Shown: in pieces, positions 1 to 64,000 of the stretch
Layout of the letters: every line of letters begins with the position of its first letter
Numbering within the stretch: the stretch's first letter is position 1
DNA from: Blasia pusilla
Lineage: Eukaryota
Assembly: GCA_050084515.1 (NCBI GenBank)
Contig: CM114271.1
Coordinates: 46,128,001-46,192,000 of the forward strand
Length of the DNA stretch: 64,000 nt
Reading direction: 5' to 3'
Made by a program: the position numbers and the translations under genes
Notes under the pieces: model-generated
Seen by the model: only the letters and a program-made list of their open reading frames with translations
The model's database searches: none
What the model was told of the DNA's origin: nothing

Positions 1-1155
1 CTCTTATGCTTGCAATAGGGCCAAATGGATAAGCCTTATCCATTATTGATAATATTAATATAAAAATATTATTATTATTTCCTGATATCTCCGTCACATT
101 TGCGATAATTTGTCACCGTTGCGCATTTCGGTCCCCGGGAACTAGCCTCTCTGGCCGTTCAGTTTCTTTTTCTATGAAGTCAAGGTCGAAGGAGCTCTAT
201 AGGATCCCCAGGTACGGTTTGTAGAGCTGTATCCTAGATCTTGAGCCCCATTGACATAACTATGGGTGACCTAACAATCATAGCATAAATATCTACGATG
301 GGATAAGCAAAGATGCCCGCTACACCCGCGATAGAGCGTGCCATGGCTTCGCTTGGTGTTGTGTTGCTGGAAAACGGGGGAGAGGTCTTCCACTTGGTGA
401 GTCCACGAGGTAGGGGTTTTAGTCCGCAACGCGTCTTGTTGGATTAAGGAACGCAACCCCTGATGTTGGGGAAAGCGGTTTCAGAGGATTGGGCTTGACG
501 AGAGCCAATATGGAGCGTTGTCCATCTTGGATACATACATCCTTGGATGGAGCGAGTACCACACAATATATCACATGAGAGGAGGTCATGGTGAGGATTC
601 GGCTAGGACATGCTACAGATGAGTCAGTGGTACAAGCCAAGGCGATAGTGACTCATGCAGAGTCCTACGACGTCTTTGTTGGTGGAGCAGTGTTTGTACC
701 CGATGGGGTTTTCATTGGATTACTGGGATGAGGCAGCGTCCTATAGACCAGTATGGCAGTCCGGTGATGGACGTCTTTGTTCATTACCAGTTTGATTCAC
801 ATGTGCTGTGATCGAGCAACGGCCAGGAGAGCTGACGACCTTAGCAGCATTTAGCAGCGCCATCACTTGGCCTAGTGATTCGATTGAGGGACATGTTCAT
901 GCAGAGGATACTCCCATTCTTGACATTTCTATGGAGAGGAGTGTCATGGTCGCTACATCATTCCATGGAGGAGAGGTGCCGCTTTGGGGTCCGATTGAGG
1001 AGCTTCAACGCTTAGCCACTGAGCATGTGCAGACCGCGTGGAGCGAGACGTTTGCACGAGAGCGTGACGGGTCAGAGGAACCCGAGGTAGCCGAGAGTGC
1101 TATGATGACGCCCTTGGATACCACACCCATTATGTGGTGCGTTCCAGAGGAGGAT

Positions 1156-2100
1156 ATTCGTGTGCTTGATCTCTTTGGCGGGATTAGCACTAGTGTAGCT
1201 ACTGTTTTGCAGGCTGGAGTACGCGTGCAACAATACATATATGTGGAGATTGATGATGTTGCAAGGCGCGCTGCACTTCACCATGTGGCATTTTTTTTTC
1301 CCGACTTTTTGTTTGCGTCCACTTTCCAAGGATACCAAAGTTCCCTACCAAGGGATATTGCATTGTTGGGGGCGTAGGACTTGGAGCGGGTAGAGACCGT
1401 AGACTTGGTCATTGCTCGTTGGCCGTGTCAGGGCCAATCGAGTGTTGGACAAGGTAGTAGGTTAGCTGACACTTGGTCTAGGTTATTTTGGGAAATGATG
1501 CGGATTTTACGACACTTGCAGGAGCATTGGTCCCGTTCTCCAACATATATTATGGAGAATGTGCCGATCTTGGGAGATTCAAGGTCACGGGTGGTGACGA
1601 GTGCACATCAGGTGCATGCATGGATCAACTCAGCAATATTTTTGGATGTGGCAAGTGTAGATTCTAGAGCACACCGCTCGCGTCTTTGGTGGACCAACTT
1701 GGTGCCACACGAGGTATTGCGGAGGGCATATCCGCGGGTGGAGCGCCCCTCCTAGTTGTTGGTGGATTCCATATTAGATCCCGTCCGTTGATCACAGGCA
1801 GTGAGGCACCATGATCGATCTTTGTTGACTGTGGTCAATAGGATTGGCATGCCACGGGCAAACTTCCCCATGTTGTGAGTTTTCCCGCTTCCTATACATT
1901 CAAGGAGGTTGCGTTTGGCTTGGTTTGGGATTACCAGGTAGAGCAATTGGTGGAGCCCAATGCCGATGAGCAAGAGCAAGTGATGGGATTCCCCACAGAA
2001 GTGACGATACTACGGAAGTATCGTCACTATCAGAGGCATCACGAACGTCATGTCTTGGGTCAGACAATGGACCTGAACTGCTTGATATGGATTTTTAGCT
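1156..2100 (+). pseudogene. DNMT3-like C5 cytosine methyltransferase domain in copy B (stops/frameshift)
   Basis: Motifs in unpermuted order: I VLDLFGGIS, II YVEIDD, III DI, IV WPCQGQS, VI ENV, VIII AHRSRLWWTN, IX EQEQVMGFP, X VLGQTMD. Confidence 0.9.
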
Positions 2101-2441
2101 TAGGAGTTGCTGAGCAGCGTCGTTTGACATTGCGACAGATTACAAGTGTTGCATTGGTGAGCCCCATGCCTACCGAGACGGTTGAGGCAGTGGCTGGGGG
2201 CGAGACTCGAGGAGATCGATACACCATGGGTGATTGGGAGAGACACCCTTGGACTTCTTGGGATGTTTTGCAAGTATGCTGGGAGATGATAGCCACAACA
2301 TTGAGCATCATTTCGGGTACTGCATATGGAGATCAGTTTTTGCAGTTGGCTATAGGGGAGCAGTCGAGTAGTACTGTCATGGACGGGGTTGCACCATAGC
2401 AACCACCAACACCTTGGCCAAAGAGTCCTACCATAGTCACG

Positions 2442-4839
2442 ATGGAGAAATGGGAGCCAGATATGGGCCCTAAGTTGACAGGAGGAGACCCGTGCCGGAT
2501 ACACCAGTTCCTAAGGAGTTATAGCAGTTGTATTACATTTAGTATGCATGATTTGGATACGCTTAAGGGTCTAGGGATCCGCATTGAGTTGTCAAGTGAC
2601 ACGCCGATCTTCCGACGACCCTACATGTACGGTGACATGGAGAGGGCTATGATTCAGAGTAGGAGCCACAACTTCGTTGGAGCAAGACTAATGGAGATGT
2701 CGCATGGAGAGTATGCATCTGCCACACATGCCCCAAAGAAGGATGTGCATGGCAACTTGACAAATAGGCGGATGTGTGGAGATTATCGACCTATCAATCG
2801 GCAGACAAAGTCTGATAGGTATGCCATGTCCACCCGTGAGGAGATCTTTGATGCTATTGGGCACGCAAAGGTCCCCAGTTCGTTAGATCTTAGAGTCGGA
2901 TACCATCAATTGCCCGTCAGATTGGAGGAAGACGAAATTTTTGGGCATCGATCCTCACGGGAAGGATTGCTTGTACTAGTGGCGGTTCTTACCATTTGGG
3001 TTAAAGAACGCCCCGGATGAGTTTCAGAGGGTCGTAGATAGGATCTTGGCACGTTTGGATTTTGCTAGGTATTATATTGGTGATATCGTAGTCTTTAGCG
3101 CCACGATTGAGGAGCATGAGCGACATCTAGAGGTGGTGTTGTGACGATTGCAGTAACATGGGCTGAAGCTATATCCAGGCAAGTGCAAGTTCTTCTATGA
3201 TAGATTGAGTACCTGGGTCATACCATATACCCATGTGGCCTTGATCTGTAGCACACAAAGGTAGAGGCTATTTCACTCATTCCACGCCCTACAAATGTGA
3301 GTCGGGTTTGTGCATTCATGGGATTGGCAAACTTCTATTGACAATATGTCAAGGGTTTCAATTTGATTTCAAAGCCGTTGACCTTGTTAACCAAGGTGGA
3401 TCAAGAGTGGCACTGGGGGGATGAGTAGGAGACAACATTTTAGCTGCTCAAGGGTAGATTGACCTCCGCGCCCATACTGAGGAGACCGATCAGGGGAGTT
3501 CCTTTCCAGTTGCATACACATTGGAGCATGTAGGGGCTTGGAGCCGTGCTTACCAACATGACAATGAGGGTAGAGAGTTCGTGGTGGCTTACGCTAGTCG
3601 CTCGAACAATGATGCAGAGGCGAAGTATAGCTCGTATGAGGGTGAGTGCTTGGCTGCAATGTGGGATGTCGCGCTTTTAGGTGTTATCTATTCGGAAATC
3701 CCTTAACCATCATTACTGATCATCAGCCAATTAAGTGGTTGATAGAGTTTGACAAGCTTACAGGGAAGCTTGCAAGGTGGGCTCTTTTGGTGCATGAGTA
3801 TGACTTCTAGGTGGTGCATAAACTTGGAACGCTCACTTCCAGGTGATGCATAGACCTGGAACGCTCAACAGTTTCGGTGGGAGGGGACACATGTGTTGCG
3901 AGTGTGGGAGAATGGTAGAGTACGTGTAGTTCCTCATCCTTCATAGAGAGCATGTTTGGTGCATCATGCCCACGAGGAGTTGGGTCATTTTGGAGTGAGG
4001 CGGACGTACAACTTGCTCCACATACAATATTGGTGGCGAGGCATGCAGACTGACGTTCAGCAGTTTGTTATCAGGTGTATGGTTTGTGATCGGGTCTGGG
4101 CATTGGTCAATGCTCCGACTCCATAGTTGCATCCACTTCCTATCATGGGTTTAGGTTATAGATGGATTTTGGATTTTGCAAGAACTTTGCCTTTGATGGA
4201 GCGCCATAGTCGTTATGTGTTGGTGATGGTCGAGCACTTCTCAAAGTGGATAGAGTTGGTTGCATTTCCTGAAAAAGCGAGTGAGGGAGTAGCGTATGCC
4301 TTCCTAGATTGAGTGTTCAGTCATTACGGTGCACGAGCTGAGGTGTTGATAGACCAGGGTACATAGTTTTGCAGGAAGTTTCAGGCCTTATCTGATCAAG
4401 CACTGATTGACCACTACACCACTTCGCGAGACCATCCTGAGGCGGATGGACTAGTAGAGAGGGTTGTGTAGACGATGAAGAGAGGATTACGCAAGTATGC
4501 CTTGCACAAAGGTCACCTAGGAGATTGGGACCTTCACTTGCCCTGGTTGGCAATGGGATACAGATTCAATATGCAGGCATTCTTATCGTCTTTCTCACCG
4601 TACTTGCTACTTTATGGCCGAGAGTCGGATTTACTTGCGGCCATTCGACGAGATGTTGGTGAGGTGTTGAACCTTGATAAACCTGATGTATGGATGCAAG
4701 CACGTTCTTAGAGGACTGAGTTATTTTGGAGAGTGATGCCCATGGCGTTTGAGAACTTAGCGATTGTGCAACATCGAGATACGTTGAGGTATGCGACTAT
4801 TCAAGGAGATGGTTATCGACATACTATCTGGAGGTTTCA
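2442..4839 (+). pseudogene. RT - RNase H - integrase of copy B (many stops/frameshifts)
   Basis: ORF fragments 2442-3020, 3521-3706, 4127-4312 and 4475-4711 match the RT/RH/INT fragments of copy A. Confidence 0.9.
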
Positions 4840-4967
4840 TATCGTGCGCATACACATCGCTACATAACATACATTGCTGTCATCGAACACACATAAAAAC
4901 ACACACGATCCCATGCTAACTCATGGCATCCATACACAGAGGCGAGAAGTGCCAAAATATCTCTAAT
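4840..4967 (-). repeat. Terminal repeat B2 of copy A
   Basis: Direct repeat of 5487-5597 (tcgtgcgc.tacacatcg...ccaaaatatctc.aat); absent from the element's other end. Confidence 0.88.
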
Positions 4968-5484
4968 TAAAGTAAGATCCAATCTCTCTCTACACCATCT
5001 CAGACCATAGCTCTCAAAGGTGTGCACTCTCTCTCATGTCAAACCAAACCCATTCTCCTCATGAGAGGCTTGGGTTACACTCACAAGGCAAGGGACCATA
5101 GCTCCGCCGCCTTATGCCAAGAGATTCAACAAAGAGAGAATGAGATCTCAAGCTCTCTCTCTCTCTTGGAGGTATACCCCCTTCCCTCTCCCAAGCCCTC
5201 TCAACGGTAACCTATGCTTGTAGGTCACCTCCTTGGCTCTTGACCTACTGTAGTGGGTCAAGGGACACTTCCCAAAGTGGAAAGTCAACTATCCATAACA
5301 TGGAAACTTACCCAAAATAGTAAGTTTCTCTATATGGCTACAAATGAGCTGAAACGAAGGGGAAACCTGCTCTCTCAGGTTTCCCGGGGCCTCAACAGGT
5401 CATCCTCGACCTCTTGGGCCTGTCCTCCACTACTCATGCAGTCGCTCTGCTAGATCCCATCGATCTATCCTAATAGTCGTAACA
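4968..5484 (-). repeat. Terminal repeat A2 of copy A
   Basis: Direct repeat of 14457-14979 (taaagtaagatccaatctc...tagtcgt(a/g)aca). Confidence 0.92.
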
Positions 5485-5486
5485 GT

Positions 5487-5597
5487 TGTCGTGCGCGTAC
5501 ACATCGTTGTCATCGAACACACACACAAACACACACGATCCCATGCTAATTCATGGCATCCATGCACATAGGTGAGAAATACCAAAATATCTCCAAT
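5487..5597 (-). repeat. Repeat B1 of copy A, preceded on the sense strand by a purine-rich tract
   Basis: Repeat of 4840-4967; sense strand reads TAGGGAGGCG then ATTGGAG; separated from A2 by 2 nt. Confidence 0.88.
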
Positions 5598-5771
5598 CGC
5601 CTCCCTAGCTGGTGGTTAGGTCCCTCTAACTCCAGATAGCCATCTATCTCTACCTACCACGACATACATCTCTAAGACGCTAAGAGCAGAAAGGTCGGGT
5701 GCTCATGTGGCCCCATCGTTAGTCGCCTTCCTATCATCCATATCATAGAAAAAGTCAGAATCTAAACCTAC

Positions 5772-5927
5772 CTAGTATCTCCTCTGTGTACATCTGGGAC
5801 ACATCCATCGTCCCCGAGGAACCCTAGTGAGAGGTGGCGTCAGACATGCCATATGCCAACCTCTCGAACATCCATCACAGACTAGCATTGTGGCCGCACC
5901 ACGAGCAGAACCTCACAACACACAACG
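5772..5927 (-). pseudogene. PHD finger at the integrase C-terminus, copy A
   Basis: Translation past the TGA at 5913: CVL*GSARGAATMLVCDGCSRGWHMACLTPPLTRVPRGRWMCPRC, a C4HC3 pattern. Copy B has Cys at the stop position (CMLC). Confidence 0.9.
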
Positions 5928-7060
5928 CAAGCCTGCAGGAACTACTACTGAGCTTGGATCTATTGTACCATCAATGTTAGGAATGTGACATGGCGCACAA
6001 TTGCGCACATGGTCCTTCCATACCATACCATCGCGTCCCTTCAACAAGAGAACAGCGGAGGGCAAAACGTCACGAACTCTCAGGATAGTGCGCCCTGCAC
6101 TCACATCCAACGTCGTCGGTGCTATCTGCTGCAAGTAGACATAATCTCCTTGATGAAACCTCCAGATAGTTGGTCGATAACCACCACCCCGAATAGTCGC
6201 ATACCTCAACGTATCCCGATGCTGCACAATCGCCAAGTTCTCGAACGCCATGGGCATCACTCTCCGAAATAACTTAGCCCTTTGAGAACATGCTCGAATC
6301 CATACATCTGGGTCATGAAGGTCCATCACCTCACCAGCATCTCGACGAATGGCCGTAGGCAAATCTGGCTCTCGGCCATAAAGTAGCAAGTACGGTGAAA
6401 AAGATGCTAAGGATGCCTGCCTGTCTGCTGAATCTGTATCCCATCGCCAACCACGGCAACTGGAGGTCCCAATCTCCTAGGTGACCTCTCTGCAAACCAT
6501 ACTTGCGTAAACCCCTCTTCACCGTCTGCACAACTCTCTCCGCTAATCCATCCACCTCGGGATGATCTCGCAAAGTCATGCGGGGGTCGATCATCGCTTG
6601 ATCACACAAGGCCAGGAACTCACCGTGAAACTCGATACCCTGGTCTGTCAACACCTCAGCTGGTGCGCCATAATGACTCAGCACTCTGTCAAGAAAGACA
6701 TAAGCTACTCCCTCACTCGCTTTGTCAAGAAATGCAACCAACTCAATCCACTTCCAGAAGTGCTCGACCATCACCAACACATAACGATTGTGATGCTCCG
6801 TCAAAGGCAAAGGTCCCGCAAAATCCAAACTCCATCTATAACCTAAGCCCATGATCGGTAATGGATGCAACTATGGAGTCGGAGCATTGAACGATGCTCG
6901 GACCTGATCACACTCCATGCACCTGGCAACAAAATGCTAAACGTCAGTCTGCATGCCTCACCACCAATACTCAATCTGGAGCAAGCTGTACGTCCGCTTC
7001 ACTCCAAAATGACCCAACTTCTCGTGGGCATGACGCACCAAATTTGCTCTCTGCGAAGGA
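5928..7060 (-). pseudogene. DDE integrase (HHCC zinc finger, catalytic core, C-terminal region), copy A
   Basis: H..LGHFGVKRTY..C..C, WSLDFAGPLP, VLTDQG.EF, DGLAERVVQTVK in ORFs 6331-6870 and 5913-6389. Confidence 0.92.
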
Positions 7061-7137
7061 TGAGGCACTACACGCACTCTACCATCTTCCCACACTCGCA
7101 ACACATGTGTGCCCTCCCACCAGAACCGTCTGGCTCG

Positions 7138-8846
7138 TTACAAGATCCGATCTCGCTCTCTAGACCCCACTGTGCTCGCGACGCTGCCAGTATGCAGGTA
7201 CTCCAAGACCACTCCATCGTCGTGAATGTCTCGGCCACGTGTCGTCTCCTCACCGACCTCTGGATCTAAGGACTCTCCAACAGACCTCGCCATCAAAGTC
7301 TCCGCAATCTGGCTCTCCATAGCCAACAAGCCCAAATAGGCTGACGCATGCCATCCTGGCACCAACTCCTCATCACTCTCACCATGCCAACGAGCTCCAA
7401 TCGCATCTCGCTGACTCGCGCATGGGTTATGGCTTAAACCATCTGCATCCCGGTTGAGCGTCCCAGGTCTATGCACCACCTGGAAGTCATACTCCTGCAA
7501 CAAAAGAGCCCACCTTGGAAGCTTCCCTGTAAGCTTGTCGGACTCCATCAACCACTTAAGTGGCTGATGATTAGTAATGATGGTAAAGGGATTTCCGAAT
7601 AGATAACATTTGAAATCTGCAACAGCCCACGCTACAGCCAAGCACTCACCCTCATACGAGATGTACCTCGCCTCTGCAGCGTTGTTCGAGCGGCTAGCTA
7701 AAGCCACCACAAACTCTCTACCCTCATCATCATGCTGGGTGAGCACCGCTCCAAGCCCCAACATGCTCCAATTTGTCTGCAACTGGAAAGGACGCCCCCT
7801 GATCGGTCTCCTCAAGATGGGCGAGGACATCAACCTATCCTTGAGCAACTGAAATGCTCATTCTTGCTCATCCCCCCAGTGCCACTCATGATCCACCTTG
7901 GTCAGCAAGATTAGGAGCTTCGCAATCGAACTGGATCCCTTGAAGTTTGCCAATCCCATGAATGTACGAACACGGCTCACATCTGTAGGGCGTGGAATGC
8001 ATGAAATAGCCTCTATCTTTGTCTATTGCACACCAAGGCCCCCAGGGTATATCGTATGATCCAAGTACTCAATCTGGTTGTAGAAGAACTTGCACTTTCT
8101 GGATGTAGCTTCATCCCATGTAACTGCAATCGTCGAAACACCTCCTCTAGATGTCGCTCATCCTCCTCAACCGTGGCGCTAAAGACTACAATGTCATCAA
8201 TATAACACCTAGCAAAATCCAGACCAGCCAAGATCCTATCCATCACCCTCTGAAACTCAGCCGAGGCGTTCTTTAATTCGAATGGTAAGAACCGCCACAG
8301 GTACAAACAATCCTTCCCGTGAAGATCGATGCCCCAAAATGCCGTCTTCTGCATGGCCTCCAATCTGATAGGTAGATGAAGGTATCCGGCTCGCAAATCC
8401 AATAAACTGAAGACCTTTGCATGTCCAATCGCATCAAATATCTCCTCAGGGGTGGGCATGGCATACCTATCGGCCTTTGTCTGCTGATTGACATGTCTGT
8501 AATCTCCACACATTTGCCTATCCGTCCAGTTGCCATGCACATCCTTCTTGGCGGGCATGACAATGGCAGATGGATACTCTCTATGCGACATCTCCACTAG
8601 TCCTGCTCCAACCAAGTCTTGGCTCCTACTCTGAATCAGAGCCTTCTCCATGTCACTGTACCTATAAGGTCGCCAAAAGATTGGCGTGTCACTCGACAAC
8701 TCAATGCGGATCCCTGGTCCCTTTAGCGTACCCAAATCCTCCATGCTAAATGCAAAGCAGCTCTTATATCTCCTCAGGAACTGATGTATCCGGCGCCACT
8801 CTCCTCCTATCAACTTAGGGCCCATATCTGGCTCCCAAGTCTCCAT
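7138..8846 (-). pseudogene. Reverse transcriptase and RNase H, copy A
   Basis: MCGDYR, LDLRAGY, LPFELKNA, YIDDIVVFS; RNase H ECLAVAWAV, LPRWALLLQEYDFQVVHRPG..N..ADGLS. Confidence 0.95.
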
Positions 8847-9179
8847 CGTGACTACAGTAGGACTCTCCGGCGCGGGTATCGGTGGTTGCTATGGTGCAAC
8901 CCCGTCTCGAACAAAAACACTCGGCCAACTGCTAACTCTGATCTCCTCCATGTGTAGTGGCCGGAACCACGCTCGATGCTTTGGCTATCATCTCTTGGCG
9001 TACCTGCAAAATATCCCAAGAAGTCCAAGGGTGTCTCTCCCGATCTCCCTAGGTGTGTAGATCTCCTTGGGTCTCGCCCCCAGCCACTGGCTCCACCGTC
9101 TCGGTAGGCATTGGGTCACCAACGCAACCGTTGTGATCTATCACGATCTCATATGGCGCAGCTCAACCACTCCCAAGTA

Positions 9180-9980
9180 GAGGATCCATGTCAAGCAGTT
9201 CATGTCCATTTCCTGACCCAAGATATGGCGTCGTGATGCCTCTGACATTGACGGTACTGTCGTCACTCCTGTGGGAAATCCCATCGCTTTCTCTCTCTTT
9301 TTAGCGTTGGGCTCCACCAACCTCTGAACCTCGTCATCCCAAACCAAGCCAGGACCGGCCTCCTTGTACAAATGGGAGGGGTGCTCCACTCTCTCATACG
9401 CCGTCTGTAACACCACATGGGGCACCAAGTTGATCCACCATAGACGCGGGCGATAGGATCTAGAACCTACACTCGCCGCATCCAAGAACACTATTGGGCC
9501 CATCCAGGCAAGCACCTGATGAGCACTCATCACCACCCGTGACCTGGAGTCTTCTAGGATCGGCACATTCTCCACAATGTAGGCTGGAGAACGAGACTGG
9601 TGCTCTTGCAACTGCCGTAAGACCCTCAACATCTCCCAAAAAAACCTGGACCAAGTGTTAGCCAATCCATTGTCTCGTCCAGCACTCGATTGGCCTTGAC
9701 AAGGCCAACCGGAAATGACCAAATCAATGGTCCCTACCCGCTCTAAGTCATGCGCCCCCAACAACGAAATATCCCTCGGTAGGGGACTCTAGTACCCCTG
9801 TACCGCGGACGCAGACAATAAATAGGGAAAACGTAGGCATAATTGCACCACATGTTGTAGTGAGACGCGCCTCGCAACATTATCACTCCCCACATACAGG
9901 TACTGTTGCACTCGCACTCCTACCTGCAAAACAGCAGCTAACATGGTGCTAATCCCTCCAAAGAGATCTAACACTCGAAT
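9180..9980 (-). pseudogene. DNMT3-like C5 cytosine methyltransferase domain, copy A
   Basis: VLDLFGGIS, GWPCQGQS, YIVENVP, YRPRLWWIN, EKAMGFPTGVT, ILGQEMD; ORFs 9789-10328 and 9141-9764 are in frame, split by one TAG. Confidence 0.92.
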
Positions 9981-10399
9981 ACCCTCCTCCGGGCTACACC
10001 AAAAAATAGGTGTGGTATCCAAAGGTGTTATTGTAGCACTCCCTGCTACCTCGGGTTCCTCAGACCCATCACGCTCTAGTGCAAATGCCTCGCTCCACGC
10101 TGTCTGCACGTGCTCATCTGCCAATCGTCGAAGCTCCTCACTTGAGCTCCTCAACGATATCTCTCCTCCACGGAATAATGCGGCTACCATAACACTCCTC
10201 TCCATAGAAATGTCAATAACGGGAGTATCCTGTGCATGGACATGTCCCTCAATCAAATCACTAGGCCAAGTGATGGCATTGCTAAATGCTGCTAAGGTCG
10301 CCATCTCTCCTCGCGGTCGCTCGATCACCGCACCTGTGAATTGAACGGGTTATGAGCTAAGGAGCCCATCATCTGACTGCCATCTTGGTCTGTAGGACG

Positions 10400-10742
10400 C
10401 TGACTCCTCCTAGTAATCCAAGGAAAACCCCATCGGGTATAACACCACTCCACCAACCAAGACGTCGTAGGACTCTACATCAGTCACTATCGCCTTGGTT
10501 CACACCACGGACTCATGTGTAGGATGTCTCGGGCGAATCCTCACCATGACCTCATGTTGGGTGATATACTGTGTGGTACTTGCTCCACCCAAGGATGTCT
10601 GTATCCGGAACGGACAACGCTCCACATCGGCTCTCGTCAAGCCCAATCCTCTAAATGACGCTTTCCCCAACATCAGGGGTTGCGCTTCTGAATCCAACAA
10701 GACACTTTGCGGACTAAAAGCTCTACCTCTGGGACTCACCAA
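10400..10742 (-). pseudogene. Retroviral-type aspartic protease, copy A
   Basis: VLLDSEAQPLM (degenerate DSGA) followed by YDVLVGG. Confidence 0.8.
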
Positions 10743-11399
10743 TTGGAAGATTTATCCTTGTTTATCCAGCAACACAACACCAGAAGAAGCCATGGCACGC
10801 TCTATCGCGGGTCTAGCGGGCATCTCCGCCATCCTAGCAGCCGCAGCCTGCTATGAATCTGACGTGGACGGCCTGAGCATCTGCTCCAAGGGCAGGTCCA
10901 TCACCTCCTCTACAATCACCTCTGAATGTGATGCAAGAACTCCAACTCCGCGCTCGCATAATGAAGCGGCCAGCCGAAAAGCCTCCATGGGCGTATCCCC
11001 CAACGTCATAACATCGGAAGCAGAAAATAAAGGAGTGCGATACACAACGGTGGCCGCCCCCAACAACGTGCTCGATACATGCCCCTCCTGAGCATCAACA
11101 ATAGGAGTCGTCGTACTCGCTTCTCTAATTGCCCTCCATGCTTGCACACCAACAACATCACCAACTCTCCAAGAACTTTGATGAGGACCCATCGATGGGG
11201 TCCTCATCGCTTCGAACAACGTGAAAGACTGAGGAAGCCTAGTATGTTTTCTGGATTCCTCTCGATGTGGATCCAACTCTGCGGCTGCTCCACACGTCAC
11301 AACAGTGGCGGCCTCCATCTAGGCAACCCTGCACATCCAACCAGGATCCTACATATCTGTGGCTGCTCCCTATGATGTCGATGCCACGGATCCGGCATC

Positions 11400-13010
11400 G
11401 GATAACCTCAATGCCATAGCGGCAATCTGCTCTTGTAGCTGTTGTATCTAAGCATCCATCCTAGCCTCACGTTCGGTGTTTTCCTCGACGCGTCTAGGTG
11501 GTGGTACTCCAACGGGACTACAAGGTGCACGATCTATAGGCCCACCCGGACCGGCTACTTGCGCTGGTGCCCTCTTTGGCCCTCGGTCCGGACGTAACTC
11601 AAGATGTAAATTGAAACATATGGCGCGTATATGACCATACCTCTGACAATAGTCACATTGATAACCTCTTGGTGCAGCACCATCTCCTCCTCCATTCTGA
11701 GGAACATGTCCATGAACTTGACGAGTGCAATCGCGCTGATAATGGGCTCCACCACATGACCAACAAGTAATAGTAGGCGGCTGCTGGTGAGCCGCATATG
11801 AAGGCGCAGGTCTCTGTGGCATGGCCTCCCGATATCCTCTCTGAGCTCGTGGTGCCACAGTCGCACTATCTCAGAGTCCACGTTGCTGCAGAGGTGGTGC
11901 AGCCAATCGTGACTCCTCTCGCCCAGAACCCATGGTGGCTACGCTCTCCTCCACCATGTTGCGCTCAATGTTCTCGACGGTCCTAAAAACATCTCTCAAC
12001 ATAGGGGAGGTGTTCATAAGAAGCACCCCCTCCCGCACCCGTGTCCGCAGGTCCGGCCCAATATCGCGTACCATGACTGGACAGCCTGAGCCTCCGTCAC
12101 CCCCTGAGTGACGTTGATCAACCGGCGCAAGTGAGTGTAAGCCTTGCGCAAACTCTCACCTGGGCGCCTCTGGAAGTCGTGGATGCTCCGCAACTTCTCC
12201 GTCCGTACCCCCTGGTAGCTGGCCCTCAACTCAGCAAAGAACTCAACCATGGGGTTGAACCTGGGACGAACCCGACTAGATGGTGCAACTACTCGAGTCC
12301 GAGAGACCCCTCCTAAAACATCACTAGTGGAAGAGGAAGTAGCCTCTCTTGACTCCTCCTCCTCATCTTGGAACGGCTCCGTCCATGACACATAGAATGG
12401 GTCATAGTAGAGTCGCCATGCCTCAATCTCCTTGGCATATATGTGGGAGAACTCATGGTAATCATCCATGGGCGCCCCCTCTAAATGCTGGAACATATCG
12501 TTCCATGTTGTAAAAGGGTTGAACTCTCTAGAGTTCTTGGCCTGTTGGGAGTCGCACCAACTCCTAAACTCTGCTATGAAATCGTGCAACTCAATCGTGC
12601 CTACTGCACCTGAAAACCTATGTAGTCCTCTATCCCGATCATCCATCTCGTACGCCCAACTGGTAGGACCACTCACAATGTATGGCGATGTGCTTACAAA
12701 ATCCTCTTCACCCTCCCCCTTGTTTGACAATGGCACAGAAGGAGGTCGAGGTGGTCCCTCACGTGGAGACCCACGGAACCTCGTGCCACTCCGCGTAAAA
12801 CCTCTAGAGCTACTCTCAGGTTCATCACCTCGCCTCTCAAAGTCTCGAACAGACGCCGTGATGACCCTCGTGCCCCTCTCACCCGATCACTCTCAACCTT
12901 GCGAGTAATCCCTCAATCACTCATCCCAAGCATGCGGCAGTCCATCTACATTCTCCCTCCCCGAGACGTATAACGTGTGGCAACACGCGGCGTGGTGCGG
13001 CTAATCGACC
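11400..13010 (-). pseudogene. gag with two CCHC zinc knuckles, copy A (start uncertain)
   Basis: CWSCGGAHYQRDC and CDYCQRYGHIRAIC; gag-like FQRRPGESLRKAYTHLRRL. Confidence 0.85.
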
Positions 13011-14456
13011 AAGCTATTATCTCATCGACAACCTACCCTTAACTCCGGACATCTCATGCAGGTCTATGTCCCCTAAACCACATACATGAATGATGCTCTC
13101 AGCATCCACACAAACCAATATCCCCAAATAAACTACCCAAATCCTAGAATCCCTCACACGTGTAGGGTAAAGGACCAGAATGGGTAACCTGAACACATGT
13201 TGATGCTGCTCCTCAGCAACTGCAAATCTTGACCCCAACTCGGTGGTGAAGAAAAATCCTCCAATCAGCAAGTCGTACTCCTTTCATACTGACGCTGCTC
13301 AACCTCCTCGATGTGCGGTGTAGGTCGAGTAGTCCGGTGCAGCACTGGAAACGCGGAACCGCTACAAACAGCATGGCACTTGGGAATTGGGTGCGGCAGT
13401 TGGCGGCATACCCTCCTCAATCAAAAATTCACACGCTCTGATCCTTAATGAAGGAAGGGTTCCGCGATCAAGATGGTGCGGTGTGGCCACTAGCGGCACA
13501 GCGCACCAATCGGCGGCGCGTTGCGGCTACGGGCGTCAAAGACGGTACTCAATCGACGTCGAGCGGTTACCAATCACAACATAGCAGCATGAAATCAAAA
13601 CTCAAACACCCTGACCGGAGGTTATCTGCCATCACTGGTTGATGATGACATTGCGATGACGGTGGCGGCCAAAACAAAGTACATGGTGGCGACGCAAGTT
13701 AGAGAATCAAGGAACGTCGTGGAAGACCCTCCACTCCGTAATGGCGGTAATGGCAACCAAAGGGTGGACAACGGACGGTGGACCGTTGACAGTGACGGTT
13801 GACCATTGATGGTGACGGTTGACCGATGACGGTGATGGTTGACTATCAACGGCAAACCGTTGATGGTGACTATGACGGCGGCGGCCACCGCCAGCGTGGC
13901 GGCTGTTTTAGGGTTTGAACAATTTAACCCTAAAAATTGCCTAGCAATGGCAATTTTACAAGATTGACCATAACTTTTTGCTCGCAACTTTAAATTACGC
14001 ATTGTTTATTGCACAACGTGCACAACTTCATGTTCTACGATAGCGTCAAAAAAAATTTAGAATCACAAATTTCAATAAAAATTGACGGGGATTGTCGTAA
14101 AGCCCAATGTCTCTTTCTCCTACACAAAATTTGGCAGCGCTTCGGCGCTGATTTCTTCCAACGAAAATGTAAGACGTGTAAAAAATCAAATCAGCAAGCT
14201 AGATGGTGCTCCCGAGAGCGCTGGCATGGGGCAACCTGCCCCCATAATCAATCCCTATCAAAAATTGGGCAGCGCTTCCGCACGCCACTCTTCCACACAA
14301 AAAATCGGCAAATGCAAAGAACAATCAAAGCAGCCCTTGCTGCGGTGAGCACTCCCATGAGCCGCTGAATGGGGAACACGGTCCCCAACCTGCCAAAACA
14401 GCGAGTGACCAGCGAGCTCCCCCATGAAGCTCTCTCACTCTCTCATTCTCTCTTTG

Positions 14457-14979
14457 TAAAGTAAGATCCAATCTCTCTCTACACCATCTCACACCATAGC
14501 TCTCAAAGGTGTGCACTCTCTCTCATGTCAAACCAAACCCACTCTAATAATGAGAGGCTTGGATTACACTCACAAGGCAAGGGACCACAGCTCTGCCGCC
14601 TTATGCCAAGAGGTTCAACAAAGAGAGAATGAGCTCTCAAGCTCTCAAGCTCTCTCTCTTGGAGGTATACCCCCTTCCCTCTCCCAAGCCCTCTAAAAGG
14701 TAACCTATGCTTGTAGGTCACCTCCTTGGCTCTTGACCTGCTGTAGCGGGTCAAAGGCTACTTCCCAAAGTGGAAAGTCAACTATCCCCAACATGGAAAC
14801 TTACCCAAAATTAATTATATATATATATATAGCTCCAAATGAGCCGAAACGAAGGGGAAACCTATTCTCTCAGGTTTCCCGCGGCCTCAACAAGTCATCC
14901 TTGACCTCTTGGGTCTGTCCTCCACTACTCGTGCAGTCGCTCTGCTAGATCCCACTGATCTATCCTTATAGTCGTGACA
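14457..14979 (-). repeat. 5' terminal repeat A1 of copy A
   Basis: Matches 4968-5484. Not followed by B sequence or by a TGG-type tRNA primer site (next bases on - are AAGAGAGAATGAGAG). Confidence 0.92.
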
Positions 14980-14983
14980 TTCA

Positions 14984-16217
14984 TCAGGGAGACTATGTGT
15001 ACTCGCAGCACACAACATCCACGACATTGGATGTGATTGCAGGGCTTACCATCTTGAGAGTGCATGAGATTTTGCCATCTAGTGTTCTCTTATTAGAGGG
15101 ACGCGATGATATGGTTTGGAAGGACCATGTGCGTAATCGTGCGTCATGTCACCTTCCTAACATTGACGATACAGTTGATCCGAGCCTAGCAGTAGTTCAT
15201 GCAGGCTTGCGATGTATGTTGTGTGGTTGCGCCCGTGGTGCAGCTACTATGCTAGTCTATGATGGTGTTCGAGAGGATGGCATATGGCATGTTTGACGCC
15301 ATCCCTCAGTAAGATTCCCGAGGGACGATGGATGTGTCACAGATGTACATAGGGTAGGTAGTTCTAGATTCCGACTTGTGTCTGTGATATGGATGAAAAG
15401 AAGGCGACTAACGATGGGGCCATATGAGCACCCAACCTTCTTGCTCTTAGCGTCCGAGAGATGTATATCATGGTAGGTAGGGATAAATGGCTATCTAGAG
15501 TTAGAGGGACCTAACCACCAACTAGGGGGGGGGGGGATTGGAGATATTTTGGTACTTCTTGTCTCGTTGTTTGGATGCCATGAGTTAGCATGGGATGTAG
15601 CGATGTGTATGCGCACAAGAGCTGTCACGAATTTTTAGGATAGATCGAAGAGATCTGGTAGAGCGCCTTCGCGACTAGAGGCGGACAGGCTCACGAGATT
15701 GAGGATGACCTGTTGAGGTCATGGAAAACCTGAGAGAGCAGGTTTCCCCTTCGTTTTGGCTCATTTGGAACTATATAGACAAACTTACTATTTTGGTAAG
15801 TTTTCATGTTTGGTAGAGTTGACTTTCTATATTTGGAAGTGACCCCTGACCCGCTTCAGTAGGTCCAGAGTCAAAGAGGTGATCTACGAGCATAGCTTGG
15901 GAGAGGGAATGTGATATACCTCAAAGAGAGAGAACTTCAGAACTCATCCTCTCTTTGTTGAACCTCTTGGCATGAGACGGCGGAGCTATGATCTTGCGTG
16001 GAGCCAAGCTTATCATTAAGAGAGTGGGTTTGGTTTGACATTAAGAGAGACATGTGAAACTGCATCTTAGATTATGGTGTTGAGAGAGATTGGATCTATT
16101 TGATTTATTGGAGATATTTTGATATTTTTTATCTCGTTATTTGGATGCCATAAATTAACATGGGATCGTGTGTATTTATGTGTATGTTTGTCGACAACGA
16201 TGTGTATACATACGACA
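14984..16217 (+). mobile_element. Copy B right part: integrase C-terminus, PHD remnant, PPT (15524-15536), B1 (15537-15620), A2 (15623-16106), B2 (16107-16217)
   Basis: ORF 14997-15296 matches copy A INT/PHD; G-run precedes ATTGGAGATATTTT, which recurs at 16107; ends TACGACA. Confidence 0.9.
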
Positions 16218-17509
16218 AACCTCTTTGAGAAGACATTGTTTCAGTTCATCAAACCTCTTAGTCAACTACTCTTGATAGATGACCAAGAGGCTATGGTCTT
16301 GCTAGTTACAGATTGGTAGGATTCAAAAGTGGACCACAACTTGAGCTTGTAGAGACCTAGTGAGAGGTCTGCATGAAATGTGTGTTGATAGCAGATGGGG
16401 TTCTCAAGGGGAGAGTAAGTAGACTGATGGATCTCATTTTCCTAGACTCATCTGCCAACATTCTCAATCAGATCTCAACCTTCTAGGCTTGGATTCTCAT
16501 GAAGAGGGTGATGAGATGGACAAGATCAACAAGCAAGCTTCAGATCTCGGAGCCCAAGCCTCTTCCACAAACATCAAGAACCAGCCAGAATCAGAAGCAG
16601 CTCCACGACATAAGATCCACAAAAAGTCAAGTTTTTTAGATGAAGCCACCGTGAAGAAAGATTGACTATTTAAGTTATTGGAGTTCAGATTCAGAGACTG
16701 AATGATAGAGACCATCCATTTACGTGAATCTACCATCAGAATCCCGGATGAACTCTCTGGGAACCACTATCCTCAATACAACCCGTCCTAAAGTTTCTAA
16801 ATCAGTGGTATCTCTAAGAGTCGACATTTGGTTCTGGCTAGCCTCAGTGCTGCAACCAGTATCGCCTGGAATTTTGATTTTTTTAGCAACTGATGTGATG
16901 GGGATGGAAGTTGACAAGACACCAGATAGAAAATACTACAAAAAGAGTGAAGAGTCCGTATGGCGTTAAATTTGGCTCACATCTCCATTCAATCCTACAG
17001 CTTATCCCCTTGCATTTTGCAGCCTCTGCAGTTTGAATCAAGTTGGCATCCAGAGATGACCAAAATATGTGGCAGCAGGAGAAAGAGAACCACATAATAA
17101 GGCCTAGTAGTGGCCCTAAATCTTGTAATTTCCAGTATCATGGTCCTCTTAGTTTCCTTACAGAGTAAATCACTTCATTCTTTCATTCCCATGGCAGGAA
17201 AAAGTTCGTTATGTGTGATTAGAATCAATTCAGCCATTGGAATTGTTAGATGACTGAGACAGAGCTTAAGAAATGACGTTCAAAAGCAGAATCAGTTCAG
17301 TGAACATGGCATTTCAATGGATTTTGAAAAACTGTGGAAAGAATCAACAGAGATTGCCTTGAATGTTTCTAGAGACCAGGGATGCTAAAATTTGTTCAGA
17401 CGTTATGATATACACTGAACATCAATTCCAAGATAATGCCACTAAATAGGCTTTGTACGAGAGATGTAAATATTTACAACAAAGAATAAATTTGGCAATT
17501 ACTCTACAG

Positions 17510-20500
17510 TCACTCTAACTGTCCACTTCCACCGAAGATAATAGGCTTCAAAAAATAGTACTGCTCAAATCTTTGTCGTGCATACTCCAAATAGTTGAAG
17601 TCTATATCCGATGTTAGGGCCTGTGAAATACGATGCACAATCAAATTTTTTTGCATGGTAAGCACTTGTCACTTTGCTACTGCTTAATTAAAGAATTGAG
17701 TACCTTAAGATCAAAGAAGCTAGTTAACAATAAGTGCGGCATCATAACACTTCATCTACTTGGGAAACCTGAGATGTGGCAATCCAAAATCATCCACTAT
17801 CTGAAAAGTTTGGATAGACTAGAAACACATTGCCTGCTTGAGAACATTGTCCTAGTATTGATAAACAGATTCTCCTCACAATTATATGGCTTCTTTATTT
17901 GAAAGAGATGATCTTCAAGCAACTTCTCGCATTGGCTTCGACCAGCAAATAAGCAGTTTGAATAGGAAATTAATGGGAGGTTGGTACTGCAACAACTCAC
18001 AGAAATGATTCCCCATAGACCCCACAGTAGATGACTGGCAAGTGTGTATGCATCGGTAGCCTTCATCAAATCTTCGATATCAGTCTCATGAACTGTCCCA
18101 TCTACATTGGCATCACAATCATCCACCGAATATTGGTTAGTTTCAACACACAAACTGTACTTTGAACTGTCGACATGATGCAATAAGATATCAGGACTCA
18201 ATCCTGACCTAACCTGCAGAGATCAATCCCTAATCTGTGAGTCTACACTGTTGTGCCTAGCTGTAGTGCATGGAGCTAAGGCTGAATGTGGAACAAGCAT
18301 CATTGCAGTGAAGCTTCCCCCAATGACATATGAAATATGACAAACACAGTTCTCACCTAGAGCTTGTAGGTAAACTGTAATGAATATTCGACGCTCTTCA
18401 TAATCTGTGCCATGAAGGATCACATGCTAAACTCATTAAAATTGATAGGCAATGATTCACTGGTGGTATGAACATGGAAGCATAAGTCAAAGCCCTCCAT
18501 AATAACAGCATTAGGAAGCAGACATCAGTTGAGCAAGCATCACACACTGACTCCATTTGAGCGTATTCCTGTACCAAAGTTGGCCAAAAGTCTTCATAAG
18601 CATGCCATCATTCTGCAGTCAATGCCACTCTACAAGTATCATCTAACGCTACCCTACCATGGCAGCAGATGGCAGGAATCGGCAGAAAGAAATTGCAAAA
18701 AGAGTTCTTTCTTTGGAGCTGATATCTGCCATGGAGAGTCCAAACATTCAGATGAAGGGAGACTTAGAAGTTTGCACTTCTAGTCCCATTCAATCTATAA
18801 TATGCATCATTAGATCCACTTATTGTTCTTCTAGTTGTGGACCACACGGTAGCTGTTCATGAAGACAATCCAGTCATGAGTTTCAGTCACACAAATGTGC
18901 ATTCATCATTCGTTTCACCAAGAGAAGGTTACTCACGAGGAAATTTGCCATAATCCAGGATGTGAGGTGTATCTGTGTGGTAGTCGGCAGCCATTTCACA
19001 AAAGTGGTTAGCGATGTCAAATGCAACTGGGTTGAAACTTGCGTACTCATAGTCCTGTTACACGACAAACACAACATGATCAGGCTAAAAGCTTATTACT
19101 TCTTGTGAAGAGTCGTCATTTCACACAATAGCCCCACAATTGAAGAGACGTACTAAGAGGTGATAATGAATGAGAAGTGCAAGAAGCATAATTGCTGCTA
19201 CAACCAACCAACGAAGAGCCCTAGTGCCAAACAACCAGCTTGCATCCTGCATGGCCAGAACATTGAGTGAAGGAGAGAACCTACAATGATAGTGATGGTG
19301 TTATCATTCTCGTCGATCATGACATTCCCGTACTGCAGATCATTGTGACAAAATCCAATCATTTCGTCTGGCGTTCGTATTCTTTTCTCCAGTTCAGCTA
19401 TCTCTTCACTTAAATGATGCAGCCGAAATTCCACTATATGGCTCGTGCTGGCCCTCTTCAAAGTTTCATCTAACCACAAACTGCTGAGGGGAACACGGAT
19501 TACTCAGATGACCAAATCATTCCAGTCGAATGAGACGGGTGGCGTTCTCCTGTGGCTCGGAACGGGTACTTTCTCAAGATGATTTCTACACGTCCAGCTG
19601 AGATTGTAATATTTTCAAAGAACACACGAAACGAATCGACCAACGCAAGTGCAGTCAAAGAGCATCAACCTGAGGCGTTGCCATAGAAAGGGCTGTGCTG
19701 CTCCGGGCATGTCGAGTCCATGGAATTCCCTCAGCTTCACGGCAATCTGGTTCGACACTTCGGGGACCCGCAAGTCTGCAGCCGACAAAGTCTGCTCCGC
19801 CCACAACCCAACAAAAACAGATCAGAGAGCTGCGACAACGTCGAGCAATGCTGTCGACAATCTGAGTCAGTGAACCTGATCCCAGTCTCCAATGAGCAAC
19901 GGTGCAATGGAAAACTCTGGGTGCTTCGTATCCAAGCTCTCTCCCGAACTCCCCTGGCTCATCATGGCCAGCCCCATGGACAATTGCCTCAAACGACACC
20001 GCGCAAGGATAAAGAACGGCAGAGCCTAACTAGTTCATTGGAGAAAGTGTACGATAACTAGTTCATATTGGAGAAAGTGTATGGGCGGGTGTGGACTAGA
20101 GTTGGAAGTGTTGTAGAACGGGGATGTTCACCGTTTGTAGACAAGAGTTGGGCAGTGTCGATTACACATCCGCTACCAAATGATAGCCCATTTCACTTCT
20201 GACCGTCAGAGATAAACTGCAATGAGCTGTACCCTGGCATGGAGAAACTCTTCGACGCGGCCGTTGTGAAATCTAGCGAGCAATTGAGGACCTTGTCCCT
20301 GCTGAGACATCCTCTCGAACGTCAGAATTTCGCTCTCTCTGCTGAAGAAGAGCTCTGAGCTCTCTCCATACACACGCACCAACACCTTCCTGGGCTTCCC
20401 ACGGTGCTTCTTCGACGCCCAGAGACACTCGAAGACTTGATTGGTCATGGCACCCCTCAGTGGCTTCAGAGACAGGTTGCGGTAGCTGGAAATGTCGGTC

Positions 20501-20798
20501 CAGTTTTTGGCTAACCTGAAACACAGCACATCCATCAGCAGAAGGAAGCACTGGAAAACTGAAAAAGAAGCATGAATTCGCCTTCCATCTGACTGCCTGC
20601 ACCGAAATTCTTCTCCCCGGATACGACTCTGCAGTCGCCTTCGGACTCGCAACCAGGCCCTGCACCCTAAATTGCAGCAACGCTCTACATCTATCAAAAC
20701 GAAACCCCACAAGCCATCGAGGGAGAAAGAAATGTACCGGTGCAGAACGGCATACGCTTCCACTGGAATCTCCCAATCATCATCCAAGCTTCCAGCAC
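17510..20798 (-). CDS. Choline/ethanolamine kinase; exons approx 20798-20738, 20515-20233, 19791-19670, 19480-19285, 19054-18937, 18404-18357, 18101-18001, 17620-17510; start codon not located
   Basis: [37 protein letters not shown] (Brenner motif), [41 protein letters not shown] junctions with consistent phases. Confidence 0.9.
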
Positions 20799-21256
20799 CT
20801 GCTCCAGCCACAATCACCGTCGAGTCAGTCAACCACGCGAATTACCATTCCTCACTGCGAATTCGATTCACACAAGTCTGCGAACCCCATTGGCCTCCTC
20901 CAGACGGCGCGGAGCCAACAATTCCACTCACTCGGAGCTTCGTGGATGTCATACCTAGTGGAACAGCGCGCAACGCCAGGTCGTCCATATACGAGCACAA
21001 CTCCATAATTCACCCTCTTCCCTCCCCTCGAAACCAATAACAGATTAACCACCACCTGCACTCTTCTGCTCCGTTCCAGACTCGTCCTTCTCCTGCTCCT
21101 GCTCCTTTTCCTTTTCCTTGTCCTGCTTCTGTTGCTGCTACTGCCGACTTAGGCCAGCGAGACGGAGACGCTGTGGGCTCTCTCTCTCTCTCTCCAGAGA
21201 ATCCTGTCTAGCGAATTATCTCTGCATAAATCTCTCTCGGATCCTCCTCTCTAGCG

Positions 21257-21291
<35 letters not shown>

Positions 21292-23667
21292 CTCCTCTCT
21301 GGCGAATCCTGCACTATGTGATACCCGATCCAGCGCGACCTTACAAGCAAAAAAATAGAATCGGTACAAATTCAGTGTGCGCAACGCCGCGATCCGATCT
21401 CTCTCCCTCTCCTTTCCTTTCCTCTCTTTGTAGAGCTCTGTGTGTTTGTGAGTGCGGGAGGCGTGAGCGGCAATCCACGTGGGGGCTGTGGGGGCGACGG
21501 CAGCGGATCTGCGAGGCGCTCTCTTGCGGAGAGAGAGAAAGAAAGAATGTTCTTGTCTGTCGCGACTGACTGAATGGTGATGACGACTCACGCTTTACCC
21601 GATTCGCTCCGTCCCTTAGTCCTAATCTCGACTCTTAAGCGTTTTTGTTTAGAAGACGAACAAAATAGTTATGGGGAGATCGGAAATTAACCCGAAAGTT
21701 CCTTTAGGATTCGAGTGACGTGTGCATAGGATGATTTGGGGCTTACGAGTTTAAGAGGTTTGGATGTACAGATCCATCCATTTAGGATTCCACTTCATTT
21801 TCTTTTTTACTTCGCATTAACATCCGCATAATTAAAAGAGGAAGGGGTAAGAGAAATCTTCCTCCCTCCCATGTGGACGCGTGTCACCCGTCTTTTCAAC
21901 CTTCCTCCCATGTGGACGCGTGTCAGATTTAAGAAACTAACGGGACCAAGGATTTAACGGATGCCTGAAACGCCTTTCCCATCACCCGTACATAGCAGGA
22001 GCATCACACTAATACTACTTAAATGAGGACACTATTTAAAAGGATCCCTGTTGTTTGGGCCATAGTGATGTGGGATAAGAGTGAAAGAAAGGTGGATGCA
22101 GGAAAGGAGTTTGACATTATTAAAAAATAATCCCTTTCCCTCTAATCAATGGTGTCAAAACTCGAAAGAGGCTACTCATATGCTTTTCATCTCTCAAAGT
22201 CATGATCTTTTTTATTCCTGAAAAAACAATTCACTAAAAATCAATTGATAGTGAAGATAATTTTGATATATTTTCTCCTTTGAGATTTGGAAGGAAAGGG
22301 GCCAAGACTAAATATTCGAAGGACTATCCAAACATCCCCCCTTCCCTTATGTTGTATGTTATAAAACCTTATCCTTCACACGCATGGATAGGTCACCAAA
22401 GGATCCACCTCTATACTATGAGGCAATAATTATCCTTTTGAGAATGGAATTTCACACTTACTTAAAAAATGACGTCTTTTAAAACAAAGAAAAATCTAAC
22501 TAAGGAGGTTTTCTACAAATCTAGACCATTGCATTGAACAAATAACCAATAGGAAAAAATAGTCAATGCTAATACATTTGGATTTGTTTTTACACGTGGA
22601 CACATATATGTCCAATAATGCTTTTCCACAACTAAAAGTCTATTCCTTGCAATGTTAAATTCCGTATAGGATAAGAAGATTTTTTCTTCTAAGTATCATC
22701 CTCTCTTCAAAGTTTTAATTTTCACGACGCAAGTCTAGCCCCTAAAGAACGCATATCCTCCCCTATTCTAGGCCTCTTTTCCATCTCTGTTATTTTTCTC
22801 TTGGAAGAATATTTTTTTGATTTTTAAACACATATTTGATTATTACATGACCCTTGGACAACAATAAAAATAAATTCTTATTACAAACACCACCAAAAGA
22901 AAACAATTGAATTTGACATTGGGTATAACATAACAAACTTCTACTAGTAGTATACAATACGTGCCACGCATAGAGTGAAAGGATTAATCATATCGCACAA
23001 AAACTCAAACTCTTGTGTGATTTGCTATAGTAATATGAAAAATATTTTCTTGATGCCTAATTATCACTTTCTAGCATCTTGTCCGCGCGATGTTTTCTTG
23101 TTAGCACTTAGTTAAATGCTCTTGTATACATGTCAATATGGGAGACTTAAAAAAGGCGTTTGGAAGGAGGGCTTCCCAAACCCCGCCCTCTTTACGCCCC
23201 CTACAATACGTGGTTCCGAGCGTAGTGACAACACAATGGAAGATACTCTGCGAGATTTTTTACCTTTGGATATGAAGTTTTGAACGGTCGAATGGTGGGA
23301 TGTGGTTGAATAGATTTCATGTCGTTAATGCTCTCACATGTTACTCCACATTGGAATCAGATTAGTAGTGTTCTTCAAATATGTGAGTAAGCCGTATTAA
23401 TCTTATGTGAATATCCATAGTCCGGCTTAAAATTAAAAAACTCAAAATTTTAAATTAAAAAATGGGTGGGTCAAGTTACTTTTAAGGTGTGTGGGTCGAG
23501 TTTGTTTGAAGTTCCTATTCTAGCTTGTGGCGGGGGCGATTTCGCTTCGATGGCATGACGTTGATGCGATTTAGTCCTCTTTGATGGCATGACAACATCG
23601 ATACTATACCACCATAGATGTAAAGCATGAAACTTGATGGTGTGGCAACAAGTGGCACCCCTTTCTC

Positions 23668-24827
23668 AATCATGCACATACACATTGTTATGCAACAAAC
23701 ATTGTTGTCACCATCCATACACTTATAAAATAAGTCACCCTACCAATAATGAAGTTCGTACATTTCCAACGATCGTATACCAAAAAGATCTCCAATTTCT
23801 CCCCTTAGTGATGGTTACGTTCCTCTAATCCAATATAGACATCAATCCATTCTACTATGGCATATTCCCTAGTGATATTAAGAGGAAAAAAGTTAATGTT
23901 CTCATGTGGCCCTATTGTTAATTTCCTTATTATCATCAATATCACTCAAGCAAATCCAGATCTATAATTACCTTTCTTATGTACATCTTGGACATATCCA
24001 TCATCCCTAGGAAACCTTAACTAGCAAGAAATGGATCTAAACATGCATGCCATGTGCCACCTTCTCAAACACCCATCATAGATTGGCATGAGAGTCACGC
24101 CTTTGGCCGATCCACACCACATACAACGTCAACTTGCATATACCACCACCAAGAATGGGTCAGCCGTTCTAGCAATGTTGGTGTTGCAAATAGTTAAGTC
24201 TATGGTGTCAGAGACTCGAGAATAGAGTCATGATATTGGGTCAAAGATAGAGAGACCTTGGTGTGACCCACCAAAGATAAAACCTAGACTAGCTAGTTAC
24301 AAGACTACAAAGGGCAGTAAAACTTATCGCAAGACTAACACTAGTCAAAATGGGCTTGCATGCACCTTGAGACTAATCTTAGAAGATACAGGGCGTTACC
24401 ACTCATGAATATGAGGGTGAGGCCAAAAAGGGATAAGACCCTTAAGATGAGTTCCGAATGAGGGGTGAATAGTTAGGAAGATGGGAATGACCAAGAAGGG
24501 AAAAATACCATGCATGTAAGACTAGTCACAAAACACAAAAAGCGGGAAGACAACACTACGACGCCAAATGGTGAGAGTCAAGATGGGCTCTAGACATGAG
24601 ACATAAAAAACATACGGTAAGGTTCCAAGATCTATATGAGTTTGGGGAAGTCAAGATGGGCAGAATCTGCCAAGAGACTTCCCAAGTCATCTACAGCTTT
24701 GACTAATCAAACGCGGGCTAGCGAGACACAGACCACATTTTGGTTGTGGACCAAATCCAAAGGCCCAAAGTGGAGGATGGGAGAGGTGTGGTTCTTCTAG
24801 TGAACCCTATAAGTGACTATGGGGAGG

Positions 24828-24901
<74 letters not shown>

Positions 24902-26483
24902 CTTGGAACAAGGGATTAATCATGTTTTGTATTTAGCCATGTTTCAGGTTTGAGCTAAGGAACGTTTGGGACACCTCTCGAAGAATCAACCAATATATAT
25001 TTGCTTTGGTTTAGGTGAGGACTTGGGGAGATTGGCAAAGGCTTGGGGAAGACACTTGTTAAGCAGATAGTATGTATCTCGACAGACACAAAACCATTTA
25101 GCGCTTGCCGATTAATTGGCTTGCCTACGGAACACGTGGCCAATTACAATTGTATCTTTAAGACTCAACCCAAAATTTATGATTGCAAAACTCAAGGTTG
25201 GGTTATTTTTACAGACTAGCAACCTAGGATTAGTAGAGGTTTAATTCTACCATGGTTGGGAAAGTGACATAATAGGTAGTTGCACATATGGTCCTTCCAA
25301 ACCATACCATCATATCCCTCTAATATAGTCTTTAAAAAAAGGATGCTAAATGGAAAAATGTCACACACTCTCAAAATAGTATGCCTTATTGTAATATCCA
25401 ATATTCTTGTTGATTTTTTCCTATAAGTAAAGGTAGCCTACTTTATGAAACCTTTAGATCTTGAGTCGATAGTCTCCTCTCAAACAATCACATATCTCAA
25501 TGTATCCCGATATTGTGGAATAACCAAGTTCTCAAATATCATAGGTCTAACTCTCCAAAAAAATCTCTACTTGTTAAGAACATGCTCGCACCCATACATT
25601 GGAATCATCAAGCTTTAACATCTCTCTAGCATCCAAAAGAATTACCATATTTAAATCGAGATCTCGTCCATAGAGAAAAAAATATGGTGAAAATAAAACC
25701 AAGGATGTCTCCAAGCTAAACCTAGAGCCCATTTCCAACAACCTTGAAAATTGTAAGTCACAGTCATGGATTAAGAGGTTGGCATTGGGATTTTGACTCC
25801 ATGCCCAGTCAAAGTAGTTTAGTTTTGGATCCCAATCTTGGACCTAAGGTGAAATATTGAGTTTCGATTGGGTATTTGGTATTGCCAAGCGCACTAGCCC
25901 CATTTAAAGTCCCTAGACTCTTAAGGAAGTTTGTCCCAAGCCTTGAATGGCTTCCTTATGTTGTGGAGTGAGGGCTTAGGTTGGTATTTGATCTCATCTA
26001 GATCTATTGAGCTTTAAGCGAAAGTAGAGATCTAGTTTCAAGAGACCCAAGGTTGGTTAAGCTAAATTATGGCTAATGTGAGTAAGTTTGGGTGTAGGTC
26101 AATAATGAGATAGTGACTTGTTGAACACAAGCTTTTGCAAGATACAAGACCAGGATGTACAACACGTGGATATGTGTTGGTGATGGTTGAGCATTTTTTA
26201 AAGTGAATAGAGTTGGGTGCATTGTTACACAAAGCAAGTGAGGGAGCAACCTATAGATTCCAAGATTGAGTGTTGAGTTAGCATACCGCACCAAAAAGAG
26301 GTGTTTATGGACCAAGGCACGAAGTTTTGTAGGTATTTTTAGGTCTTGTGTGATAAGGAAACAATCGACCATCACATGATGTTGTGAGATCGTCATGAGA
26401 CGGATGGTTGAGAAGAGCGAGTTATCTAAAAAATGAAACGAGGTTTGCATAAGTATGGCTTGCAAGGAGGTCACTAGGAGGAC
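23668..26483. mobile_element. Old relic of the same retrotransposon family: B repeat/PPT/PHD (23668-24180, -), INT C-terminus (25250-25765, -), INT core (26133-26483, +)
   Basis: Similar to copy A 5487-6480 (DGMVWKDHMCN; ccaaaagatctccaat); on + VLVMVEHFLK*IEL and KRGLHKYGLQGGH. Confidence 0.75.
24182..25224. mobile_element. Unrelated ~1 kb insertion (solo-LTR-like) interrupting the relic; contains a long (CT)n tract at ~24830-24897
   Basis: Begins TGTTGC, ends near GCAAC; separates two colinear integrase pieces. No TSD confirmed. Confidence 0.4.
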
Positions 26484-27965
26484 GACCGACATGTGTCTTA
26501 CATCAATCACCCATTCAACCAATAAAAATTAGGAAAAACATAAATGAAAATGAATCGCATCTCTAATTTGTATTACTAGTGAGGACTTGGAAGGGACCGT
26601 GCCATGCACGAATCCCTATTTTATGATAACTCGAATTTATATGTCACTCTCCTCATCTTGACTTGTGGGACTTAAGGGAATAGTGCCACTCGTCAAACGA
26701 ATGAGCAACTTAAAAATAAAACTTCATCCACCAATTAATATATATGTAGACAGATTATTGGAAAATGCCATTTCATTTTGCAATCTCTTAATATTTTTGA
26801 CACAGAACTTCAACTAATAAAATTTTCTGTATCATGAACCATTAGGATTACTCCAAAATTAATTTTAAATGTCATTTGAAAAATACTTACAAAAGATAAT
26901 TCAAATCCGAACACTTTACCGTAATGGCATAAATCCCGTATTATGCACTCGTGCAACATAACACAGCTAATTATTTTAATTTTAAATTTAACTCTTTTGT
27001 TCTGTTAATTTAGTTATTATATAACACGTGTCAAAATATACATGTCACCATGGGAGGAAGGGTCCTGTTTTAATTAATAAAGAAATAAACTGATTACTCC
27101 GAGCACTTTCTGGCGTTGAAGATGGCTGACACGTGTCTCCATCGCAGAAGATTCGGGAAGGACCCGAGAGAGCTCTGCGCTCGAGCTTTCCAGACGGCAA
27201 TGGATCGATTGCGCTTCTCGAGGCCGTCCCAAAGGAAGCTCCGCGTGAAGCTCCCAACCCAAAATTCCATGGAAACAGCACCGATCCATTGCTTCCGCCC
27301 GACCTCGGAGCTTCTGACGCTGCTCCTCAATTAGGAGGAGGAGGGAGGAGCGCGAGAAGGAGGTGTGGCGTGGGATCCGCCGTAGAGCGCGATGTGGGAT
27401 TCAAGCAAGCTATTCGATTTGAGGAGAGTGCGTTGTTTTGAAGGAAGGCTGTGGATCGGTTCCGGGTGCGAGTAGAGTGCGGTTCTCTGGTTACTTCAGG
27501 AGGAGGGATTGCGTGGGATCGGCCGTGGAGCGCGATGTGTGATTCAAGAAGGCCATTCGATTTAAGGAGAGGGTGTCTTTTTTGAAGGAAGGCTGTGGAT
27601 CGGTTTCGGTGTAGAGTAAAGCGCGGTTGTCTGATTCCTTAAGGCGCAGTGGACGTGGAGGGATCGGTGGAGTGACGCGGTGTTCCGGAGCAATCCTGCG
27701 GGGGAGTTGATGCGAAGGATTTCGCTGTCAAAGACTTGAGGATCGGATTATTTTTTTTAAGGGTTTAGGGGGCTTTGCGTTCTGATACAAGGCTGCGGAT
27801 GTGAGCAGAGCGCGGATTTCTGATTCCATCAGGTGGAGTGGACGTGGAGAGATCGGTGGGGTGTCGCCGTGTTTTGGAGTAATTCTGCGGAGGGGTTTCT
27901 GTGAATAATTTCGAGGTTGGAGTTTGGAGGATCGCTGAGGAAGCTGGTTCGGATACTCAGCGCAA

Positions 27966-30900
27966 ATGGATTTTGAACTGAGGCAAGCGAAGGAGAAATG
28001 GGAGCGAGAGCAGAGAGAGAAGAAGGAGAAGGCCAGGGTACGAGCGGAGAAGGAGAAGAAAGCAAAGGAGGAAGCGGCCAAACGGAAGGAGGCGATTGAA
28101 ACTGCGCAGATTGCGCGTCGTCTGGAAGAAGCTGGCGCCACCTTGGATGTGAGAATAGCCTGGGCACGAAGGAATGCATATCCCTTAAGATTACGGGAAG
28201 GATGTGTGAAAGGAACCAGTTGTTTCCCGAAAATTATTTGGACGCTATAATTCTTGGCTGTGTCCTTCGAAAGACGCGATGTGATCCAGCTTGCTCTAGA
28301 ATTAGACGGACATGGATGATGGGACGATCTAATTCATCTTGGGGAGAGTATTTAGGATTGTTTATTTTTTGTCCGGCAAACATACACGGGGTTTTGGCAG
28401 TGGAAATGTTCTCATTTCGAGTGGGACTTCAATGGTTTGTTTCGGTCCTGTTGCCTTGCCTTTTGTTGCCTTCACTATACTATCTGAGACGTTTGGCAGA
28501 GAGCAAATGTGAATTCCTGGAAGATGAATTTTAAGACTGCAGCGTACCTGCTGCCGTAATGAGATAGTTCCTGACACAACTGACCTCAATTGGTAGCGAG
28601 CTATGTTCAGTACTCGTATATGTTTGTACCCGAGAGACCGAAATTACTGTAAAATTGATTTGTTTATCTTCTGCTGCTTCAGCAGTGTTTGGTTTCAGAC
28701 TCTGCAGTCCATGATCGAGTTCTGAGGGGTGGGGTTGAGCTGTATGTTTGTTTGTTCCGTTGCGATATGTCCTCTTTTACTATTGAAAGGATGGGTTACG
28801 CCCATCGATTTGTTCCGTGGCGATATGTTCTCTATTACTACTGAAAGGATGGGTTACGCCCATCGATTACACTCTGGAGTTGTGTTATCCCTTGCGTCCA
28901 AAGAACGAATTGGATTACTGAAGCTTGAGCTAAGAATGGCCTAGAGTTTCTGTTAGCATTTCAATTTATTTGGAAGTCAATATCAACTTGGCGTGTGGAC
29001 ATGAAATGTGATTATGGTATAATGTCATTGTTCAGGCTCAGCAGCGGCAGGAGGAAGCTATGTGGTTGGGAGATGGCGTAGTCTTTGATAAGGAACTATT
29101 TGCAGTACGGGTTGAAGGTATTGGGGATAAGATTAGGCTGCCAGCATCTGCCTTTGCCGAGCTCCAATCTCAAAATGCAATTGATAAAGGGCCAATGTTT
29201 TTCAAGATATCTGCTTTATCCGGGGATAAAAGCGGGGATGCAACAAATGATTCATCAGGTAAGACCTCGTTAACTATGGTCTTTCTAATGTGATGAAAAT
29301 ACTCTCTGTTAGGTTCTGTCTCATGGTATGTATCTGGACTTTTGTTCAATTATATTTTTCTGGTCAAGTTCTGTCTGCACCCATAGGACCGAGTCTCCCA
29401 TCATATAGATAAGTGTCTCTGAAAATAAGCTCAAGTTCTGATTGGTAATCTTTTTGATTGTTTGTTCTCTTGTTCTCTCCTTGATGCCATTTCTTTGCTA
29501 AGGTTAGTATTTTGTATCTCCTGGTCTGCTCATCTATCAAATGATTCATTAGTTGGTTGTAGGTCCTCCTAAGATGTAGAAAGGTGACAGGATTGAATGT
29601 TGCCGAACTCAGTTTGTCAATGGTATGATGTTAGTTCAGATTTTTTTCAAAAAGTTTCAATGGGGGAAGGGGTTGGAAACTTCGCATATTACCAGCGCAT
29701 CAGTTTCCTGTAGAATTTTGCGAGCTAATGCATGGAGGAGTGTATAATCTTGCACTTATATTCTGTCTTTCAGCAGGGGACGATGCTATGGAAACAGATC
29801 TGCAAGAACCAAAGTCCACACATTCAGGGGTTCTAGAGTTTACCGCTCGGGAAGGTGAAGTGGAGATGCCACCCCATGTGTGGGACAATACTGGGCTTTC
29901 TGAAGTTCCGTTAGCTGGCCGGACTAAAGTTAATGTTTGCTATGTGAGGCTACCCAAAGGGACTTATGCGAAGCTTCGCCCAGAGAATGCAGATTTTGTG
30001 GACGTCCAAAATCATAAGGCAGTTCTTGAGACTAAGTTAAGACAGCATGCGACTCTGTCAGTAGGTGATCTCCTCACTGTCCAGCATGGAGGTGTAGATT
30101 ATGGTTTGAGAGTGATGGAACTCAAACCAGCCTCAAGTGTTTCTGTGCTCGAGACGGACTTGGAAGCAGACATAGTTAGATCTGTTGATGAAAGTGAGGT
30201 TGGAACTTCAGCACATAGGAGACTACTTCCTCTTGAACTTGAGAAGGTTCAAAAAGACCAAGTATCTGAAGGAGAGTACAGATACTACAAATTTACCATA
30301 GACGAAGCCCTAGGAAAATCAATTACTGCAGGCGAATTGAGTGTCTTGGTTCACTTGGATGTTGAAGATTCTCGGGGTAGTACTGATGCAGACATTTATG
30401 TTGGGGCCCACCCTTTGGCGTTCCCAACCCAACACAACCACGAATGGTCGTCACATGATAAAGGTTCAAAGGTTATTGTTTTGTCTTCTGGTCGACCAGT
30501 TGGTGCTGGGTCTTACAGCATTGGAGTACATGGATTTGCGGGTACCACAAAGTTCCAGCTACTTGTGGATGTAAAACGCTCTGTGGGTCAAGGATCTTCT
30601 GGCAACAAGGTTGGGAGTAGTTTAGTAGATAGAGGATCGGGGGTCACCACTTCTTCCGGATCAAGTTCTACGGAAGATGGGTTCGGGAAGTGTGACAATT
30701 GTGCCCAATTGGTACCTCTTAGAACATTTGCTTTGCATGAAGCATATTGTCGCAGGCATAATGTGGTATGTAAATATCCAAACTGTGGAATTGTCTTAAG
30801 AAGGGATGAGATGGAAAAGCATGAGCATTGCGAGAAGTGTGGACAAGCTTTCCAGAAAGAAGACTTGGCCAAGCATGTGAAGGTCTTTCATGAGCCTCTA

Positions 30901-31949
30901 CAATGCACTTGTGGAGTGGTACTAGAGATGGAGAAAATGGTAAGTCTGGAATTCTTCAATCATTGTAAAAGAGTTTGTTTTGATACTAAGCACTGTGAGT
31001 GTCACTAGCTGTAAGATTTTGAATTTAGGCATCTTTTCTGTGTGGTTTTGGAGATCAATTAGAGACATTGTGGAGTTTGAAAGTTTGTTCCTATTGGTTT
31101 TGTAATGTTGTTGTGACATGATGTGCCTTTTTTTTTTCGTTATGTGTTATGATGTAAAATTAGCCACTGTCCTACCAACGTCTTGTTCCCTCAGAGATGT
31201 TGTCTATGAAGTCAAAACTAGAGGCCATGTCCATCTTATCTGGCTTGTCAATTCTTTTGATGTTCAGTGGTAAGTCTCATTTCAAGGTAGGTGGTCACAA
31301 TTTGAATCACAAGTTCCTGTGTAGCATGGTACTTAAAGTGAACTCTTTTATGCAGGTAACTCACAGGAGCACTGTTTGCCCTCATCGTCAAATCACCTGT
31401 CGATTCTGTGGAGATATGGTCCAAGCAGGCTCAGAAGCTGACAATGTAAGAGACCGCATGCGAGGTCTGACCCAACATGAGAGCTCCTGTGGTTCACGCA
31501 CTGCTCCTTGTGACACTTGTAGTCGTGCAATCATGCTTAAAGAAATGGATCTTCACATGGCTGCTGCGCATGGTGGTGCTTCTCAATCAGCAGAGGTTCC
31601 CACGTCTAATATTCCATCGTCAGGGTTACCAGTGCAGTTTAGGAATGATGGTGGAACTGTTCCTCCTTCCACACCAACTGTGCAGATTAGAAGTATTGAA
31701 TGCCCCATATGTAGTAAACAATTCCCAGGGAATGCAACTTGGCAACTTAATCAGCATATAGATTCAGAGCACTTGAGTTCCTCTGAAGAGACAGCGCCTA
31801 CACACTTAGATAATCCTGTGGTAGAAGCACCAGGGTATGATTTTCCTCCATCTACTCCAAGGAGAACTCTATCAGTAGCATGCCCAATTTGTGGGATGGC
31901 AGTTCACAGTGAGCGTGATTTGAGCTCTCACATTGATATGGTTCATTAA
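27966..31949 (+). CDS. UFD1-family protein with C-terminal TRAF-type/C2H2 zinc fingers; exons 27966-28148, 29036-29258, 29774-30939, 31356-31949
   Basis: MDFELRQAKEKWERE start, GDKIRLPASAF, THSGVLEFTAREG, HKAVLETKLRQHATLSVGD (UFD1), Cys/His fingers; splice phases consistent. Confidence 0.9.
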
Positions 31950-33399
31950 TCACATGCAACATTGTCTAATTATTCTAGGGCATGATGAGAGATTGGTCTG
32001 ACTACTTGGGAGCAATTGCTTGTTTGTTTTTCATAAGAAGTATACATGAAGTTCAAATTTCGTTTGGGCCTTTTGAGGGTACATGACTCGGGTCTTCCAA
32101 AAGTTGTGGATCCAGGAAGAAACTTCAGCTTTTCGTTACTCAAGTGTACTTGCAAGCTTCGGGGGAAATCACCTTGTAGTTGGCAGGAAGGAAAGAAGTG
32201 TGGCGGTGGGGTGTAAGCAAGTTTCATGGGAAATCTATGGATTACGAAAATGTTAATGGAAGTGCAAAGAAAAAGTCTCCAAGGTAACAATTGATGGGAG
32301 TCGTGTTAAGGGCCCATGGGTCACACTTGAAGCTACAAATAAAGAGGAAAAGTGGGAAGTTTATTTGTGAACATTTTAACAAATACTATCTACCCAACTT
32401 TGAAAGAGATTGGCACAATACCAATGCTTCCACGACTGCCAAATGTGACCTATCATTTGCTAGTGTACAACCTATGCCCCGTATACTAATCAGGCCTTGA
32501 ATTTTAATCTATTTAAAGTTAACAAAGAGATTTTGTCTTACTCTCTTGATAGTATTATGTTGTGGAAGCTTGCTTTAACTCTTGCTCTCATTATTGACCT
32601 CCATCCAACCAGATTCATACTAGCTATGGATTGGGTTAACCAACATTACATCTCCGCAATTTGTGTTTCAAAACATATCTCAAACTCAACAAATCTAGAT
32701 AGGATCACATTATCATAACCAGTCGGCGTGTTTGGATATGGATCAATAATAAAAGTGTGGCTTATTAGACATGAGCTTTTGAAATACACAAGCCTGACGC
32801 TGAAGAGAGTAGATGCACGACATAAGCACCTCACACTAGTCATGGTTTGGGTCAACCAATCCGTAGCCTTGCAATCTCAACCATCCTAGATATGGTCAGA
32901 TATCGTTCTTGACGCACTCTTTCCAACATAGGCAAATCATTCGAAACATGAAACAAACTTTTTGCATAATCTAGGGACATGGAATGACTAACGTACTTGG
33001 TGGTCCCAATTGTCCAATGGACCTTGAAGGAGTGGGGTTTAGGTTCCAAACTCCCTTGGAGATCCTCCCCTCTACACATGGTTCTAGAGAACTTAACCCC
33101 TTCCTTTATCCAGGGAATTCCTCTTGGGTCACTCATAGTAGCTCGTTACCCAAAGTGTCATTCCGATAATTAGGGGCTCATTGCAAGATATTTGCTTATG
33201 TATTTGTTTGAATCTTTGGTGCATTAGAGGAGTCTTCTCATAAGCTTCCCAACACCATCTCATCCATTCCAAATGCATATGGAAGTCCCAATGGATCTTG
33301 ATCTTGAACGTGTCTCTAAACGGAACTCAATATTTAAGCCTCGGATAAAGCTCCAAGATGAGTATCCAAAAATAAAGTCTATTGGGCCTTAAAATAGAG

Positions 33400-33572
33400 A
33401 AGTTACCCACAACGATGAGTTACTCAAAATAGCTCCAAATGAGCTTAAAAGAGGGGGCAACATGCACACGCATATCACCCTACTCCTCAACAAGTCATCC
33501 TCAACTTTATGAGATCGACATGTGACCTTTCCACATACGTCGCACAATTGTTCCGTAACAAAAGATGTAACA
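33400..33572. repeat. Degenerate fragment of the family's A repeat
   Basis: agctccaaatgagc..aagaggggg..cctcaacaagtcatcctc resembles 14831-14905; ends GTAACA. Confidence 0.5.
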
Positions 33573-34384
33573 ACTATAATATTCATGTGTAAAATCGGAG
33601 GAATTGGGTAAGAAGATGAAGCTCAATATCTTGTGGTTCAAAATGCATTTGGGGATCATTGTGGCGGTAAATATTTCAGAGAATAAAATCCTCCATCCTA
33701 ATCATAGGCAGTCTGTAGATGAAGAAGAAATTAGAGGACGAAGAGTCTAGTATAGGACTCCGCTAGTAGGAAGCAAAGCATCCACTACATATTGTTAGGG
33801 GAGAGGGACGACTATAGATTATTATGAGAGTTGAAATTCAATTACTCAAGTTGTATGTCGACTATGCATAGAAAAATCGTATACATTCCAAATTGGAGAC
33901 GTTATACTTAAGAACTCAAAATATCAAAGGATATTTCCAAGCAAAAAATGAAGAAACTGTTGTAGATTTTTGAGAATAGTCTGATACATACATTCCGGCT
34001 TTAAGTCATGAAGCAACTCACCAATATGTATTGACGATTGTCTTGTTGCCATCCATGACCTTCTTTCCCAATTGTGCCACCATTGCTTTTGTATTGCCAC
34101 CAAGAAAATGAACTTTTGTGGGATGATAAAGGGTTGGGGGATATGGTCATTAAGGGCCTACTCTTCCTAGCTATTGTTCTGATATCATAACGGAAACAAA
34201 TTAGATCATAATGATTCCAAAAAATCAACCGAAAAATAGTTAAATTAGACAACTCTTGGTAAAAAAAAAGAGGAAACTCTTAAAGTCAAACACCAAAACA
34301 GGCCAAACGCAATACCCAACAAAAAGAAATACGTGACATGAATCAAAGAAAATGGGGAACCCATTAGAAGTACAAAGAGGGATG

Positions 34385-35003
34385 TGTCGTGCGCATACAT
34401 ATCGCTACACAACATACATCGCTGGTCACATCTACACCACACAACACCGATCTTCCCCACACACGGGTAGATCCACACATGTACAGAAATCAACTCATAC
34501 ATATACATGGAGATCACACAACAAAAAATAAAGAATAGTAAAAATGGCACACCCGGCCTATAACTCCACTCCTCAATCTACATCGGCATATCGAGCCTCG
34601 TCCACCCTGCGCTATCAAAGAATCCGGACGCTAGCACCCTAATCCTATCTTATACACATACAAGAGAGGTGCTCCAACGGCCCAACATGAGAAAGATGGC
34701 TTGGGAAAGCCATCTTCCTCCCTTACATAGGGTTCGGAAGAGCCAAAAGGCTCTTCACCTAAAAATAGCTATCCTCTTAGTAACCTACGCGCACAGGTTA
34801 CCAGGGCCGGGTGACTTGGTCAACAAGTCACCCGGCTGTGAAAGACCTCAACAAGAAAGTTATCAGAAATGAAATTCCTGATACAACGGACCTATCTTCA
34901 ACCTCATCCGACATCGTGGGACAAAGTTACACTCAAGATAGTCCGATGGCTTCTACGTCGTATCCACGATAGATCTCGGCCTATCGGCTACTCAGATGTG
35001 ACA
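34385..35003 (-). mobile_element. Solo A+B terminal unit of a related subfamily
   Basis: Starts tgtcgtgcgcatacatatcgctacacaacatacat (B end), ends gtgaca (A start), 619 bp versus 645 bp for A2+B2; flanks GATG/GATA. Confidence 0.65.
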
Positions 35004-36043
35004 GATAACTCATAGAGTCTAAGGCCACACCTAGCCGGGAAGAAAGAAGCCGGGCCCTACTAAAACACGTAACACAAATCATTAGAGGAAGGAGTAAAGG
35101 AAGTCAAACATCAAACACAATCTATATTATTATTGGGGAGTGCCTTCTTGATTTGCAAACACATGTTCTTTTTTGAGTTAGTCCTTTCACTCTCATGCAT
35201 GGCATGAGTTGCACACTAGTCCCATATGACCCAAAGTCTAAAAAACACCCAACTCATGACAGTAAGAAAAATAATTACTATAAACCACCAAAGCCCTTCA
35301 TGCAAAAGAAACAACTCTCCTTTTGGTGGTTGATTTTTACAATTGACTTAAATAGTACGCTAATCTTTACATGCTTTTCCCATGTGAAGATTACTAGCAT
35401 AAATTCTACCCAATTAAGAAATAAAGTGTACAACACGGGAAGGGACTAATTCAAAAAAAATTCCCAGGTTCCGCGTGGCAAGCAAATCGACAAGGCACCT
35501 TCCAATTAAAACCCTAATCTTTACATGCGAAGATTATCTAACGTAAATTCTACCAAATACCCAACTAAGAAATAAAGGTCACGTAGTCGACGACCAAGCC
35601 CTATCACTCGAAACGGAAGCTCAAAGCCATATTGTGAAGTGCCAAGTTTCGTATGTGGAAGTGATACCCCAAAACTTGCACTTCACAACCCAAAACCAAG
35701 AGCCCAGCAGAGATGCCCGCACCCCACCACCATGAAGTCCCTAGCTAGCCCACATAAAAAGCCTGAGGTGAAGGAGTGAGAAAGCATGGGCCAGAAAACG
35801 AGTGAAAGTGTGAGAAACTTGGGCTGTTTCTCTTTAGATCTTCTTAACAGAGTTATGTTTGGCTGCAATTCTCCTTCAAAGGACACTGTCCGAGTTCTCA
35901 ATTGATTCGCACCTGCCCAACAACCGACACCCATCAATTCTCACTGTTCGCTGGCCCCCAAGGACTCGAGAGCACAACAGGATTGTGTGTGTGTGTGTGA
36001 GAGAGAGTTGTAGAGAGACTGTACTCATTAAGCAGTGCCTGTC

Positions 36044-36088
<45 letters not shown>

Positions 36089-36093
<5 letters not shown>

Positions 36094-38989
36094 CATAGAT
36101 AGGAATACATCCGCACACGAAGATGATGATGATGATGAAGATGAAAACAGCAAGCGAATTCCGAAGGATGTACAAAACAATGTGCTGCGAAGTTCGGTGA
36201 AGCTGGAAGGGGAAGCGGAGGGAGTAGTAGGCTACGAGTTTAACAGGGGATTGGACTACAACTCTCTGCTGCATTCGTTTCAGTATACAGGATTCCAGGC
36301 CTTGAATTTGGGCAAGGCCATCGAGCAAGTCAATTGCATGGTACGTCGCCTACACGTTTGAATTTCCAGCAGTTGGGGTGGGCTTTTCGTAATCACCAGT
36401 CCCGATTTCCAATATCAGCTCCAGTCGAAAGAATTTACGCTTTCAGAGAGTCAGTGATTCGTGCTCTGGCTTTCCGAGTCAGTCAGTACCCACTCATTGA
36501 GCATCACGTTGTAGAAGTGTCACTAGATCAGGATTTGGCTCCGCCTCAACATGTGATTTCAGTGATTCATGCTCTATTTTCGTTTCTGCCACTGGTGAAT
36601 CTGGAGATGGAGGCTCCAGGAGTATCATAGAGAGCCACAAAAGTTGACTGAATGCCTTTTAGGGGATCGATATTCGTTGCGCATCACTTGTTGGGACTGC
36701 CGTAGATGAGGGTTTTGCTCTACCTAAATATGTGATGTCCTGGTTCAGCTTGATTGGAGGTTGAGCGATGACCCGATAGATGAGGATAGCCGTGATGAAT
36801 ACCAAGACCCAGAATTTAGAAAGTCTTGCAAGTGCAAGATTTTTCTAGGGTACACGTCGAATCTCATCTCTTCTGGAGTCAGAGAGACCATCAGATTTTT
36901 GGTGGAACATAATATGGTGCGTACCACAAGACTCTAATTTCCTCCTCGAGATGTGTCAAGTTTACTTCACTTACTATGGATCTGACCTCTGTAAATGTTA
37001 TAGACCCAAGTGAAGAAATTGTGGATGTGTAAGATGAGGGGGAAAAGCTTAGTGGTAGGGATAAGGGGGTCCCTTTTCTAATACATTAAAGCTTTTACTA
37101 AGCTTGAATACTTCGGTTCTAGTGGCCCTATTCCACGCTTAGTCTACTTGCCTTTGCACCACATATTGCATAAACGATGGCTTGGAAGGATACTCGTTCC
37201 TGAGCGGTGGCAGTGGGGTGCGGATACAGGTGCAGTGCGTGGTAACAACAGCGGGAGGTATTGAGGAGGATCTTATCAAATGTCTTGCAAGTACATTTGT
37301 GGGCGACTTTTCGTTATCTGGAGTTACGCTACGATCACAAGGATTGAATCGCATAGGGAATCTCCTTGTTCCCAATGATAACTACTGCAAGTTTGAAGAC
37401 TGGGTCATGCCAATCCTTGACCAGCTTTTAGTTGAGCAAAAGGAGCAGGTATGCTTGTTTGGTTGTGTGGAAACTCAGCTAACAGAATTCACACTGTGGT
37501 TGTAGCCTTTTTGAAAGCCTTCTATGATCAGGAGTTATTTTGGTTGTTTGCATTTATACCGATATATGAATGGAGGGATTCTCTTCTTCTGCGTGGCTTC
37601 TCTCAACTCGTTGAAATTCTTTCTGGATATGTAGAGAATGAACTTTCCAATTATCTTTTCAAAGAGGCTGCTGATCTCAGGCTTCAACGTATTGTGGTGA
37701 GAAGGGTACGTCATGGACTCCATCAAAGGTTATCGCCAGACTTGGGAAAGAGATAAATAATCAGAGCTCCATTTGTTACTGGGCTCAAAAGGTTTGTTCC
37801 GTCTTTTCAAACCATTGTCTTGAGAGGAGGTGCATCCATGTGGTCCTAGGCTTTGGTGAATTGTGTAAAACCCAGAGGATAGTGAGTATATTTGTCATAG
37901 ATTTGGAGCAGAGTCTTCCTGTGGAGTGCAAAAGTAGATTCTCTTAGAGGTGTGGAAAGACATTGGAGGTATTGCTCAAATTTAAAATCATGTTCTTTTG
38001 TTATCCACAGAATGAGATTCCGATATACTGCCCTGCTCTCACGGATGGCTCTTTGGGAGATATGTTATATTTTCATTCATATCGAAACCCGGGTCTTGTT
38101 ATAGATATTGTGCAAGGTAAGGCTTTTGCCCTCGTTTTTCACCTCAGTGCAAAGTCAATCGTCATTAGATGTGTGCATTTAAACCATGCTTTCTCTAAAC
38201 TGTAATAAATCAAAGCCATATGTCTTTGGTTTGCTGTTGTGTTGTGGTTCTTTGTTAGTGGCCAGTGAAATGCCACCTTCATTTAAGTGCTGAATTGTTG
38301 TGGACATTTAATGGGATTGACTCAACGATAAAGCTGGATCCTGCAGACATCAGGGCGATGAACAACCAAGCAGTGCATGCTAAGCCCAGCAAGACGGGGA
38401 TCATTGTGCTAGGAGGTGGTCTGCCTAAACACCACATTTGCAATGCCAACATGATGCGAAATGGGGCTGATTTTGCGGTTTTCATAAACACTGCTCAGGA
38501 GTTTGATGGCAGTGATTCAGGAGCTCGCCCAGATGAAGCCATATCTTGGGGAAAAATCAGGGGTGATGCCAAACCTGTGAAGGTTTGTTCCAATATCTTT
38601 ATTAGGTGATCATGATCTCCAGATTACAAGATGCAATGTCTGCCACCTTGATCGTTCATTTTTCTGGGATCGGCTTTTACTGTGACCGTGGCATTCTGAG
38701 CGTCTTGCTCACTCAGACTGTAGACTTTTGTGTAGCATAACTTCCACATCTGGTCTTACAACAGTTTTCAGATCCCCGTGAGAACCTCACTTTCATCAAT
38801 TTTCCAAATAGTTTCTTAGCAGATAAGACCGGAATCAGTCACTTGTTCATGACACCTGCCCATCAGAGATTGATTGATTGGTCTTGTTGGCGCATGCAGG
38901 TGCACTGCGACGCAACGATAGCCTTTCCACTTTTAGTTGCTCAAACTTTTGCCAAACGGTTCCACTCCACTGGTGGACAACAACAATAG
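36089..38989 (+). CDS. DHS: Deoxyhypusine synthase; exons 36089-36340, 36749-36916, 37230-37448, 37705-37791, 38011-38116, 38347-38582, 38900-38989
   Basis: [85 protein letters not shown]; phases close correctly. (AG)n directly before the ATG. Confidence 0.96.
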
Positions 38990-39849
38990 TACCCATGGTA
39001 GATGCGATGAAGTTGAGTCTACTTGCTCGAAATGCTTGCTAGAGGCAATTGGATATTTGTACTTGAGGTATTCTAGATCCCCAAGAAAATGCTCCTTGTA
39101 TTCATCCATCTAGGGGTTGGTATTACAAAGGAGGAATCTGGATCACGAGAAGACAGTTTTGAGACCATTATCATGGTGGTCAAGGTGGGTGTTGATAAGA
39201 GATTGTTATGGGAAGAGATAACCCTTTTTGGTTAGTGGTGGAATTGAGTGCAATGATTGGATTCCAATATCAATTAGGGTTACTTTTGTGCTGCAGGTTG
39301 TGCCATCTTACATTAGTTCATCAGGTATTTTGCTCACCAATTATTAAATCTCTTGGGATTCCTGCATTCCTACGATGACATGTGGATTACCAATTTGCCG
39401 TGTGTTGGAGCACGCTTTCATGCGTGACTAATAGTTTAGGGCATGAAAATTCAATGGAGTAGTAGTGGTTCAAGGTTAGCATGGGGTCAGCTGCCTCCCA
39501 TTTGAAAGAAAATAGGGTGGGTACGCAAGCAAGTGTTCGGGAATAGTTATTAATCTTGAGCAGTATTTTATGATTTGTGAAATCCACAAGACAATAACTG
39601 GTTTTGGCGGTAATACCAAATCAAAATGTGACTTGAAATCAAAATTTCAATTTTCTCCTCCAAATTCTTTCCTTCATGCCTTGTCCAAATCAATTGGAGT
39701 CTTGGAGAGTACAAGTTGAAGATCGGTAGCATTGTGCGAGCTTAAAGTCTGGGCCCCATTTACTTTGTCTAAGATGACCCTCTTTGATCTAAGGACACAT
39801 GGGGTGATGGATCTTGCTCTACTTCCATCTCTAGTTCAATTTCTTTGTT

Positions 39850-39990
39850 GGGGCCATCCTTACCAAGCCCGTGTAAATTGTGTCATGAGAACAACCGAAG
39901 TGTAATGTTGAATCCATCACAAGATCTCTACATCCCTCTTTGCAAAGAGCACCAACCGCCCCATAATTGTGAGAGATATGGTATCAGATC
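39850..39990 (+). mobile_element. Possible LTR-retrotransposon remnant with initiator tRNA-Met primer site
   Basis: TGGTATCAGA at 39979-39988; no coding remnant recognised. Confidence 0.25.
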
Positions 39991-41610
39991 AGTCCTACTT
40001 GTACCACCTATAAACAAGTGTGACTTGTTTGTGATGCATGCTAAAAGTGAGGTAGTGGGGAGTGGAGTAGCACAACAAGAGGATTTGACACAATTTTAGG
40101 GTCGTCTAGGAAGTAGAAAGCTCCAAATCCATGTGGGGTTCATCCCTAAACCCTGAAGGCACAACGCTCCAAACAAACGACTTCCAAAGTCCAACAAAAA
40201 CTTTTGCAAGCTACCACCTCTAATTTTTTGTTTCGTGTCCAATTCTCATATTGGCAGGTAGTATTATGCAATTGAGAGATTATTGGGGTCCATCTTCAAT
40301 CTTCCCAATCTTGTAGAATTTCAGAAAATAATAATACACAAGTGTTACTAAGCTAGCATGCCACAATAGCACAAGGGAATATTTATTTCCATGTAATATT
40401 CCAATCCCTTCTTTTAATACATATTTCTGATTTCCATTTCCATCTCTATGTGTTAAGGAAAATTAACAAAAATATATGCGCAAGAACAAGTTAACATAAC
40501 TAATATAAAATGGTTAACAACACAAGAACAAGCTGAAACAACAAAATGATTACCCTTCAAGCATTGAGGTCATTATTTTCCAGTATTTGTGAAAAATAAC
40601 ATCTAAGGAATTCATGGTGGAATTTTGATGATCGATGGGACCATCCAATTCTATTTTAGTGAGGAATATTTATCCATGATTATTGGAAGCCACCAAGAGC
40701 TACAAAGCCATTGGAAACACATCATATGTTAATAAAGTGGTTTTCAAATACTAACACAGAGAATGGTACACAAAAACTAGGTCTTACAAGTATGAATTGC
40801 ATGTGCCATGCACAAAGGAAAAATTCCATCCAAGAGCAAACATTCCAATAGGTAAAGAATGGATAATAACATTCTTTTGTAGCACAACATTATTTCAACA
40901 GAGTAGAAAAAAATAGACACATTCCATCCATAGGAGTGGGAGAAATACGTGCATTTACACTACACATTCCTGTTATAAAAGTGAGCATTTTGGTTTTTGA
41001 TATTACTAAGAAGTAAGATCCACATGAATAATGAAATGCTTCATGTAAATGTGATGGATTTTACATGGCACCATGATGTAAATGATCTGAGATATTTAAC
41101 TTTTGATGTCATTATGTTTATCTTGATGCAACATAATATCCTTTTGTGGGTACTTTCTGGCTGGATTAGACCTTTTACTTCTGAGCTTTGGTGCTTGGTA
41201 TTACTCTTTCCTGAAAATATTACTAGTTCTCAGTTGGCACAACAATGTGTCACTACTACAACATACTCAGTTCTATTTATTGGTTCCATACTGCCAGACT
41301 GGAGTGATGGCGCCAGGAGTCAATTCCTTACAGAAACACTTCATTGCAAGAGAACCCAAATTCACATATCTCCACACTAGAAGCTGCAGCATTGCTATTG
41401 TAATCACGATTGCAAAACAGATTCATGTCATGGAGATTGTGATGGCTGTTGTGCTTACTTCAGAACATATGTGATGCACATCTTCATGTCTAGCATTCAA
41501 GCTGAGCTGCAAGTAGAGTGAGCCCATGCTTTTGCTAAAAATTTCTTTCAGTATAAGTGTTGCGAAGAAAGGGGCAGTGAGAAAAAAATGAAATATGCAC
41601 TCCATGTAAG

Positions 41611-41800
41611 CTCCTGCAACTCAAAATCTCACAAGTCTTTTGAATGCACTCCTGCATTTCAAAATCTCACAAGTCTTTCGAATGCACTCCTGCAACTCAA
41701 AATCTCATGAGTCTTTCCAATGCACTTCCGCAACTCAAAATCTCATAAGTCTTTTGAATGCCCTACTGCGCCTCAAAATCTCACAAGTCTTCCGAATGCA
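41611..41800. repeat. Minisatellite, 5 x 38 bp
   Basis: Unit ctcctgcaactcaaaatctcacaagtcttttgaatgca. Confidence 0.92.
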
Positions 41801-41968
41801 TGTACTTGGCAATCCTATCAAGAAGGACCAAGATCATTAAGCACATATATGCCCAACATGAAGGATTAGCCATATCTTTATCTCTAGTGATCCAAGAATC
41901 AGACTCTGGGTATGAACAAAATTACAGGGTCACATACGACCCCATGAAGTACAGGAAGGTGGAGGAGT

Positions 41969-44900
41969 TCAGACTTTCTGTCTCTTGGTGGATGGGCACT
42001 CCTGTACAGCCGAACTTCTATTCTCCGATGATTGTCGCACCAGGGATGAACTTGATAGTCGCCTTGCATTGTGCTTTATGGTAAATAACAAGTCCGAAAC
42101 GACCCAGGGAAAACTTAACAAATGAATTCTACTCTTGCTAACTTCTGAGAATTCTAGTGCACAGCCATAATAGTCTTGGTGATACGTGATGAAGTACCAA
42201 GCTGATGCCTTCGCTGCCTCGTCTGATTCCGACATGCCTCGCTTGTGGAACCAGCTTTTGGCCTCCTTTTGAAGAGCCTCAAAAGCCAACCGAACTTTTG
42301 GTTGGACATCATGCTGGCGTCTAACAAATAGTTCAGACAATGATAGAACATGACCACCTAGGATTTCTGCTTCATCTCGAATTCCATAATGGTTCATCAG
42401 CTGAATGAGCCTGACGTCATACAATTTCTTCTGGCGAAGGCCATTGTCAATGTGTTTCTCAAATCCTGGGACCAACAAGTCTTTGTCGCAAAATCTTCCA
42501 CCATCTGCAAAAGTGGAGTTGATGGACGAGTCTCCATCGATTGCTGCTTTCACAGAACGATACAGCCTTCCAAGTATTCCGTAGGCCACATATGTTGCCT
42601 TATGATCTTTCTCCATGAAGTCAGGATACTCCTTGGGCCGAAGTGCCATGGATATAACTGCAGGAACGCCCGTCTTTGGGAAGTCAACTGCCATGGAGGC
42701 AAGATGAGCCAACTCTAGGCACTTTGCATTACGAGCCCTTTCCGGCTCTCTGTCAGCATGCACAACGTGTGCATTTGCAATGACTCCCAAGTTATCATTC
42801 ACCATATAGTCTACGAAGAACTCTTGTATCTCCTGCACACAGAGGAACCAAATTGCTTCATTATCACAACCTTGTCATGCTATACCAAAGCTCATTTTCT
42901 TCCCTCTCCACCCCTATTCACCTTTTAACATAGTGATGCACATTATAAATCAGCGAGACACCCATTCTAGTTGAGTTCATGATCATTGACTAAATTTTCC
43001 CATCACCTGCAAAACTTTCATACTTTTCACCTCCAGAAACCAGATTTGACAGTACTCCACTTTCAAGGTTACCAATTCATCTATGGCTTATGAACAAGCA
43101 TTTTCACTTTTCCCAATAGGGATGGGAGACTTCATACCCATAAAATGCAAGATCCTATATAAGTTCTTGATCATTGCCTCACTGCACTTTCATTTTCATC
43201 ATATCCAACAACCAGATCGGACCGCACCACACAATGAAGGTAAAAGACTAGTGTAGGATTTGTGAAACTCCTGGCATAAGATATAACGAGATCATTGCGT
43301 CTGAGAGTGAATGGAGAGAGATCATCAATGCCATACCTCAACTGTCACAGGATGCTCCAGAGTCCTAGTTGGGGCAGGGGTATAATCCATAGGAGAATCT
43401 ACGCATGGTGGAATCAAAGACTCCTCCCAGCTCACAAGATAAAGATCTCCATCCAAATCGCTTCCAGAGCACTCATTTGGGTGGGGTCTGTATACGAGAC
43501 AGGGAAGCAAACTCTTCAGATACATTGGAGCAGAATGGGAAATACCAAACAAGGGCCATCATTTGAAATAGGTGGTGGACGTTTCCATTACACGTCCATA
43601 GACGGAGCAGTCCATGTCTCTAAAATGTGAGTCGGACAACCTCAACGGCCCTGGCAGACCATGAATCTTGGTTCTTTAAAGTAATGCTAGACAAGTCATA
43701 ATTGCCACCTCATCAGCTGCTATGTGATTACCTATGAGCTATACAGGAAACAGCATTTGACCAAAGTTCATGCATACCTTGGACCAATTTGAGGAAAAAC
43801 AATACAGTCCACCATGTGCTGTAGCTGGGGGACATCAACGCCTTGCAAAACTCTGACATCCCCTGGATGTAGGCATGGATTTTTTGCCACAAAAACTTTC
43901 TGTGTCACAACAGACGCCATGCCCTTGTCCTCCATCTGGTTTCCATGATCGTCGGTCAACTCGCCAAATTTTGAATCCATGGAAATCTTGATATATACTT
44001 CTCCATACGTCAAAGATTTAGTCTCATCCAGACAGCCCATGAGCAACCTTCCTTTCCCCACAAATATCTTGGCCTTGGTCTTTAGTTCGTTTAGTTGAGC
44101 ATCTTTGAACACACATAACAGCCGCTTCAGGAGGGGTTCTGTCTTAGGGCTGTACCCAACCTGAAGCATTTGCAGTGCAAATGAACTGGATCTTGTCTCC
44201 CTGAGAAGTTTCATTGCAAGAGTGTCATCTTCTAGCACTCTTTCCAACTTCGAAATCATTTGATTTTGCAGATTCATGAAAGCGGAATCTTTCACACCAA
44301 GAGTGGATAGTAGGCTTATGACCTGTCGATTAAGAAAGCACGGCAATATATGCGTCCACTCGAGAACCTCTAGGCCCATGTGAGGAGAGTCGAACTTATG
44401 CATACTAGGTCTTAAATATAGCTTGAATGAAGAAGAAGCATGAGGATCCACTGCAACCACCCCTTTATAACCACCATAACGGATTTGGAAGGCAGAGGGC
44501 ACAACTCCAAGTGGCAACCCACAAGCAGCTGATATAGTACGGGCAAAACCTGCAGAAATCTTCCCAATACCATCTGAGAAACAGTAGGTCTTGCCACATG
44601 TTCTGACAGTAATGTCTGGGATCTTTTTCACTTGGAGGGGGAGAACTTTCCCAGTCTCAGTCGATGAGGAGAAGCACTGGCCCATACGCGCTGCACATTT
44701 TGCCACATTGCGTATTTGGGAAAAGTCTCCCATGTCACATCTTATAGAATCTCCAGTGATCTCAGGTTTGTCTGGGCCCCCTAACACTTCAGCAAACATC
44801 CATAACTGGCCTTCCCTAAGCTGGCTCGCTGAAAATGCTAAGAAATCATACTTCTTGTTGCCAATGAAGATGCCCTCTCTCAAAACTTCTTTGATCCTCT

Positions 44901-46630
44901 TGTATATATGAGAACGTCGTGTATCCATCTCTGATGTAAGAGCAGAACTCGTAAGAGGTCCAAAGTTCTCATCAACAAAATTGACTCGAAGAAAGTTACT
45001 GGTATATTGCTCATACTTCCTGACCATTCGGTTGGAGGTTTCTACCTCAGGCCCCATACAGTACACCTTTGTGGGTGTCACCACAAGTCGATGAATCCAT
45101 GCCCTTCCTTTTCCCAACTTATGCAAATTTGGTAACGGTATTTTGAGAGACTTGATGTCATCAAATTTCGCTTTCAACAGCTTCCATGGCTCATAGGAGA
45201 CATCCTCGTGAGATGCAAGAAGCTTCATTGCCAGCTTTCCGGATGAAGTATCTGAACTTACCTGCCTGAAAAATTTGTCATCTAAAGTGGGACCACTGAG
45301 CTTCCCACGTTGGATAAGATTGTTGATCATGTACAAGATATCGAAAGGGATCCTAAAATTGTCAGGATTCACCATGGGCACAACAATCTGTTCAGCACTA
45401 TAAGAGCTCCCTCTCAGGATATGAAATTTTTTTGGGACGGAGTCAAACATTCTTGTTGAACCCAGGACCTGATTAAGGATCATAGTTTGAAATGTACCTG
45501 GGGACTCTGTTTCTATCATGTACACAAAAGACTGCCCGATTACATTGAAAGGAGTGAAGTCTGTGGTTCGAACCCATGCACCTTGCCAGTTTTCTTCACT
45601 ATATCTGCACTTGTTAGTCATGTATCTCTTCATCAAATCAGTGTAGGGATCTCCTTGGCGAAATGGTTCTCTTCGTCGACAATACAAGTATGGTGGACTT
45701 TGCTTAACCTGCACAGTGACGCAACGGTAATATGGAAACTGACAATTTCACAAATGTTTAGACCCAAGTAGCTGCAGCAGAGTATTCTGTTTAATAATTA
45801 TCAAAGTTCTGTATTTTTTGCTTTTTCATGTAATTAAGAACCATCTGAGAGTTCAGATCACGCCTTAAATCAAAGACAGGAATCTGAAAGCCAAAGAAAA
45901 CAAATTTAATCGTGTGACATAACAGATAGTACTACTTCTTTGTGTACATATTTGCCTAGACTGATCAACAGCCCTCTTTTAAAGAAAAAGGTCAGCATAA
46001 CCCCACATCCAAACTTTGATGTTTGAAAATGCATCAATAAAGAGTTGATTGAGAGCGATATAAGTGAATGTTCCAGGGAGTTTCTGAACGTACCTGTAAT
46101 AAGAAGCCTGTCATTTTATCTCTTGTCTCTGTGGCCACCAACTGAGATATTTCACTGAAGTGAAACTCCAATTTGTACTCTGTCAAAAGCATATTTTTGA
46201 ACTTCAAATGAAGGTCGAAAGTCCGCTTCTCCAAGCTGACTTCCAGTGTCACAGAACCATCATAATTCCACAAGGACGACATGCAGTCTTTAGATGTCAG
46301 ACATCCTATAGACAATGTGCAGTGGTTGAAGACGTAAGTTGTAGGTGTTGAGAGATGCTGCACAATTCCTCGCTCAAGAACAGTCAATTTCAGCTCTCGA
46401 TTATACAGCACAAGCTTCCCTTCACTAGAGAGCTTCACTGCTGTCATCACTGTCTCCTTCTCCTTGAAATGAACAAACCCAAAACCCTTGGATCTTGCCG
46501 AATCATGATGCAGAACTATCTTGCAAGATTCAATCTGACCCTCTCCGAGCACTTCTTCCAGATATTCATGAAGATCATCCTCCTCCACAACCTGAGGAAT
46601 ATTTAAAATCCGAACTGCCGTGTGGCACAT
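41969..46630 (-). CDS. RDR: RNA-dependent RNA polymerase, RDR1/RDR2 type (~1160 aa); exons 46630-46094, 45708-43778, 43487-43337, 42832-41969
   Basis: N-terminal RRM (SKGFGFVHF), AARMGQCFSSS, FSDGIGKIS, FQIRYGGYKG, KNPCLHPGD, catalytic CSGSDLDGD, AVDFPKTG; exons sum to 3483 nt in frame. Confidence 0.95.
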
Positions 46631-49481
46631 GTTAGTTCAGCTCACTGTTAGAAAAGTGTTGAACATTGACTACAGGCCTTTACAAGAGTGTACCCTTTGC
46701 TTCATTAGATATGCATTGCTACGCCTGCATGTTGGTAGCAAGTATGACCTCCCTAGTGCATTAAATTGGTAAAGAATGTGCTTCACCTCCGTTGAGTGAA
46801 GCCATCTCAGGTGTTGCTCTGTCAAATTCAAGCCGGCTTGATATTCGAGGTGCTCATGGACATCTCCCAAGTGCTTTTCTTCTCTCCTATCAAAGACCCA
46901 TGAGGAAATCTCAAGCTTTTGGCCCCCTAGTAATCAAAATTGTAATTCAAAAGTTGTGTTTGATAGTCCAAAGACACAAGCAGTATAAAATGTTGAAAAT
47001 GGTAATATTTAGTTTAGTCATGCCCTAAAACTAGTTAGTTGGATACTGACTTAGTTAGCTTGACACTAACTTAGCAGGATACTAACATAGTTTGCTAAAT
47101 ACAACTCAGAACTACTATATCTTTTAGGGTAAACTCGAATTAGGATTAGCCACCATCATGTACTTAGGGTCTGTATATCTCAAGGTCAGAAATCCCCTCT
47201 GTTCTGTATATATAAACTCTCCTTATAAGATCATTCTACAGCTTGCACAGCTTTTAGCGAGAACTCCTGAGGCTCTTGGTGTGTCCTGCAGCACTTGCCC
47301 TGCTGCAGAGTGACCGCGGAGAAAAAGGAGAGCTTTGTGTATGTTAGTGGGCCTCACTGGAAGGTCGGTCGTTTTTGTTCAGCTAGCTGATGGATCAACT
47401 GATGAATACTTTAAGATGAAGAGGCTGGTGCTGAAAGTAGACAGTGCACATGGACGAATCCTTCAAGGTGTAAGTTGAAATTTCTTAAGTCTAGCATCCA
47501 CAGGAATGGGAGCACATAGACATTCCCAGTCCCCATTCATTGGATTACCTATGCTGGATGTAAAAAACACTTGAAGAAGTCTCTTGATCAGTACCACAAG
47601 TTTCATTCTAGTGATATGAAATGATCCACCGCAAGAAAAGACAAACTACCAAAATCAACAGACCCACAGATAGAATTATCAAGCGGTTACGGTCTGGAAT
47701 CTTGCGAAATGAATGCAGCTGAGTTGAATTGGATCGCCTGAAGTCAGTCCTACCTATGTCAGAATGACTTCTGAACTCGCCTCCAGAAAGCAGAGAATCA
47801 ATTCTCTTCAAAAGGCCTATCCCACATTTACAAAAGAACAAGGGATAGACCCAATTGTGAAAAGTGAGGCAAACAAACAGAAACTCTGAAAACAATGGTT
47901 AAACTTGATTCACAAGAAACATTCTCTTCCGACTGAAAAAGACTCGTACATACACACACCCAAAGGCCACGCCCCACTTTTGTAGATTCCTCAAATAGAT
48001 GTTAGAAAAAAGCAGCTCTCAAAATATGCCACAACATCTATGCACTTCAGCACCTGTGAATCAGATCCGTCAGGCAGAACAAAGGTGATACCCACTAGAG
48101 TATGGTTTTGAGTTTAAGAAGCCAACAGACGAATGGACAATGCTCTTATAAAAGCTACCAGTACTGATCCATTGTTCCCAACAGTGAACTACAGAATCAA
48201 GAGAGAAACCCAACCAAAGAGTGCGCACTTCACATCAATCTATCGAGCTGAGGTAATCAAGAACAGCACAAGGACGTAAGACTCACACGATACGAAACCA
48301 ATTGATGTCCCGTTTTGCTCCCAGTCGACGAAGAAAGCTGCTGGAAGACACCCAACCCACAAACAACCATGAGCAACGGACGGAGATTGCAGAAGGATAT
48401 CCGGAAGCAGAGAAGGGAAGAAACGCACAGGACATGTGCATTGAAGTCAATGAAACGAAACCGAGCACCAAAAACCTGAAACGACTCACTTCTACACCAC
48501 AAGTTTTGTTGAGGTCATGCTCACAAACAAGGAACCACAGCACACTAGTTCGAAGCTTCCCCAATCAAACGAAACCTATGGATACGTAGTGCAAGCAGAA
48601 ACGCAGAAGCAGTGGAGCTAAGGCGAGAGCTTAGTAGACTTGCAGCGTCCAACGTCAGTAGGAAGGATTGTGATGCACGATGAAATGTAGCTTCTGTTTG
48701 ATGAGCAGATGGACAATTCACGTCGCTGCCTTTCACTGGGGAGACGAGGGGGAAAAGTAACCCCAAAGAAGGAACCCCTACCCAGCTCAGACTCAGAATG
48801 CAGACACTCAGTCAGCTACCATGGCTCTCTGATGCCATTCCGGTTACCTCAATCAACTTGGGCACTAGCCTCCTCCCCTCCTCCCCTTATCCTCCTCAAT
48901 TGTAGAAACCTGAGAGGATGATATCCACAAGACGATTGACGTCCTTCTAAGCTCCTTTCCACTGGCAGAAAACTCCTGATCCAAGAATTTCGAGGCAACA
49001 AGAAGAATTCCCATCCGAAAGGAAAAGCCAACAGTTGGGCGATCATACCATTCTGTGAAATGCGAAATGAACAGAGCAGATAAAGCAAGCCCATCTTGAT
49101 CATACAAGCAAGGCATTGAAACATGCGGTCACTGCAGGTGGTTGGGGACGAGCTGGCTACATGAATGAGGCCAAAGACGAGCATTCCCTATGATTGATGT
49201 CCTGGCGATTCCCTCGTCAATCGGCGAGAGTTCTTAGACTCTCCCACTCGAACAGCGGATGAGTCAATGGAGTCCCACTGATCATCGATCCCTGCAAACG
49301 AGAATAGTTCATCAGAGGCTTCTGTGCTTACAAACGCAATTGTCAGGTTTGCAATCGTTTCCTCCTCACCACAATGCATTTCACGAGCCTTCCCTCCCTC
49401 CAAATTGAATCCCAATCACGAAAAGAATCTCTCTATATCTCTCACCCTCTCCTAGCACCGTCCAAGCAGGGTTTTACGTGT

Positions 49482-49608
49482 GCAAGGATGCGACCGGCAC
49501 TACTTCATGAGTACTCTCTCTCTCTCTCTCTCTCTCTCTCGCTCCAAGCACCGTCCAACCAGGGCGCTTGGTCTATGGTCGCAAGGCTACGACAGGCACT
49601 ACTTAATG

Positions 49609-49652
<44 letters not shown>

Positions 49653-49700
49653 CACCAGCCCCACCAGTCTATGGTCGCGAGGCCACGATAAGTACTAAGT
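49482..49700. repeat. Degenerate tandem repeat units interleaved with (CT)n
   Basis: gcaagg...cgac.ggcactactt.atgagt + CT run, about 2.5 copies. Confidence 0.7.
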
Positions 49701-49852
49701 ACAGTACTACAGTCCCTCTCTCGCCCTCTGGATTCCTGACGGCAACAAATCTTTTGGTTCATCCTGTCCCTGCAAATGAAAGTCCCATGGCCCTCTCGAG
49801 TCCTCGTTGACAATAAATCATTTCACTCTCTCACTCACTATCACTCACTCTC

Positions 49853-49890
<38 letters not shown>

Positions 49891-50786
49891 AAACGATTCG
49901 ATTCAATTTTCTCCAGAACGCTCCAGTGGAAACTCCCACAACTTCAACAGCCGACAGACAACGAAACTTGCCATGGCCAAGTGTGCGCTGGGTACTTGGC
50001 CTTCCTTCCATGTCCTAAACCCAACGGCCAAGGAGCTAAAGGAAGGGGTGTGCTGCAACCTCAACTTCGAAGAAAGAAAGGGATTACGAAATCAGCAGCT
50101 CTGAGAGACTCCCACGGCATTGCCCACCGATGGATTGGGGACCATCACCAGATTTCTCCTCTCCCTCTGCCTCCCTCTCCCTTTTGTCAATCCGACTCAG
50201 CTGTGAATCAAACTCAGAGCTCTCATTGCGGAAGCACAAGAGCTGCACTCTTAGCTACCACTCCATAACTCGAGAGCAAACGACATGACCGATTCCGAGG
50301 TCTTTGATTGATGGATGTGGATGAAATTTGAAGTGCAGGGAAGGAACCCAAGAGCTTATAGTAAGGGCTATGGAGACTCGTGTCCGGACGCAGAGAGAAT
50401 GGTCGTAGTTATCGATGGTAGAGAAACATGGAAGGGTTTAGGATTTGGAGATTCAGCTGAATACCCAAAGAAAGGAAGACGAGGTCCCTGTCATGCCTCT
50501 TTCTACATGCCCATGTGCTTAGTGAGGCTCTGTCATTCTGAGTGTGCAGATGCCTCATACCTCTATCCTTAAGTCGCTCTTCCGATCTCCATTCCAATCT
50601 GCCAACAGAAACTGATCAATGCTCATGTAATCCTGAGTTCTGGATGGCTTTGAAGACTTCCTGTGCGCCAAAGTCATTCGCCCCTGTGCTTGGTGATTTC
50701 GTCGTGACGATGTGTGAAACTTCGACGATTGGCTTTGATGATTTGCTTGGCACATTGGAATTTCATCCCGGAAAGTATCATCATCG

Positions 50787-51050
50787 CATTGATGGAAGAA
50801 AACCATCAATGCGATTCTTACTGCCCACAGTGACGCAAGAGAGCCATGGGATTCAATTGAAGCCACCGAATTCGAAGCAAGCGAAGTAGTAGAGCAAGCC
50901 CAAGCAAGCCAGAGACCATTGATGGAAGAATGCCATCAATTCGATTATCACTGCCCACAGTGACCCAAGAGAGCCATGGGATTCAATTGAAGCCACAGAA
51001 TTCGAAGCAATCGAAGTAGCAGTGCAAGCCAAAGCAAGCCAGAGACCATC
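50787..51050. repeat. ~130-bp tandem duplication
   Basis: cattgatggaagaa...gcaagccagagac occurs twice. Confidence 0.85.
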
Positions 51051-52051
51051 GACAGCGAAAGGACATCTGAGAAAAGGTGTGGGATTGCAATTTCCGATGT
51101 GGGCTGAAGCTCTCGTGCGTGGGGTGGTTGAACCAGTAATTTCGACAACTACAAGGGAAAATGGCGTGCAATTATCAGCTGAGTCCCTCTCAAAGTGAGT
51201 TCTTCAGCTGAAATCGAGTGAGCCCAATAGCTCCATGGGTTTTACTGCAGATACAGAGTCTGGATTTGAACCACATACTGGCTCTGGTTGCTTATGGTCA
51301 CCTTGGTCTCACACAACAATAGAAAGGGGTCTGATGCGATGATTCCATGATATGGTTGCACATGCGGTCTCACACACTTGTGGTAATCCCTCCAAAGGCA
51401 ACATTCACTGTTTTGCAGTCTCATTTCCCTTCTTTGGAACTCGAGAGCCACTCATGAAGAAAGAAGCAGCCATGTGTGGCTGGAAACTAGTGAGCTCGAA
51501 ACTCTCTGCTTCAAAGTTGCTTCTGTACGAGTATCTGATGTTTCCTTCTCTCTGGATTCCTCCATTCCCAGAGCGCCATATCCTCAGAATGAATCAGTTT
51601 ACGAGTGTGTCCCCCAAGAACTAAGAAGAAACCAGAGAATGTATCTGTATTTTCGCCATCACTGCATGCCTCCAGGAGAGATGGTGGTGGCAAGCGTGAG
51701 AGAGGAAAAGAGGACTGACTACATGCTTGGAGACTCAAGCCCCAGGGAAGACTCTGAGACAACGTCAACACTGCTACCAAACCTTCAATTGCAATAGATT
51801 ACTTCAAGAAACAGGCCATACTCTGGTTGGCAGCGAAATCACAGTCCATGTCCTTCTGTCCAAAAGTTAAGCAAATGAGACTCACGTCATGTCCCCTCTA
51901 CTTATGACTGCATAACTGCAACGAACAACGAAGTTCACCAATGCTGACGTCCATTGACCAAGCTCCACAGATTCTGCAAGCTTTTAGGGATCCATGGATT
52001 ATAGTATGTACAGAGAATCAACCAGTACCCATCGCCACTCCTCCTCCATCT

Positions 52052-52492
52052 CATGTCATGTTGCACCATACACTAAACATGATAAATTATTATTTATATG
52101 AAACCCTTGTTTTGGGTTTTTTTAACAAGGCTTGGAGGAGACTAAAAGGGAGAGTCACACCACGTGGAGAACATAAGCTAGATAGTAGATAGCACTAACA
52201 CGGGGGAGTCATATGTCATGTTGCACCATACACAAAACATGACAAGTCATTATTCTATGAAACTATGTTTTGGGTTTTTTTTAATAAGGTTTGGAGGATA
52301 CTAAAAGTCACGCCAGGTGGAGAACATAAGCTAGATGGCACTAACACAAGGAGTCACATATCATGTTGCACCATACACAAAACATGACAAGTTATTATTT
52401 CTATGAAACCCTTGTTTTGGGTTTTTTTAACAAGGCTTGGAGGAGACTAAAAGGGAGAGTCACATGACAAGAACATAAGCTAGATAGCACTA
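52052..52492. repeat. Tandem repeat, 3 x ~150 bp
   Basis: tcatgttgcaccatacac...gaacataagctagat in three copies. Confidence 0.9.
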
Positions 52493-53801
52493 CCGAGTAA
52501 AAAACTTGTTAATACCGAAAAAAAATTAATACTAACAAACAGTGAGTCCAAATTTTTTTTTATTACGGTTCACATCTCTATTCTCATTTGATTCACATCC
52601 GACAATTGAGAAGTTACTTGCAGAAGAACTTTCATTTTGCAACTTCTACACTCCAAATCGACTCCCCCAAAATGGCACCAAAAGAATATGAGGCAACATG
52701 AGAGAGAGAGAGAGAGAGAGAGAGAACCGATTAATACGGTCTAGTAGTAGGGGCCGTAAATAAATACATGGAAGAGACTACATTAGAACAATAGTTTCAA
52801 GAACTTGCCATGAACATTAAGATATCATAATTGCAGATGACATCCTCTCGGGCCTTTTAGCCCCACCGCACATTATCCACAACCTCAAAATTTGAGAAAT
52901 CCCCATACCTCATAAGGTGCACAAGGCACCCACATGGTGAATTAAGTCTTTTTAAACTATGAATTAACTAACCCTACATTTGTAGGGCGCTTTGAGGTAA
53001 GAGATACTTACAAAGACATGTGTGAGTGCCTCCTCTCCTCCCTTATCGAAGGAGTGAATCCCCTTCAACGTCTAAGGCAAAAATCATGCCTCCACCACTT
53101 TCTCTCTTTGCGGATCGTCTACTGGTGTCAACTCCCTCTATAGGATAGACACTCAAAAGGATGCATTTTAGTTTGTGGGTGTTCGTGTAGCCAACACCAA
53201 TCCCTTCCGCTCCTCCTTTGATGTTGGAGCCCTCCATACTACCTCATACACAATTTTTGTCATGCTCTGACGATCATGTGAAGTGAATCCATTGACCGTC
53301 GTTTACATGCATTCTGCCAAAATGTTAGCCCCATTCCATGGCTTGAAGATATGTCGATGGTTGGTCCACCCACACATCACACATAGGCATGTGTTGCTTG
53401 CACACTTGCCACATGATCTAGCAAAGAAATATTTTTAGCCTATGGCGTCGTCATATATCTAGATTGGCTCAACATAATCCTCATGTCATATCGGGTCTAC
53501 CCTTGCTCAACGATTGGAGCTATTTTTTTCTCATCAACTATTGGTGGATATCTCCTTGGAGCCACCACCTCTACATCTCTCACTATCCTTCTTGATGGTG
53601 GAACTATAGCTGGTCATAGACCACCTTCCTAGCGCTCTACCATATGAAGTGTATGATATTGTGTCACACTACGTGACACAAAATGCTTCACTAATGTGGA
53701 GATGTAGTGAACCAACACACATAGTACCATCCCAACCCCTCCCCTCCAAGGACAAGGCAGAGAGATAGAAAATCAAGGATTTGCCTTAGAGGAGAGGAGA
53801 A

Positions 53802-54791
53802 TGCAGTAACGAAGTCTAAAGACCTAGCGCGAAGCTTGAAAAAGACAACGAAGCCTTATTAAGAACTTGTGTATGAAGTGCTTTGCTCCTGAACGAAGCA
53901 TGCAGAAGAAGAAGAGGAAGAAGTACTTCACTCTTCAACAAAGTACGAAGCACGAAGTACCAATGAAGAATTGAGCATTTCGTCCTCAAAGGAAGAGCTT
54001 CGGAGATTCAGACTTCGCAGCGAAGCGAAGCTAAGACGGACAGTGATTTCAAGCGACACATAGTTAGAACAGTTAGAATAGGAAAAGGCGCAACTCTTTG
54101 TATCAGATAGGTAGTTATGACAGTTTTGTTTTGCGGATTCATAGGGATCTTAGGAAAAGAGAAGAGCACCATAGATCTAGGTAGTTACAAATGTTGAAGA
54201 GACACCAGCTTCATGAAGAACGCTTTGAAGCTTTGGAACACTCCTACTTTAGAGAGTATTTAAGAAACATAAAAGTAGCTATCATCATCATTCTTTCACG
54301 AAGTCCTTATGATGTAGGAATGGTCAGAGCAAGGGAGTAGTACCCTCTCGAGCTTGTATAACACAGCTTTGAAGCTTTCTCATTCTTGATGGAGTAGTAA
54401 AGCACTCATTCCTTCATTCTGATGTGCGATGTTTATGTCTGAGTATTCTTTTTGGGTCTGCAGAGTGAAGAGTGAATCAGGCGAACCTTTCTCATAAATG
54501 GAATAATCAACATGTAGTTGTAGGAAATCTGTTTAACAGATTTCCTACAACGGATTGAGTTCCGAAAGTAGGAGAAGCCAACTTCCTTGTTGAGGTCTCT
54601 GTGAGGTTTCTTGATGTCGAGAGGAAATCTATATGAGCGTGATGTCAGCTCCACTAGAGAGAATTGAGGAAAGAAATCTTGGTACTAAGAGAGATCCGAC
54701 GATGTTGATAAGTCATTTAATCTAACTCATATACATTTAAATACAATTATTGCAAGAGAATTGTAATTTTGAACTCTCTTTGCACCAAACA
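53802..54791 (+). mobile_element. Possible solo LTR
   Basis: TG start, CGAAG-rich body, ends CACCAAACA; no TSD found and boundaries uncertain. Confidence 0.3.
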
Positions 54792-55205
54792 ATGATCCTC
54801 TTGGGGAGGTGCGGTAAGAGGAGAGGAAGAGAGGAAGAGAGGAGAGAGGAGAGAGGAAACTACCTTCAACCGAAATAGAGACTTTTTTTAAGAGAGTTTC
54901 CGTTGGGTTGAAGAGAGGAAAATTTTTTGTGAATTTGTTTGCACTTTTTTGTTCAGTTATTAATCAGTCCCACAGTTTTTTTTTCCTCTTCCATATTTTG
55001 GCAACCCCTCTGAGTCCGACGAGTTGCAAATTGCACAAAATTTAGAAAACTGAAAAATCAGTGGAATCATAAGTGTGGAACCAATCACTTTTTCTATCCA
55101 AGGTCTGGAAAAAATCTATCATTTGCCCCGGGCTGAATAGAGTTCAAGCTCAAAGTGAAGGTTGAGGAAAAATAAAAGTACAATCTAAAACCTCATTTTG
55201 CATCC

Positions 55206-58200
55206 TCAAAGTGGTTTGTTTAAAATACTTCGGACTTCTTTGAGGGACTGAATTGGTTGGTGGATTCCTACTCCTACCTCCGACTCTCTTAAAACTACCA
55301 GCAACACATAGTACATGAACTTACAAGGGAAATACCTTTTGCCACTTGTCTCTCTTTGGACAAAGTCATCACATGAACATGTGGGAAAGCAACAGATGTG
55401 CACCACATACACCCCTGTGACACTTGAATTTACAGTGTTGTTCCTGACCCAATACATCCTTCCTATTCCATTGCCACTCAAGACATCTTTCGTGGCGATG
55501 ATCTCCATTTTTGCCTCCCGAGCTTATGCAATTCGCTTTGCTCTCTCCACCGTTGGCCTACACATTCTGTTTCTCTTCACCCCATTTCTAGACTCAAACA
55601 GGAATAATGGATTGAGATCATCCACCTTCTCCGGGTACATGTTGGCATTAATCTTGGGTTGAATACGAAATGCGAAGGTCTCTGTAATGCGAACATGCTC
55701 TGAACTTCCCCCGTCTATGAGTGTGAAACCGGCACTTGTAGGACTGTCCAATTCGTCTTAAGTGCAGTTCGTACCTACGGCGATGGGCCAAATCGTGGGG
55801 GTATTCCCGGGAGCTCCAATGGCAGCCGGATAAGACTTCCGGAAAGCGCAAGATTCATTTGGGCCGAAGAAGTACTTCAATTGATCCCCGGTCCTCGTGA
55901 AACGATCAAAGGTTTTGAGTCCCCAAAACCCAGGCAGTGGTCGTCCAGTCCTTGTACAGTACTTATTTAGGAAAGTGCCGCATGCTCTCCTAATGCCATC
56001 AGATCCTGCCCTGCATGTGGGTCCACGTCTTGGGTTGCTCCGAGATATATGCCACCATTTTAGGTTGCAATCCACCTCCATAATTGGAATCCCATATTGT
56101 TGAACCACCCCAATGACAGGATGTTGCAAACTTCCAGCAACGGAGGGCTTTTGAAATAAAACATTCACTGATTTTGGAGAAGTAACTCCATCATGGATTT
56201 GGGACGGGTCCGGGATCCCCGAATACCTGGGCGGCGTTATTTCCTCATCCAAATCAATCACCGGATTTGTTCCTCGATGTTGCCTCTTCACCTGCCTGAA
56301 GTCAATATACTTATCTGGTCTCCACGAGTCTCGCTCGGACTGCTCTACCACCATCTGTATGGGATGTCTTGAAACCCGCCCATGAATATCCCCACCAATG
56401 TATACGTCTTGCTCGAGTGGAGTTCCAGCTACGCATCGATTGAAGGCTTCCACGTACATTTTTTCATCACCAGATCTCACAGCCGCCCTGACATAGAGCT
56501 CGTAGATCGACGGCCCCTTTCCTTTTGTTATGCCTTTTGTGAGAAAGATATGGGATGCTGCAGACTGTAGCTTTGCTCTTGCCTGGTCTTGTTGGCATGC
56601 CTCCACAAGTCGTTGGCATGCTTGTGACGACCTCCAAGAGGAATGAACACTTTCTGCTCCACTTGTGTTGAGGCAGAGGGCATTTTCATGAACGTTCAAT
56701 CCCTGCAACGACGGCAATGTTAGAAGGGAACGAAAATAGCTCAGGAGTCAAAGATATAAGCGACCTGTCGGAACCAGACAGGTTGCAGGCCCGAGGCATC
56801 CCATGAACGACTCTGTGACCCGTCGGGTCCCGACGTGTTGTAACCTTAAACCCACCTACTGCAACCCGTCGGAACCAGACGGGTTGCAAGGCCGAGGCAT
56901 CCCATGAATGACTCTGTGACCCATCGGGTCCCGACGGGTTGCACTCTCGGGCAACCCGTCGCATCCGAAAACTTGCTTGGTTTCTTGGGTTTGAAATCCA
57001 TATAGTTCCCACGCTTCTCACCCTGAGCTACAACTAAACAAACAATTCTCAGCGTGAGCTTGACAAGACAAAATAGTGAACTCACCTGCCGCATGAAGTT
57101 TCCCCATTGTCTCATACGTACAGTCCACCAACTCAACCAAGAGCGCAACTCTTTGTACTTCCCCTCAATGGCATGCTTCCTCCACCACCCATGAAGTTCT
57201 TCCTGGCATTCTATGGCCTGCTTCAAGGTTTTTCTGTCCTTGCAGCGTTGGAGTAGAGTGACATGCTCTGTCCTCTTATTCTCCTTGATGCAAGATTTGG
57301 TGTACGGGTCACGATCGTTGCCAATGGAAAGCATCCGACCTTTCCTCTCCGGTTGAACCTCTCCACCCAGAACACTTCTCGGATAGCAATCCACCCAGGT
57401 TGTGCATTGTCCGCCATGAACCCATAAATTTCCGGAGGTGGCCTTTTGTTTTCCTTCACCACCTCCAATAAGAGTAACCAAAGACATCTTCAAACCGCCA
57501 ACGTCTTTCCGCTTTACTTCACAGACATATATAGTTTTGAGTCCCTTCTCCACATGGTCATAAACGTGAGCACCCATCATCAACCATCCGTTCAGCACTC
57601 TGTAGCAAATATCAAAGCTTACCCAGCTCCCGTGAAGATCTTCCCCTTCCCTCATTCGATCTATAAGATCGAAGCCACTCGACGGACCTGTCGTTGACAT
57701 TTTGAAGACATAGGCCCTGGATCCCTCGCCTCCTTGGCCCATGAACTGCCATCTCTGAATGAATGGAAATCTGGAGTTGGCCTTGATTTTGGCAATGGCA
57801 TCCATTTCGTCCATCTTTCCATCCAGAACTCGTATTTGACGCAGAAAATTCCAGAAGCATTCAAGATCAGCGAGAAATGCGAGATTTTCCCAGAGTTGTT
57901 TCTCCTCAACCGCCGTGATCTCGCCCTGTGTAGGGATTCCAAGCAATTGTTCACAAATTTGTGATGCCGTTGTGAGCTTGATCACTCCGGGCTTTGAACC
58001 CGGAGAGTTTCTCAGAGACTCGGCTACTTTCTTCGCCACATCCTCCTTGATGTGTCTTTGAATTGCATCGGTCACAAGATGAGTGTGGGAGCCAACATGA
58101 ACTGCCAGCCTTGTGTACTCTGACGTGGAGCCCACGTCATGGACAATGAAAAATATGTATGCATGACACGCTCCAACGCAGAAGGGCGATGCCTGACAAT

Positions 58201-58861
58201 GAGGACATCGATGGCCTCCCGGCGGTATTGTGGCACCCACCTCGTATGGAGTTTCTGCATTCTTGGGGGGGAATTGCGACGTATTGACTCGCCCGTTGCG
58301 CTCTAGATACGGGCATGCTGGACTTCTACACTCCAAGGCTCCCACGCATTGGCGGCGGGAGACAATCCAAGGACCATCTGGAATGGAAGCACTGGTCCGT
58401 TGAAGCTTGCACCATCGATGACAATCAGACTTTCTGTCCATACCCTTCAGGCGTCCTCCATCTTTCTTTTGAGCAGGAGTAGCAAGTGGAGGCAACTCAA
58501 AAATGCAATTACCATCGTACGGCGGCAGCTTGTCGACAAGAATGTGCTTGAACATTTTCAAGGCCAGAGACGAAAGCAAACTATTGCCTGATACTCGCAA
58601 GAGGAACGAGTAGGCGAACAGAGGGGCCGAGTGGTGTCTGACTGATCCACTGAGGTTGATAACATCCGGAATCTCTTCGGGAAGAACAACATTGTTACGA
58701 GCGTGCGAAGTTGGAGTCGAAGCCGGATCTGCAGAGCTTGGAGTTGCAAACGTAGAGCTCGGAGCACTAGGAAATTCTAGACTTTCTACTTGGGAAACAG
58801 ACGAATTTAGGGCAGGCCGTAAACTCTGTATTGACCATTTGCTAGAGGTAGGAGATTCCAT
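55206..58861 (-). pseudogene. Mutator-like (MULE) transposase with N-terminal Cys/His (GCM/WRKY-like) domain and C-terminal SWIM finger; exons 58861-57086 and 56702-55206
   Basis: Acidic triad candidates WVSFD, GFMADNAQ..WIAIREVF (after a frameshift near 57470) and TSGAESVH; SWIM-like YVVHI...PTCSCDDF...PCKFMYYV; in-frame TAA at 55758 and 55524; GT-AG intron 57085-56703. Confidence 0.75.
56760..56976. repeat. Cluster of 27-bp palindromes in the transposase intron
   Basis: Five variants of GCAACCCGTCGGA-N-TCCGACGGGTTGC. Confidence 0.85.
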
Positions 58862-60127
58862 ACTTTACGGTCTGAGGTCACTGGCTAGACCGTCTCACCT
58901 ATTATGTCTTCCGTACCGTCCACCCTAACATCTTTGGATACAAAGATGGTTCCAATTTGGAGAAGAAATCGAACAGACAGAAGAAATTTTCATCCACTGC
59001 TATGAAAGATTCACGAGCTTGGGGTCGAATGATTTCTGATTGAGGAAGGGCCGCCAGATGACTGCCACAAGTGAGCTTAACATAATTATCCATTCCCAGA
59101 AATTTTGTACGGGAGGAGGGTGAGAATGAGAAAGAGAATCAGAATGAGAATGAGAATTTTTAATTTATAGTGAATAGGAAAACAGGTACTCCTGACAAAT
59201 TTTTAGTGACAAGATGAATTCGATGGGTGGATAGCTTGGCTCTTTTTGAATTTGATTGAAAAAAACTTCTATGAGTTTGCTCGACATACTCACTGGCCTG
59301 TCGGGGTGGTTTTGAGAGGCGAGAATGATCTGAATGCTGGTCAGGAAATTCAGTGCATAACGATCCAGGTTCCTGGGAAGACTGCAAAACTAAGGTCGGC
59401 ACTTTTATTCTTGAGTGCAGGTTCAGTGATTCATGCGGGTAAACTCATATTGGCTAAAGTAAAAAATAAGAAAATGGTAGAGAAAATAGGCACGGGGGTT
59501 GGTCAAATCAAAAACAATTTTTGTTTTACAACTTGAACACATTACCTTACTTTGAAACCAAAGCCATTTCTGACCTCTCGGTCCATTGGAAACTCGACCC
59601 TTTACTCTTTTCGTTTACTGCTTTTAACCTTTTTAGCACCAACTAATTCATTCAAGCGAGACTTCCGAGGGATACACTGGGCAAACCAATTCGCGTATAC
59701 GATGATGCCCGTAATGTGAAAGACTCTGAGGGAAGGACTGGCCAAGTATCCTACAAAAATACTCCCAAAAGCCAAAAGGATTAAAGGTATACAGAAATTC
59801 CGTTTGGGATATTCGCCCCGGTATTATGGTGAGCGTGGATTTAGCACTTTGCTTTATGTGAAAAAATTAATGACCTCTATTGCGACCGGGAGAACCCTAA
59901 ATCCTTACTAATCAAACGCTGCGTCGTTTCGGGCAAGAAATTAAGTAAAGTCGATTACCAAAAGTACTAGTTTTCAAAGCGAAAATGAGTGGATTCACCA
60001 CAAACAGAAAGAAAAGAACCTTTATACTAAACAATGGATCCAATTTTGTAAAAACACATTCAATTCTGTTGCAATGTGTTACCGGATTTGGGAAGCAGAG
60101 GGTTGCGAATCACACTTCATTTTGTTG

Positions 60128-60890
60128 GAACCCGTCGGAGTCCTGGTAACTCTAGAAGCTAACCGAAGCCTGCAACCCGTCGGCTTTGGACGGGTTGCAC
60201 GCTTCTGCCAAACATTGTCGAAGCGAACAACCCGTCGCTCTCTGACGAGTTGCTCGGATACCGCTCTTTCTTGTCCGAAGATGCCAGAGGCGTGCAAACC
60301 GTCTGTTCCCGACGAGTTCGCGGGTGCCTCACCTATTTGCCCAAAGACGGCGAGGCGTGCAACCCGTCGCCCTCCAACGGGTTGCGCAAGGGCCTCGCAA
60401 GTGTGCAGCCAGTCGGACTCCGACGACTTGTGCGGGAAGCCCGCGTTCTTAACCCTTCACGAGGGAAGCGTGTAACCCAACGGTCTCCGACGGATTTCCT
60501 GGGTACGTCCCGTTCCCGTCCCAAACACGGCGGAGGCGCGCAACATGTCGGTCTCCGACGGGTTGCGCGGGTACCTCGCGTTCTTTTCCGAAAACAACGG
60601 AGGCGCTCAACCCGTCAGTCTCCGACGGGTTGCTCGCGCACGTGGTGACGTACCCAGGATGCCGGAGGCGCGCAACCTGTCGGACTCTAATGGGTTGCCA
60701 TTTTTCACCTCCGGACTTCCGTAACCTCCGGCACGTCGCCGTCAAACGGACGACGGGTTGCTCGCGCACGTGGTGACGTACCCAGGATGGCGGAGGCGCG
60801 CAACCTGTCGAACTCCGACGTGTTGCCATTTTTCACCTCCGGACTTCCGTAACCTCCGGCACGTCGCCGTCGAACAGACGACGGGACCCA
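60128..60890. repeat. Cluster of about twelve 27-bp palindromes between the divergent genes
   Basis: Copies near 60172, 60226, 60294, 60359, 60404, 60472, 60540, 60607, 60672, 60800; TATAAATA at 60916 follows. Confidence 0.85.
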
Positions 60891-61017
60891 ACGGTCAGCC
60901 CAACGGCTAGAAAAGTATAAATAGGGCAGAAATCGCTCATTTCCGGTTTCTCATTTCGCGAACTCCATTCCTCACTCTCCCGCGCAGCAGCAGTTCAGAT
61001 ACGAAGGGGCGTTTCAC

Positions 61018-64000
61018 ATGGCGACACATCGCGAGTCGATACGAGGGAACGAGAGCGAGACGGTTCGACCGAACGAGAGCGAGACGGTTCGACTGAACGA
61101 TCGCGAGACGATTCGAGCTACCCATCAAGGCGATTCGAGCTACCCATCTCGACATCAGCAAGGCGATGATCAAGGGATTCATCGTGGACATAGGTGGAGG
61201 AATTTCGGAAAAATGACGAGGAAAAATCACAAGCCAACAAGTTCAGGAGCTTCACTCCGAAGTCCATTAGGACTCTGCGTCAAGATCTCCTGGGCCTCGT
61301 TCGCGAATGAAATTAGGCAGCAGGAAAGCGAGGAGCGGGAAAGGGAAGTGGAGATGCACAACTAGGTGCTTCTTGCAAGACGTGTTCAAGAGGCGCTCGA
61401 TAAACAGAACGCAGAGGCTGAGACGTCGCACGCCTTGAAGAAAAGGATCGCCGACGAAAAGAGAGAAAAAAAGCGTCTGGAGGCGTCGGTGAGGAGAGCA
61501 GAATTGGCTAAAGCGAGGAGGGAAAAAGCGATAGCCATTGACGATAGCCCATCCCGTCCAACCGAAAGTGTTGAGATGCGGGAAATGTCCCCCATGAAGT
61601 CCGGGGACACAATCAACATAGTGGAAATGCCAGAAGTTCAAATCGAGGACAACGAGGTCATGAGAACCGCCAGCGTGGAGATGGTGGACATTGCCAAAGA
61701 AGCCGGAGAGCGGTCCTTCTCGTCTCCAAGCCCGGCGGAAGACATCGACCTCTCTCGGATCGACGAGTTCCCAGTCGATTTGCCAGCTTGTGTCTCATAC
61801 AAGTTGGCTGGTCAAGAAACTGACCCCATCTTCAAGCGGGTAAGAGAGGATCTGGGTTTTATAAATTATGTGAATTGCAATTCATTGGGAATTCATTGTA
61901 GCTTATTGATCTTGTCCCGGTTCTGACAGGTGGTAAAGCAGATGGCAGTGATGGAGGGCCACAACGCCCCGAGGATTCCCCTCTGCCGATTGCACACAAT
62001 GGAATACGTCCGTGAAATTCAGTCCGACGAGGACATCGCAAAGCTTAAACAATCGGCGGCGACAGCATCTTACGTCGACAGCTTTCCTCCGTTCTATGTT
62101 CAGCCTTACGACGAGCATGGAACCCAAGCTCTGGTTACGGAGGAGGACTTGGAAAAGCTCGACACATTCTGTAGGATGCGAGACCAGGATTTCAGAAGGC
62201 AAGTAGAGGGCACGGAATTCAGCTGGATGAGGAATCTGCATTTCTTCATCTGGGATGGAAATCACAGGTTCATGGCGTGGACCAAGTTTGCGGAGGAGCG
62301 GCCCAACTCATTGGACGCACATTTTTGCGTGAAGGCAGTGGTCCTTCACCCATTCCCTCATCACATGGCGACGGTGGAGATGGCAATGCATGCCATGAAC
62401 ACGTGAGTATCTTCTTACTTTTACACTTACGCAACTCGTCAGACTCCGACGAGTTACTCGATTGATGAATGGGTTAGGTTTCTTTTTGCCGAAAGCAACA
62501 CGTCGGACTCCGACGAGTTGCTCGACTCGACGCTTTTTCAGGATGTTTTTTTAAGAATGCAACTCGTCGGACTCCGACGAGTTGTTTGATTGACCACAGA
62601 TTTAATTAGTTGTTGGCCCAAAGCAAACCGTCGGAGTCCGACGGGTTGCTCGACTCGCCGCCTTTTCAGGATGTATTTTGAAGAATGCAACTCGTCGGAC
62701 TCCGACGAGTTGTTCGACTGACCGCAGGTTTAGTATGGTTTTTGCCCAAAGCAACCCGTCGGAGTCAGACGGGTGGCTTGACTCGAAACTATTTTTGGCC
62801 GAAATCAACTCGTCGGAGTCCGATGGGTTGCATTCGGAAGTTGGTTCCCCAAATTTCACGTTAGTATGTTCAGTTGCACAACCCGTCGGAGTCCGACGGG
62901 TTGAAACCAGGCATTAGCAAATCTAAATGCAATCCGTCCGACTCCGACGGGTTGCATCATTTAGCTCGAACCTAGAATCCGACCTTGAGCTGTGACGACC
63001 CGTCGGAGTTCGACGGGTTGAAACCAGGCATTAGCAAATGTGAATGCAATCCGTCGGACTCTGACGGGTTGCATCATTTAGCTCAAACCTAGAATCCGAC
63101 CTTGAGCTGTGACGACCCGTCGGAGTCCGACGGGTTGCAGGAACCCATGTAATTTCCTGACGGGTTGAGTTTGGATGTGCAAGATTGTATCGGAGGGGAA
63201 TGTCACCCACCACTGGATCCAGGACTGCGATCGGGTGAGGAAGGTGCTTACGACGCACCCGGGAGAGTACAAGGGGTTCTTGGGCAATGCCCTTGTCAAT
63301 CAGATGCTTGCAAAGGGTGCTCAGATAAAGAAGAAAACTTGGGCAAATAAGTTTATTTTCCAAGATGCAGCCGTAACCATCCTTTTCTGGTCGAAGATAC
63401 AGGCCGCGAAGAAGAGCGTTGCATTGGAGCTGGAGCGGAGGGAGAAGGTATCTGCGTCTGAGCGCGCGAAATTCATCCAAGCTGCAGTATCTGCAGCAAC
63501 GAAATACACGGCGAGCAAGATGCAGCGATATATCAGCATTCTCAACCCCGAACTTGGTCCGGAGTTCTACAAGGAGATGAAGGCGATTATCAAGCGCCAG
63601 CGGAAAAGGGATGAAGATCCGCATGGTCGGATTGGGGAGAAAGTGTCCCTGGATCGCGTGCATCGGTTTGCGTTGTCCGGCATAAGCGAGTTTAGGAGGA
63701 TCCGACTGATGAAAATCAGTCTCGAGGGCCCAGAGGCCCAGAAGAGGGCGGCACACCATCCTCCAGGTGTGTCCGATCCAGTGATCTCCCAATGGCTACG
63801 CGAATGGTCGTTCTGGGACGCGTTGCGGGTTATCGGGAAGTCTGTGGTGGAGAGTCTACAAGCGGAGCTCAGAAGATTAGAGCCCATCTCGGATGAAGCA
63901 AACCTTGAAAGTTTTGGAGATTTTGAGGTTTGGCTCGACGACATCCGGGAGAAGCCAATGAAAAACCCAGGATTCAAGACAATGTTCAAGGTTTGCGTCC
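61018..64000 (+). pseudogene. Spliced gene with coiled-coil N-terminus and ParB/Srx-like motif; exons approx 61018-61839, 61930-62402, ~63183 to near window end; one in-frame TAG at 61363
   Basis: FFIWDGNHRFMAW; GT-AG intron 61840-61929; donor GTGAGT at 62403; stop-free frame IVSEGNVTHHWIQD... to the window end. Third-exon acceptor is unclear. Confidence 0.6.
62431..63138. repeat. Regular array of twelve 27-bp palindromes inside an intron
   Basis: First six start at 62431, 62495, 62559, 62623, 62687, 62751 (exact 64-bp period). Confidence 0.92.

Follow-up and report, generated by a model that had tools for sequence, protein, structure and literature searches.

The window analysed here, a 64,000-nt stretch of the Blasia pusilla genome, carries on its reverse strand a complete but decayed retroelement of 10,140 bp, copy A (4840-14979), with the order A1, leader, gag/PR/DNMT/RT/RH/INT/PHD, G-run, B1, AC, A2 and B2. 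Repeat A1 (14457-14979, 523 nt, beginning TGTCACGAC) is followed by a leader of 1.8 kb that separates it from the coding region, with no B after it. At the 3′ end, repeat B1 (5487-5597, 111 nt, with the 3′ end CGCACGACA) is joined through a 2-nt spacer, AC (5485-5486), to repeat A2 (4968-5484, 517 nt), and this to repeat B2 (4840-4967, 128 nt), which contains a small internal duplication and has its terminal CA mutated to TA. The internal right-end/left-end joint thus reads CGCACGACA-AC-TGTTACG. A1 and A2 share 91% identity over about 525 nt, and B1 and B2 89% over 97 nt. The whole is flanked by the target-site duplication TGAA (14980-14983 on the 5′ side, 4836-4839 on the 3′ side), or ATGAA if the ambiguous terminal A is included.

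Copy A is nested inside a host copy of the same family lying on the forward strand. The left part of this host copy (311-4839) spans the DNMT to integrase region, its 5′ end falling outside the window, and the right part (14980-16217) contains the integrase C-terminus and PHD finger followed by the 3′ repeats, that is, a G-run (15526-15536), B1 (15537-15620), GC, A2 (15623-16106) and B2 (16107-16217). The sequence-only reading of this DNA had placed the repeats of copy A and of the second 3′ end at these same coordinates. It had also taken the latter for an independent copy B; the B1-A2-B2 end is indeed the same, but it belongs to the right part of the host copy and not to a separate element. 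A third, more diverged partial copy on the reverse strand (23670-25739) consists of the integrase C-terminus, the conserved block and a single B, followed by unrelated sequence.

The coding region agrees with the gypsy-type, DDE-integrase element proposed from the letters alone. On the reverse strand we located a gag-like region (11616-12649) with two CCHC knuckles (11727-11765 and 11616-11657); the motif LLDSEAQPLMLG (10665-10700; LLDSSAQ in locus L048), which we take to be that of an aspartic protease; the reverse transcriptase (RVT_1, 8097-8513, with YIDD at 8184-8204); RNase H (RT_RNaseH and RT_RNaseH_2, 7489-7878); and the integrase (6574-7059), made up of the H2C2 zinc domain (6895-7059) and the rve DDE core (6574-6840). 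The profile matches follow the order RVT_1, RT_RNaseH, RT_RNaseH_2, Integrase_H2C2 and rve. Copy A gave no Pfam match for a protease, which is known here from its motif, and a tyrosine recombinase (Phage_integrase) gave none in three read-through frames at E ≤ 0.01, nor again at E ≤ 0.001. Two further domains had been missed. Inserted between protease and reverse transcriptase is a DNMT3-like C5 cytosine methyltransferase region (9114-10493) with the motifs DLFGGIS, GWPCQG and ENV and one in-frame stop; it matches PF00145 (E 2e-10), and its profile compared with the PDB places DNMT3A/3B/3C in the first 29 of 32 rows (best E 1e-13), above a DRM-type ‘DNA methyltransferase’ entry and M.HaeIII. 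Downstream of the integrase, a C-terminal PHD finger (5790-5900) occupies the position of the chromodomain in chromoviruses, and the profile search of copy A returned no Chromo domain. The nearest proteins come from liverworts and Sphagnum, with 41-53% identity; a protein atlas search with the Marchantia relative reached a best score of 0.75 and provided no lead.

Since copy A is nested with a target duplication, and since the uninterrupted site homologous to its insertion point is present within copy A itself (CTTGATGAAACCTCC), the start of A and the end of B are true integration ends. Copy A was inserted as one unit by its own DDE integrase, with a 4-bp target duplication, a left end at the A start (TGTCAYGAC) and a right end at the B end (CGCACGACA). 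To extend this view, we collected relatives in metagenome contigs (124 confirmed, 80 loci kept), as the sequence-only reading had suggested for genomic copies. Termini of the TG...CA type, TGTCAYGAC...CGCACGACA, characterize the family, and the 4-bp duplication was perfect in six of the nine elements examined and matched at 3 of 4 bases in the remaining three. B was found beside A1 at 0 of 25 related 5′ ends, 24 of which run from A1 into a common leader starting with the primer site described below. B-A-B was present at seven distinct 3′ ends (L048, with L080 being the same locus, L057, L064, L078, L009, L049 and L071), while in L005 and L073/L074 B-A is visible before the contig ends; the A2/B2 joint was the same in 8/8 loci. 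Two equal long terminal repeats were not found in this family, which has A alone at the 5′ side and B-A-B at the 3′ side, and neither a canonical [B-A]...[B-A] copy among the related copies nor A-B-A...B at the 25 related 5′ ends was seen. The length and identity of the repeats, together with the same layout in independent assemblies and raw reads, exclude chance, and A...B-A-B is typical of the whole family. We are highly confident of the joint statement that copy A is what its domains indicate and that A...B-NN-A-B is the native transposed form.

The Ty3/gypsy-type retrotransposon family to which copy A belongs is highly repeated, and copy A itself is an old member that has been inactivated. 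All the copies examined are decayed, so that this exact layout is at best putatively replication-competent, a point that we count against the scheme preferred below. No column distinguished A1 from A2 among 340 columns (18 A1 and 8 A2 sequences), and A1 and A2 of one element were mutual nearest neighbours in L057 only; the copies are star-like and old, and this own-pair comparison gives no dating and favours no scheme. In the raw reads, DNA depth was about 900-2,500 at roughly 1% of the run and RNA reads were strongly one-stranded; they show a family of high copy number that is transcribed in the sense direction. RNA reads crossed both the B1/A2 joint (78 reads in RNA run X20, agreement 0.74) and the A2/B2 joint (depth 19-37 at 4967). 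Clear RNA starts or ends were absent from the raw-read mapping. Also, in 1,602 DNA reads that exit the B end, the consensus continues with the start of A (agreement 0.45); extrachromosomal forms were not seen, and reads over a B/A joint match the chromosomal B1/A2 joint equally. Reads joining 4949 to 5580 and thus skipping 630 (346 DNA and 46/83/36 RNA reads) were set aside as a sign of single-B forms, because cross-mapping between B1 and B2 looks alike.

Two simpler origins of the layout have to be weighed against these data. Copy A could have arisen by deletion from an ordinary LTR element (LTR A-B or B-A-B), with loss of the 5′ B and primer-binding site. The window does offer a single 5′ end, and short-repeat deletions are known in the family (L024 versus L071); nevertheless, the target duplication shows that the element begins with A, and the 25 related 5′ ends lack B on either side of A1 and, in 24 cases, lead into the conserved leader, which together refute this origin. 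A published relative, KnitGypsy-Dnmt3, is moreover described with the same layout (PMC5890265), and we regard the deletion as barely conceivable. Alternatively, the basic unit might be A-internal-B without terminal repeats, B-A-B being secondary, either through the insertion of a solo A-B nearby or through tandem duplication. Five of the nine distinct metagenome elements with both ends (L048/L080 counted once) do carry A...single B, namely L024, L026, L029, L043 and L046, and their 4-bp duplications are either perfect or agree at 3/4 bases. However, the 3′ flanks of L024 (single B) and L071 (B-A-B) are 95-99% identical over about 5 kb and the two represent one insertion, which points to loss, not gain, of B-A; in at least this case a single-B copy arose by B1 x B2 deletion. 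The spacer of the B1/A2 joint, besides, is always 2 nt long and no separate target duplication marks this joint, and RNA made from A...B would, under the standard LTR scheme, lack a second R for the first strand transfer. We consider a secondary B-A-B very improbable.

It had been stated that no tRNA primer site follows A1 and that reverse transcription might be tRNA-independent. A candidate primer-binding site does sit directly after A1, and it is of the self-priming and not of the tRNA kind: the first 15 nt after A1 (CAAAGAGAGAATGAG, 14442-14456, reverse strand) match, in reverse complement, site p within A1 (CTCATTCTCTCTTTG, 14619-14633, reverse strand; counterpart in A2 at 5130-5141), a candidate self-primer and putative RNA 5′ end. 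Among the 8,848 internal 12-mers of copy A only four have a perfect reverse complement in A1, and they are those at offsets 1-4 after A1; in L078 the corresponding figure is five of 8,207, at offsets 1-5. In both of the diverged families, the 15-16 nt following A1 are complementary to a site in A ∼175 nt upstream, and the site lies 174-176 nt from the A end in both, although A measures 523 nt in one and 339 nt in the other; the partner sequences themselves diverge while complementarity is kept. Pairing was 16/16 in L060 and L077/L078, 15/16 in L005, 12-14/16 in 12 of 16 other copies compared and 10/16 or less in four, and it appears in minimum-energy and centroid folds (z -2.9 and -3.5). From this complementarity, self-priming of the minus strand seems likely, and priming independent of tRNA is supported. 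With aragorn no tRNA genes were found in the window or in the 80 loci, and the motif TGGCGAGAGC, about 115 nt into the metagenome leader, was discarded as a tRNA site owing to its poor fit to what we take to be a tRNA 3′ end.

On the other side of the element, a conserved block ending in a G-run (GGACCTAACCACCAGCTAGGGAGGCG, 5598-5623, reverse strand), a candidate polypurine tract, directly precedes B1. The block CCTAACCACCAGCTAGGG plus G-run adjoins the B1 start at 23/23 places found and, with RNA loose ends at 5597 and 5633, is the sole part also present in a different subfamily that is expressed. Being short, the G-run might signal pausing or termination instead of serving as a primer. By eye, ACCACCA within the block resembles a tRNA 3′ end, with no partner site. 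A putative primer-binding site beside the 5′ repeat and a putative plus-strand primer beside the 3′ repeat are arranged as in gypsy elements.

The B1/A2 joint is a palindrome, GACA-GC-TGTC, and the arrangement, in which the direct repeats are split and the joined termini recur internally, corresponds to that of the DIRS order. The spacer always measures 2 nt, with the variants AC (24), GT (15) and AT (7) in reads and GC, AC, AT and TC among loci. We discarded the idea that this variation reflects a joint remade in each cycle, because every variant is a transition from GC in CAGCTG, the pattern that decay of methylated sites would produce. Abutted ends with 2-3 bp spacing are also found in the circle junctions of IS3-, IS911- and IS30-type insertion sequences and, in retroviruses, in two-LTR circles with their palindromic LTR-LTR junction; an integrase-fold DDE enzyme uses, or can use, such junctions as substrate. 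Those junctions are only extrachromosomal, whereas the joint of copy A's family, on which its integrase would putatively act, is permanent inside every integrated element.

As the overall explanation of the A...B-A-B family we favour, as moderately probable, a permuted LTR element. Minus-strand synthesis would be self-primed, as in Tf1/Sushi/Tcn1, by pairing of the 15-16 nt after A1 with the upstream site, which lies within A and is probably the RNA 5′ end, and plus-strand synthesis would begin at the conserved G-run adjoining B1. Since LTR edges are, by the usual rules, set by the two primers, B-NN-A would be the LTR equivalent, a reading that we hold to be reasonably likely, with U3 comprising B, NN and the left part of A, and R-U5 the last ∼175 nt of A. 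The element would then be a circular permutation of the canonical [B-A]-internal-[B-A], with its two integrase sites abutting in a palindrome within the LTR equivalent and not at the LTR edges, and the A2/B2 joint would be the LTR-LTR (U5/U3) joint. The integration substrate would hold such an LTR-LTR joint, made through end joining or through template jumping across the ends, and integrase would open it at the outermost palindromic joints (GACAGCTGTC); this opening of a joint-containing substrate we put forward tentatively. A G-run preceding B1 and a primer site following A1 point to a largely LTR-like reverse transcription in which the choice of ends would be the unusual step. Of the non-canonical route suggested earlier, tRNA-independent priming is supported and a wholly different route is not. 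Counting against the permuted-LTR scheme are the absence of canonical [B-A]...[B-A] and of A-B-A...B copies, the lack of any extrachromosomal form among the reads and the shortness of the G-run. The self-priming site, the palindromic joint and the LTR-equivalent reading are new in the present analysis.

Other routes to the same ends fare differently. Worked through by hand, purely canonical strand-transfer schemes (primer-binding site at the A2 start, LTR = A, or LTR = B) yield A...B, B-A...B-A or B-A...B and never A...B-A-B, and were rejected. Random opening of a symmetric two-LTR circle predicts A-B-A...B half the time and would require an unexplained asymmetry, A-B-A having been found at 0/25 5′ ends, so we rejected it as it stands. 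An end restoration like that of DIRS/PAT elements, followed by DDE integration, accounts for this asymmetry without further assumption: an RNA running from inside A1 to inside B2 would be copied approximately end to end, the missing left A and right B regions would be regained by template switches on the B1-NN-A2 joint, which stores both termini, and the resulting linear A...B-A-B cDNA would be inserted directly by integrase. PAT/Ngaro elements have exactly this layout, and there is a precedent in DIRS-1, whose internal copy of the termini is described as essential to regain the full element from a shorter transcript (PMC7192593). The invariance of the A2/B2 joint in all eight loci is expected if it is inherited through RNA, and sense RNA does cross B1/A2 and A2/B2; the latter counts against the permuted-LTR scheme, since RNA across A2/B2 is needed by end restoration and not by permutation. 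Yet end restoration gives no role to a primer site exactly at the A1 edge or a G-run exactly at the B1 edge, and needs the minus strand to be primed from the 3′ end of the RNA or from the A2 start, where we found no candidate. Parts of A and B copied straight would, in addition, not be homogenised in each cycle, and still no A1- or A2-specific position exists in the 340 columns. We judge end restoration rather unlikely, and less probable than the permuted-LTR scheme.

The layout is already catalogued: an element with the repeats of a DIRS element and the domains of Gypsy is in print, KnitGypsy-Dnmt3 of the green alga Klebsormidium nitens (de Mendoza et al. 2018, Nat Commun 9:1341, Fig. 4c legend, PMC5890265), the order A-coding-B-A-B being spelled out there for SymbioDIRS-Dnmt3. 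Copy A resembles KnitGypsy-Dnmt3, as described in that legend and main text (PMC5890265), in its gypsy-type Pol, the Dnmt3-type methyltransferase in the polyprotein, the DIRS-like repeats and the streptophyte host, and differs in that its host is a land plant. With a Dnmt3-type C5 methyltransferase in the Pol region and gypsy domains between A and B-A-B, copy A's family appears to belong to the same kind. No Klebsormidium protein was among the 44 matches (7 + 37) of a word-based protein search, and the likeness rests on the described layout and domains. Termini, target duplication, primer sites and mechanism, given here for copy A's family, are not part of the main-text account of KnitGypsy-Dnmt3 (PMC5890265). 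Among the literature passages retrieved on this layout or on bryophyte DNMT retrotransposons, only de Mendoza et al. 2018 and a remark citing it (PMC12344493) dealt with them. PAT-like and Ngaro elements share with copy A's family the split direct repeats A1...B1-A2-B2 and an internal joint repeating both termini; in contrast, copy A's family has no tyrosine recombinase and shows a DDE integrase (H2C2, rve), a 4-bp duplication and TG...CA-type ends. Some of these DIRS-order elements are reported to carry a methyltransferase (PMC7192593), but DIRS methylases are described as Dam-like adenine methylases (de Mendoza et al. 2018, PMC5890265), unlike the C5 DNMT3 type found here. In Tf1 self-priming, the site after the 5′ repeat is complementary to an upstream site in the same repeat (PMC7175516), as in copy A, and the self-priming Tcn1 clade is recorded in moss and club-moss (PMC6317226). 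Tf1/Sushi/Tcn1 elements, however, have two equal LTRs and a chromodomain, whereas in copy A's family the repeats are split and a PHD finger and a DNMT are present. The Phygy and Selgy lineages were dropped as relatives, being described as short elements filled by the polyprotein (PMC6317226). Relatives of copy A's family occur in liverwort and moss records.

LTR elements combine equal end repeats with a DDE integrase, and DIRS-type elements combine split or inverted repeats with a tyrosine recombinase. Copy A's family crosses this divide, and the crossing is not limited to one alga, since it is found in an abundant, transcribed land-plant family. It is conceivable, although we would not bet on it, that the family represents a third way of making retroelement ends, in which LTR-like, self-primed reverse transcription is combined with palindromic integrase sites inside an LTR equivalent. 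If so, the family, and by extension KnitGypsy-Dnmt3, would integrate from cDNA containing an LTR-LTR joint, whether circular, end-joined or template-jumped, opened at palindromic joints in a manner similar to IS3/IS30-type transposases on circle junctions. It would stand, as a living intermediate, between canonical LTR elements and split-repeat tyrosine-recombinase elements, and the A...B-A-B layout would be a property of the replication scheme and not of the recombinase. With the 4-bp duplication, the palindromic joint, the self-priming site at the A1 edge, the G-run at the B1 edge and the single-B products, what the literature covered in one line becomes a set of replication schemes that can be tested. 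Finally, the presence of a DNMT3-type methylase and a PHD finger in one element is relevant to the ways in which transposons may influence the DNA methylation of their host or evade it.

Self-comparison of window 3000-20000 yielded two repeat pairs in copy A, the minus-strand gypsy-type retroelement with a methylase: one of 525 nt (4960-5484 vs 14449-14979, 91-94% identical) and one of ~100 nt (4871-4967 vs 5501-5597, 89% identical). On the minus strand, the element opens with A1 (14979-14457; TGTCACGAC...) and terminates in B1 (5597-5487), which follows a G-run, a candidate polypurine tract, and ends in ...CGCACGACA, a spacer read as AC, A2 (5484-4968), beginning TGTTACGAC..., and B2 (4967-4840), the 3′ end. 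The split-repeat arrangement (A ... B-A-B) described in the sequence-only reading was thus upheld by both the self-comparison and the minus-strand reading. The A1 border at 14457 was also placed correctly, the stretch to 14449 in the self-comparison being a chance AGAGA match.

Window 311-4840 and 14980-16203 match the interior of copy A in the opposite orientation (78-85% identity), and these two host parts join at one point around copy A. The host sequence reads ...CTGATGAA before A1 and ATGAAACCTCC... after B2, and the uninterrupted homologous site within copy A is CTTGATGAAACCTCC; TGAA was duplicated at the insertion. Since the host parts meet at one point with a duplicated TGAA, copy A inserted into an older member of its own family, and this nesting proves that the integrated element started with A and finished with B. 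What had been named 'copy B' (15524-16217) does carry the same G-run, B1, GC, A2, B2 end, but it is the 3′ end of the older host copy and not a separate element.

Three frames of copy A, read with X at stops, contained two CCHC knuckles, a protease-like motif (LLDSEAQ), a C5 DNA methylase (PF00145), RVT_1 with YIDD, RT_RNaseH, Integrase_H2C2 plus rve, and a C-terminal PHD finger; a tyrosine recombinase was not found in these frames, which are decayed by frameshifts and stops. In a profile search with the methylase region, the first 29 PDB rows were all DNMT3A/3B/3C, with a DRM-type entry and M.HaeIII next. Protein matches to this region came from Calypogeia fissa (53% identity), Marchantia polymorpha (48%) and several Sphagnum species (41-53%), and no Klebsormidium protein was among them. 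Two related polyproteins from JGI and ENA records (P0006 and P0007) show another domain order, RT - DNMT - integrase - PHD, so that the methylase position varies among related elements.

A Dnmt3-type methylase within a Gypsy Pol ORF has been described as KnitGypsy-Dnmt3 in the charophyte Klebsormidium nitens (de Mendoza et al. 2018, PMC5890265), an element credited there with DIRS-type repeats alongside Gypsy domains, and the copy A family is a land-plant addition to that published kind. The interpretation of copy A as a non-canonical, tRNA-independent gypsy-type element stood, though the kind itself was already in print (PMC5890265). By name, KnitGypsy-Dnmt3 was found in no other paper of the literature searched; a 2025 paper (PMC12344493) merely cites that work in the part available. 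The same literature held nothing further on this layout in integrase elements or on DNMT-bearing bryophyte retrotransposons, and the supplements of PMC5890265 may hold more.

A methylase alignment was used to scan metagenome contigs; 124 relatives were confirmed, and 80 loci (L-numbers) were kept. These loci form a sister family (methylase 38-58% identical; A of 339 nt, B of 115 nt); the 31 longest were self-compared, and A and B were mapped on all 80, among which at least the pairs L048/L080 and L077/L078 are one locus seen twice. A stood alone at 25 5′ ends, 24 of them leading into a common leader, and seven distinct 3′ ends carried B-A-B. L005 and L073/L074 showed B-A and then the contig end, about ten loci had a single B followed by flank (L018, L024, L025, L026, L028, L029, L033, L043, L046 and L061), and L008/L013 had one B on the other strand. 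The sister-family termini are TGTCATGACC...CGCACGACA, and a 4-bp duplication was perfect in 6 of the 9 elements with both ends, with 3 of 4 bases kept in the other three (L064, truncated at its 5′ end, was omitted and L080 merged with L048). Every sister-family copy examined was decayed. L024 (single B) and L071 (B-A-B) share a 3′ flank over more than 5 kb (95-99% identity) as well as the duplication TGTG, so at least the single-B form of L024 is a deletion product. Whether copy A might be a deletion derivative of an ordinary LTR element is answered in the negative, A...B-A-B being family-wide. These two loci (L024 13483-18980, L071 8172-13255), one insertion seen in two assemblies, differ by 8.7% inside the element and by only ~1% across most of the flank, a gap that points either to far quicker decay of the element through methylated C to T changes or to constraint on the flank.

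Reads under the same species label were taken at 85% likeness or better. DNA depth was 900-2,500 over the whole element in ~1% of a DNA run, and RNA depth 10-180 in three runs, the first mate lying almost always on the plus strand, that is, in element sense provided that the libraries follow the usual stranded design. The 1,602 DNA reads exiting the B end gave a consensus that passes CA and two further nt and then enters the A start; its agreement of 0.45 corresponds to about an even mix of joint and flank sequence, as expected from B-A-B. At the same exit, agreement reached 0.74 in one RNA run (X20), indicating that transcripts continue from B1 into A2; the A2|B2 joint was covered by RNA at a depth of 19-37. 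The 2-nt spacer varies, with AC, GT and AT in reads and GC, AC, AT and TC in contigs, every variant being a transition from GC; with GC, the joint is a perfect palindrome, GACAGCTGTC. Exactly at the A2|B2 joint (4967), a 1-nt deletion occurred in 489 of 1,724 DNA reads and in RNA reads too, and points to a difference between subfamilies or to joining that varies. Separately, a joint at 7665-8721 skips 1,055 nt over the RT region of the minus-strand element without GT..AG ends. It had 12, 23 and 9 supporting reads in the three RNA runs against none in the DNA run, and its source may be unusual splicing, template switching during library preparation or a deleted subfamily that is transcribed.

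Directly after A1 come 15 nt (CAAAGAGAGAATGAG, 14456-14442) whose reverse complement lies within A1 at 14633-14619; of the 8,848 internal 12-mers of copy A, perfect A1 partners exist for those at offsets 1-4 alone. In the sister family, the 16 nt directly after A (CTCAAAGAACTATGTT) are complementary to AACATAGTTCTTTGAG inside A, pairing at 16/16 in L060 and L077/L078, 15/16 in L005 and, among the remaining 16 copies compared, 12-14/16 in 12 and 10/16 or less in 4; L078 has a partner only for offsets 1-5 of 8,207 12-mers. Partner sequences differ between the two families with complementarity kept, and the distance from site to A end is 174-176 nt in both, despite an A of 523 vs 339 nt. Minimum-energy and centroid folds contain the pairing, the folds having been cut at the site and hence biased towards it. 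At the sequence level, this complementarity is the signature of Tf1-type self-priming (PMC7175516), a mode of priming also predicted for Tcn1-clade elements in moss and club-moss (PMC6317226). On the 3′ side, the block CCTAACCACCAGCTAGGG plus G-run adjoins the first B1 base at 23 of 23 places found, and a diverged version of it precedes the B of the third copy in the window. RNA reads on copy A have loose ends at 5597 and 5633, so an expressed subfamily has only the CCTAACCACCAGCTAGGG block in common with copy A. The pre-B1 block (5598-5623, 15505-15536 and the sister loci) includes GGACCTAACCACCA, which resembles a sense tRNA 3′ end (acceptor strand, discriminator, CCA); no partner site for GGACCTAACCACCA was found.

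The anatomy of the copy A family is now defined enough for testing its replication mode. In the standard scheme, the plus-strand primer sets the left edge of the LTR and the minus-strand primer the right. Here the left edge falls at the B1 start and the right edge at the A1 end, so B-NN-A would act as the LTR equivalent. A...B-A-B would then be a circularly permuted [B-A]...[B-A], with A2|B2 as the LTR-LTR joint and the integrase sites as the palindrome within the LTR equivalent. Comparison of 18 A1 with 8 A2 (duplicates L080 and L077 dropped) gave no A1- or A2-specific position in 340 columns, which fits repeat homogenisation in each cycle. Tentatively, the substrate may be opened at the palindromic joint. 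Random opening of a two-LTR circle is expected to give A-B-A...B equally often, and this form was seen at 0 of 25 5′ ends; the route to a substrate giving only A...B-A-B is not explained by the permuted-LTR reading. That asymmetry, together with the RNA over A2|B2, is accounted for by a DIRS-like scheme in which the transcript extends from A1 to B2 and the joint supplies the sequence for patching the ends (see PMC7192593 for the model), but both primer sites are left unaccounted for, and we consider it unlikely, slightly more so than opening of the joint.

Host genes adjoin the nested elements, namely an RNA-dependent RNA polymerase (RdRP, E 6e-132, with an RRM exon; 41969-46636, minus strand), a UFD1-like/XAF1-type zinc-finger gene (29635-31949, plus strand) and a choline/ethanolamine kinase exon (20206-20841, minus strand). 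Short tandem or dispersed repeats bearing no relation to the retroelement lie at 27355-27934, 28751-28866 and 62431-63137.

Follow-up and report, generated by a model that had tools for sequence, protein, structure and literature searches.

A PHD finger at the integrase C-terminus of an abundant DNMT3-bearing Ty3/Gypsy element of the liverwort Blasia pusilla

Introduction

Chromatin readers and DNA methyltransferases are already known from LTR retrotransposons, be it in PHD-bearing Gypsy elements, in LTR elements that combine a reader with methyltransferases, or in Gypsy elements that bear a DNMT3. The closest described system is KnitGypsy-Dnmt3 of Klebsormidium nitens, a DNMT3-bearing Gypsy with DIRS-like repeats, whose methyltransferase yielded no methylation when assayed in yeast, a result that the authors judged inconclusive (PMC5890265). 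The text and supplements of that paper make no mention of a PHD finger, and its Fig. 4c may show one (PMC5890265). PHD fingers in retrotransposons have otherwise been called widespread (PMC6673714; bioRxiv 10.1101/2021.11.30.470311; PMC8557442), and in Chlamydomonas reinhardtii the finger of such Gypsy elements was proposed to limit harmful insertions, intergenic insertions of one PHD-bearing Gypsy being 2.6 times more frequent than expected (PMC9940879).

From the perspective of histone recognition, PHD fingers that read H3K4me3 have an aromatic cage with an invariant Trp, whereas readers of unmodified H3 lack the cage and rely on acidic residues (PMC10124903; PMC5415848). The ADD domain, for its part, is an animal addition to DNMT3 (PMC11244446).

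Here, we analyzed a 64-kb stretch of the Blasia pusilla genome (contig CM114271.1, positions 46,128,001 to 46,192,000; hereafter the window), in which an element of the Ty3/Gypsy type carries both a PHD finger and a DNMT3-like domain. A PHD finger is also present in the Gypsy Gag-Pol of Gypsy-7a_cRei and REM1 of Chlamydomonas reinhardtii, which differ, as far as their published descriptions allow comparison, by their ordinary paired LTRs and by the fact that no DNMT is reported for them (PMC9940879). The pairing of a chromatin reader with DNA methyltransferases in one LTR element recalls the EpiLTRs of Cymbomonas and Euglena, but these associate a chromodomain, a DAM and a DNMT4-related enzyme, are stated to be distinct from the streptophyte Gypsy-DNMT3, and are described in a 2026 preprint from whose main text PHD is absent (bioRxiv 10.64898/2026.05.21.726589). 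A reader domain at the integrase C-terminus is likewise found in chromoviruses (Tcn1, Chlamyvir, Tekay), yet there it is a chromodomain, in a separate RT clade with plain LTRs (PMC6317226); the text of the REXdb paper leaves PHD and methyltransferase unmentioned (Neumann et al. 2019, PMC6317226). We found no paper that deals with the land-plant occurrence of the Blasia family or with its PHD, figures, Repbase, subscription papers and bioRxiv supplements, which may already document the finger or the bryophyte copies, being outside the scope of the survey. What is new is not the kinds of domain but their occurrence on such a scale in a land plant and how widely the clade extends.

Results

A PHD finger ends the integrase of a split-repeat element

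The element under study, hereafter copy A, is encoded on the minus strand and occupies 4840-14979; a gag-like region and a protease-like motif come first, and the DNMT, RT, RNase H, integrase, and PHD follow in this order. The family is represented in the window by the following features:

311..4839, plus strand: older same-family copy, with DNMT, RT, RNase H, and integrase, into which copy A inserted
4836..4839, no strand: target-site duplication TTCA, with its partner at 14980-14983
4840..4967, minus strand: repeat B2, the 3' end of copy A
4968..5484, minus strand: repeat A2, 91% identical to A1
5487..5597, minus strand: repeat B1, which ends in CA and is followed by a 2-base spacer and then A2
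5787..5924, minus strand: PHD finger (C4HC3) of copy A, its frame closed by a stop at 5769-5771
5985..6161, minus strand: beta-rich conserved C-terminal segment of the integrase, before the finger, with no Pfam match
6439..7053, minus strand: H2C2 zinc-binding and catalytic core (rve) of the integrase, with stops and frameshifts in copy A
7459..8672, minus strand: reverse transcriptase and RNase H
9144..9974, minus strand: DNMT3-like C5 cytosine methyltransferase, within Pol and upstream of RT
10400..12900 (approximate), minus strand: gag-like region with zinc knuckles and the protease-like motif LLDS[EG]AQ, recognized by eye, with no Pfam match
14457..14979, minus strand: repeat A1, the 5' end, which begins with TG
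14980..16203, plus strand: rest of the older copy, with a damaged PHD at 15213-15349, then B1-A2-B2
23777..26480, no strand assigned: rearranged family relic, with a damaged PHD at ~23980-24125 on the minus strand

An earlier note on this DNA had described a C4HC3 finger hidden behind one stop, and this was borne out: in the translation of the minus strand over 5772-5927, one TGA (5913-5915) stands where other copies show the second Cys ligand. The search against PF00628 that the same note had proposed gave 40.1 bits when the stop was read as X and 44.6 bits when only the portion behind it was scored, for a curated cut-off of 24 bits, and an unbroken natural copy (L033) reached 48.8 bits over the full model. 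Besides this score, the finger has the Cys4-His-Cys3 ligands and the Trp two residues before Cys7 that define the family. Its place in the polyprotein is given by another copy (L031), in which an open frame of 786 aa comprises the end of RT, RNase H, rve, and the PHD finger, the latter being in frame with the integrase and the final domain ahead of the stop. All eight ligands are intact in 25 of 46 copies of the host genome, a set assembled by resemblance to the segment upstream or by length of frame, with preference for well-preserved copies. The segment at 5985..6161 is one that we take to be SH3-like in fold, from integrase anatomy; a single-sequence AlphaFold model of this segment together with the PHD had a pLDDT of 37.5, too low to inform on the fold. 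The finger is a real PHD at the integrase C-terminus of a DNMT3-bearing Ty3/Gypsy element.

Two further fingers had been announced in the window, and both are real, albeit more damaged than that of copy A: the one at 15213-15349 (plus strand) has a frameshift and a Tyr in place of Cys3, and the one running from 24125 to about 23980 (minus strand) carries stops. The former had been ascribed to a separate element, "copy B"; this proved to be the tail (3' end) of the plus-strand copy whose first part lies at 311-4839, from which copy A, flanked by its TTCA duplication, separates it.

The element is bounded by split direct repeats, A1 ... B1-A2-B2, whose outer termini are TG and CA. Across 12 copies, the 4-bp target duplication is perfect in eight, has one mismatch in two, and is unclear in two; four solo A+B units were also seen, and such units with 4-bp duplications occur. 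Because of these termini and duplications, we attribute insertion to the integrase despite the DIRS-like repeats; no permuted element (A-B-A at the 5' end) was met in 30 loci. A 4-bp duplication is common to Phygy, a non-chromovirus of REXdb, whose NCGN preference was not found for the Blasia element. The A1/A2 divergence is 0.085 in copy A and 0.010-0.058 in 11 other copies, and none of 20 copies taken at length has an unbroken Pol. As side observations, the internal B1/A2 junction (5484-5487 in the window; loci L151-L180) reads CA, 2 bases, TG and resembles the junction of an integrase-substrate circle; a G-rich tract lies ahead of B1; and no canonical primer-binding or tRNA primer site was recognized by eye after A1.

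Several host features surround these copies:

17345-21000, minus strand: choline/ethanolamine kinase gene, spliced and expressed
27355-27934, 50787-51052, 52049-52492, and 60400-63140: degenerate tandem repeat arrays
29635-31949, plus strand: gene with a UFD1 domain and a TRAFD1/XAF1 zinc finger
41969-46636, minus strand: RNA-dependent RNA polymerase gene (RRM and RdRP), RDR1/2-like by the matches listed
55758-58864, minus strand: two long open frames of 329 and 672 aa, with no Pfam match

Among proteins of >1152 residues, the RdRP shares 58% identity with Riccia, 43% with a moss, and 36-46% with the other matches listed. Together with the nearest named relatives of the element (see below), this match points to a liverwort host. 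The 64-kb window contains no tRNA gene.

The element belongs to a green-lineage clade apart from chromoviruses

Several traits tie the element to KnitGypsy-Dnmt3, namely an intronless DNMT3-like domain in a Gypsy Pol and DIRS-type split direct repeats A1..B1-A2-B2 (PMC5890265). The domain itself retains the PC and ENV motifs, and its 29 PDB matches are all DNMT3A, DNMT3B, or DNMT3C. A Klebsormidium DNMT-RT-integrase protein (P0117), presumably one of the published copies, falls in the RT clade of the element, and a second protein of Klebsormidium, GAQ92421.1, resembles the Blasia element in having both this integrase end and the PHD. The two differ in host and number, the Blasia family residing in a land plant in thousands of copies, versus few in K. 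nitens (PMC5890265).

In a quick RT-RNase H tree of 69 rows, a subset of the best 120 of 1501 matches, the element lies within a 46-row clade (SH-aLRT 100). Among the matches listed, its nearest named relatives are Marchantia and Calypogeia, Marchantia being its sister (72% identity), and the same clade holds Klebsormidium, Closterium, Tetraselmis, Haematococcus, and many further proteins. The integrase-PHD end also recurs, among 116 matches, in Marchantia, Calypogeia, Sphagnum, Cymbomonas, and Klebsormidium.

Within this clade, 27 long members have both a DNMT (decayed in three) and a PHD, and no clear case of a PHD without any trace of DNMT was met among the long relatives; five members begin too near RT for their DNMT to be judged. 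Six relatives, including Closterium, keep the DNMT and the SH3-like fold with a C-terminus devoid of PHD; with a Closterium-type sister subclade lacking it, the finger is dispensable for the lineage. The position of the PHD is constant while that of the DNMT varies among branches: it precedes RT in most long members, but a subclade of 14 rows has it after RNase H and ahead of integrase.

The earlier note had read the finger as standing in place of the chromodomain that chromoviruses carry. As to position, the description stands, since both domains sit at the integrase end; but PF00385 is found neither in the element nor in any clade member listed, so that "in place of" is true for position only. 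That the element would be a chromovirus whose chromodomain was exchanged for a PHD, and which would likewise target H3K9-methylated heterochromatin, is a reading that we consider very improbable. In a 35-row tree that includes four chromodomain elements of the host, the eight chromovirus-type RTs stay apart (SH-aLRT 99-100 across the two quick trees), and the element is not nested among them; it has, moreover, split repeats rather than plain LTRs. With the RT outside the sampled chromoviruses, those of Blasia included, the element does not appear to be a chromovirus with a swapped domain. A topology holding the clade and the chromoviruses as one group was not rejected (AU p 0.18), and a deep sister relation thus remains compatible with the placement of the element outside chromoviruses that these trees indicate. 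The host genome has many chromodomain Gypsy elements of its own (150 scored matches of 1636 candidates), which offer an internal control for target choice.

A further domain, with the motif xTSP[PW]F, was observed behind the PHD in many algal-type members (P0074, P0092, P0095, P0100, P0104, P0106, P0107, P0109, P0111, P0112, P0114, P0116, P0118, P0120, P0122). In the ESM Atlas it groups with phage and bacterial clusters at 0.95-0.96; N6_Mtase (14%) or MTS (26%) occurs in two of these clusters. These algal elements would then have an adenine-MTase-like domain in addition to a cytosine MTase and a PHD, a combination that the EpiLTR preprint does not describe in its main text (bioRxiv 10.64898/2026.05.21.726589).

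What the finger could read

Finger residues could be parsed in 120 of 147 family proteins. None of these 120 has a Trp two residues before the His, which we take to be the H3K4me3 cage position; a Gly occupies it in 108, and the residue is likewise Gly in the Blasia family. An Asp follows Cys3 in 116 of 120, an acid lies at or beside the "acidic wall" site (placed by inference from an alignment with KDM5B) in 82 of 120, and the median net charge is -4. The Asp after Cys3 and the P-x-G-x-W motif, both kept, are presumably the contacts for Arg2 and Ala1 of H3, putatively so here. Among the best 60 of 85 solved matches are CHD4, PHF12, KDM5A/B PHD1, KAT6A, DPF3, PHF21A, AIRE, BAZ2A/B, and UHRF1, and none is ING, BPTF, TAF3, or Pygo; KDM5A/B PHD1 and BAZ2A/B PHD are the closest solved sequences and share with the family finger the lack of the cage Trp and the Asp after Cys3. 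On the basis of the missing cage, the Asp, the acids, the charge, and these matches, the finger of the clade looks like a candidate reader of unmodified H3.

The liverwort branch departs from this picture. The acidic wall of KDM5A/B and BAZ2A/B is present in most algal members and absent in the Blasia family, whose finger has Ala-Ala at the site and five Arg versus one Asp, for a net charge of +4. This loss of acids is common to its Marchantia, Calypogeia, and Sphagnum neighbors: in the liverwort/moss subclade P0123-P0135 and the Blasia family, the acidic loop is gone and the net charge is 0 to +4. With these acids lost, histone binding may be weak or redirected in this branch, and that of the Blasia finger is uncertain. 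The earlier suggestion that the PHD reads the H3K4 state is hence plausible for the unmethylated state only, and is weakened for liverworts.

In this regard, the finger of the liverwort branch could be no histone reader at all but a zinc-stabilized module that binds DNA or RNA or a non-histone protein of the host or the element, or that helps the integrase to assemble, a serious reading that we nonetheless hold to be somewhat unlikely. The change of charge fits it, atypical targets of PHD fingers are documented (PMC10124903), and no insertion bias was detected around 52 flanks. However, the Asp after Cys3 and P-x-G-x-W persist, and PHD2 of KAT6A, a known H3 binder, is likewise near neutral over the aligned stretch. 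As for the flanks (55 minus two internal A2 junctions and one duplicate), 14 of 52 lie in the same family. For controls taken at even intervals, the figures are nine of 40 stretches (Fisher p 0.81) and, counted by pieces, 58 of 280 (Fisher p 0.36), in a low-power test that detects only the Blasia family and host chromoviruses.

Abundance, transcription, and selection

In the 390 Mb (26 contigs) of the genome that were searched, one 16-base repeat end has 2283 exact matches, and over 40 stretches of 3 kb sampled at even intervals the family makes up a mean of 18.6% (bootstrap 9-29%). Sense-strand RNA spans the whole element (raw reads, three runs of one study), with a depth, summed across the family, of ~90 in the bin of the PHD versus 2-5 on the opposite strand. 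Its polarity is that of the neighboring minus-strand host gene and reverses at the plus-strand copy. The choline-kinase gene, used as control, has a depth of 6-24 and its contig matches without any difference. Most reads of the element are 90-95% alike and therefore derive from other copies.

When subfamily L065 is compared with 11 copies of the main family, dN/dS is 0.11 for the PHD (95% CI 0.04-0.30), 0.09 for both the integrase core and RT, and 0.19 for the DNMT (0.13-0.28), values that come from this single subfamily comparison with dS near saturation (1.0-1.3). Inside the main family, the folded domains give 0.3-0.7, as expected under post-insertion decay. These ratios indicate that PHD and DNMT are under purifying selection between subfamilies, which for the DNMT is a further trait shared with KnitGypsy-Dnmt3. 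Among copies, C/T differences affect 13% of CG, 11% of CHG, and 2.6% of CHH sites. Decay at CG and CHG is what host methylation alone would produce, and this methylation footprint cannot be credited to the enzyme that the element itself encodes.

The earlier note had gone further, proposing that the element carries a reader and a writer that couple target choice to self-methylation, by analogy with the ADD of animal DNMT3. A PHD and a DNMT3-like domain are indeed both present and both apparently under selection; that they would form one reader-writer unit we consider improbable. Their joint presence in the 27 long relatives, the selection on both, and the excess of C/T differences at CG and CHG over CHH would all suit such a unit. 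Against it, however, six relatives retain the DNMT but have no PHD, three combine an intact PHD with a decayed DNMT, the DNMT shifts along Pol while the PHD stays fixed, and the CG/CHG footprint has its explanation in the host. The analogy itself finds no support on two counts: no ADD family is among the eight Pfam matches of the intact finger, and ~1,070 residues, which include RT, RNase H, and integrase, separate the finger from the DNMT that precedes it.

Discussion

On this basis, the finger would be an inherited accessory domain at the integrase C-terminus of a split-repeat, DNMT3-bearing Ty3/Gypsy lineage of the KnitGypsy-Dnmt3 type, a lineage that appears to span green algae, charophytes, liverworts, and mosses. 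We propose that the finger stays with the integrase after processing of the polyprotein and could anchor the integration complex on nucleosomes by way of the unmodified N-terminus of H3 (Ala1/Arg2), which would bias insertion away from promoters marked by H3K4me3. In the liverwort branch, because the acidic patch is gone, this contact would probably be weak, or partly electrostatic with DNA. The methyltransferase would act separately from any control by the finger, its most likely target being the element's own cDNA, as hypothesized by de Mendoza (2018). About this reading as a whole, in which a processed integrase-finger tethers to H3K4-unmethylated nucleosomes and the DNMT works independently, probably on cDNA, we are evenly divided.

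With regard to genome annotation, many bryophyte and green-algal gene models labeled "PHD-type" or "DNA methylase" are pieces of this element and call for caution. The Marchantia models MARPO_0060s0038, Mp_7g09570, and MARPO_0091s0058 (P0124, P0126, and P0011), labeled PHD-type or hypothetical, are such pieces of the family.

Roles for PHD and DNMT in retrotransposons are proposals of long standing that have had no direct test. A transcribed family that has both domains and makes up about a fifth of a land-plant genome renders target choice and cDNA methylation testable, and the relatives in Marchantia (72-83% identity), a system with chromatin maps and genetics, extend this to both steps. Natural variants provide built-in controls, in the form of acidic versus basic fingers, a PHD-less subclade, and two positions of the DNMT. 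In a broader and more speculative picture, which we regard as rather unlikely in its entirety, these elements would form an unclassified Ty3 clade spread throughout the green lineage, with split repeats, a mobile DNMT3, and an integrase PHD as its hallmarks (and an adenine-MTase-like tail in many algae), in which the PHD would direct insertion to H3K4-unmethylated chromatin and the cDNA would be methylated beforehand. Since in a liverwort the family remains transcribed and accounts for about a fifth of the genome, it may then contribute to the methylome of its host.

Follow-up and report, generated by a model that had tools for sequence, protein, structure and literature searches.

Two nested, decayed Ty3/gypsy-type elements with a predicted DNMT3-like methyltransferase domain in Blasia pusilla

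The window analyzed in this study, i.e., the whole stretch of 64,000 nt of Blasia pusilla DNA (GCA_050084515.1, contig CM114271.1, positions 46,128,001-46,192,000 of the forward strand), very probably holds two decayed, nested copies of a retrotransposon that is of Ty3/gypsy type and belongs to the streptophyte 'Gypsy-DNMT3' family—an assignment that concerns identity and anatomy, not enzymatic role. With the same high confidence, the coding order can be given as Gag (CCHC)-protease (PR)-DNMT3-like methyltransferase, an in-frame TAG, and reverse transcriptase (RT)-RNase H-integrase-PHD. Copy A is a whole element of 10,139 bp on the minus strand (4841-14979), lodged inside the integrase of copy B. 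The sequence of copy B is interrupted after 4840 and taken up again from 14980, and TTCAT stands on either side of the insert. This 5-bp target-site duplication (left, 4836-4840; right, 14980-14984, matching the left copy) has a single TTCAT as its counterpart in copy A's own uninterrupted homologous integrase. Copy B, on the plus strand, is heavily decayed. Its left part (311-4840), 82-85% identical to copy A, comprises the end of the protease, the DNMT (796-2120), a TAG CAA CCA stretch (2397-2405), RT and RNase H, as well as the first part of the integrase; its right part (14980-16206), 78.5% identical to the reverse complement of 4886-5998, contains the integrase C-terminus, a PHD remnant and the repeats B1 (from 15537), A2 and B2 (16107-16206). 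Both copies carry the DNMT within an intron-free gypsy polyprotein that includes RT, RNase H and integrase, and the PR-RT-RNase H-integrase order and the short target-site duplication are as in a canonical Ty3/gypsy LTR retrotransposon. A flanking RDR gene showed 58% identity to Riccia sorocarpa versus at most 46% to other named plants among the matches listed, which fits a land-plant and probably liverwort host.

All features of copy A lie on the minus strand, beginning with repeat A1, the 5' terminal repeat (14457-14979), which is 91.4% identical over 523 nt to repeat A2 (4968-5484). A gap of about 1.8 kb separates A1 from Gag, part of which is a leader stretch (12887-14456) with the same DNA read depth as the rest of the element interior; in two relatives, L011 and L047, the distance from A1 to Gag likewise exceeds 1 kb. 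Gag homology begins near 12649-12631, and the Gag region (11448-12649), delimited by tblastn with Marchantia P0161 and Sphagnum P0166 and by open reading frames, includes a CCHC zinc knuckle and one frame change. The aspartic protease region (10400-10760) was recognized from the comparison of ORF 10500-10751 with P0161 and from colinearity, with DSE as its active-site motif (DSG in Marchantia). The linker and the DNMT3-like methyltransferase follow (9144-10349), with an in-frame TAG at 9789-9791 and about 50 target-recognition codons absent at 9367. Beyond the conserved in-frame stop with its read-through-type context, TAG CAA CCA (8883-8891), the element continues with RT (8013-8888; PF00078, E 1.6e-15), RNase H (7138-7857; PF17917, E 7.9e-32), the rve core of the integrase, with one frame change (5913-6870; PF00665, E 1.8e-8), and, behind one TGA, a PHD finger at the integrase C-terminus (5790-5900; PF00628, E 3.3e-10 on P0364), a domain also found in L042, P0175 and P0240. 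The copy closes with repeat B1 (5486-5597; 88.7% identical to 4871-4967 in the alignment), A2 and repeat B2 (4841-4967), which forms the 3' end and pairs with B1. Copy A is colinear with the Gag-PR-DNMT part of the Marchantia gene Mp_4g09160 and with the RT-RNase H-integrase-PHD part of the metagenome element L042.

The repeats are split in a DIRS-like manner, with the layout A1...B1-A2-B2 in copy A and the same arrangement in the 3' part of copy B and in L047. A canonical LTR pair (two identical repeats, TG...CA) was not found, copy A starting with TG and not ending with CA, and no terminal repeats were seen on the contig of L042. Both window copies are inactive relics without present function. 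Copy A has stops, frame changes and the loss in its target-recognition region, and copy B is heavily decayed. RNA reads on copy A are of low depth, with nearly all first mates on the plus strand (a strand reading that presumes the usual library type); most of them are 95-99% alike and therefore come from sister copies. As a side observation, the observed/expected ratio of CpG is 0.69-0.72 in the copies, 0.63 in the remaining window and 0.38-0.45 in two host genes, a distribution that is not telling.

An earlier, sequence-only reading had proposed a DNMT3-like cytosine methyltransferase embedded between protease and RT, and the surroundings of the domain agree with this placement—RT, RNase H and integrase lie downstream, a protease-like stretch and the CCHC Gag upstream. 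All the C5-methyltransferase motifs on which that reading relied, including PCQ and ENV, could be located in both copies: motif I (LDLFGGIS; 9971-9948 in copy A, minus strand, and 1165-1188 in copy B, plus strand, strands being the same throughout), motif IV (GWPCQG; 9710-9693 and 1417-1434), motif VI (ENVP; 9572-9561 and 1555-1566), motif VIII (RPRLWWIN; 9452-9429 and 1675-1698), MGFP (9284-9273 and 1983-1994) and motif X (LGQEMDMN; 9221-9198 and 2055-2078). Motifs I, IV, VI, VIII and X occur in unpermuted order in the two copies. The Pfam search suggested at that stage also gave a clear answer, with ORF 9141-9788 matching PF00145 at 40.9 bits (E 2.2e-10) against a curated gathering cut-off of 22 bits, and with E values of 6e-10 and 1e-9 for the read-through translations of the two copies.

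The resemblance to DNMT3, and the motif order unlike that of DRM, were likewise borne out by comparisons with the PDB. A phmmer search ranked DNMT3A/3C/3B best (E 1.4e-8), with DRM2 and HhaI at 0.03; the family profile gave 3e-14 for DNMT3A, 4.5e-9 for NtDRM, 5e-6 for DRM2 and 2e-5 for HaeIII, and the domain aligns colinearly to DNMT3A residues 5-171. For the fold search, the query was the intact relative P0004, modeled with AlphaFold (pLDDT 92.4), in place of the broken window copy; the top PDB matches were DNMT3A/B/C only (E 9e-19, TM score of 0.84 by target). A DRM identity was rejected, as the motif order is unpermuted and DRM chains score far lower with the family profile. No Pfam matches to PWWP or ADD domains were found, the region upstream of the DNMT consisting of protease and linker. 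Judging from these motifs and matches, we identify the domain in both copies as a DNMT3-like, non-permuted C5 methyltransferase between protease and RT, where the term 'DNMT3-like' rests on PDB ranking, fold and literature because the trees described below contain no named host DNMT3 or DRM.

In the comparison of copies A and B, dN/dS came to 0.235 over the 193 codons of DNMT motifs I-VIII, to 0.372 in RT and to 0.283 in integrase, with wrong-frame controls for these three regions at 0.64-1.33 (0.92 and 1.33 for DNMT motifs I-VIII); in the C-terminal part of the domain, the value of 0.557 is uninformative, with wrong frames there at 0.55-0.64. The DNMT domain was under purifying selection in the past, and the neutral evolution that the sequence-only reading had named as speaking against its proposal is not what motifs I-VIII display. 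Most relatives among the metagenome loci are decayed as well, and in only 8 of 80 loci does an open frame cover 90% or more of the DNMT match.

That reading had also described the domain as lying in the polyprotein frame apart from decay lesions. The frame was confirmed, whereas the stop at the junction between DNMT and RT proved to be conserved and not a lesion: the TAG at 8889-8891 in copy A and 2397-2399 in copy B is followed by CAA CCA in both. In L042, TAG CAG TTA separates open frames of 1369 and 1047 codons in the same phase, and the element is otherwise intact. Moss-type loci have a stop at the homologous place in 35 of 36 cases (27 TAG and 8 TAA, with TAC in the remaining one), in the context CAA CCC, which does not fully fit the CAR-YYA pattern that the window copies and L042 follow. 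The stop is not universal, as a single open frame spans DNMT and RT in P0181/P0339 and in elements of the L047 type. UAG-CAR-YYA is the leaky read-through context of the tobacco mosaic virus type, and murine leukaemia virus produces its gag-pol by read-through. From its recurrence in these sequences, we take the TAG-CAR-YYN stop after the DNMT to be a conserved family feature and not a product of decay. With this in-frame TAG between DNMT and RT, the enzyme falls within the frame that encodes Gag-PR.

To place the domain among its relatives, database searches and tree reconstruction were combined. The nearest DNMT relatives come from Marchantia, Calypogeia and Sphagnum. In Marchantia polymorpha, several annotated genes belong to the family, Mp_4g09160 among them. 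At E<=1e-30, a profile search returned 369 cluster representatives, most of which are long polyproteins; among the 150 profile matches listed, all are element-type, and at phylum level the family taxa in the protein atlas are Streptophyta and Chlorophyta. In a tree of 132 domains, the window falls in a clade of 34 tips (support 0.968) in which the DNMT precedes RT in 4/4 members informative for RT position; among the other 98 tips, it lies between RNase H and integrase in 76/76 informative cases. A second tree with SH-aLRT values (fast search on 39 sequences, leaving out the near-duplicates P0237, L041, P0163 and L011 and using 9 of 17 sampled outgroup sequences) gave 98.9 for the split and 100 for a bryophyte clade that includes the window, the domain trees themselves being without an outgroup. 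The named members of the window clade are Klebsormidium nitens GAQ93235.1—the transposon-borne comparison that had been called for—and three Closterium species, with the order CCHC-PR-DNMT(-RT); Marchantia, Calypogeia and Sphagnum-type sequences belong to it as well, and the common order is Gag-PR-DNMT-RT. The suggestion of a separate land-plant lineage did not hold up, since the window elements share this clade and the Gag-PR-DNMT order with the Klebsormidium elements. On tree position and domain order, we regard them not as a new capture but as members of the streptophyte Gypsy-DNMT3 family that de Mendoza 2018 (PMC5890265) described; in the text of that paper, the domains of the Klebsormidium elements form part of a divergent clade related to Dnmt3. 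The family extends beyond Klebsormidium to liverworts and mosses. In the main texts that our literature search covered, gypsy elements with a DNMT are not reported from land plants; supplements may list such copies, and in their relevant passages two later papers say only 'streptophytes' (PMC12344493; bioRxiv 10.64898/2026.05.21.726589). A literature search on read-through in plant LTR elements yielded no usable result.

Several other explanations have to be set against this account. A host DNMT3 pseudogene brought next to retrotransposon fragments by chance or misassembly would find nothing in its favor except the decayed state of the region, and it is refuted by the two window copies with equal domain order and phase, by the recurrence of this order in Marchantia, Calypogeia, Sphagnum, Closterium, Klebsormidium and metagenome contigs, and by the delimitation of the whole unit by a target-site duplication, with public DNA reads covering the element junctions. 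We consider it highly improbable that the window elements go back to a capture of their own, in which a land-plant gypsy element took up a host DNMT3 and formed a lineage separate from the Klebsormidium elements. PMC5890265, in its text, called the acquisition specific to the K. nitens lineage, and the best database matches of the window domain reach only 49-58% identity; however, GAQ93235.1 and Closterium share the well-supported clade with the bryophyte and window domains, the CCHC-PR-DNMT order is common to all of them, and the split-direct-repeat layout that a figure legend of that paper gives for KnitGypsy-Dnmt3 recurs here. As for the junction, the TAG could also be an inherited decay lesion or a true gene end instead of a programmed read-through site. 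Some relatives do have a single open frame across the junction, copies in one genome share common ancestry, and TAGCARYYA was found twice in the window versus 3.3 times expected, neither above chance nor rarer than chance would have it. Yet those two matches are exactly the two junctions, and a homologous in-frame stop occurs in three lineages whose DNMTs are only about 46-55% identical. In addition, the TAG is the sole stop in 2417 codons of L042, the upstream and downstream frames are always in one phase, and RT-RNase H-integrase is without a start of its own—so that a lesion or gene end is improbable, and the conserved-stop interpretation is preferred.

Starting from a conserved stop, a mechanism can be outlined for intact family members. 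Most ribosomes would halt at the TAG and release Gag-PR-DNMT, while a minority would read through to add RT-RNase H-integrase-PHD. With ribosomes mostly stopping there, the methyltransferase would therefore be made in Gag-like amounts and would enter the particle as a Gag fusion; our best guess is that it would then methylate cytosines of the new cDNA or of a fresh insertion. Integration is probably guided by histone state through the PHD finger that the integrase carries. We think it reasonably probable that intact family domains possess DNA C5-methylation activity; that the element's own cDNA is the main substrate is a tentative idea, in which we have less than even confidence. A Gypsy-DNMT3 domain has been put to a published test only once, with KnitGypsy-Dnmt3 in yeast; according to the text of PMC5890265, the assay produced no DNA methylation, was called inconclusive and failed with human DNMT3B too. 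This outcome would suit a fold that is not a DNA methyltransferase in practice but makes m5C in RNA or serves as a structural or binding module. Such a role seems unlikely: besides the failure of human DNMT3B in that assay, 50 diverse family members all retain the catalytic Cys and the ENV Glu, with the RxR arginines nearly invariant and the SAM-binding motif I kept; dN/dS on motifs I-VIII is as low as in the integrase; and the modeled fold, in which the target-recognition region is short, agrees with that of DNA-bound DNMT3A/B.

The broadest version of this proposal envisages one ancient streptophyte lineage in Klebsormidium, Zygnematophyceae, liverworts and mosses that would make its DNMT3 at Gag level via a leaky UAG, package it and methylate its own cDNA or host DNA, with members still active in bryophytes, including Marchantia; taken as a whole, we rate this as speculative and rather unlikely. 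If it were true, part of the early land-plant capacity for de novo methylation would be transposon-encoded. Why a transposon carries an enzyme class that normally silences transposons has been a question since 2018, and the reach of the family into bryophytes, with genes of Marchantia polymorpha among its members, places this question in organisms with genetics and methylome data. Moreover, the conserved stop suggests that the enzyme is made with Gag and not with the polymerase, a concrete and testable hint on where and when it acts.

Among known systems, the closest counterpart is KnitGypsy-Dnmt3 of Klebsormidium nitens, which, according to the text of PMC5890265, likewise has a non-permuted DNMT3-type domain in an intron-free gypsy polyprotein and, according to the legend of Fig. 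4c, combines the domain set of a gypsy element with split repeats of DIRS-like layout. Purifying selection is a further likeness, the paper reporting dN/dS below 0.2 for intact copies against 0.235 for the window copies. The window elements differ in their land-plant host and in being dead. Relative to the passages of PMC5890265, the conserved TAG-CAR-YYN stop, the integrase PHD finger and the 5-bp target duplication are additions, which the figures or supplements of that paper may show. SymbioDIRS-Dnmt3 of Symbiodinium is also a retrotransposon-borne DNMT3-type enzyme, and it is the one class for which de novo CG methylation was shown in yeast; in contrast, it sits on a DIRS backbone with a tyrosine recombinase in a dinoflagellate host and is reported in the same text (PMC5890265) as an independent acquisition. 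Within the green lineage, the gypsy 'pol' KAF8056149.1 of Scenedesmus sp. PABB004 contains a related DNMT (E ~1e-63 to the family profile), and elements of this type share the gypsy RT-RNase H-integrase set and a PHD finger behind the integrase; their order, however, is RT-RNase H-DNMT-integrase-PHD, and they fall on the other side of the tree split.

Cellular enzymes offer a second set of comparisons. DNMT3A/3B/3C and plant DNMT3 resemble the element domain in motif order, in the short target-recognition region and in a similar lead-in to motif X, whereas the element enzyme is without PWWP and ADD domains and is expressed within a retroelement polyprotein; identity between animal DNMT3 and the element catalytic domain is about 20-22%. 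DRM2 and NtDRM are distant DNMT3 relatives from the same hosts, but they have circularly permuted motifs (VI-X before I-V), so that the family profile aligns motifs I-IV to the C-terminal end of DRM chains, and they carry UBA domains; the element has neither trait. Finally, the putative read-through site recalls tobacco mosaic virus and murine leukaemia virus, in which an in-frame UAG stands between an abundant upstream product and a rarer polymerase fusion. Unlike in these viruses, the upstream product of the element would include the protease and a DNA methyltransferase, and the moss-type context ends in C.

We located the cytosine methyltransferase (DNMT) domain in a 402-codon frame on the minus strand (10349-9144), between the protease-like stretch and the reverse transcriptase (RT) of a retroelement termed copy A. 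The frame matches the Pfam profile PF00145 (40.9 bits, cut-off 22, E 2.2e-10) and contains motif I at 9971-9948, PCQ at 9710-9693, ENV at 9572-9561, RPRLWWIN at 9452-9429, MGFP at 9284-9273 and motif X at 9221-9198, all on the minus strand. The same motifs recur between 1165 and 2078 on the plus strand, in a second element (copy B). The sequence-only reading, which had placed a DNMT3-like enzyme between protease and RT at 9180-9980 and 1156-2100, was thus correct in its coordinates and its motifs. In a phmmer comparison of the window protein with PDB sequences, DNMT3A, 3C and 3B ranked on top (E 1.4e-8 to 5e-7), with HaeIII, HhaI and DRM2 at E 0.01-0.03. A profile built from six family members ranked DNMT3A (3e-14) and DNMT3B (2e-12) ahead of tobacco DRM (4.5e-9), DRM2 (5e-6) and HaeIII (2e-5); the DNMT3A alignment was colinear and the DRM chains were matched through their C-terminal end, making the permuted DRM order visible. 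Both results agree with the earlier view that the domain resembles DNMT3 and is not ordered like DRM. Moreover, the best PDB fold matches of an AlphaFold model of an intact relative, P0004 (50-sequence alignment, pLDDT 92.4), were all DNMT3A/B/C (E 9e-19, TM 0.84 on target, 20-23% identity). The element carries no PWWP or ADD domain. Judged by these sequence and fold rankings and by de Mendoza et al. (2018, PMC5890265), the domain is best described as DNMT3-like.

The surrounding frames are those of a colinear retroelement running on the minus strand from 12,650 to 5,790: Gag with a CCHC knuckle, the protease-like stretch, DNMT, RT (PF00078, E 1.6e-15), RNase H (PF17917, E 7.9e-32) and integrase (PF00665, E 1.8e-8). 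Behind the integrase lies a PHD finger (5790-5900, minus strand; PF00628, E 3.3e-10), also present in ORF2 of the metagenome locus L042 and in the relative proteins P0175 and P0240. It occupies the post-integrase place where chromoviruses have a chromodomain, and the element thereby carries both a histone-reading finger and a DNMT3-type enzyme. Copy B breaks off at 4840 within its integrase and continues from 14980, and TTCAT flanks both ends of copy A, the homologous sequence having a single TTCAT. Copy A (4841-14979, minus strand) is therefore a complete, integrase-made insertion of 10,139 bp that lies within copy B and has a 5-bp target-site duplication; the stretch 14980-16206, considered as a third fragment, is the remainder of copy B.

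Both copies, which are 82-85% identical to each other, are dead relics. Aligned with the Gag-PR-DNMT protein Mp_4g09160 of Marchantia, copy A has 14 stops and two frame changes; in alignment with the L042 frame for RT-RH-IN-PHD it has 7 stops and again two frame changes. Its DNMT carries a single in-frame TAG (9789-9791) and its target-recognition region is about 50 codons short, 141 nt of copy B (1760-1900) being absent at 9367; the DNMT of copy B has several stops and one frame change. Nei-Gojobori comparison of the two copies gave dN/dS values—upper bounds, because part of the divergence postdates the death of the copies—of 0.235 for DNMT motifs I-VIII (193 codons), 0.372 for RT (279 codons), 0.283 for integrase (172 codons) and 0.453 for RNase H (129 codons), against 0.64-1.33 in wrong-frame controls. 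The short C-terminal DNMT part (0.557) shows no contrast with its wrong frames (0.55-0.64). Selective constraint on the DNMT domain was thus no weaker than on the core enzymes, and the neutral evolution that would have spoken against the sequence-only reading was not seen; the finding is real and was rightly recognised.

Public RNA reads covered copy A at a low depth, 0.06-0.84 on DNMT and 3-7 on the repeats (6-12% of each run read). Their first mate lay nearly always on the plus strand, which, given the usual library type, means sense transcripts. Only 11 of 161, 2 of 155 and 4 of 186 reads in three runs were at least 99% alike, so that they come mostly from sister copies. Most public DNA reads were 95-99% alike, indicating many sister copies of the copy-A subfamily in the host, and read depth (1-16300) in the interior of copy A was about 5-12 times that of copy B, the A repeat standing higher still. 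Joints at 1898/9368, with a shorter side of 26-27 letters, give a weak hint that sister copies retain the piece deleted in copy A.

The element could stem from a new DNMT capture or belong to a known family. Word-index protein searches returned 37 and 7 relatives, in which Pfam places DNMT downstream of Gag/CCHC and upstream of RT; named ones (41-65% identity) include Marchantia polymorpha Mp_4g09160, Mp_6g11220 and Mp_1g20900, Calypogeia fissa and several Sphagnum species. Searching 1.84 billion representatives with a profile, we obtained 7363 matches with E<=1e-3, of which 369 reached E<=1e-30; the best 150 were mostly polyproteins of 1000-3400 residues. A scan of JGI metagenome contigs found 289 relatives among 598 pattern matches; 80 were kept, in only 8 of which the reading frame stays open along 90% or more of the DNMT match. 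In a FastTree analysis of 132 non-identical domains, the window falls inside a 34-tip clade (support 0.968) whose named members are Klebsormidium nitens GAQ93235.1 and proteins of three Closterium strains, with a CCHC-protease-DNMT(-RT) order by Pfam. DNMT precedes RT in all four tips of this clade informative for RT position, and lies between RNase H and integrase in all 76 informative tips among the remaining 98, whose sole named member is a 'pol' of the chlorophyte Scenedesmus. For 39 sequences analysed with IQ-TREE in fast mode, SH-aLRT was 98.9 at this split and 100 for the bryophyte group containing the window; both trees are without an outgroup and speak to the split, not its direction. 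The window element thus belongs to the streptophyte Gypsy-DNMT3 family, which extends to liverworts and mosses, and a new capture is rejected, since the domain clusters with GAQ93235.1.

The RNase H-DNMT-integrase arrangement in gypsy elements accounts for 76 of the 80 informative tips, Scenedesmus included and mostly metagenome contigs, and its size seems well beyond what the available literature describes. The contig of L047, a divergent metagenome element, also carries an open frame (15262-16647) ending in a DYW motif, typical of plant PPR editing factors, so that these 'metagenome' contigs are plant nuclear DNA.

In both window copies the DNMT frame runs to TAG CAA CCA (8891-8883; 2397-2405), with RT in phase behind it; TAGCARYYA occurs nowhere else in the window. 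UAG-CAR-YYA is the leaky context of tobacco mosaic virus. L042, otherwise intact, has a 1369-codon frame (protease, DNMT), TAG CAG TTA and a 1047-codon frame (RT, RNase H, integrase, PHD) in one phase, and locus L041 resembles it. Moss-type loci aligning over the junction, counted as one lineage because of shared ancestry, have the stop in 35 of 36 cases (27 TAG, 8 TAA, 1 TAC), then CAA CCC. Its position, in frame between conserved HPWSxWD and WEPxxGPKL stretches, is constant across three lineages with DNMT domains sharing only about 46-55% identity. Some relatives lack the stop: proteins P0181 and P0339 and the L047 type have a single frame from DNMT into RT.

For intact members we infer that most ribosomes would terminate at TAG, yielding Gag-PR-DNMT, and that a few would read through, adding RT-RH-IN-PHD; DNMT output would thus be comparable to that of Gag, and the enzyme would reach particles fused to Gag. 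The enzyme probably methylates DNA, and a tentative first choice of substrate would be the element's own cDNA or new insertion. A new copy could thereby be disguised as methylated host DNA; alternatively, a chromatin state could be set jointly with the PHD-guided integrase. Self-methylation of cDNA was proposed in PMC5890265, where a yeast test of the Klebsormidium domain was inconclusive.

Elsewhere in the window, a host RNA-dependent RNA polymerase gene (41969-46636, minus strand; RRM and PF05183, long exons) has its best named match in Riccia sorocarpa (58% identity), no other named plant among the matches listed exceeding 46%; the host is accordingly a land plant, and probably a liverwort. 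A host gene fusing UFD1 N-terminal subdomains to XAF1/TRAFD1-type zinc fingers (29635-31949, plus strand) and a choline/ethanolamine kinase exon (20206-20841, minus strand; PF01633, E 2e-20) were also found. Long open frames of 672, 329, 277 and 186 aa at 55758-58864 (minus strand) and 61366-63999 gave no Pfam match and may be another mobile element or lineage-specific genes; a weak match (71%) to the copy A integrase at 26171-26480 is probably a remnant of another gypsy element.

Finally, the ends of copy A are not two simple LTRs, as the repeats are split. Repeat A1 (14979-14457) and A2 (5484-4968) are 91.4% identical over 523 nt, and a unit B of 112-127 nt stands on either side of A2 (B1 5597-5486, B2 4967-4841). 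This B1-A2-B2 layout recurs in the 3' part of copy B and is matched in L047 (A1 3672-3963, B1 12343-12527, A2 12520-12811, B2 12812-12996). The stretch 12887-14456 (minus strand), part of about 1.8 kb between A1 and the Gag start, holds no recognised domain, and L047 and the locus L011 likewise have gaps >1 kb there. The available text of the sources describes the family from Klebsormidium (PMC5890265) and later simply from 'streptophytes' (PMC12344493; bioRxiv 10.64898/2026.05.21.726589); the main texts of the literature searched gave no land-plant report or Marchantia gene name, which supplements might list. Our analysis adds the family's presence in liverworts and mosses, the conserved stop behind DNMT, a target-site duplication together with split repeats, the PHD finger behind the integrase and a clean split into two architectural classes. 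In their split-direct-repeat layout, copy A, the 3' part of copy B and L047 are like DIRS/PAT-type elements, and a DIRS-like repeat layout with a gypsy domain set appears in the Fig. 4c legend of de Mendoza et al. (PMC5890265).

Follow-up and report, generated by a model that had tools for sequence, protein, structure and literature searches.

The closest described systems, as set out in the accessible parts of the sources, are accessory genes of algal transposons. The Sola1-1_Ec32 element of the brown alga Ectocarpus, 21.5 kb in length and with a Sola1 transposase, contains, on the strand opposite the transposase, a gene for roughly 1,100 amino acids with a ParB-like and an N4/N6 DNA methyltransferase domain; the role proposed for its product is to bind the element that encodes it and to modify that DNA (PMC12477816). 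In red algae, the PAG2/PAG3 genes of Plavaka, Mutator and Zisupton elements include one for a ParB-like protein located beside tandem inverted-repeat arrays, in an element that also carries a PF01555 methylase; these elements occupy a large share of the genome, and the cassette is exchanged between transposase types, one of which is Mutator in Chondrus (10.1101/2025.02.11.637652). Both 2025 papers propose that the ParB-like accessory proteins bind and modify their own elements, in the accessible text without tests of the proposal (PMC12477816, 10.1101/2025.02.11.637652). In VANDAL elements, which are listed as a Mutator group (PMC6446971), the accessory protein VANC acts on tandemly repeated motifs in the non-coding DNA of the element, and hypomethylation has been shown (PMC5735166). 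Furthermore, VirB is described as a ParB-type antisilencer (PMC10770331).

Here we analyzed a stretch of 64,000 nucleotides from Blasia pusilla (contig CM114271.1), referred to as the window. Two divergent genes in the window are parts of one DNA transposon, which extends from position 54806 to 4.6 kb beyond the window end. The original prediction of one large element is borne out by the identification of both ends, a perfect 10-bp target-site duplication and the linkage of the two genes across the genome, although the element starts at 54806 rather than at 55206 as previously noted. The features are listed below; positions labeled as extended continue the numbering past the window end.

54796 to 54805, plus strand: target-site duplication, left copy, 10 bp, perfect, with an identical right copy beyond the window
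54806 to 54870, plus strand: left terminus, a purine-rich block repeated in inverted orientation close to the right end
55002 to 55026, no strand: single palindrome copy near the left end
55206 to 56702, minus strand: transposase exon 2, with putative catalytic Glu (GAESVH), middle region and C-terminal SWIM-like finger
56703 to 57085, minus strand: predicted transposase intron (GT..AG) with 4 palindromes
57086 to 59093, minus strand: transposase exon 1 (predicted start codon), with Cys/His-rich N-terminal region, putative catalytic Asp (SFDIC, MADNA) and AFHW motif
59230 to 60030, no strand: 800-bp insertion unique to the window copy, missing from 9 other copies compared
60173 to 60825, no strand: 10 palindromes arrayed between the two genes, upstream of the cargo gene
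61213 to 61839, plus strand: cargo exon 1 (predicted start codon), with charged, low-complexity N-terminus
61930 to 62402, plus strand: cargo exon 2, open in the window copy, encoding the ParB/Srx-like domain and its WDGNHR sequence (GxxR motif)
62403 to 63182, plus strand: cargo intron 2, with 12 palindromes mostly 51 to 66 bp apart and a changed acceptor
63183 to 64000, on to extended 64828, plus strand: cargo exon 3, starting with a region of about 400 amino acids
extended 65367 to 65788, plus strand: cargo exon 4, C-terminal half of the beta-class N6/N4 methyltransferase-like domain
extended 68294 to 68573: right terminus, outside the window
G000:C1:46196573 (extended 68573): target-site duplication, right copy, after the right end of the element

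The terminal repeat of the element is short and asymmetric. A terminal inverted block of about 40 bp is identical at 38 of 40 positions and offset by 17 bases, and only 7 of the outermost 12 bases of the ends are identical. In the 390-Mb B. pusilla genome, a 22-mer from the left end had 1,233 exact matches and a 24-mer from the right end had 514, with none for the controls. Target-site duplications of 9 to 10 bp were identified at 10 of 14 end pairs, 6 of which were perfect and 4 near-perfect (1 to 2 mismatches, one poly-A), and none was seen at the other 4; two mispaired rows from nested copies had been left out of this survey. A derivative of only 429 bp retains both ends, and full-length copies are about 12.4 kb. 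These results show a family of cut-and-paste DNA transposons with at least 1,233 left ends, which carries a transposase gene and a divergent accessory gene.

The divergent arrangement noted before was recovered, with the transposase gene on the minus strand (59093 to 55206) and the cargo gene on the plus strand (from 61213). This head-to-head pair was present in 9 of 9 ParB-anchored, 17 of 20 transposase-anchored and 11 of 20 left-end-anchored copies sampled, so that the two genes proved to be linked genome-wide by three samplings. Both genes are open in the majority consensus of the copies. Searches of the B. pusilla genome with Riccia proteins retrieved the same family at all 18 loci checked, with no separate family that has a different palindrome among them, and two scans of metagenomes found no related loci.

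The copy in the window is a dead, broken copy of this very abundant transposon. The two genes were previously said to have decayed by point stops, 4 of which are in frame in the window, but there are also many indels of 1 to 2 bp, a splice defect, an insertion, a deletion and a replacement. Transposase exon 1 contains one stop and nine frame-shifting indels, transposase exon 2 contains stops at 55760 and 55526, and cargo exon 1 has lost a single base at three places and contains a stop at 61363, while the acceptor of cargo intron 2 is altered at 63182. Beyond the window, cargo exon 3 contains two stops, frameshifts and a 378-bp deletion, and the right arm has been replaced (extended 65789 to 68293), cutting exon 4 short. 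The 800-bp insertion holds a fragment with weak similarity to mitochondrial nad5 (E 0.008); a plastid origin was abandoned in favor of this reading.

The order D..D..FHW..E is that of Mutator transposases, and the candidate D, D, FHW and E motifs represent the majority state among the transposase copies. This order argues against a transposase from another DDE superfamily, a rival that is independent of the cargo question and that we consider quite improbable, as do the termini, which do not open with CACTA-type letters, and the SWIM-like finger. The C-x-C..C-K-H residues are visible in the finger, and the SWIM match of an intact copy had an E-value of 0.034 and 14.1 bits, below the cut-off of 19.6. 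Since the transposase core had no sequence match in Pfam, NCBIfam, PHROGs or PDB, which would be compatible with another superfamily, the earlier designation as Mutator-like rests on the motifs, the finger and the duplication length. The 9 to 10 bp observed here fall within the 8 to 11 bp of Mutator elements, in which the terminal inverted repeats range from none to hundreds of bp (PMC6446971). In favor of another superfamily, elements in Bostrychia had initially been classified as Mutator but turned out to be Plavaka, according to the accessible text (10.1101/2025.02.11.637652).

The cargo gene consists of four exons and encodes a protein of about 1,210 amino acids, in which a ParB/Srx-like domain is followed by a helical region and a beta-class N6/N4 DNA methyltransferase-like domain. 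The IWDGNHRF motif, on which the original ParB/Srx reading was based, is located inside exon 2, at exactly 61930 to 62402. Structure comparisons support this reading, with weak scores and concordant folds. In a VIA search of the predicted ParB-domain model against 48,161 chains, all 10 rows with Z of at least 2 were of the ParB/Srx type, counting Atu1540, SspE and BrxU, which we take to be of this type; the best match was KorB (Z 4.5, rmsd 3.6, 93 aligned). The top 10 Foldseek matches were also of the ParB/Srx type, none of them at an E-value of 0.001 or better; the model is poor (pLDDT 52), and all Z-scores were under 5. Exon 2 belongs to an Atlas cluster with ParB_N in 11% of the members at 0.95, and in its homologs the GxxR motif (GNHR) has the G in 23 of 23 and the R in 19 of 22 sequences. 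This motif (Box II) is the nucleotide-binding motif of the ParB/Srx superfamily, as described in the accessible part of the source (PMC12704722).

In Pfam, exon 2 matched no ParB family, either in the window copy or in 16 aligned members; one copy matched DUF1015 with an E-value of 0.021. Nothing was retrieved in word-based protein searches with exons 2 and 4 against longer proteins, and nothing meaningful in profile searches of PDB sequences (alignments A1, A2 and A6). Neither a helix-turn-helix nor a dimerization domain was found in the cargo protein by sequence, and the helical region of about 400 amino acids in exon 3 had no family match.

As anticipated, the cargo gene continues beyond the window, with exons 3 and 4 running past 64000. 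It had been suggested to carry a methylase or a nuclease: the part of the gene outside the window matches N6/N4 DNA methyltransferases, whereas no nuclease domain was detected. The distal part of exon 3 encodes a linker and the N-terminal half of the methyltransferase-like domain (LLIADLPSG, VPEWN), and exon 4 matched PF01555 with an E-value of 1.4e-4, below the cut-off. The model of P0045, a Riccia homolog that is 33% identical to exon 4, displays a permuted fold with the motif order IV..X-I and matched CcrM (Z 17.0, rmsd 3.0, 187 aligned; Foldseek E 5.8e-12); the Z-score of this type of fold against the rotifer N4CMT was 15.4. As judged from the models, the domain is a member of the beta-class N6/N4 fold, which we do not file as an active enzyme.

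Motif IV reads mostly D-[LMIFV]-P-[STEK]-G, also in the liverwort and fern homologs, instead of the canonical (D/N/S)-P-P-(Y/F/W). The fourth position was Y, F or W in 0 of 38 aligned rows, and one of 32 genomic copies reads DFPF. In the available description, the aromatic residue of this motif is modeled as stacking on the target base (PMC10406627). Because it is lacking, the domain most likely serves to bind SAM or DNA, and its activity is probably low or atypical. Alternatively, the cargo protein could load at the palindromes and deposit 4mC or 6mA, thereby blocking or overriding host 5mC silencing, with the conserved tryptophan of VPxWN replacing the aromatic residue. The intact beta-class fold and the retained residues (Asp and Pro of motif IV, Lys of motif X, Asp and Gly of motif I) would fit such a writer, as would the same idea proposed for Ectocarpus Sola1-1 in the accessible text (PMC12477816), but the loss of the aromatic residue and a motif I that is also divergent make it unlikely.

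Homologs of the cargo protein occur in liverworts and ferns (Riccia, Calypogeia, Adiantum), and the architecture recurs in ferns and in many diverged Riccia families. In Riccia, dozens of these genes carry the annotation hypothetical protein. The nearest look-alikes of the methyltransferase domain were mostly from phage clusters, and a phage-type ParB-methyltransferase is the probable ancestor of the fusion; no phage donor was identified by tblastn (best E-value 0.03, 4% to 5% coverage). There was no algal name among 30 homologs looked up (12 of which had no name) or among 70 profile hits.

The dN/dS values between subfamilies were 0.08 for the ParB exon (Fisher p 1.5e-6 compared with near-neutral singletons), 0.09 and 0.12 for the methyltransferase halves (p 4.4e-6 and p 0.004), and 0.05 for the transposase core (p 4.5e-14). 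Pointing the other way, exon 4 was tested a second time in three further diverged copies and showed 10 replacement and 16 silent changes, one being a shared stop. With dN/dS of about 0.1, the comparisons between subfamilies indicate that purifying selection maintained both cargo domains during the spread of the family, a pattern that would also suit an active writer. It already largely refutes the idea of passive cargo as in Pack-MULEs, in which a captured gene would be of no use to the element and the palindromes would be a selfish minisatellite. Although none of the 49 copies sampled was intact in all exons and tandem duplication is evident within the arrays, the selection on all cargo domains, the fixed head-to-head layout and the architecture shared with Riccia families and ferns leave this explanation scarcely credible.

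The 25-bp palindrome has 2,899 perfect copies in the genome. With up to 6 mismatches allowed, 27 sites occur in the window, every one of them within the element, and the remaining 54.8 kb has none. Of these sites, 12 are in cargo intron 2, 10 lie in the stretch that separates the two genes, 4 are in the transposase intron and 1 is close to the left end. The same palindrome had been noted in the introns of both genes, which is confirmed, but it is not confined to introns. The polished full element contains 43 sites, compared with 0 to 1 in each of 20 shuffles, and all are in non-coding DNA (0 of 43 in exons). Both subfamilies share the palindrome consensus, and identity is 0.80 in palindromes versus 0.58 in spacers, a comparison that is partly circular because the sites were found by their likeness to the consensus.

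The palindromes could instead be binding sites for the transposase or structural hairpins, with the cargo protein acting elsewhere, for example in target choice or on host chromatin. The 4 units tested all fold as stable single-strand hairpins (z -4.4 to -7.5), the transposase has a Cys/His-rich N-terminal region, the terminal repeats are short and asymmetric, and one unit is 200 bp away from the left end. However, 40 of the 43 units are in introns or between the genes, away from the ends, and the 429-bp derivative has both ends. Covariation of the arms was seen at only 1 of 12 pairs, a pattern that fits protein recognition better than selection for hairpins. Moreover, in red algae the ParB-like gene and inverted-repeat arrays occur with a different transposase, according to the available description (10.1101/2025.02.11.637652). 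We therefore regard these roles as doubtful, although the transposase could equally be the protein that binds the palindromes.

Transitions at CG and CHG sites (6% to 8%, compared with 1% to 3% at A/T) are a trace of host methylation. Each palindrome contains several CG sites, which would suit an active writer. CG transitions were about as frequent in coding DNA (6.5% to 7.7%) as in the palindromes (6.2%), so no protection of the palindromes from deamination is visible, which speaks against a writer and also against the reading favored below.

We favor, with a probability of roughly 0.5, the reading that the cargo protein binds the palindromes of its own element and thereby aids expression or transposition. 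The protein, probably as a dimer, would recognize the palindromes as ParB recognizes parS, and its nucleotide-binding GxxR site may be used for loading or spreading along the element. It would thus keep its element expressed or organized for transposition against CG and CHG methylation by the host, in a mode that may resemble VANC in VANDAL elements or VirB in Shigella. A bolder scenario, to which we give little credence, is a widespread phage-borrowed system in liverworts and ferns, in which a ParB-type nucleotide switch on parS-like palindromes is combined with a methyltransferase of novel active-site design (D-x-P-x-G and a conserved Trp) that defeats 5mC silencing, either by depositing 4mC or 6mA or by occlusion of cytosines. 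Eukaryotes would then have a ParB-parS pair whose 25-bp site is defined, and prokaryotic amino-methyltransferases would have had one more route into land plants.

The phage fusions of ParB and N6/N4-methyltransferase, as described in the accessible text, likewise have both domain types in one protein and a GxxR motif (PMC12704722), whereas the Blasia gene has introns, about 600 extra residues between the domains and a motif IV with no aromatic residue. Marchantia DN4MT1 and rotifer N4CMT are also beta-class amino-methyltransferase folds of prokaryotic type in eukaryotes, and are, in the available descriptions, host enzymes with SPPY (10.1101/2021.02.12.428880, PMC10406627); the Blasia domain has DLPS, is joined to a ParB-like domain and resides in a transposon. 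Identity with 4mC writers of the DN4MT1 type is ruled out by motif IV (DLPS versus TSPPY), and the conserved loss of the aromatic residue poses a clear question for enzymology. The likeness to VANDAL elements lies in the repeated non-coding motifs, but the protein is different, nothing VANC-like was detected in the Blasia element, and the proxy of CG transitions gave no clear protection where hypomethylation was shown for VANC (PMC5735166, accessible part).

By description, the Blasia element resembles the algal transposons in having an accessory gene for a ParB-like and N4/N6 methyltransferase protein opposite the transposase, and the original view of an unusual two-gene transposon therefore needs to be tempered; a Mutator-like version from a land plant was not found in the literature searched. 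For the Ectocarpus gene, neither palindrome arrays nor the state of motif IV are mentioned in the accessible text (PMC12477816). In the red-algal elements, two separate genes encode a ParB-like domain joined to a 2OG oxygenase and a methylase joined to SET, as far as described in the accessible text (10.1101/2025.02.11.637652), whereas in the Blasia cargo a single protein contains ParB and methyltransferase, and neither a SET nor a 2OG domain was detected. If the favored reading is correct, the family, with more than 1,200 copies in one genome, would represent a system for anti-silencing or self-marking that is distinct from VANC and assembled from the partition machinery of bacteria. With a defined 25-bp palindrome, about 43 sites per element and domains under selection, the Blasia family makes the self-binding proposed for the algal elements directly testable.

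The transposase gene and the accessory (cargo) gene were arranged divergently, and the suspicion that they form one large DNA transposon was confirmed: comparison of the continuation past 64000 with other copies placed the ends at window position 54806 and at position 68573 in coordinates extended beyond the window, with an identical 10-mer on both flanks. Full-length copies were 12.2-12.8 kb, and their termini had in common only one offset 40-bp inverted block. Target-site duplications of 9-10 bp were perfect in 6 of 14 end pairs, contained 1-2 mismatches in 4 and were absent in 4; two mispaired rows, which came from nested copies, were excluded. For both genes, the introns and start codons were inferred from GT..AG signals and from continuous reading frames in the majority consensus of copies:

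59093 to 55206, - strand: transposase gene, one intron
from 61213, + strand: cargo gene, four exons, about 1,210 amino acids
61930-62402, + strand: cargo exon 2, holding IWDGNHRF

The transposase is about 1,170 amino acids long. Its N-terminal region is rich in Cys and His, and its candidate catalytic residues lie in SFDIC, MADNA and GAESVH; it also has an AFHW motif and, at its C-terminus, a SWIM-like finger (E 0.034). We take the order of these motifs to be that of Mutator transposases. The core had no match in any library searched. The duplications have a length that PMC6446971 gives as typical of Mutator elements (8-11 bp), and the transposase is very probably Mutator-like.

The genome (390 Mb, 26 contigs) contained 1,233 exact matches to a 22-mer of the left end, 514 to a different 24-mer of the right end and 2,899 perfect copies of the palindrome described below, with 0 control matches in each case. 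Because the exact 22-mer was present in 29 of 37 sampled left ends, we estimate about 1,570 left ends. The two genes were linked genome-wide, as anticipated, in samples drawn in three ways. A head-to-head transposase was found in all 9 copies chosen from the best stop-free ParB matches, and at least half of the ParB exon, head-to-head, in 17 of 20 copies chosen for long transposase frames, the cargo being rearranged in the other 3. A third sample consisted of 20 left ends, taken at intervals of five from the first 100 in the list: both genes were present at 11, the transposase together with other parts of the cargo at 3, only pieces of the transposase (within 10 kb) at 3, and neither gene at 3. 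One of the last was a 429-bp non-autonomous derivative with both termini (L122:34-462), which adjoined part of exon 3 from another copy. It was also noted that copies cluster and nest in one another (G000:C1 at about 8-11.5 Mb, many sampled loci), and that a far more diverged left-arm relative (L119:34-1904; 73% DNA identity) has altered palindrome-like units.

The copy in the window is dead. Relative to the consensus, in which both genes are open, its transposase contained 3 stops and 9 frame-shifting indels, and its cargo 3 stops, 9 single-base deletions and a changed acceptor. The original observation of decay by point stops held for both genes but was incomplete, since the cargo side had also suffered a 378-bp deletion and replacement of the right arm. 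A segment with internal direct repeats occupied extended positions 65789-68293 in place of the normal 3' part. Furthermore, an 800-bp insertion (59230-60030), weakly matching a mitochondrial nad5 fragment, was absent from 9 other copies compared. None of 49 sampled stretches was intact in all exons; assembly errors may account for some of the single-base indels.

The cargo was collinear with the Riccia homologue P0044 (1,207 amino acids; E 1.4e-82 against a small local set), with 36% identity in exon 2. The model of exon 2 was poor (pLDDT 52) and gave no Foldseek match at E 0.001 or better; ParB/Srx-type proteins nevertheless made up the ten best Foldseek rows and every one of the 10 VIA rows at Z 2 or above (48,161 chains compared), in line with the fold predicted from IWDGNHRF. 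ParB_N occurred in 11% of members of its Atlas cluster at 0.95, and the conserved GNHR fits the GxxR nucleotide motif, as given in the part of PMC12704722 available. The 400-amino-acid middle region had no family match.

A further methylase domain had also been guessed, and the C-terminal domain matched PF01555 (below cut-off), phage methyltransferases and M.RsrI. Because this domain is split by an intron, the homologous domain of Riccia P0045 was folded instead, and matched CcrM (E 5.8e-12, Z 17.0). UniRef names P0042, P0044, P0045 and P0056 "Trimethylguanosine synthase", which is probably a mislabel for the methyltransferase-like domain. An active 4mC/6mA writer would agree with these matches, but seems unlikely: motif IV reads DLPSG, an aromatic fourth residue occurred in 0 of 38 aligned rows, and normal catalysis is doubtful because that residue, which stacks against the target base in the model of PMC10406627, is missing. 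DFPF was read in 1 of 32 genomic copies, and VPxWN, shortly downstream, was well conserved in the aligned rows.

The palindrome has a 25-bp consensus, CAACYCGTCGGA-N-TCCGACGRGTTG, that was identical in subfamilies A and B, two diverged groups of copies. All 27 sites in the window (at most 6 mismatches) lay within 54806-64000. Cargo intron 2 held 12 of them and the transposase intron 4; a further 10 stood between the two genes and one close to the left end, so that the sites first seen in introns of both genes extend to the intergenic region. Palindromes were less diverged than spacers (0.80 versus 0.58, a partly circular comparison), and their arms covaried at 1 of 12 pairs. That they are transposase sites or structural sites is a minority reading to which we give little weight. 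We put at roughly one half the probability that the cargo protein would recognise them as ParB recognises parS, and so help the element to stay expressed or to transpose, the methyltransferase-like domain being probably a binding module. Any expression or dimerisation of the cargo protein, and any binding, catalysis or use of nucleotides by it, is predicted.

The ParB exon had a dN/dS of 0.08, the middle region 0.19, the two halves of the methyltransferase 0.09 and 0.12, and the transposase core 0.05; these values were taken from changes common to one diverged subfamily (up to six copies) and set against singletons. Singleton changes were replacement-rich, and the difference was significant in 8 of 10 regions (Fisher p 4.5e-14 to 0.009), the exceptions being the short Glu region and SWIM. 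When exon 4 was tested a second time, at three other loci, there were 16 silent changes and 10 replacements, one shared stop among them. The low dN/dS values therefore indicate that the cargo was important to the element during its spread; a passive cargo is very improbable. Transitions reached 6-8% at CG and CHG sites versus 1-3% at A/T, which shows that the copies were methylated by the host; palindrome CGs were not clearly spared (6.2%). Silent divergence between subfamilies A and B was 0.09-0.10 in the main transposase regions and 0.18-0.56 in the cargo exons, and different histories of the two arms, through recombination between subfamilies, are suggested.

Elsewhere in the window, the - strand at 7141-9788 holds the remains of a retroelement that include reverse transcriptase (PF00078, E 1.6e-15) and RNase H; ahead of these on that strand comes a fragment of a C5 cytosine methyltransferase (9144-9788; PF00145, E 2.2e-10). 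Together they resemble the methyltransferase-carrying retrotransposons of the DAM-retrotransposon preprint, as far as its available part goes. Apparent host genes encode a choline/ethanolamine kinase (20209-20841), a UFD1-like protein (29635-31946) and an RNA-dependent RNA polymerase (41972-46636).

A representative search gave 39 cargo homologues, and the 30 whose species were looked up included 13 from Riccia sorocarpa, 1 from R. fluitans, 2 from Calypogeia fissa and 2 from Adiantum; all 70 matches of a profile search (8,000 candidates scored) were R. sorocarpa proteins. The host of the present element is a plant, probably one without seeds. No land-plant case was recognised among the papers that literature searches listed, nor in the accessible parts of PMC4738411, the Marchantia 4mC preprint and the DAM-retrotransposon preprint. 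Iyer et al. 2011, Repbase and supplements could lower the novelty; among the last, Supplemental Table 6 of the Bostrychia work may include elements related to this one. ParB-methyltransferase accessory genes have already been described in algal transposons. The feature is real, and what is new is a land-plant, Mutator-like, high-copy version of this known kind of system, in which the palindrome is defined and the conserved catalytic motif is non-canonical. The role proposed for the cargo would resemble that of VANC, which acts through tandem motifs (PMC5735166, accessible part), and that of VirB, which acts through site-specific loading (PMC10770331, likewise in part).
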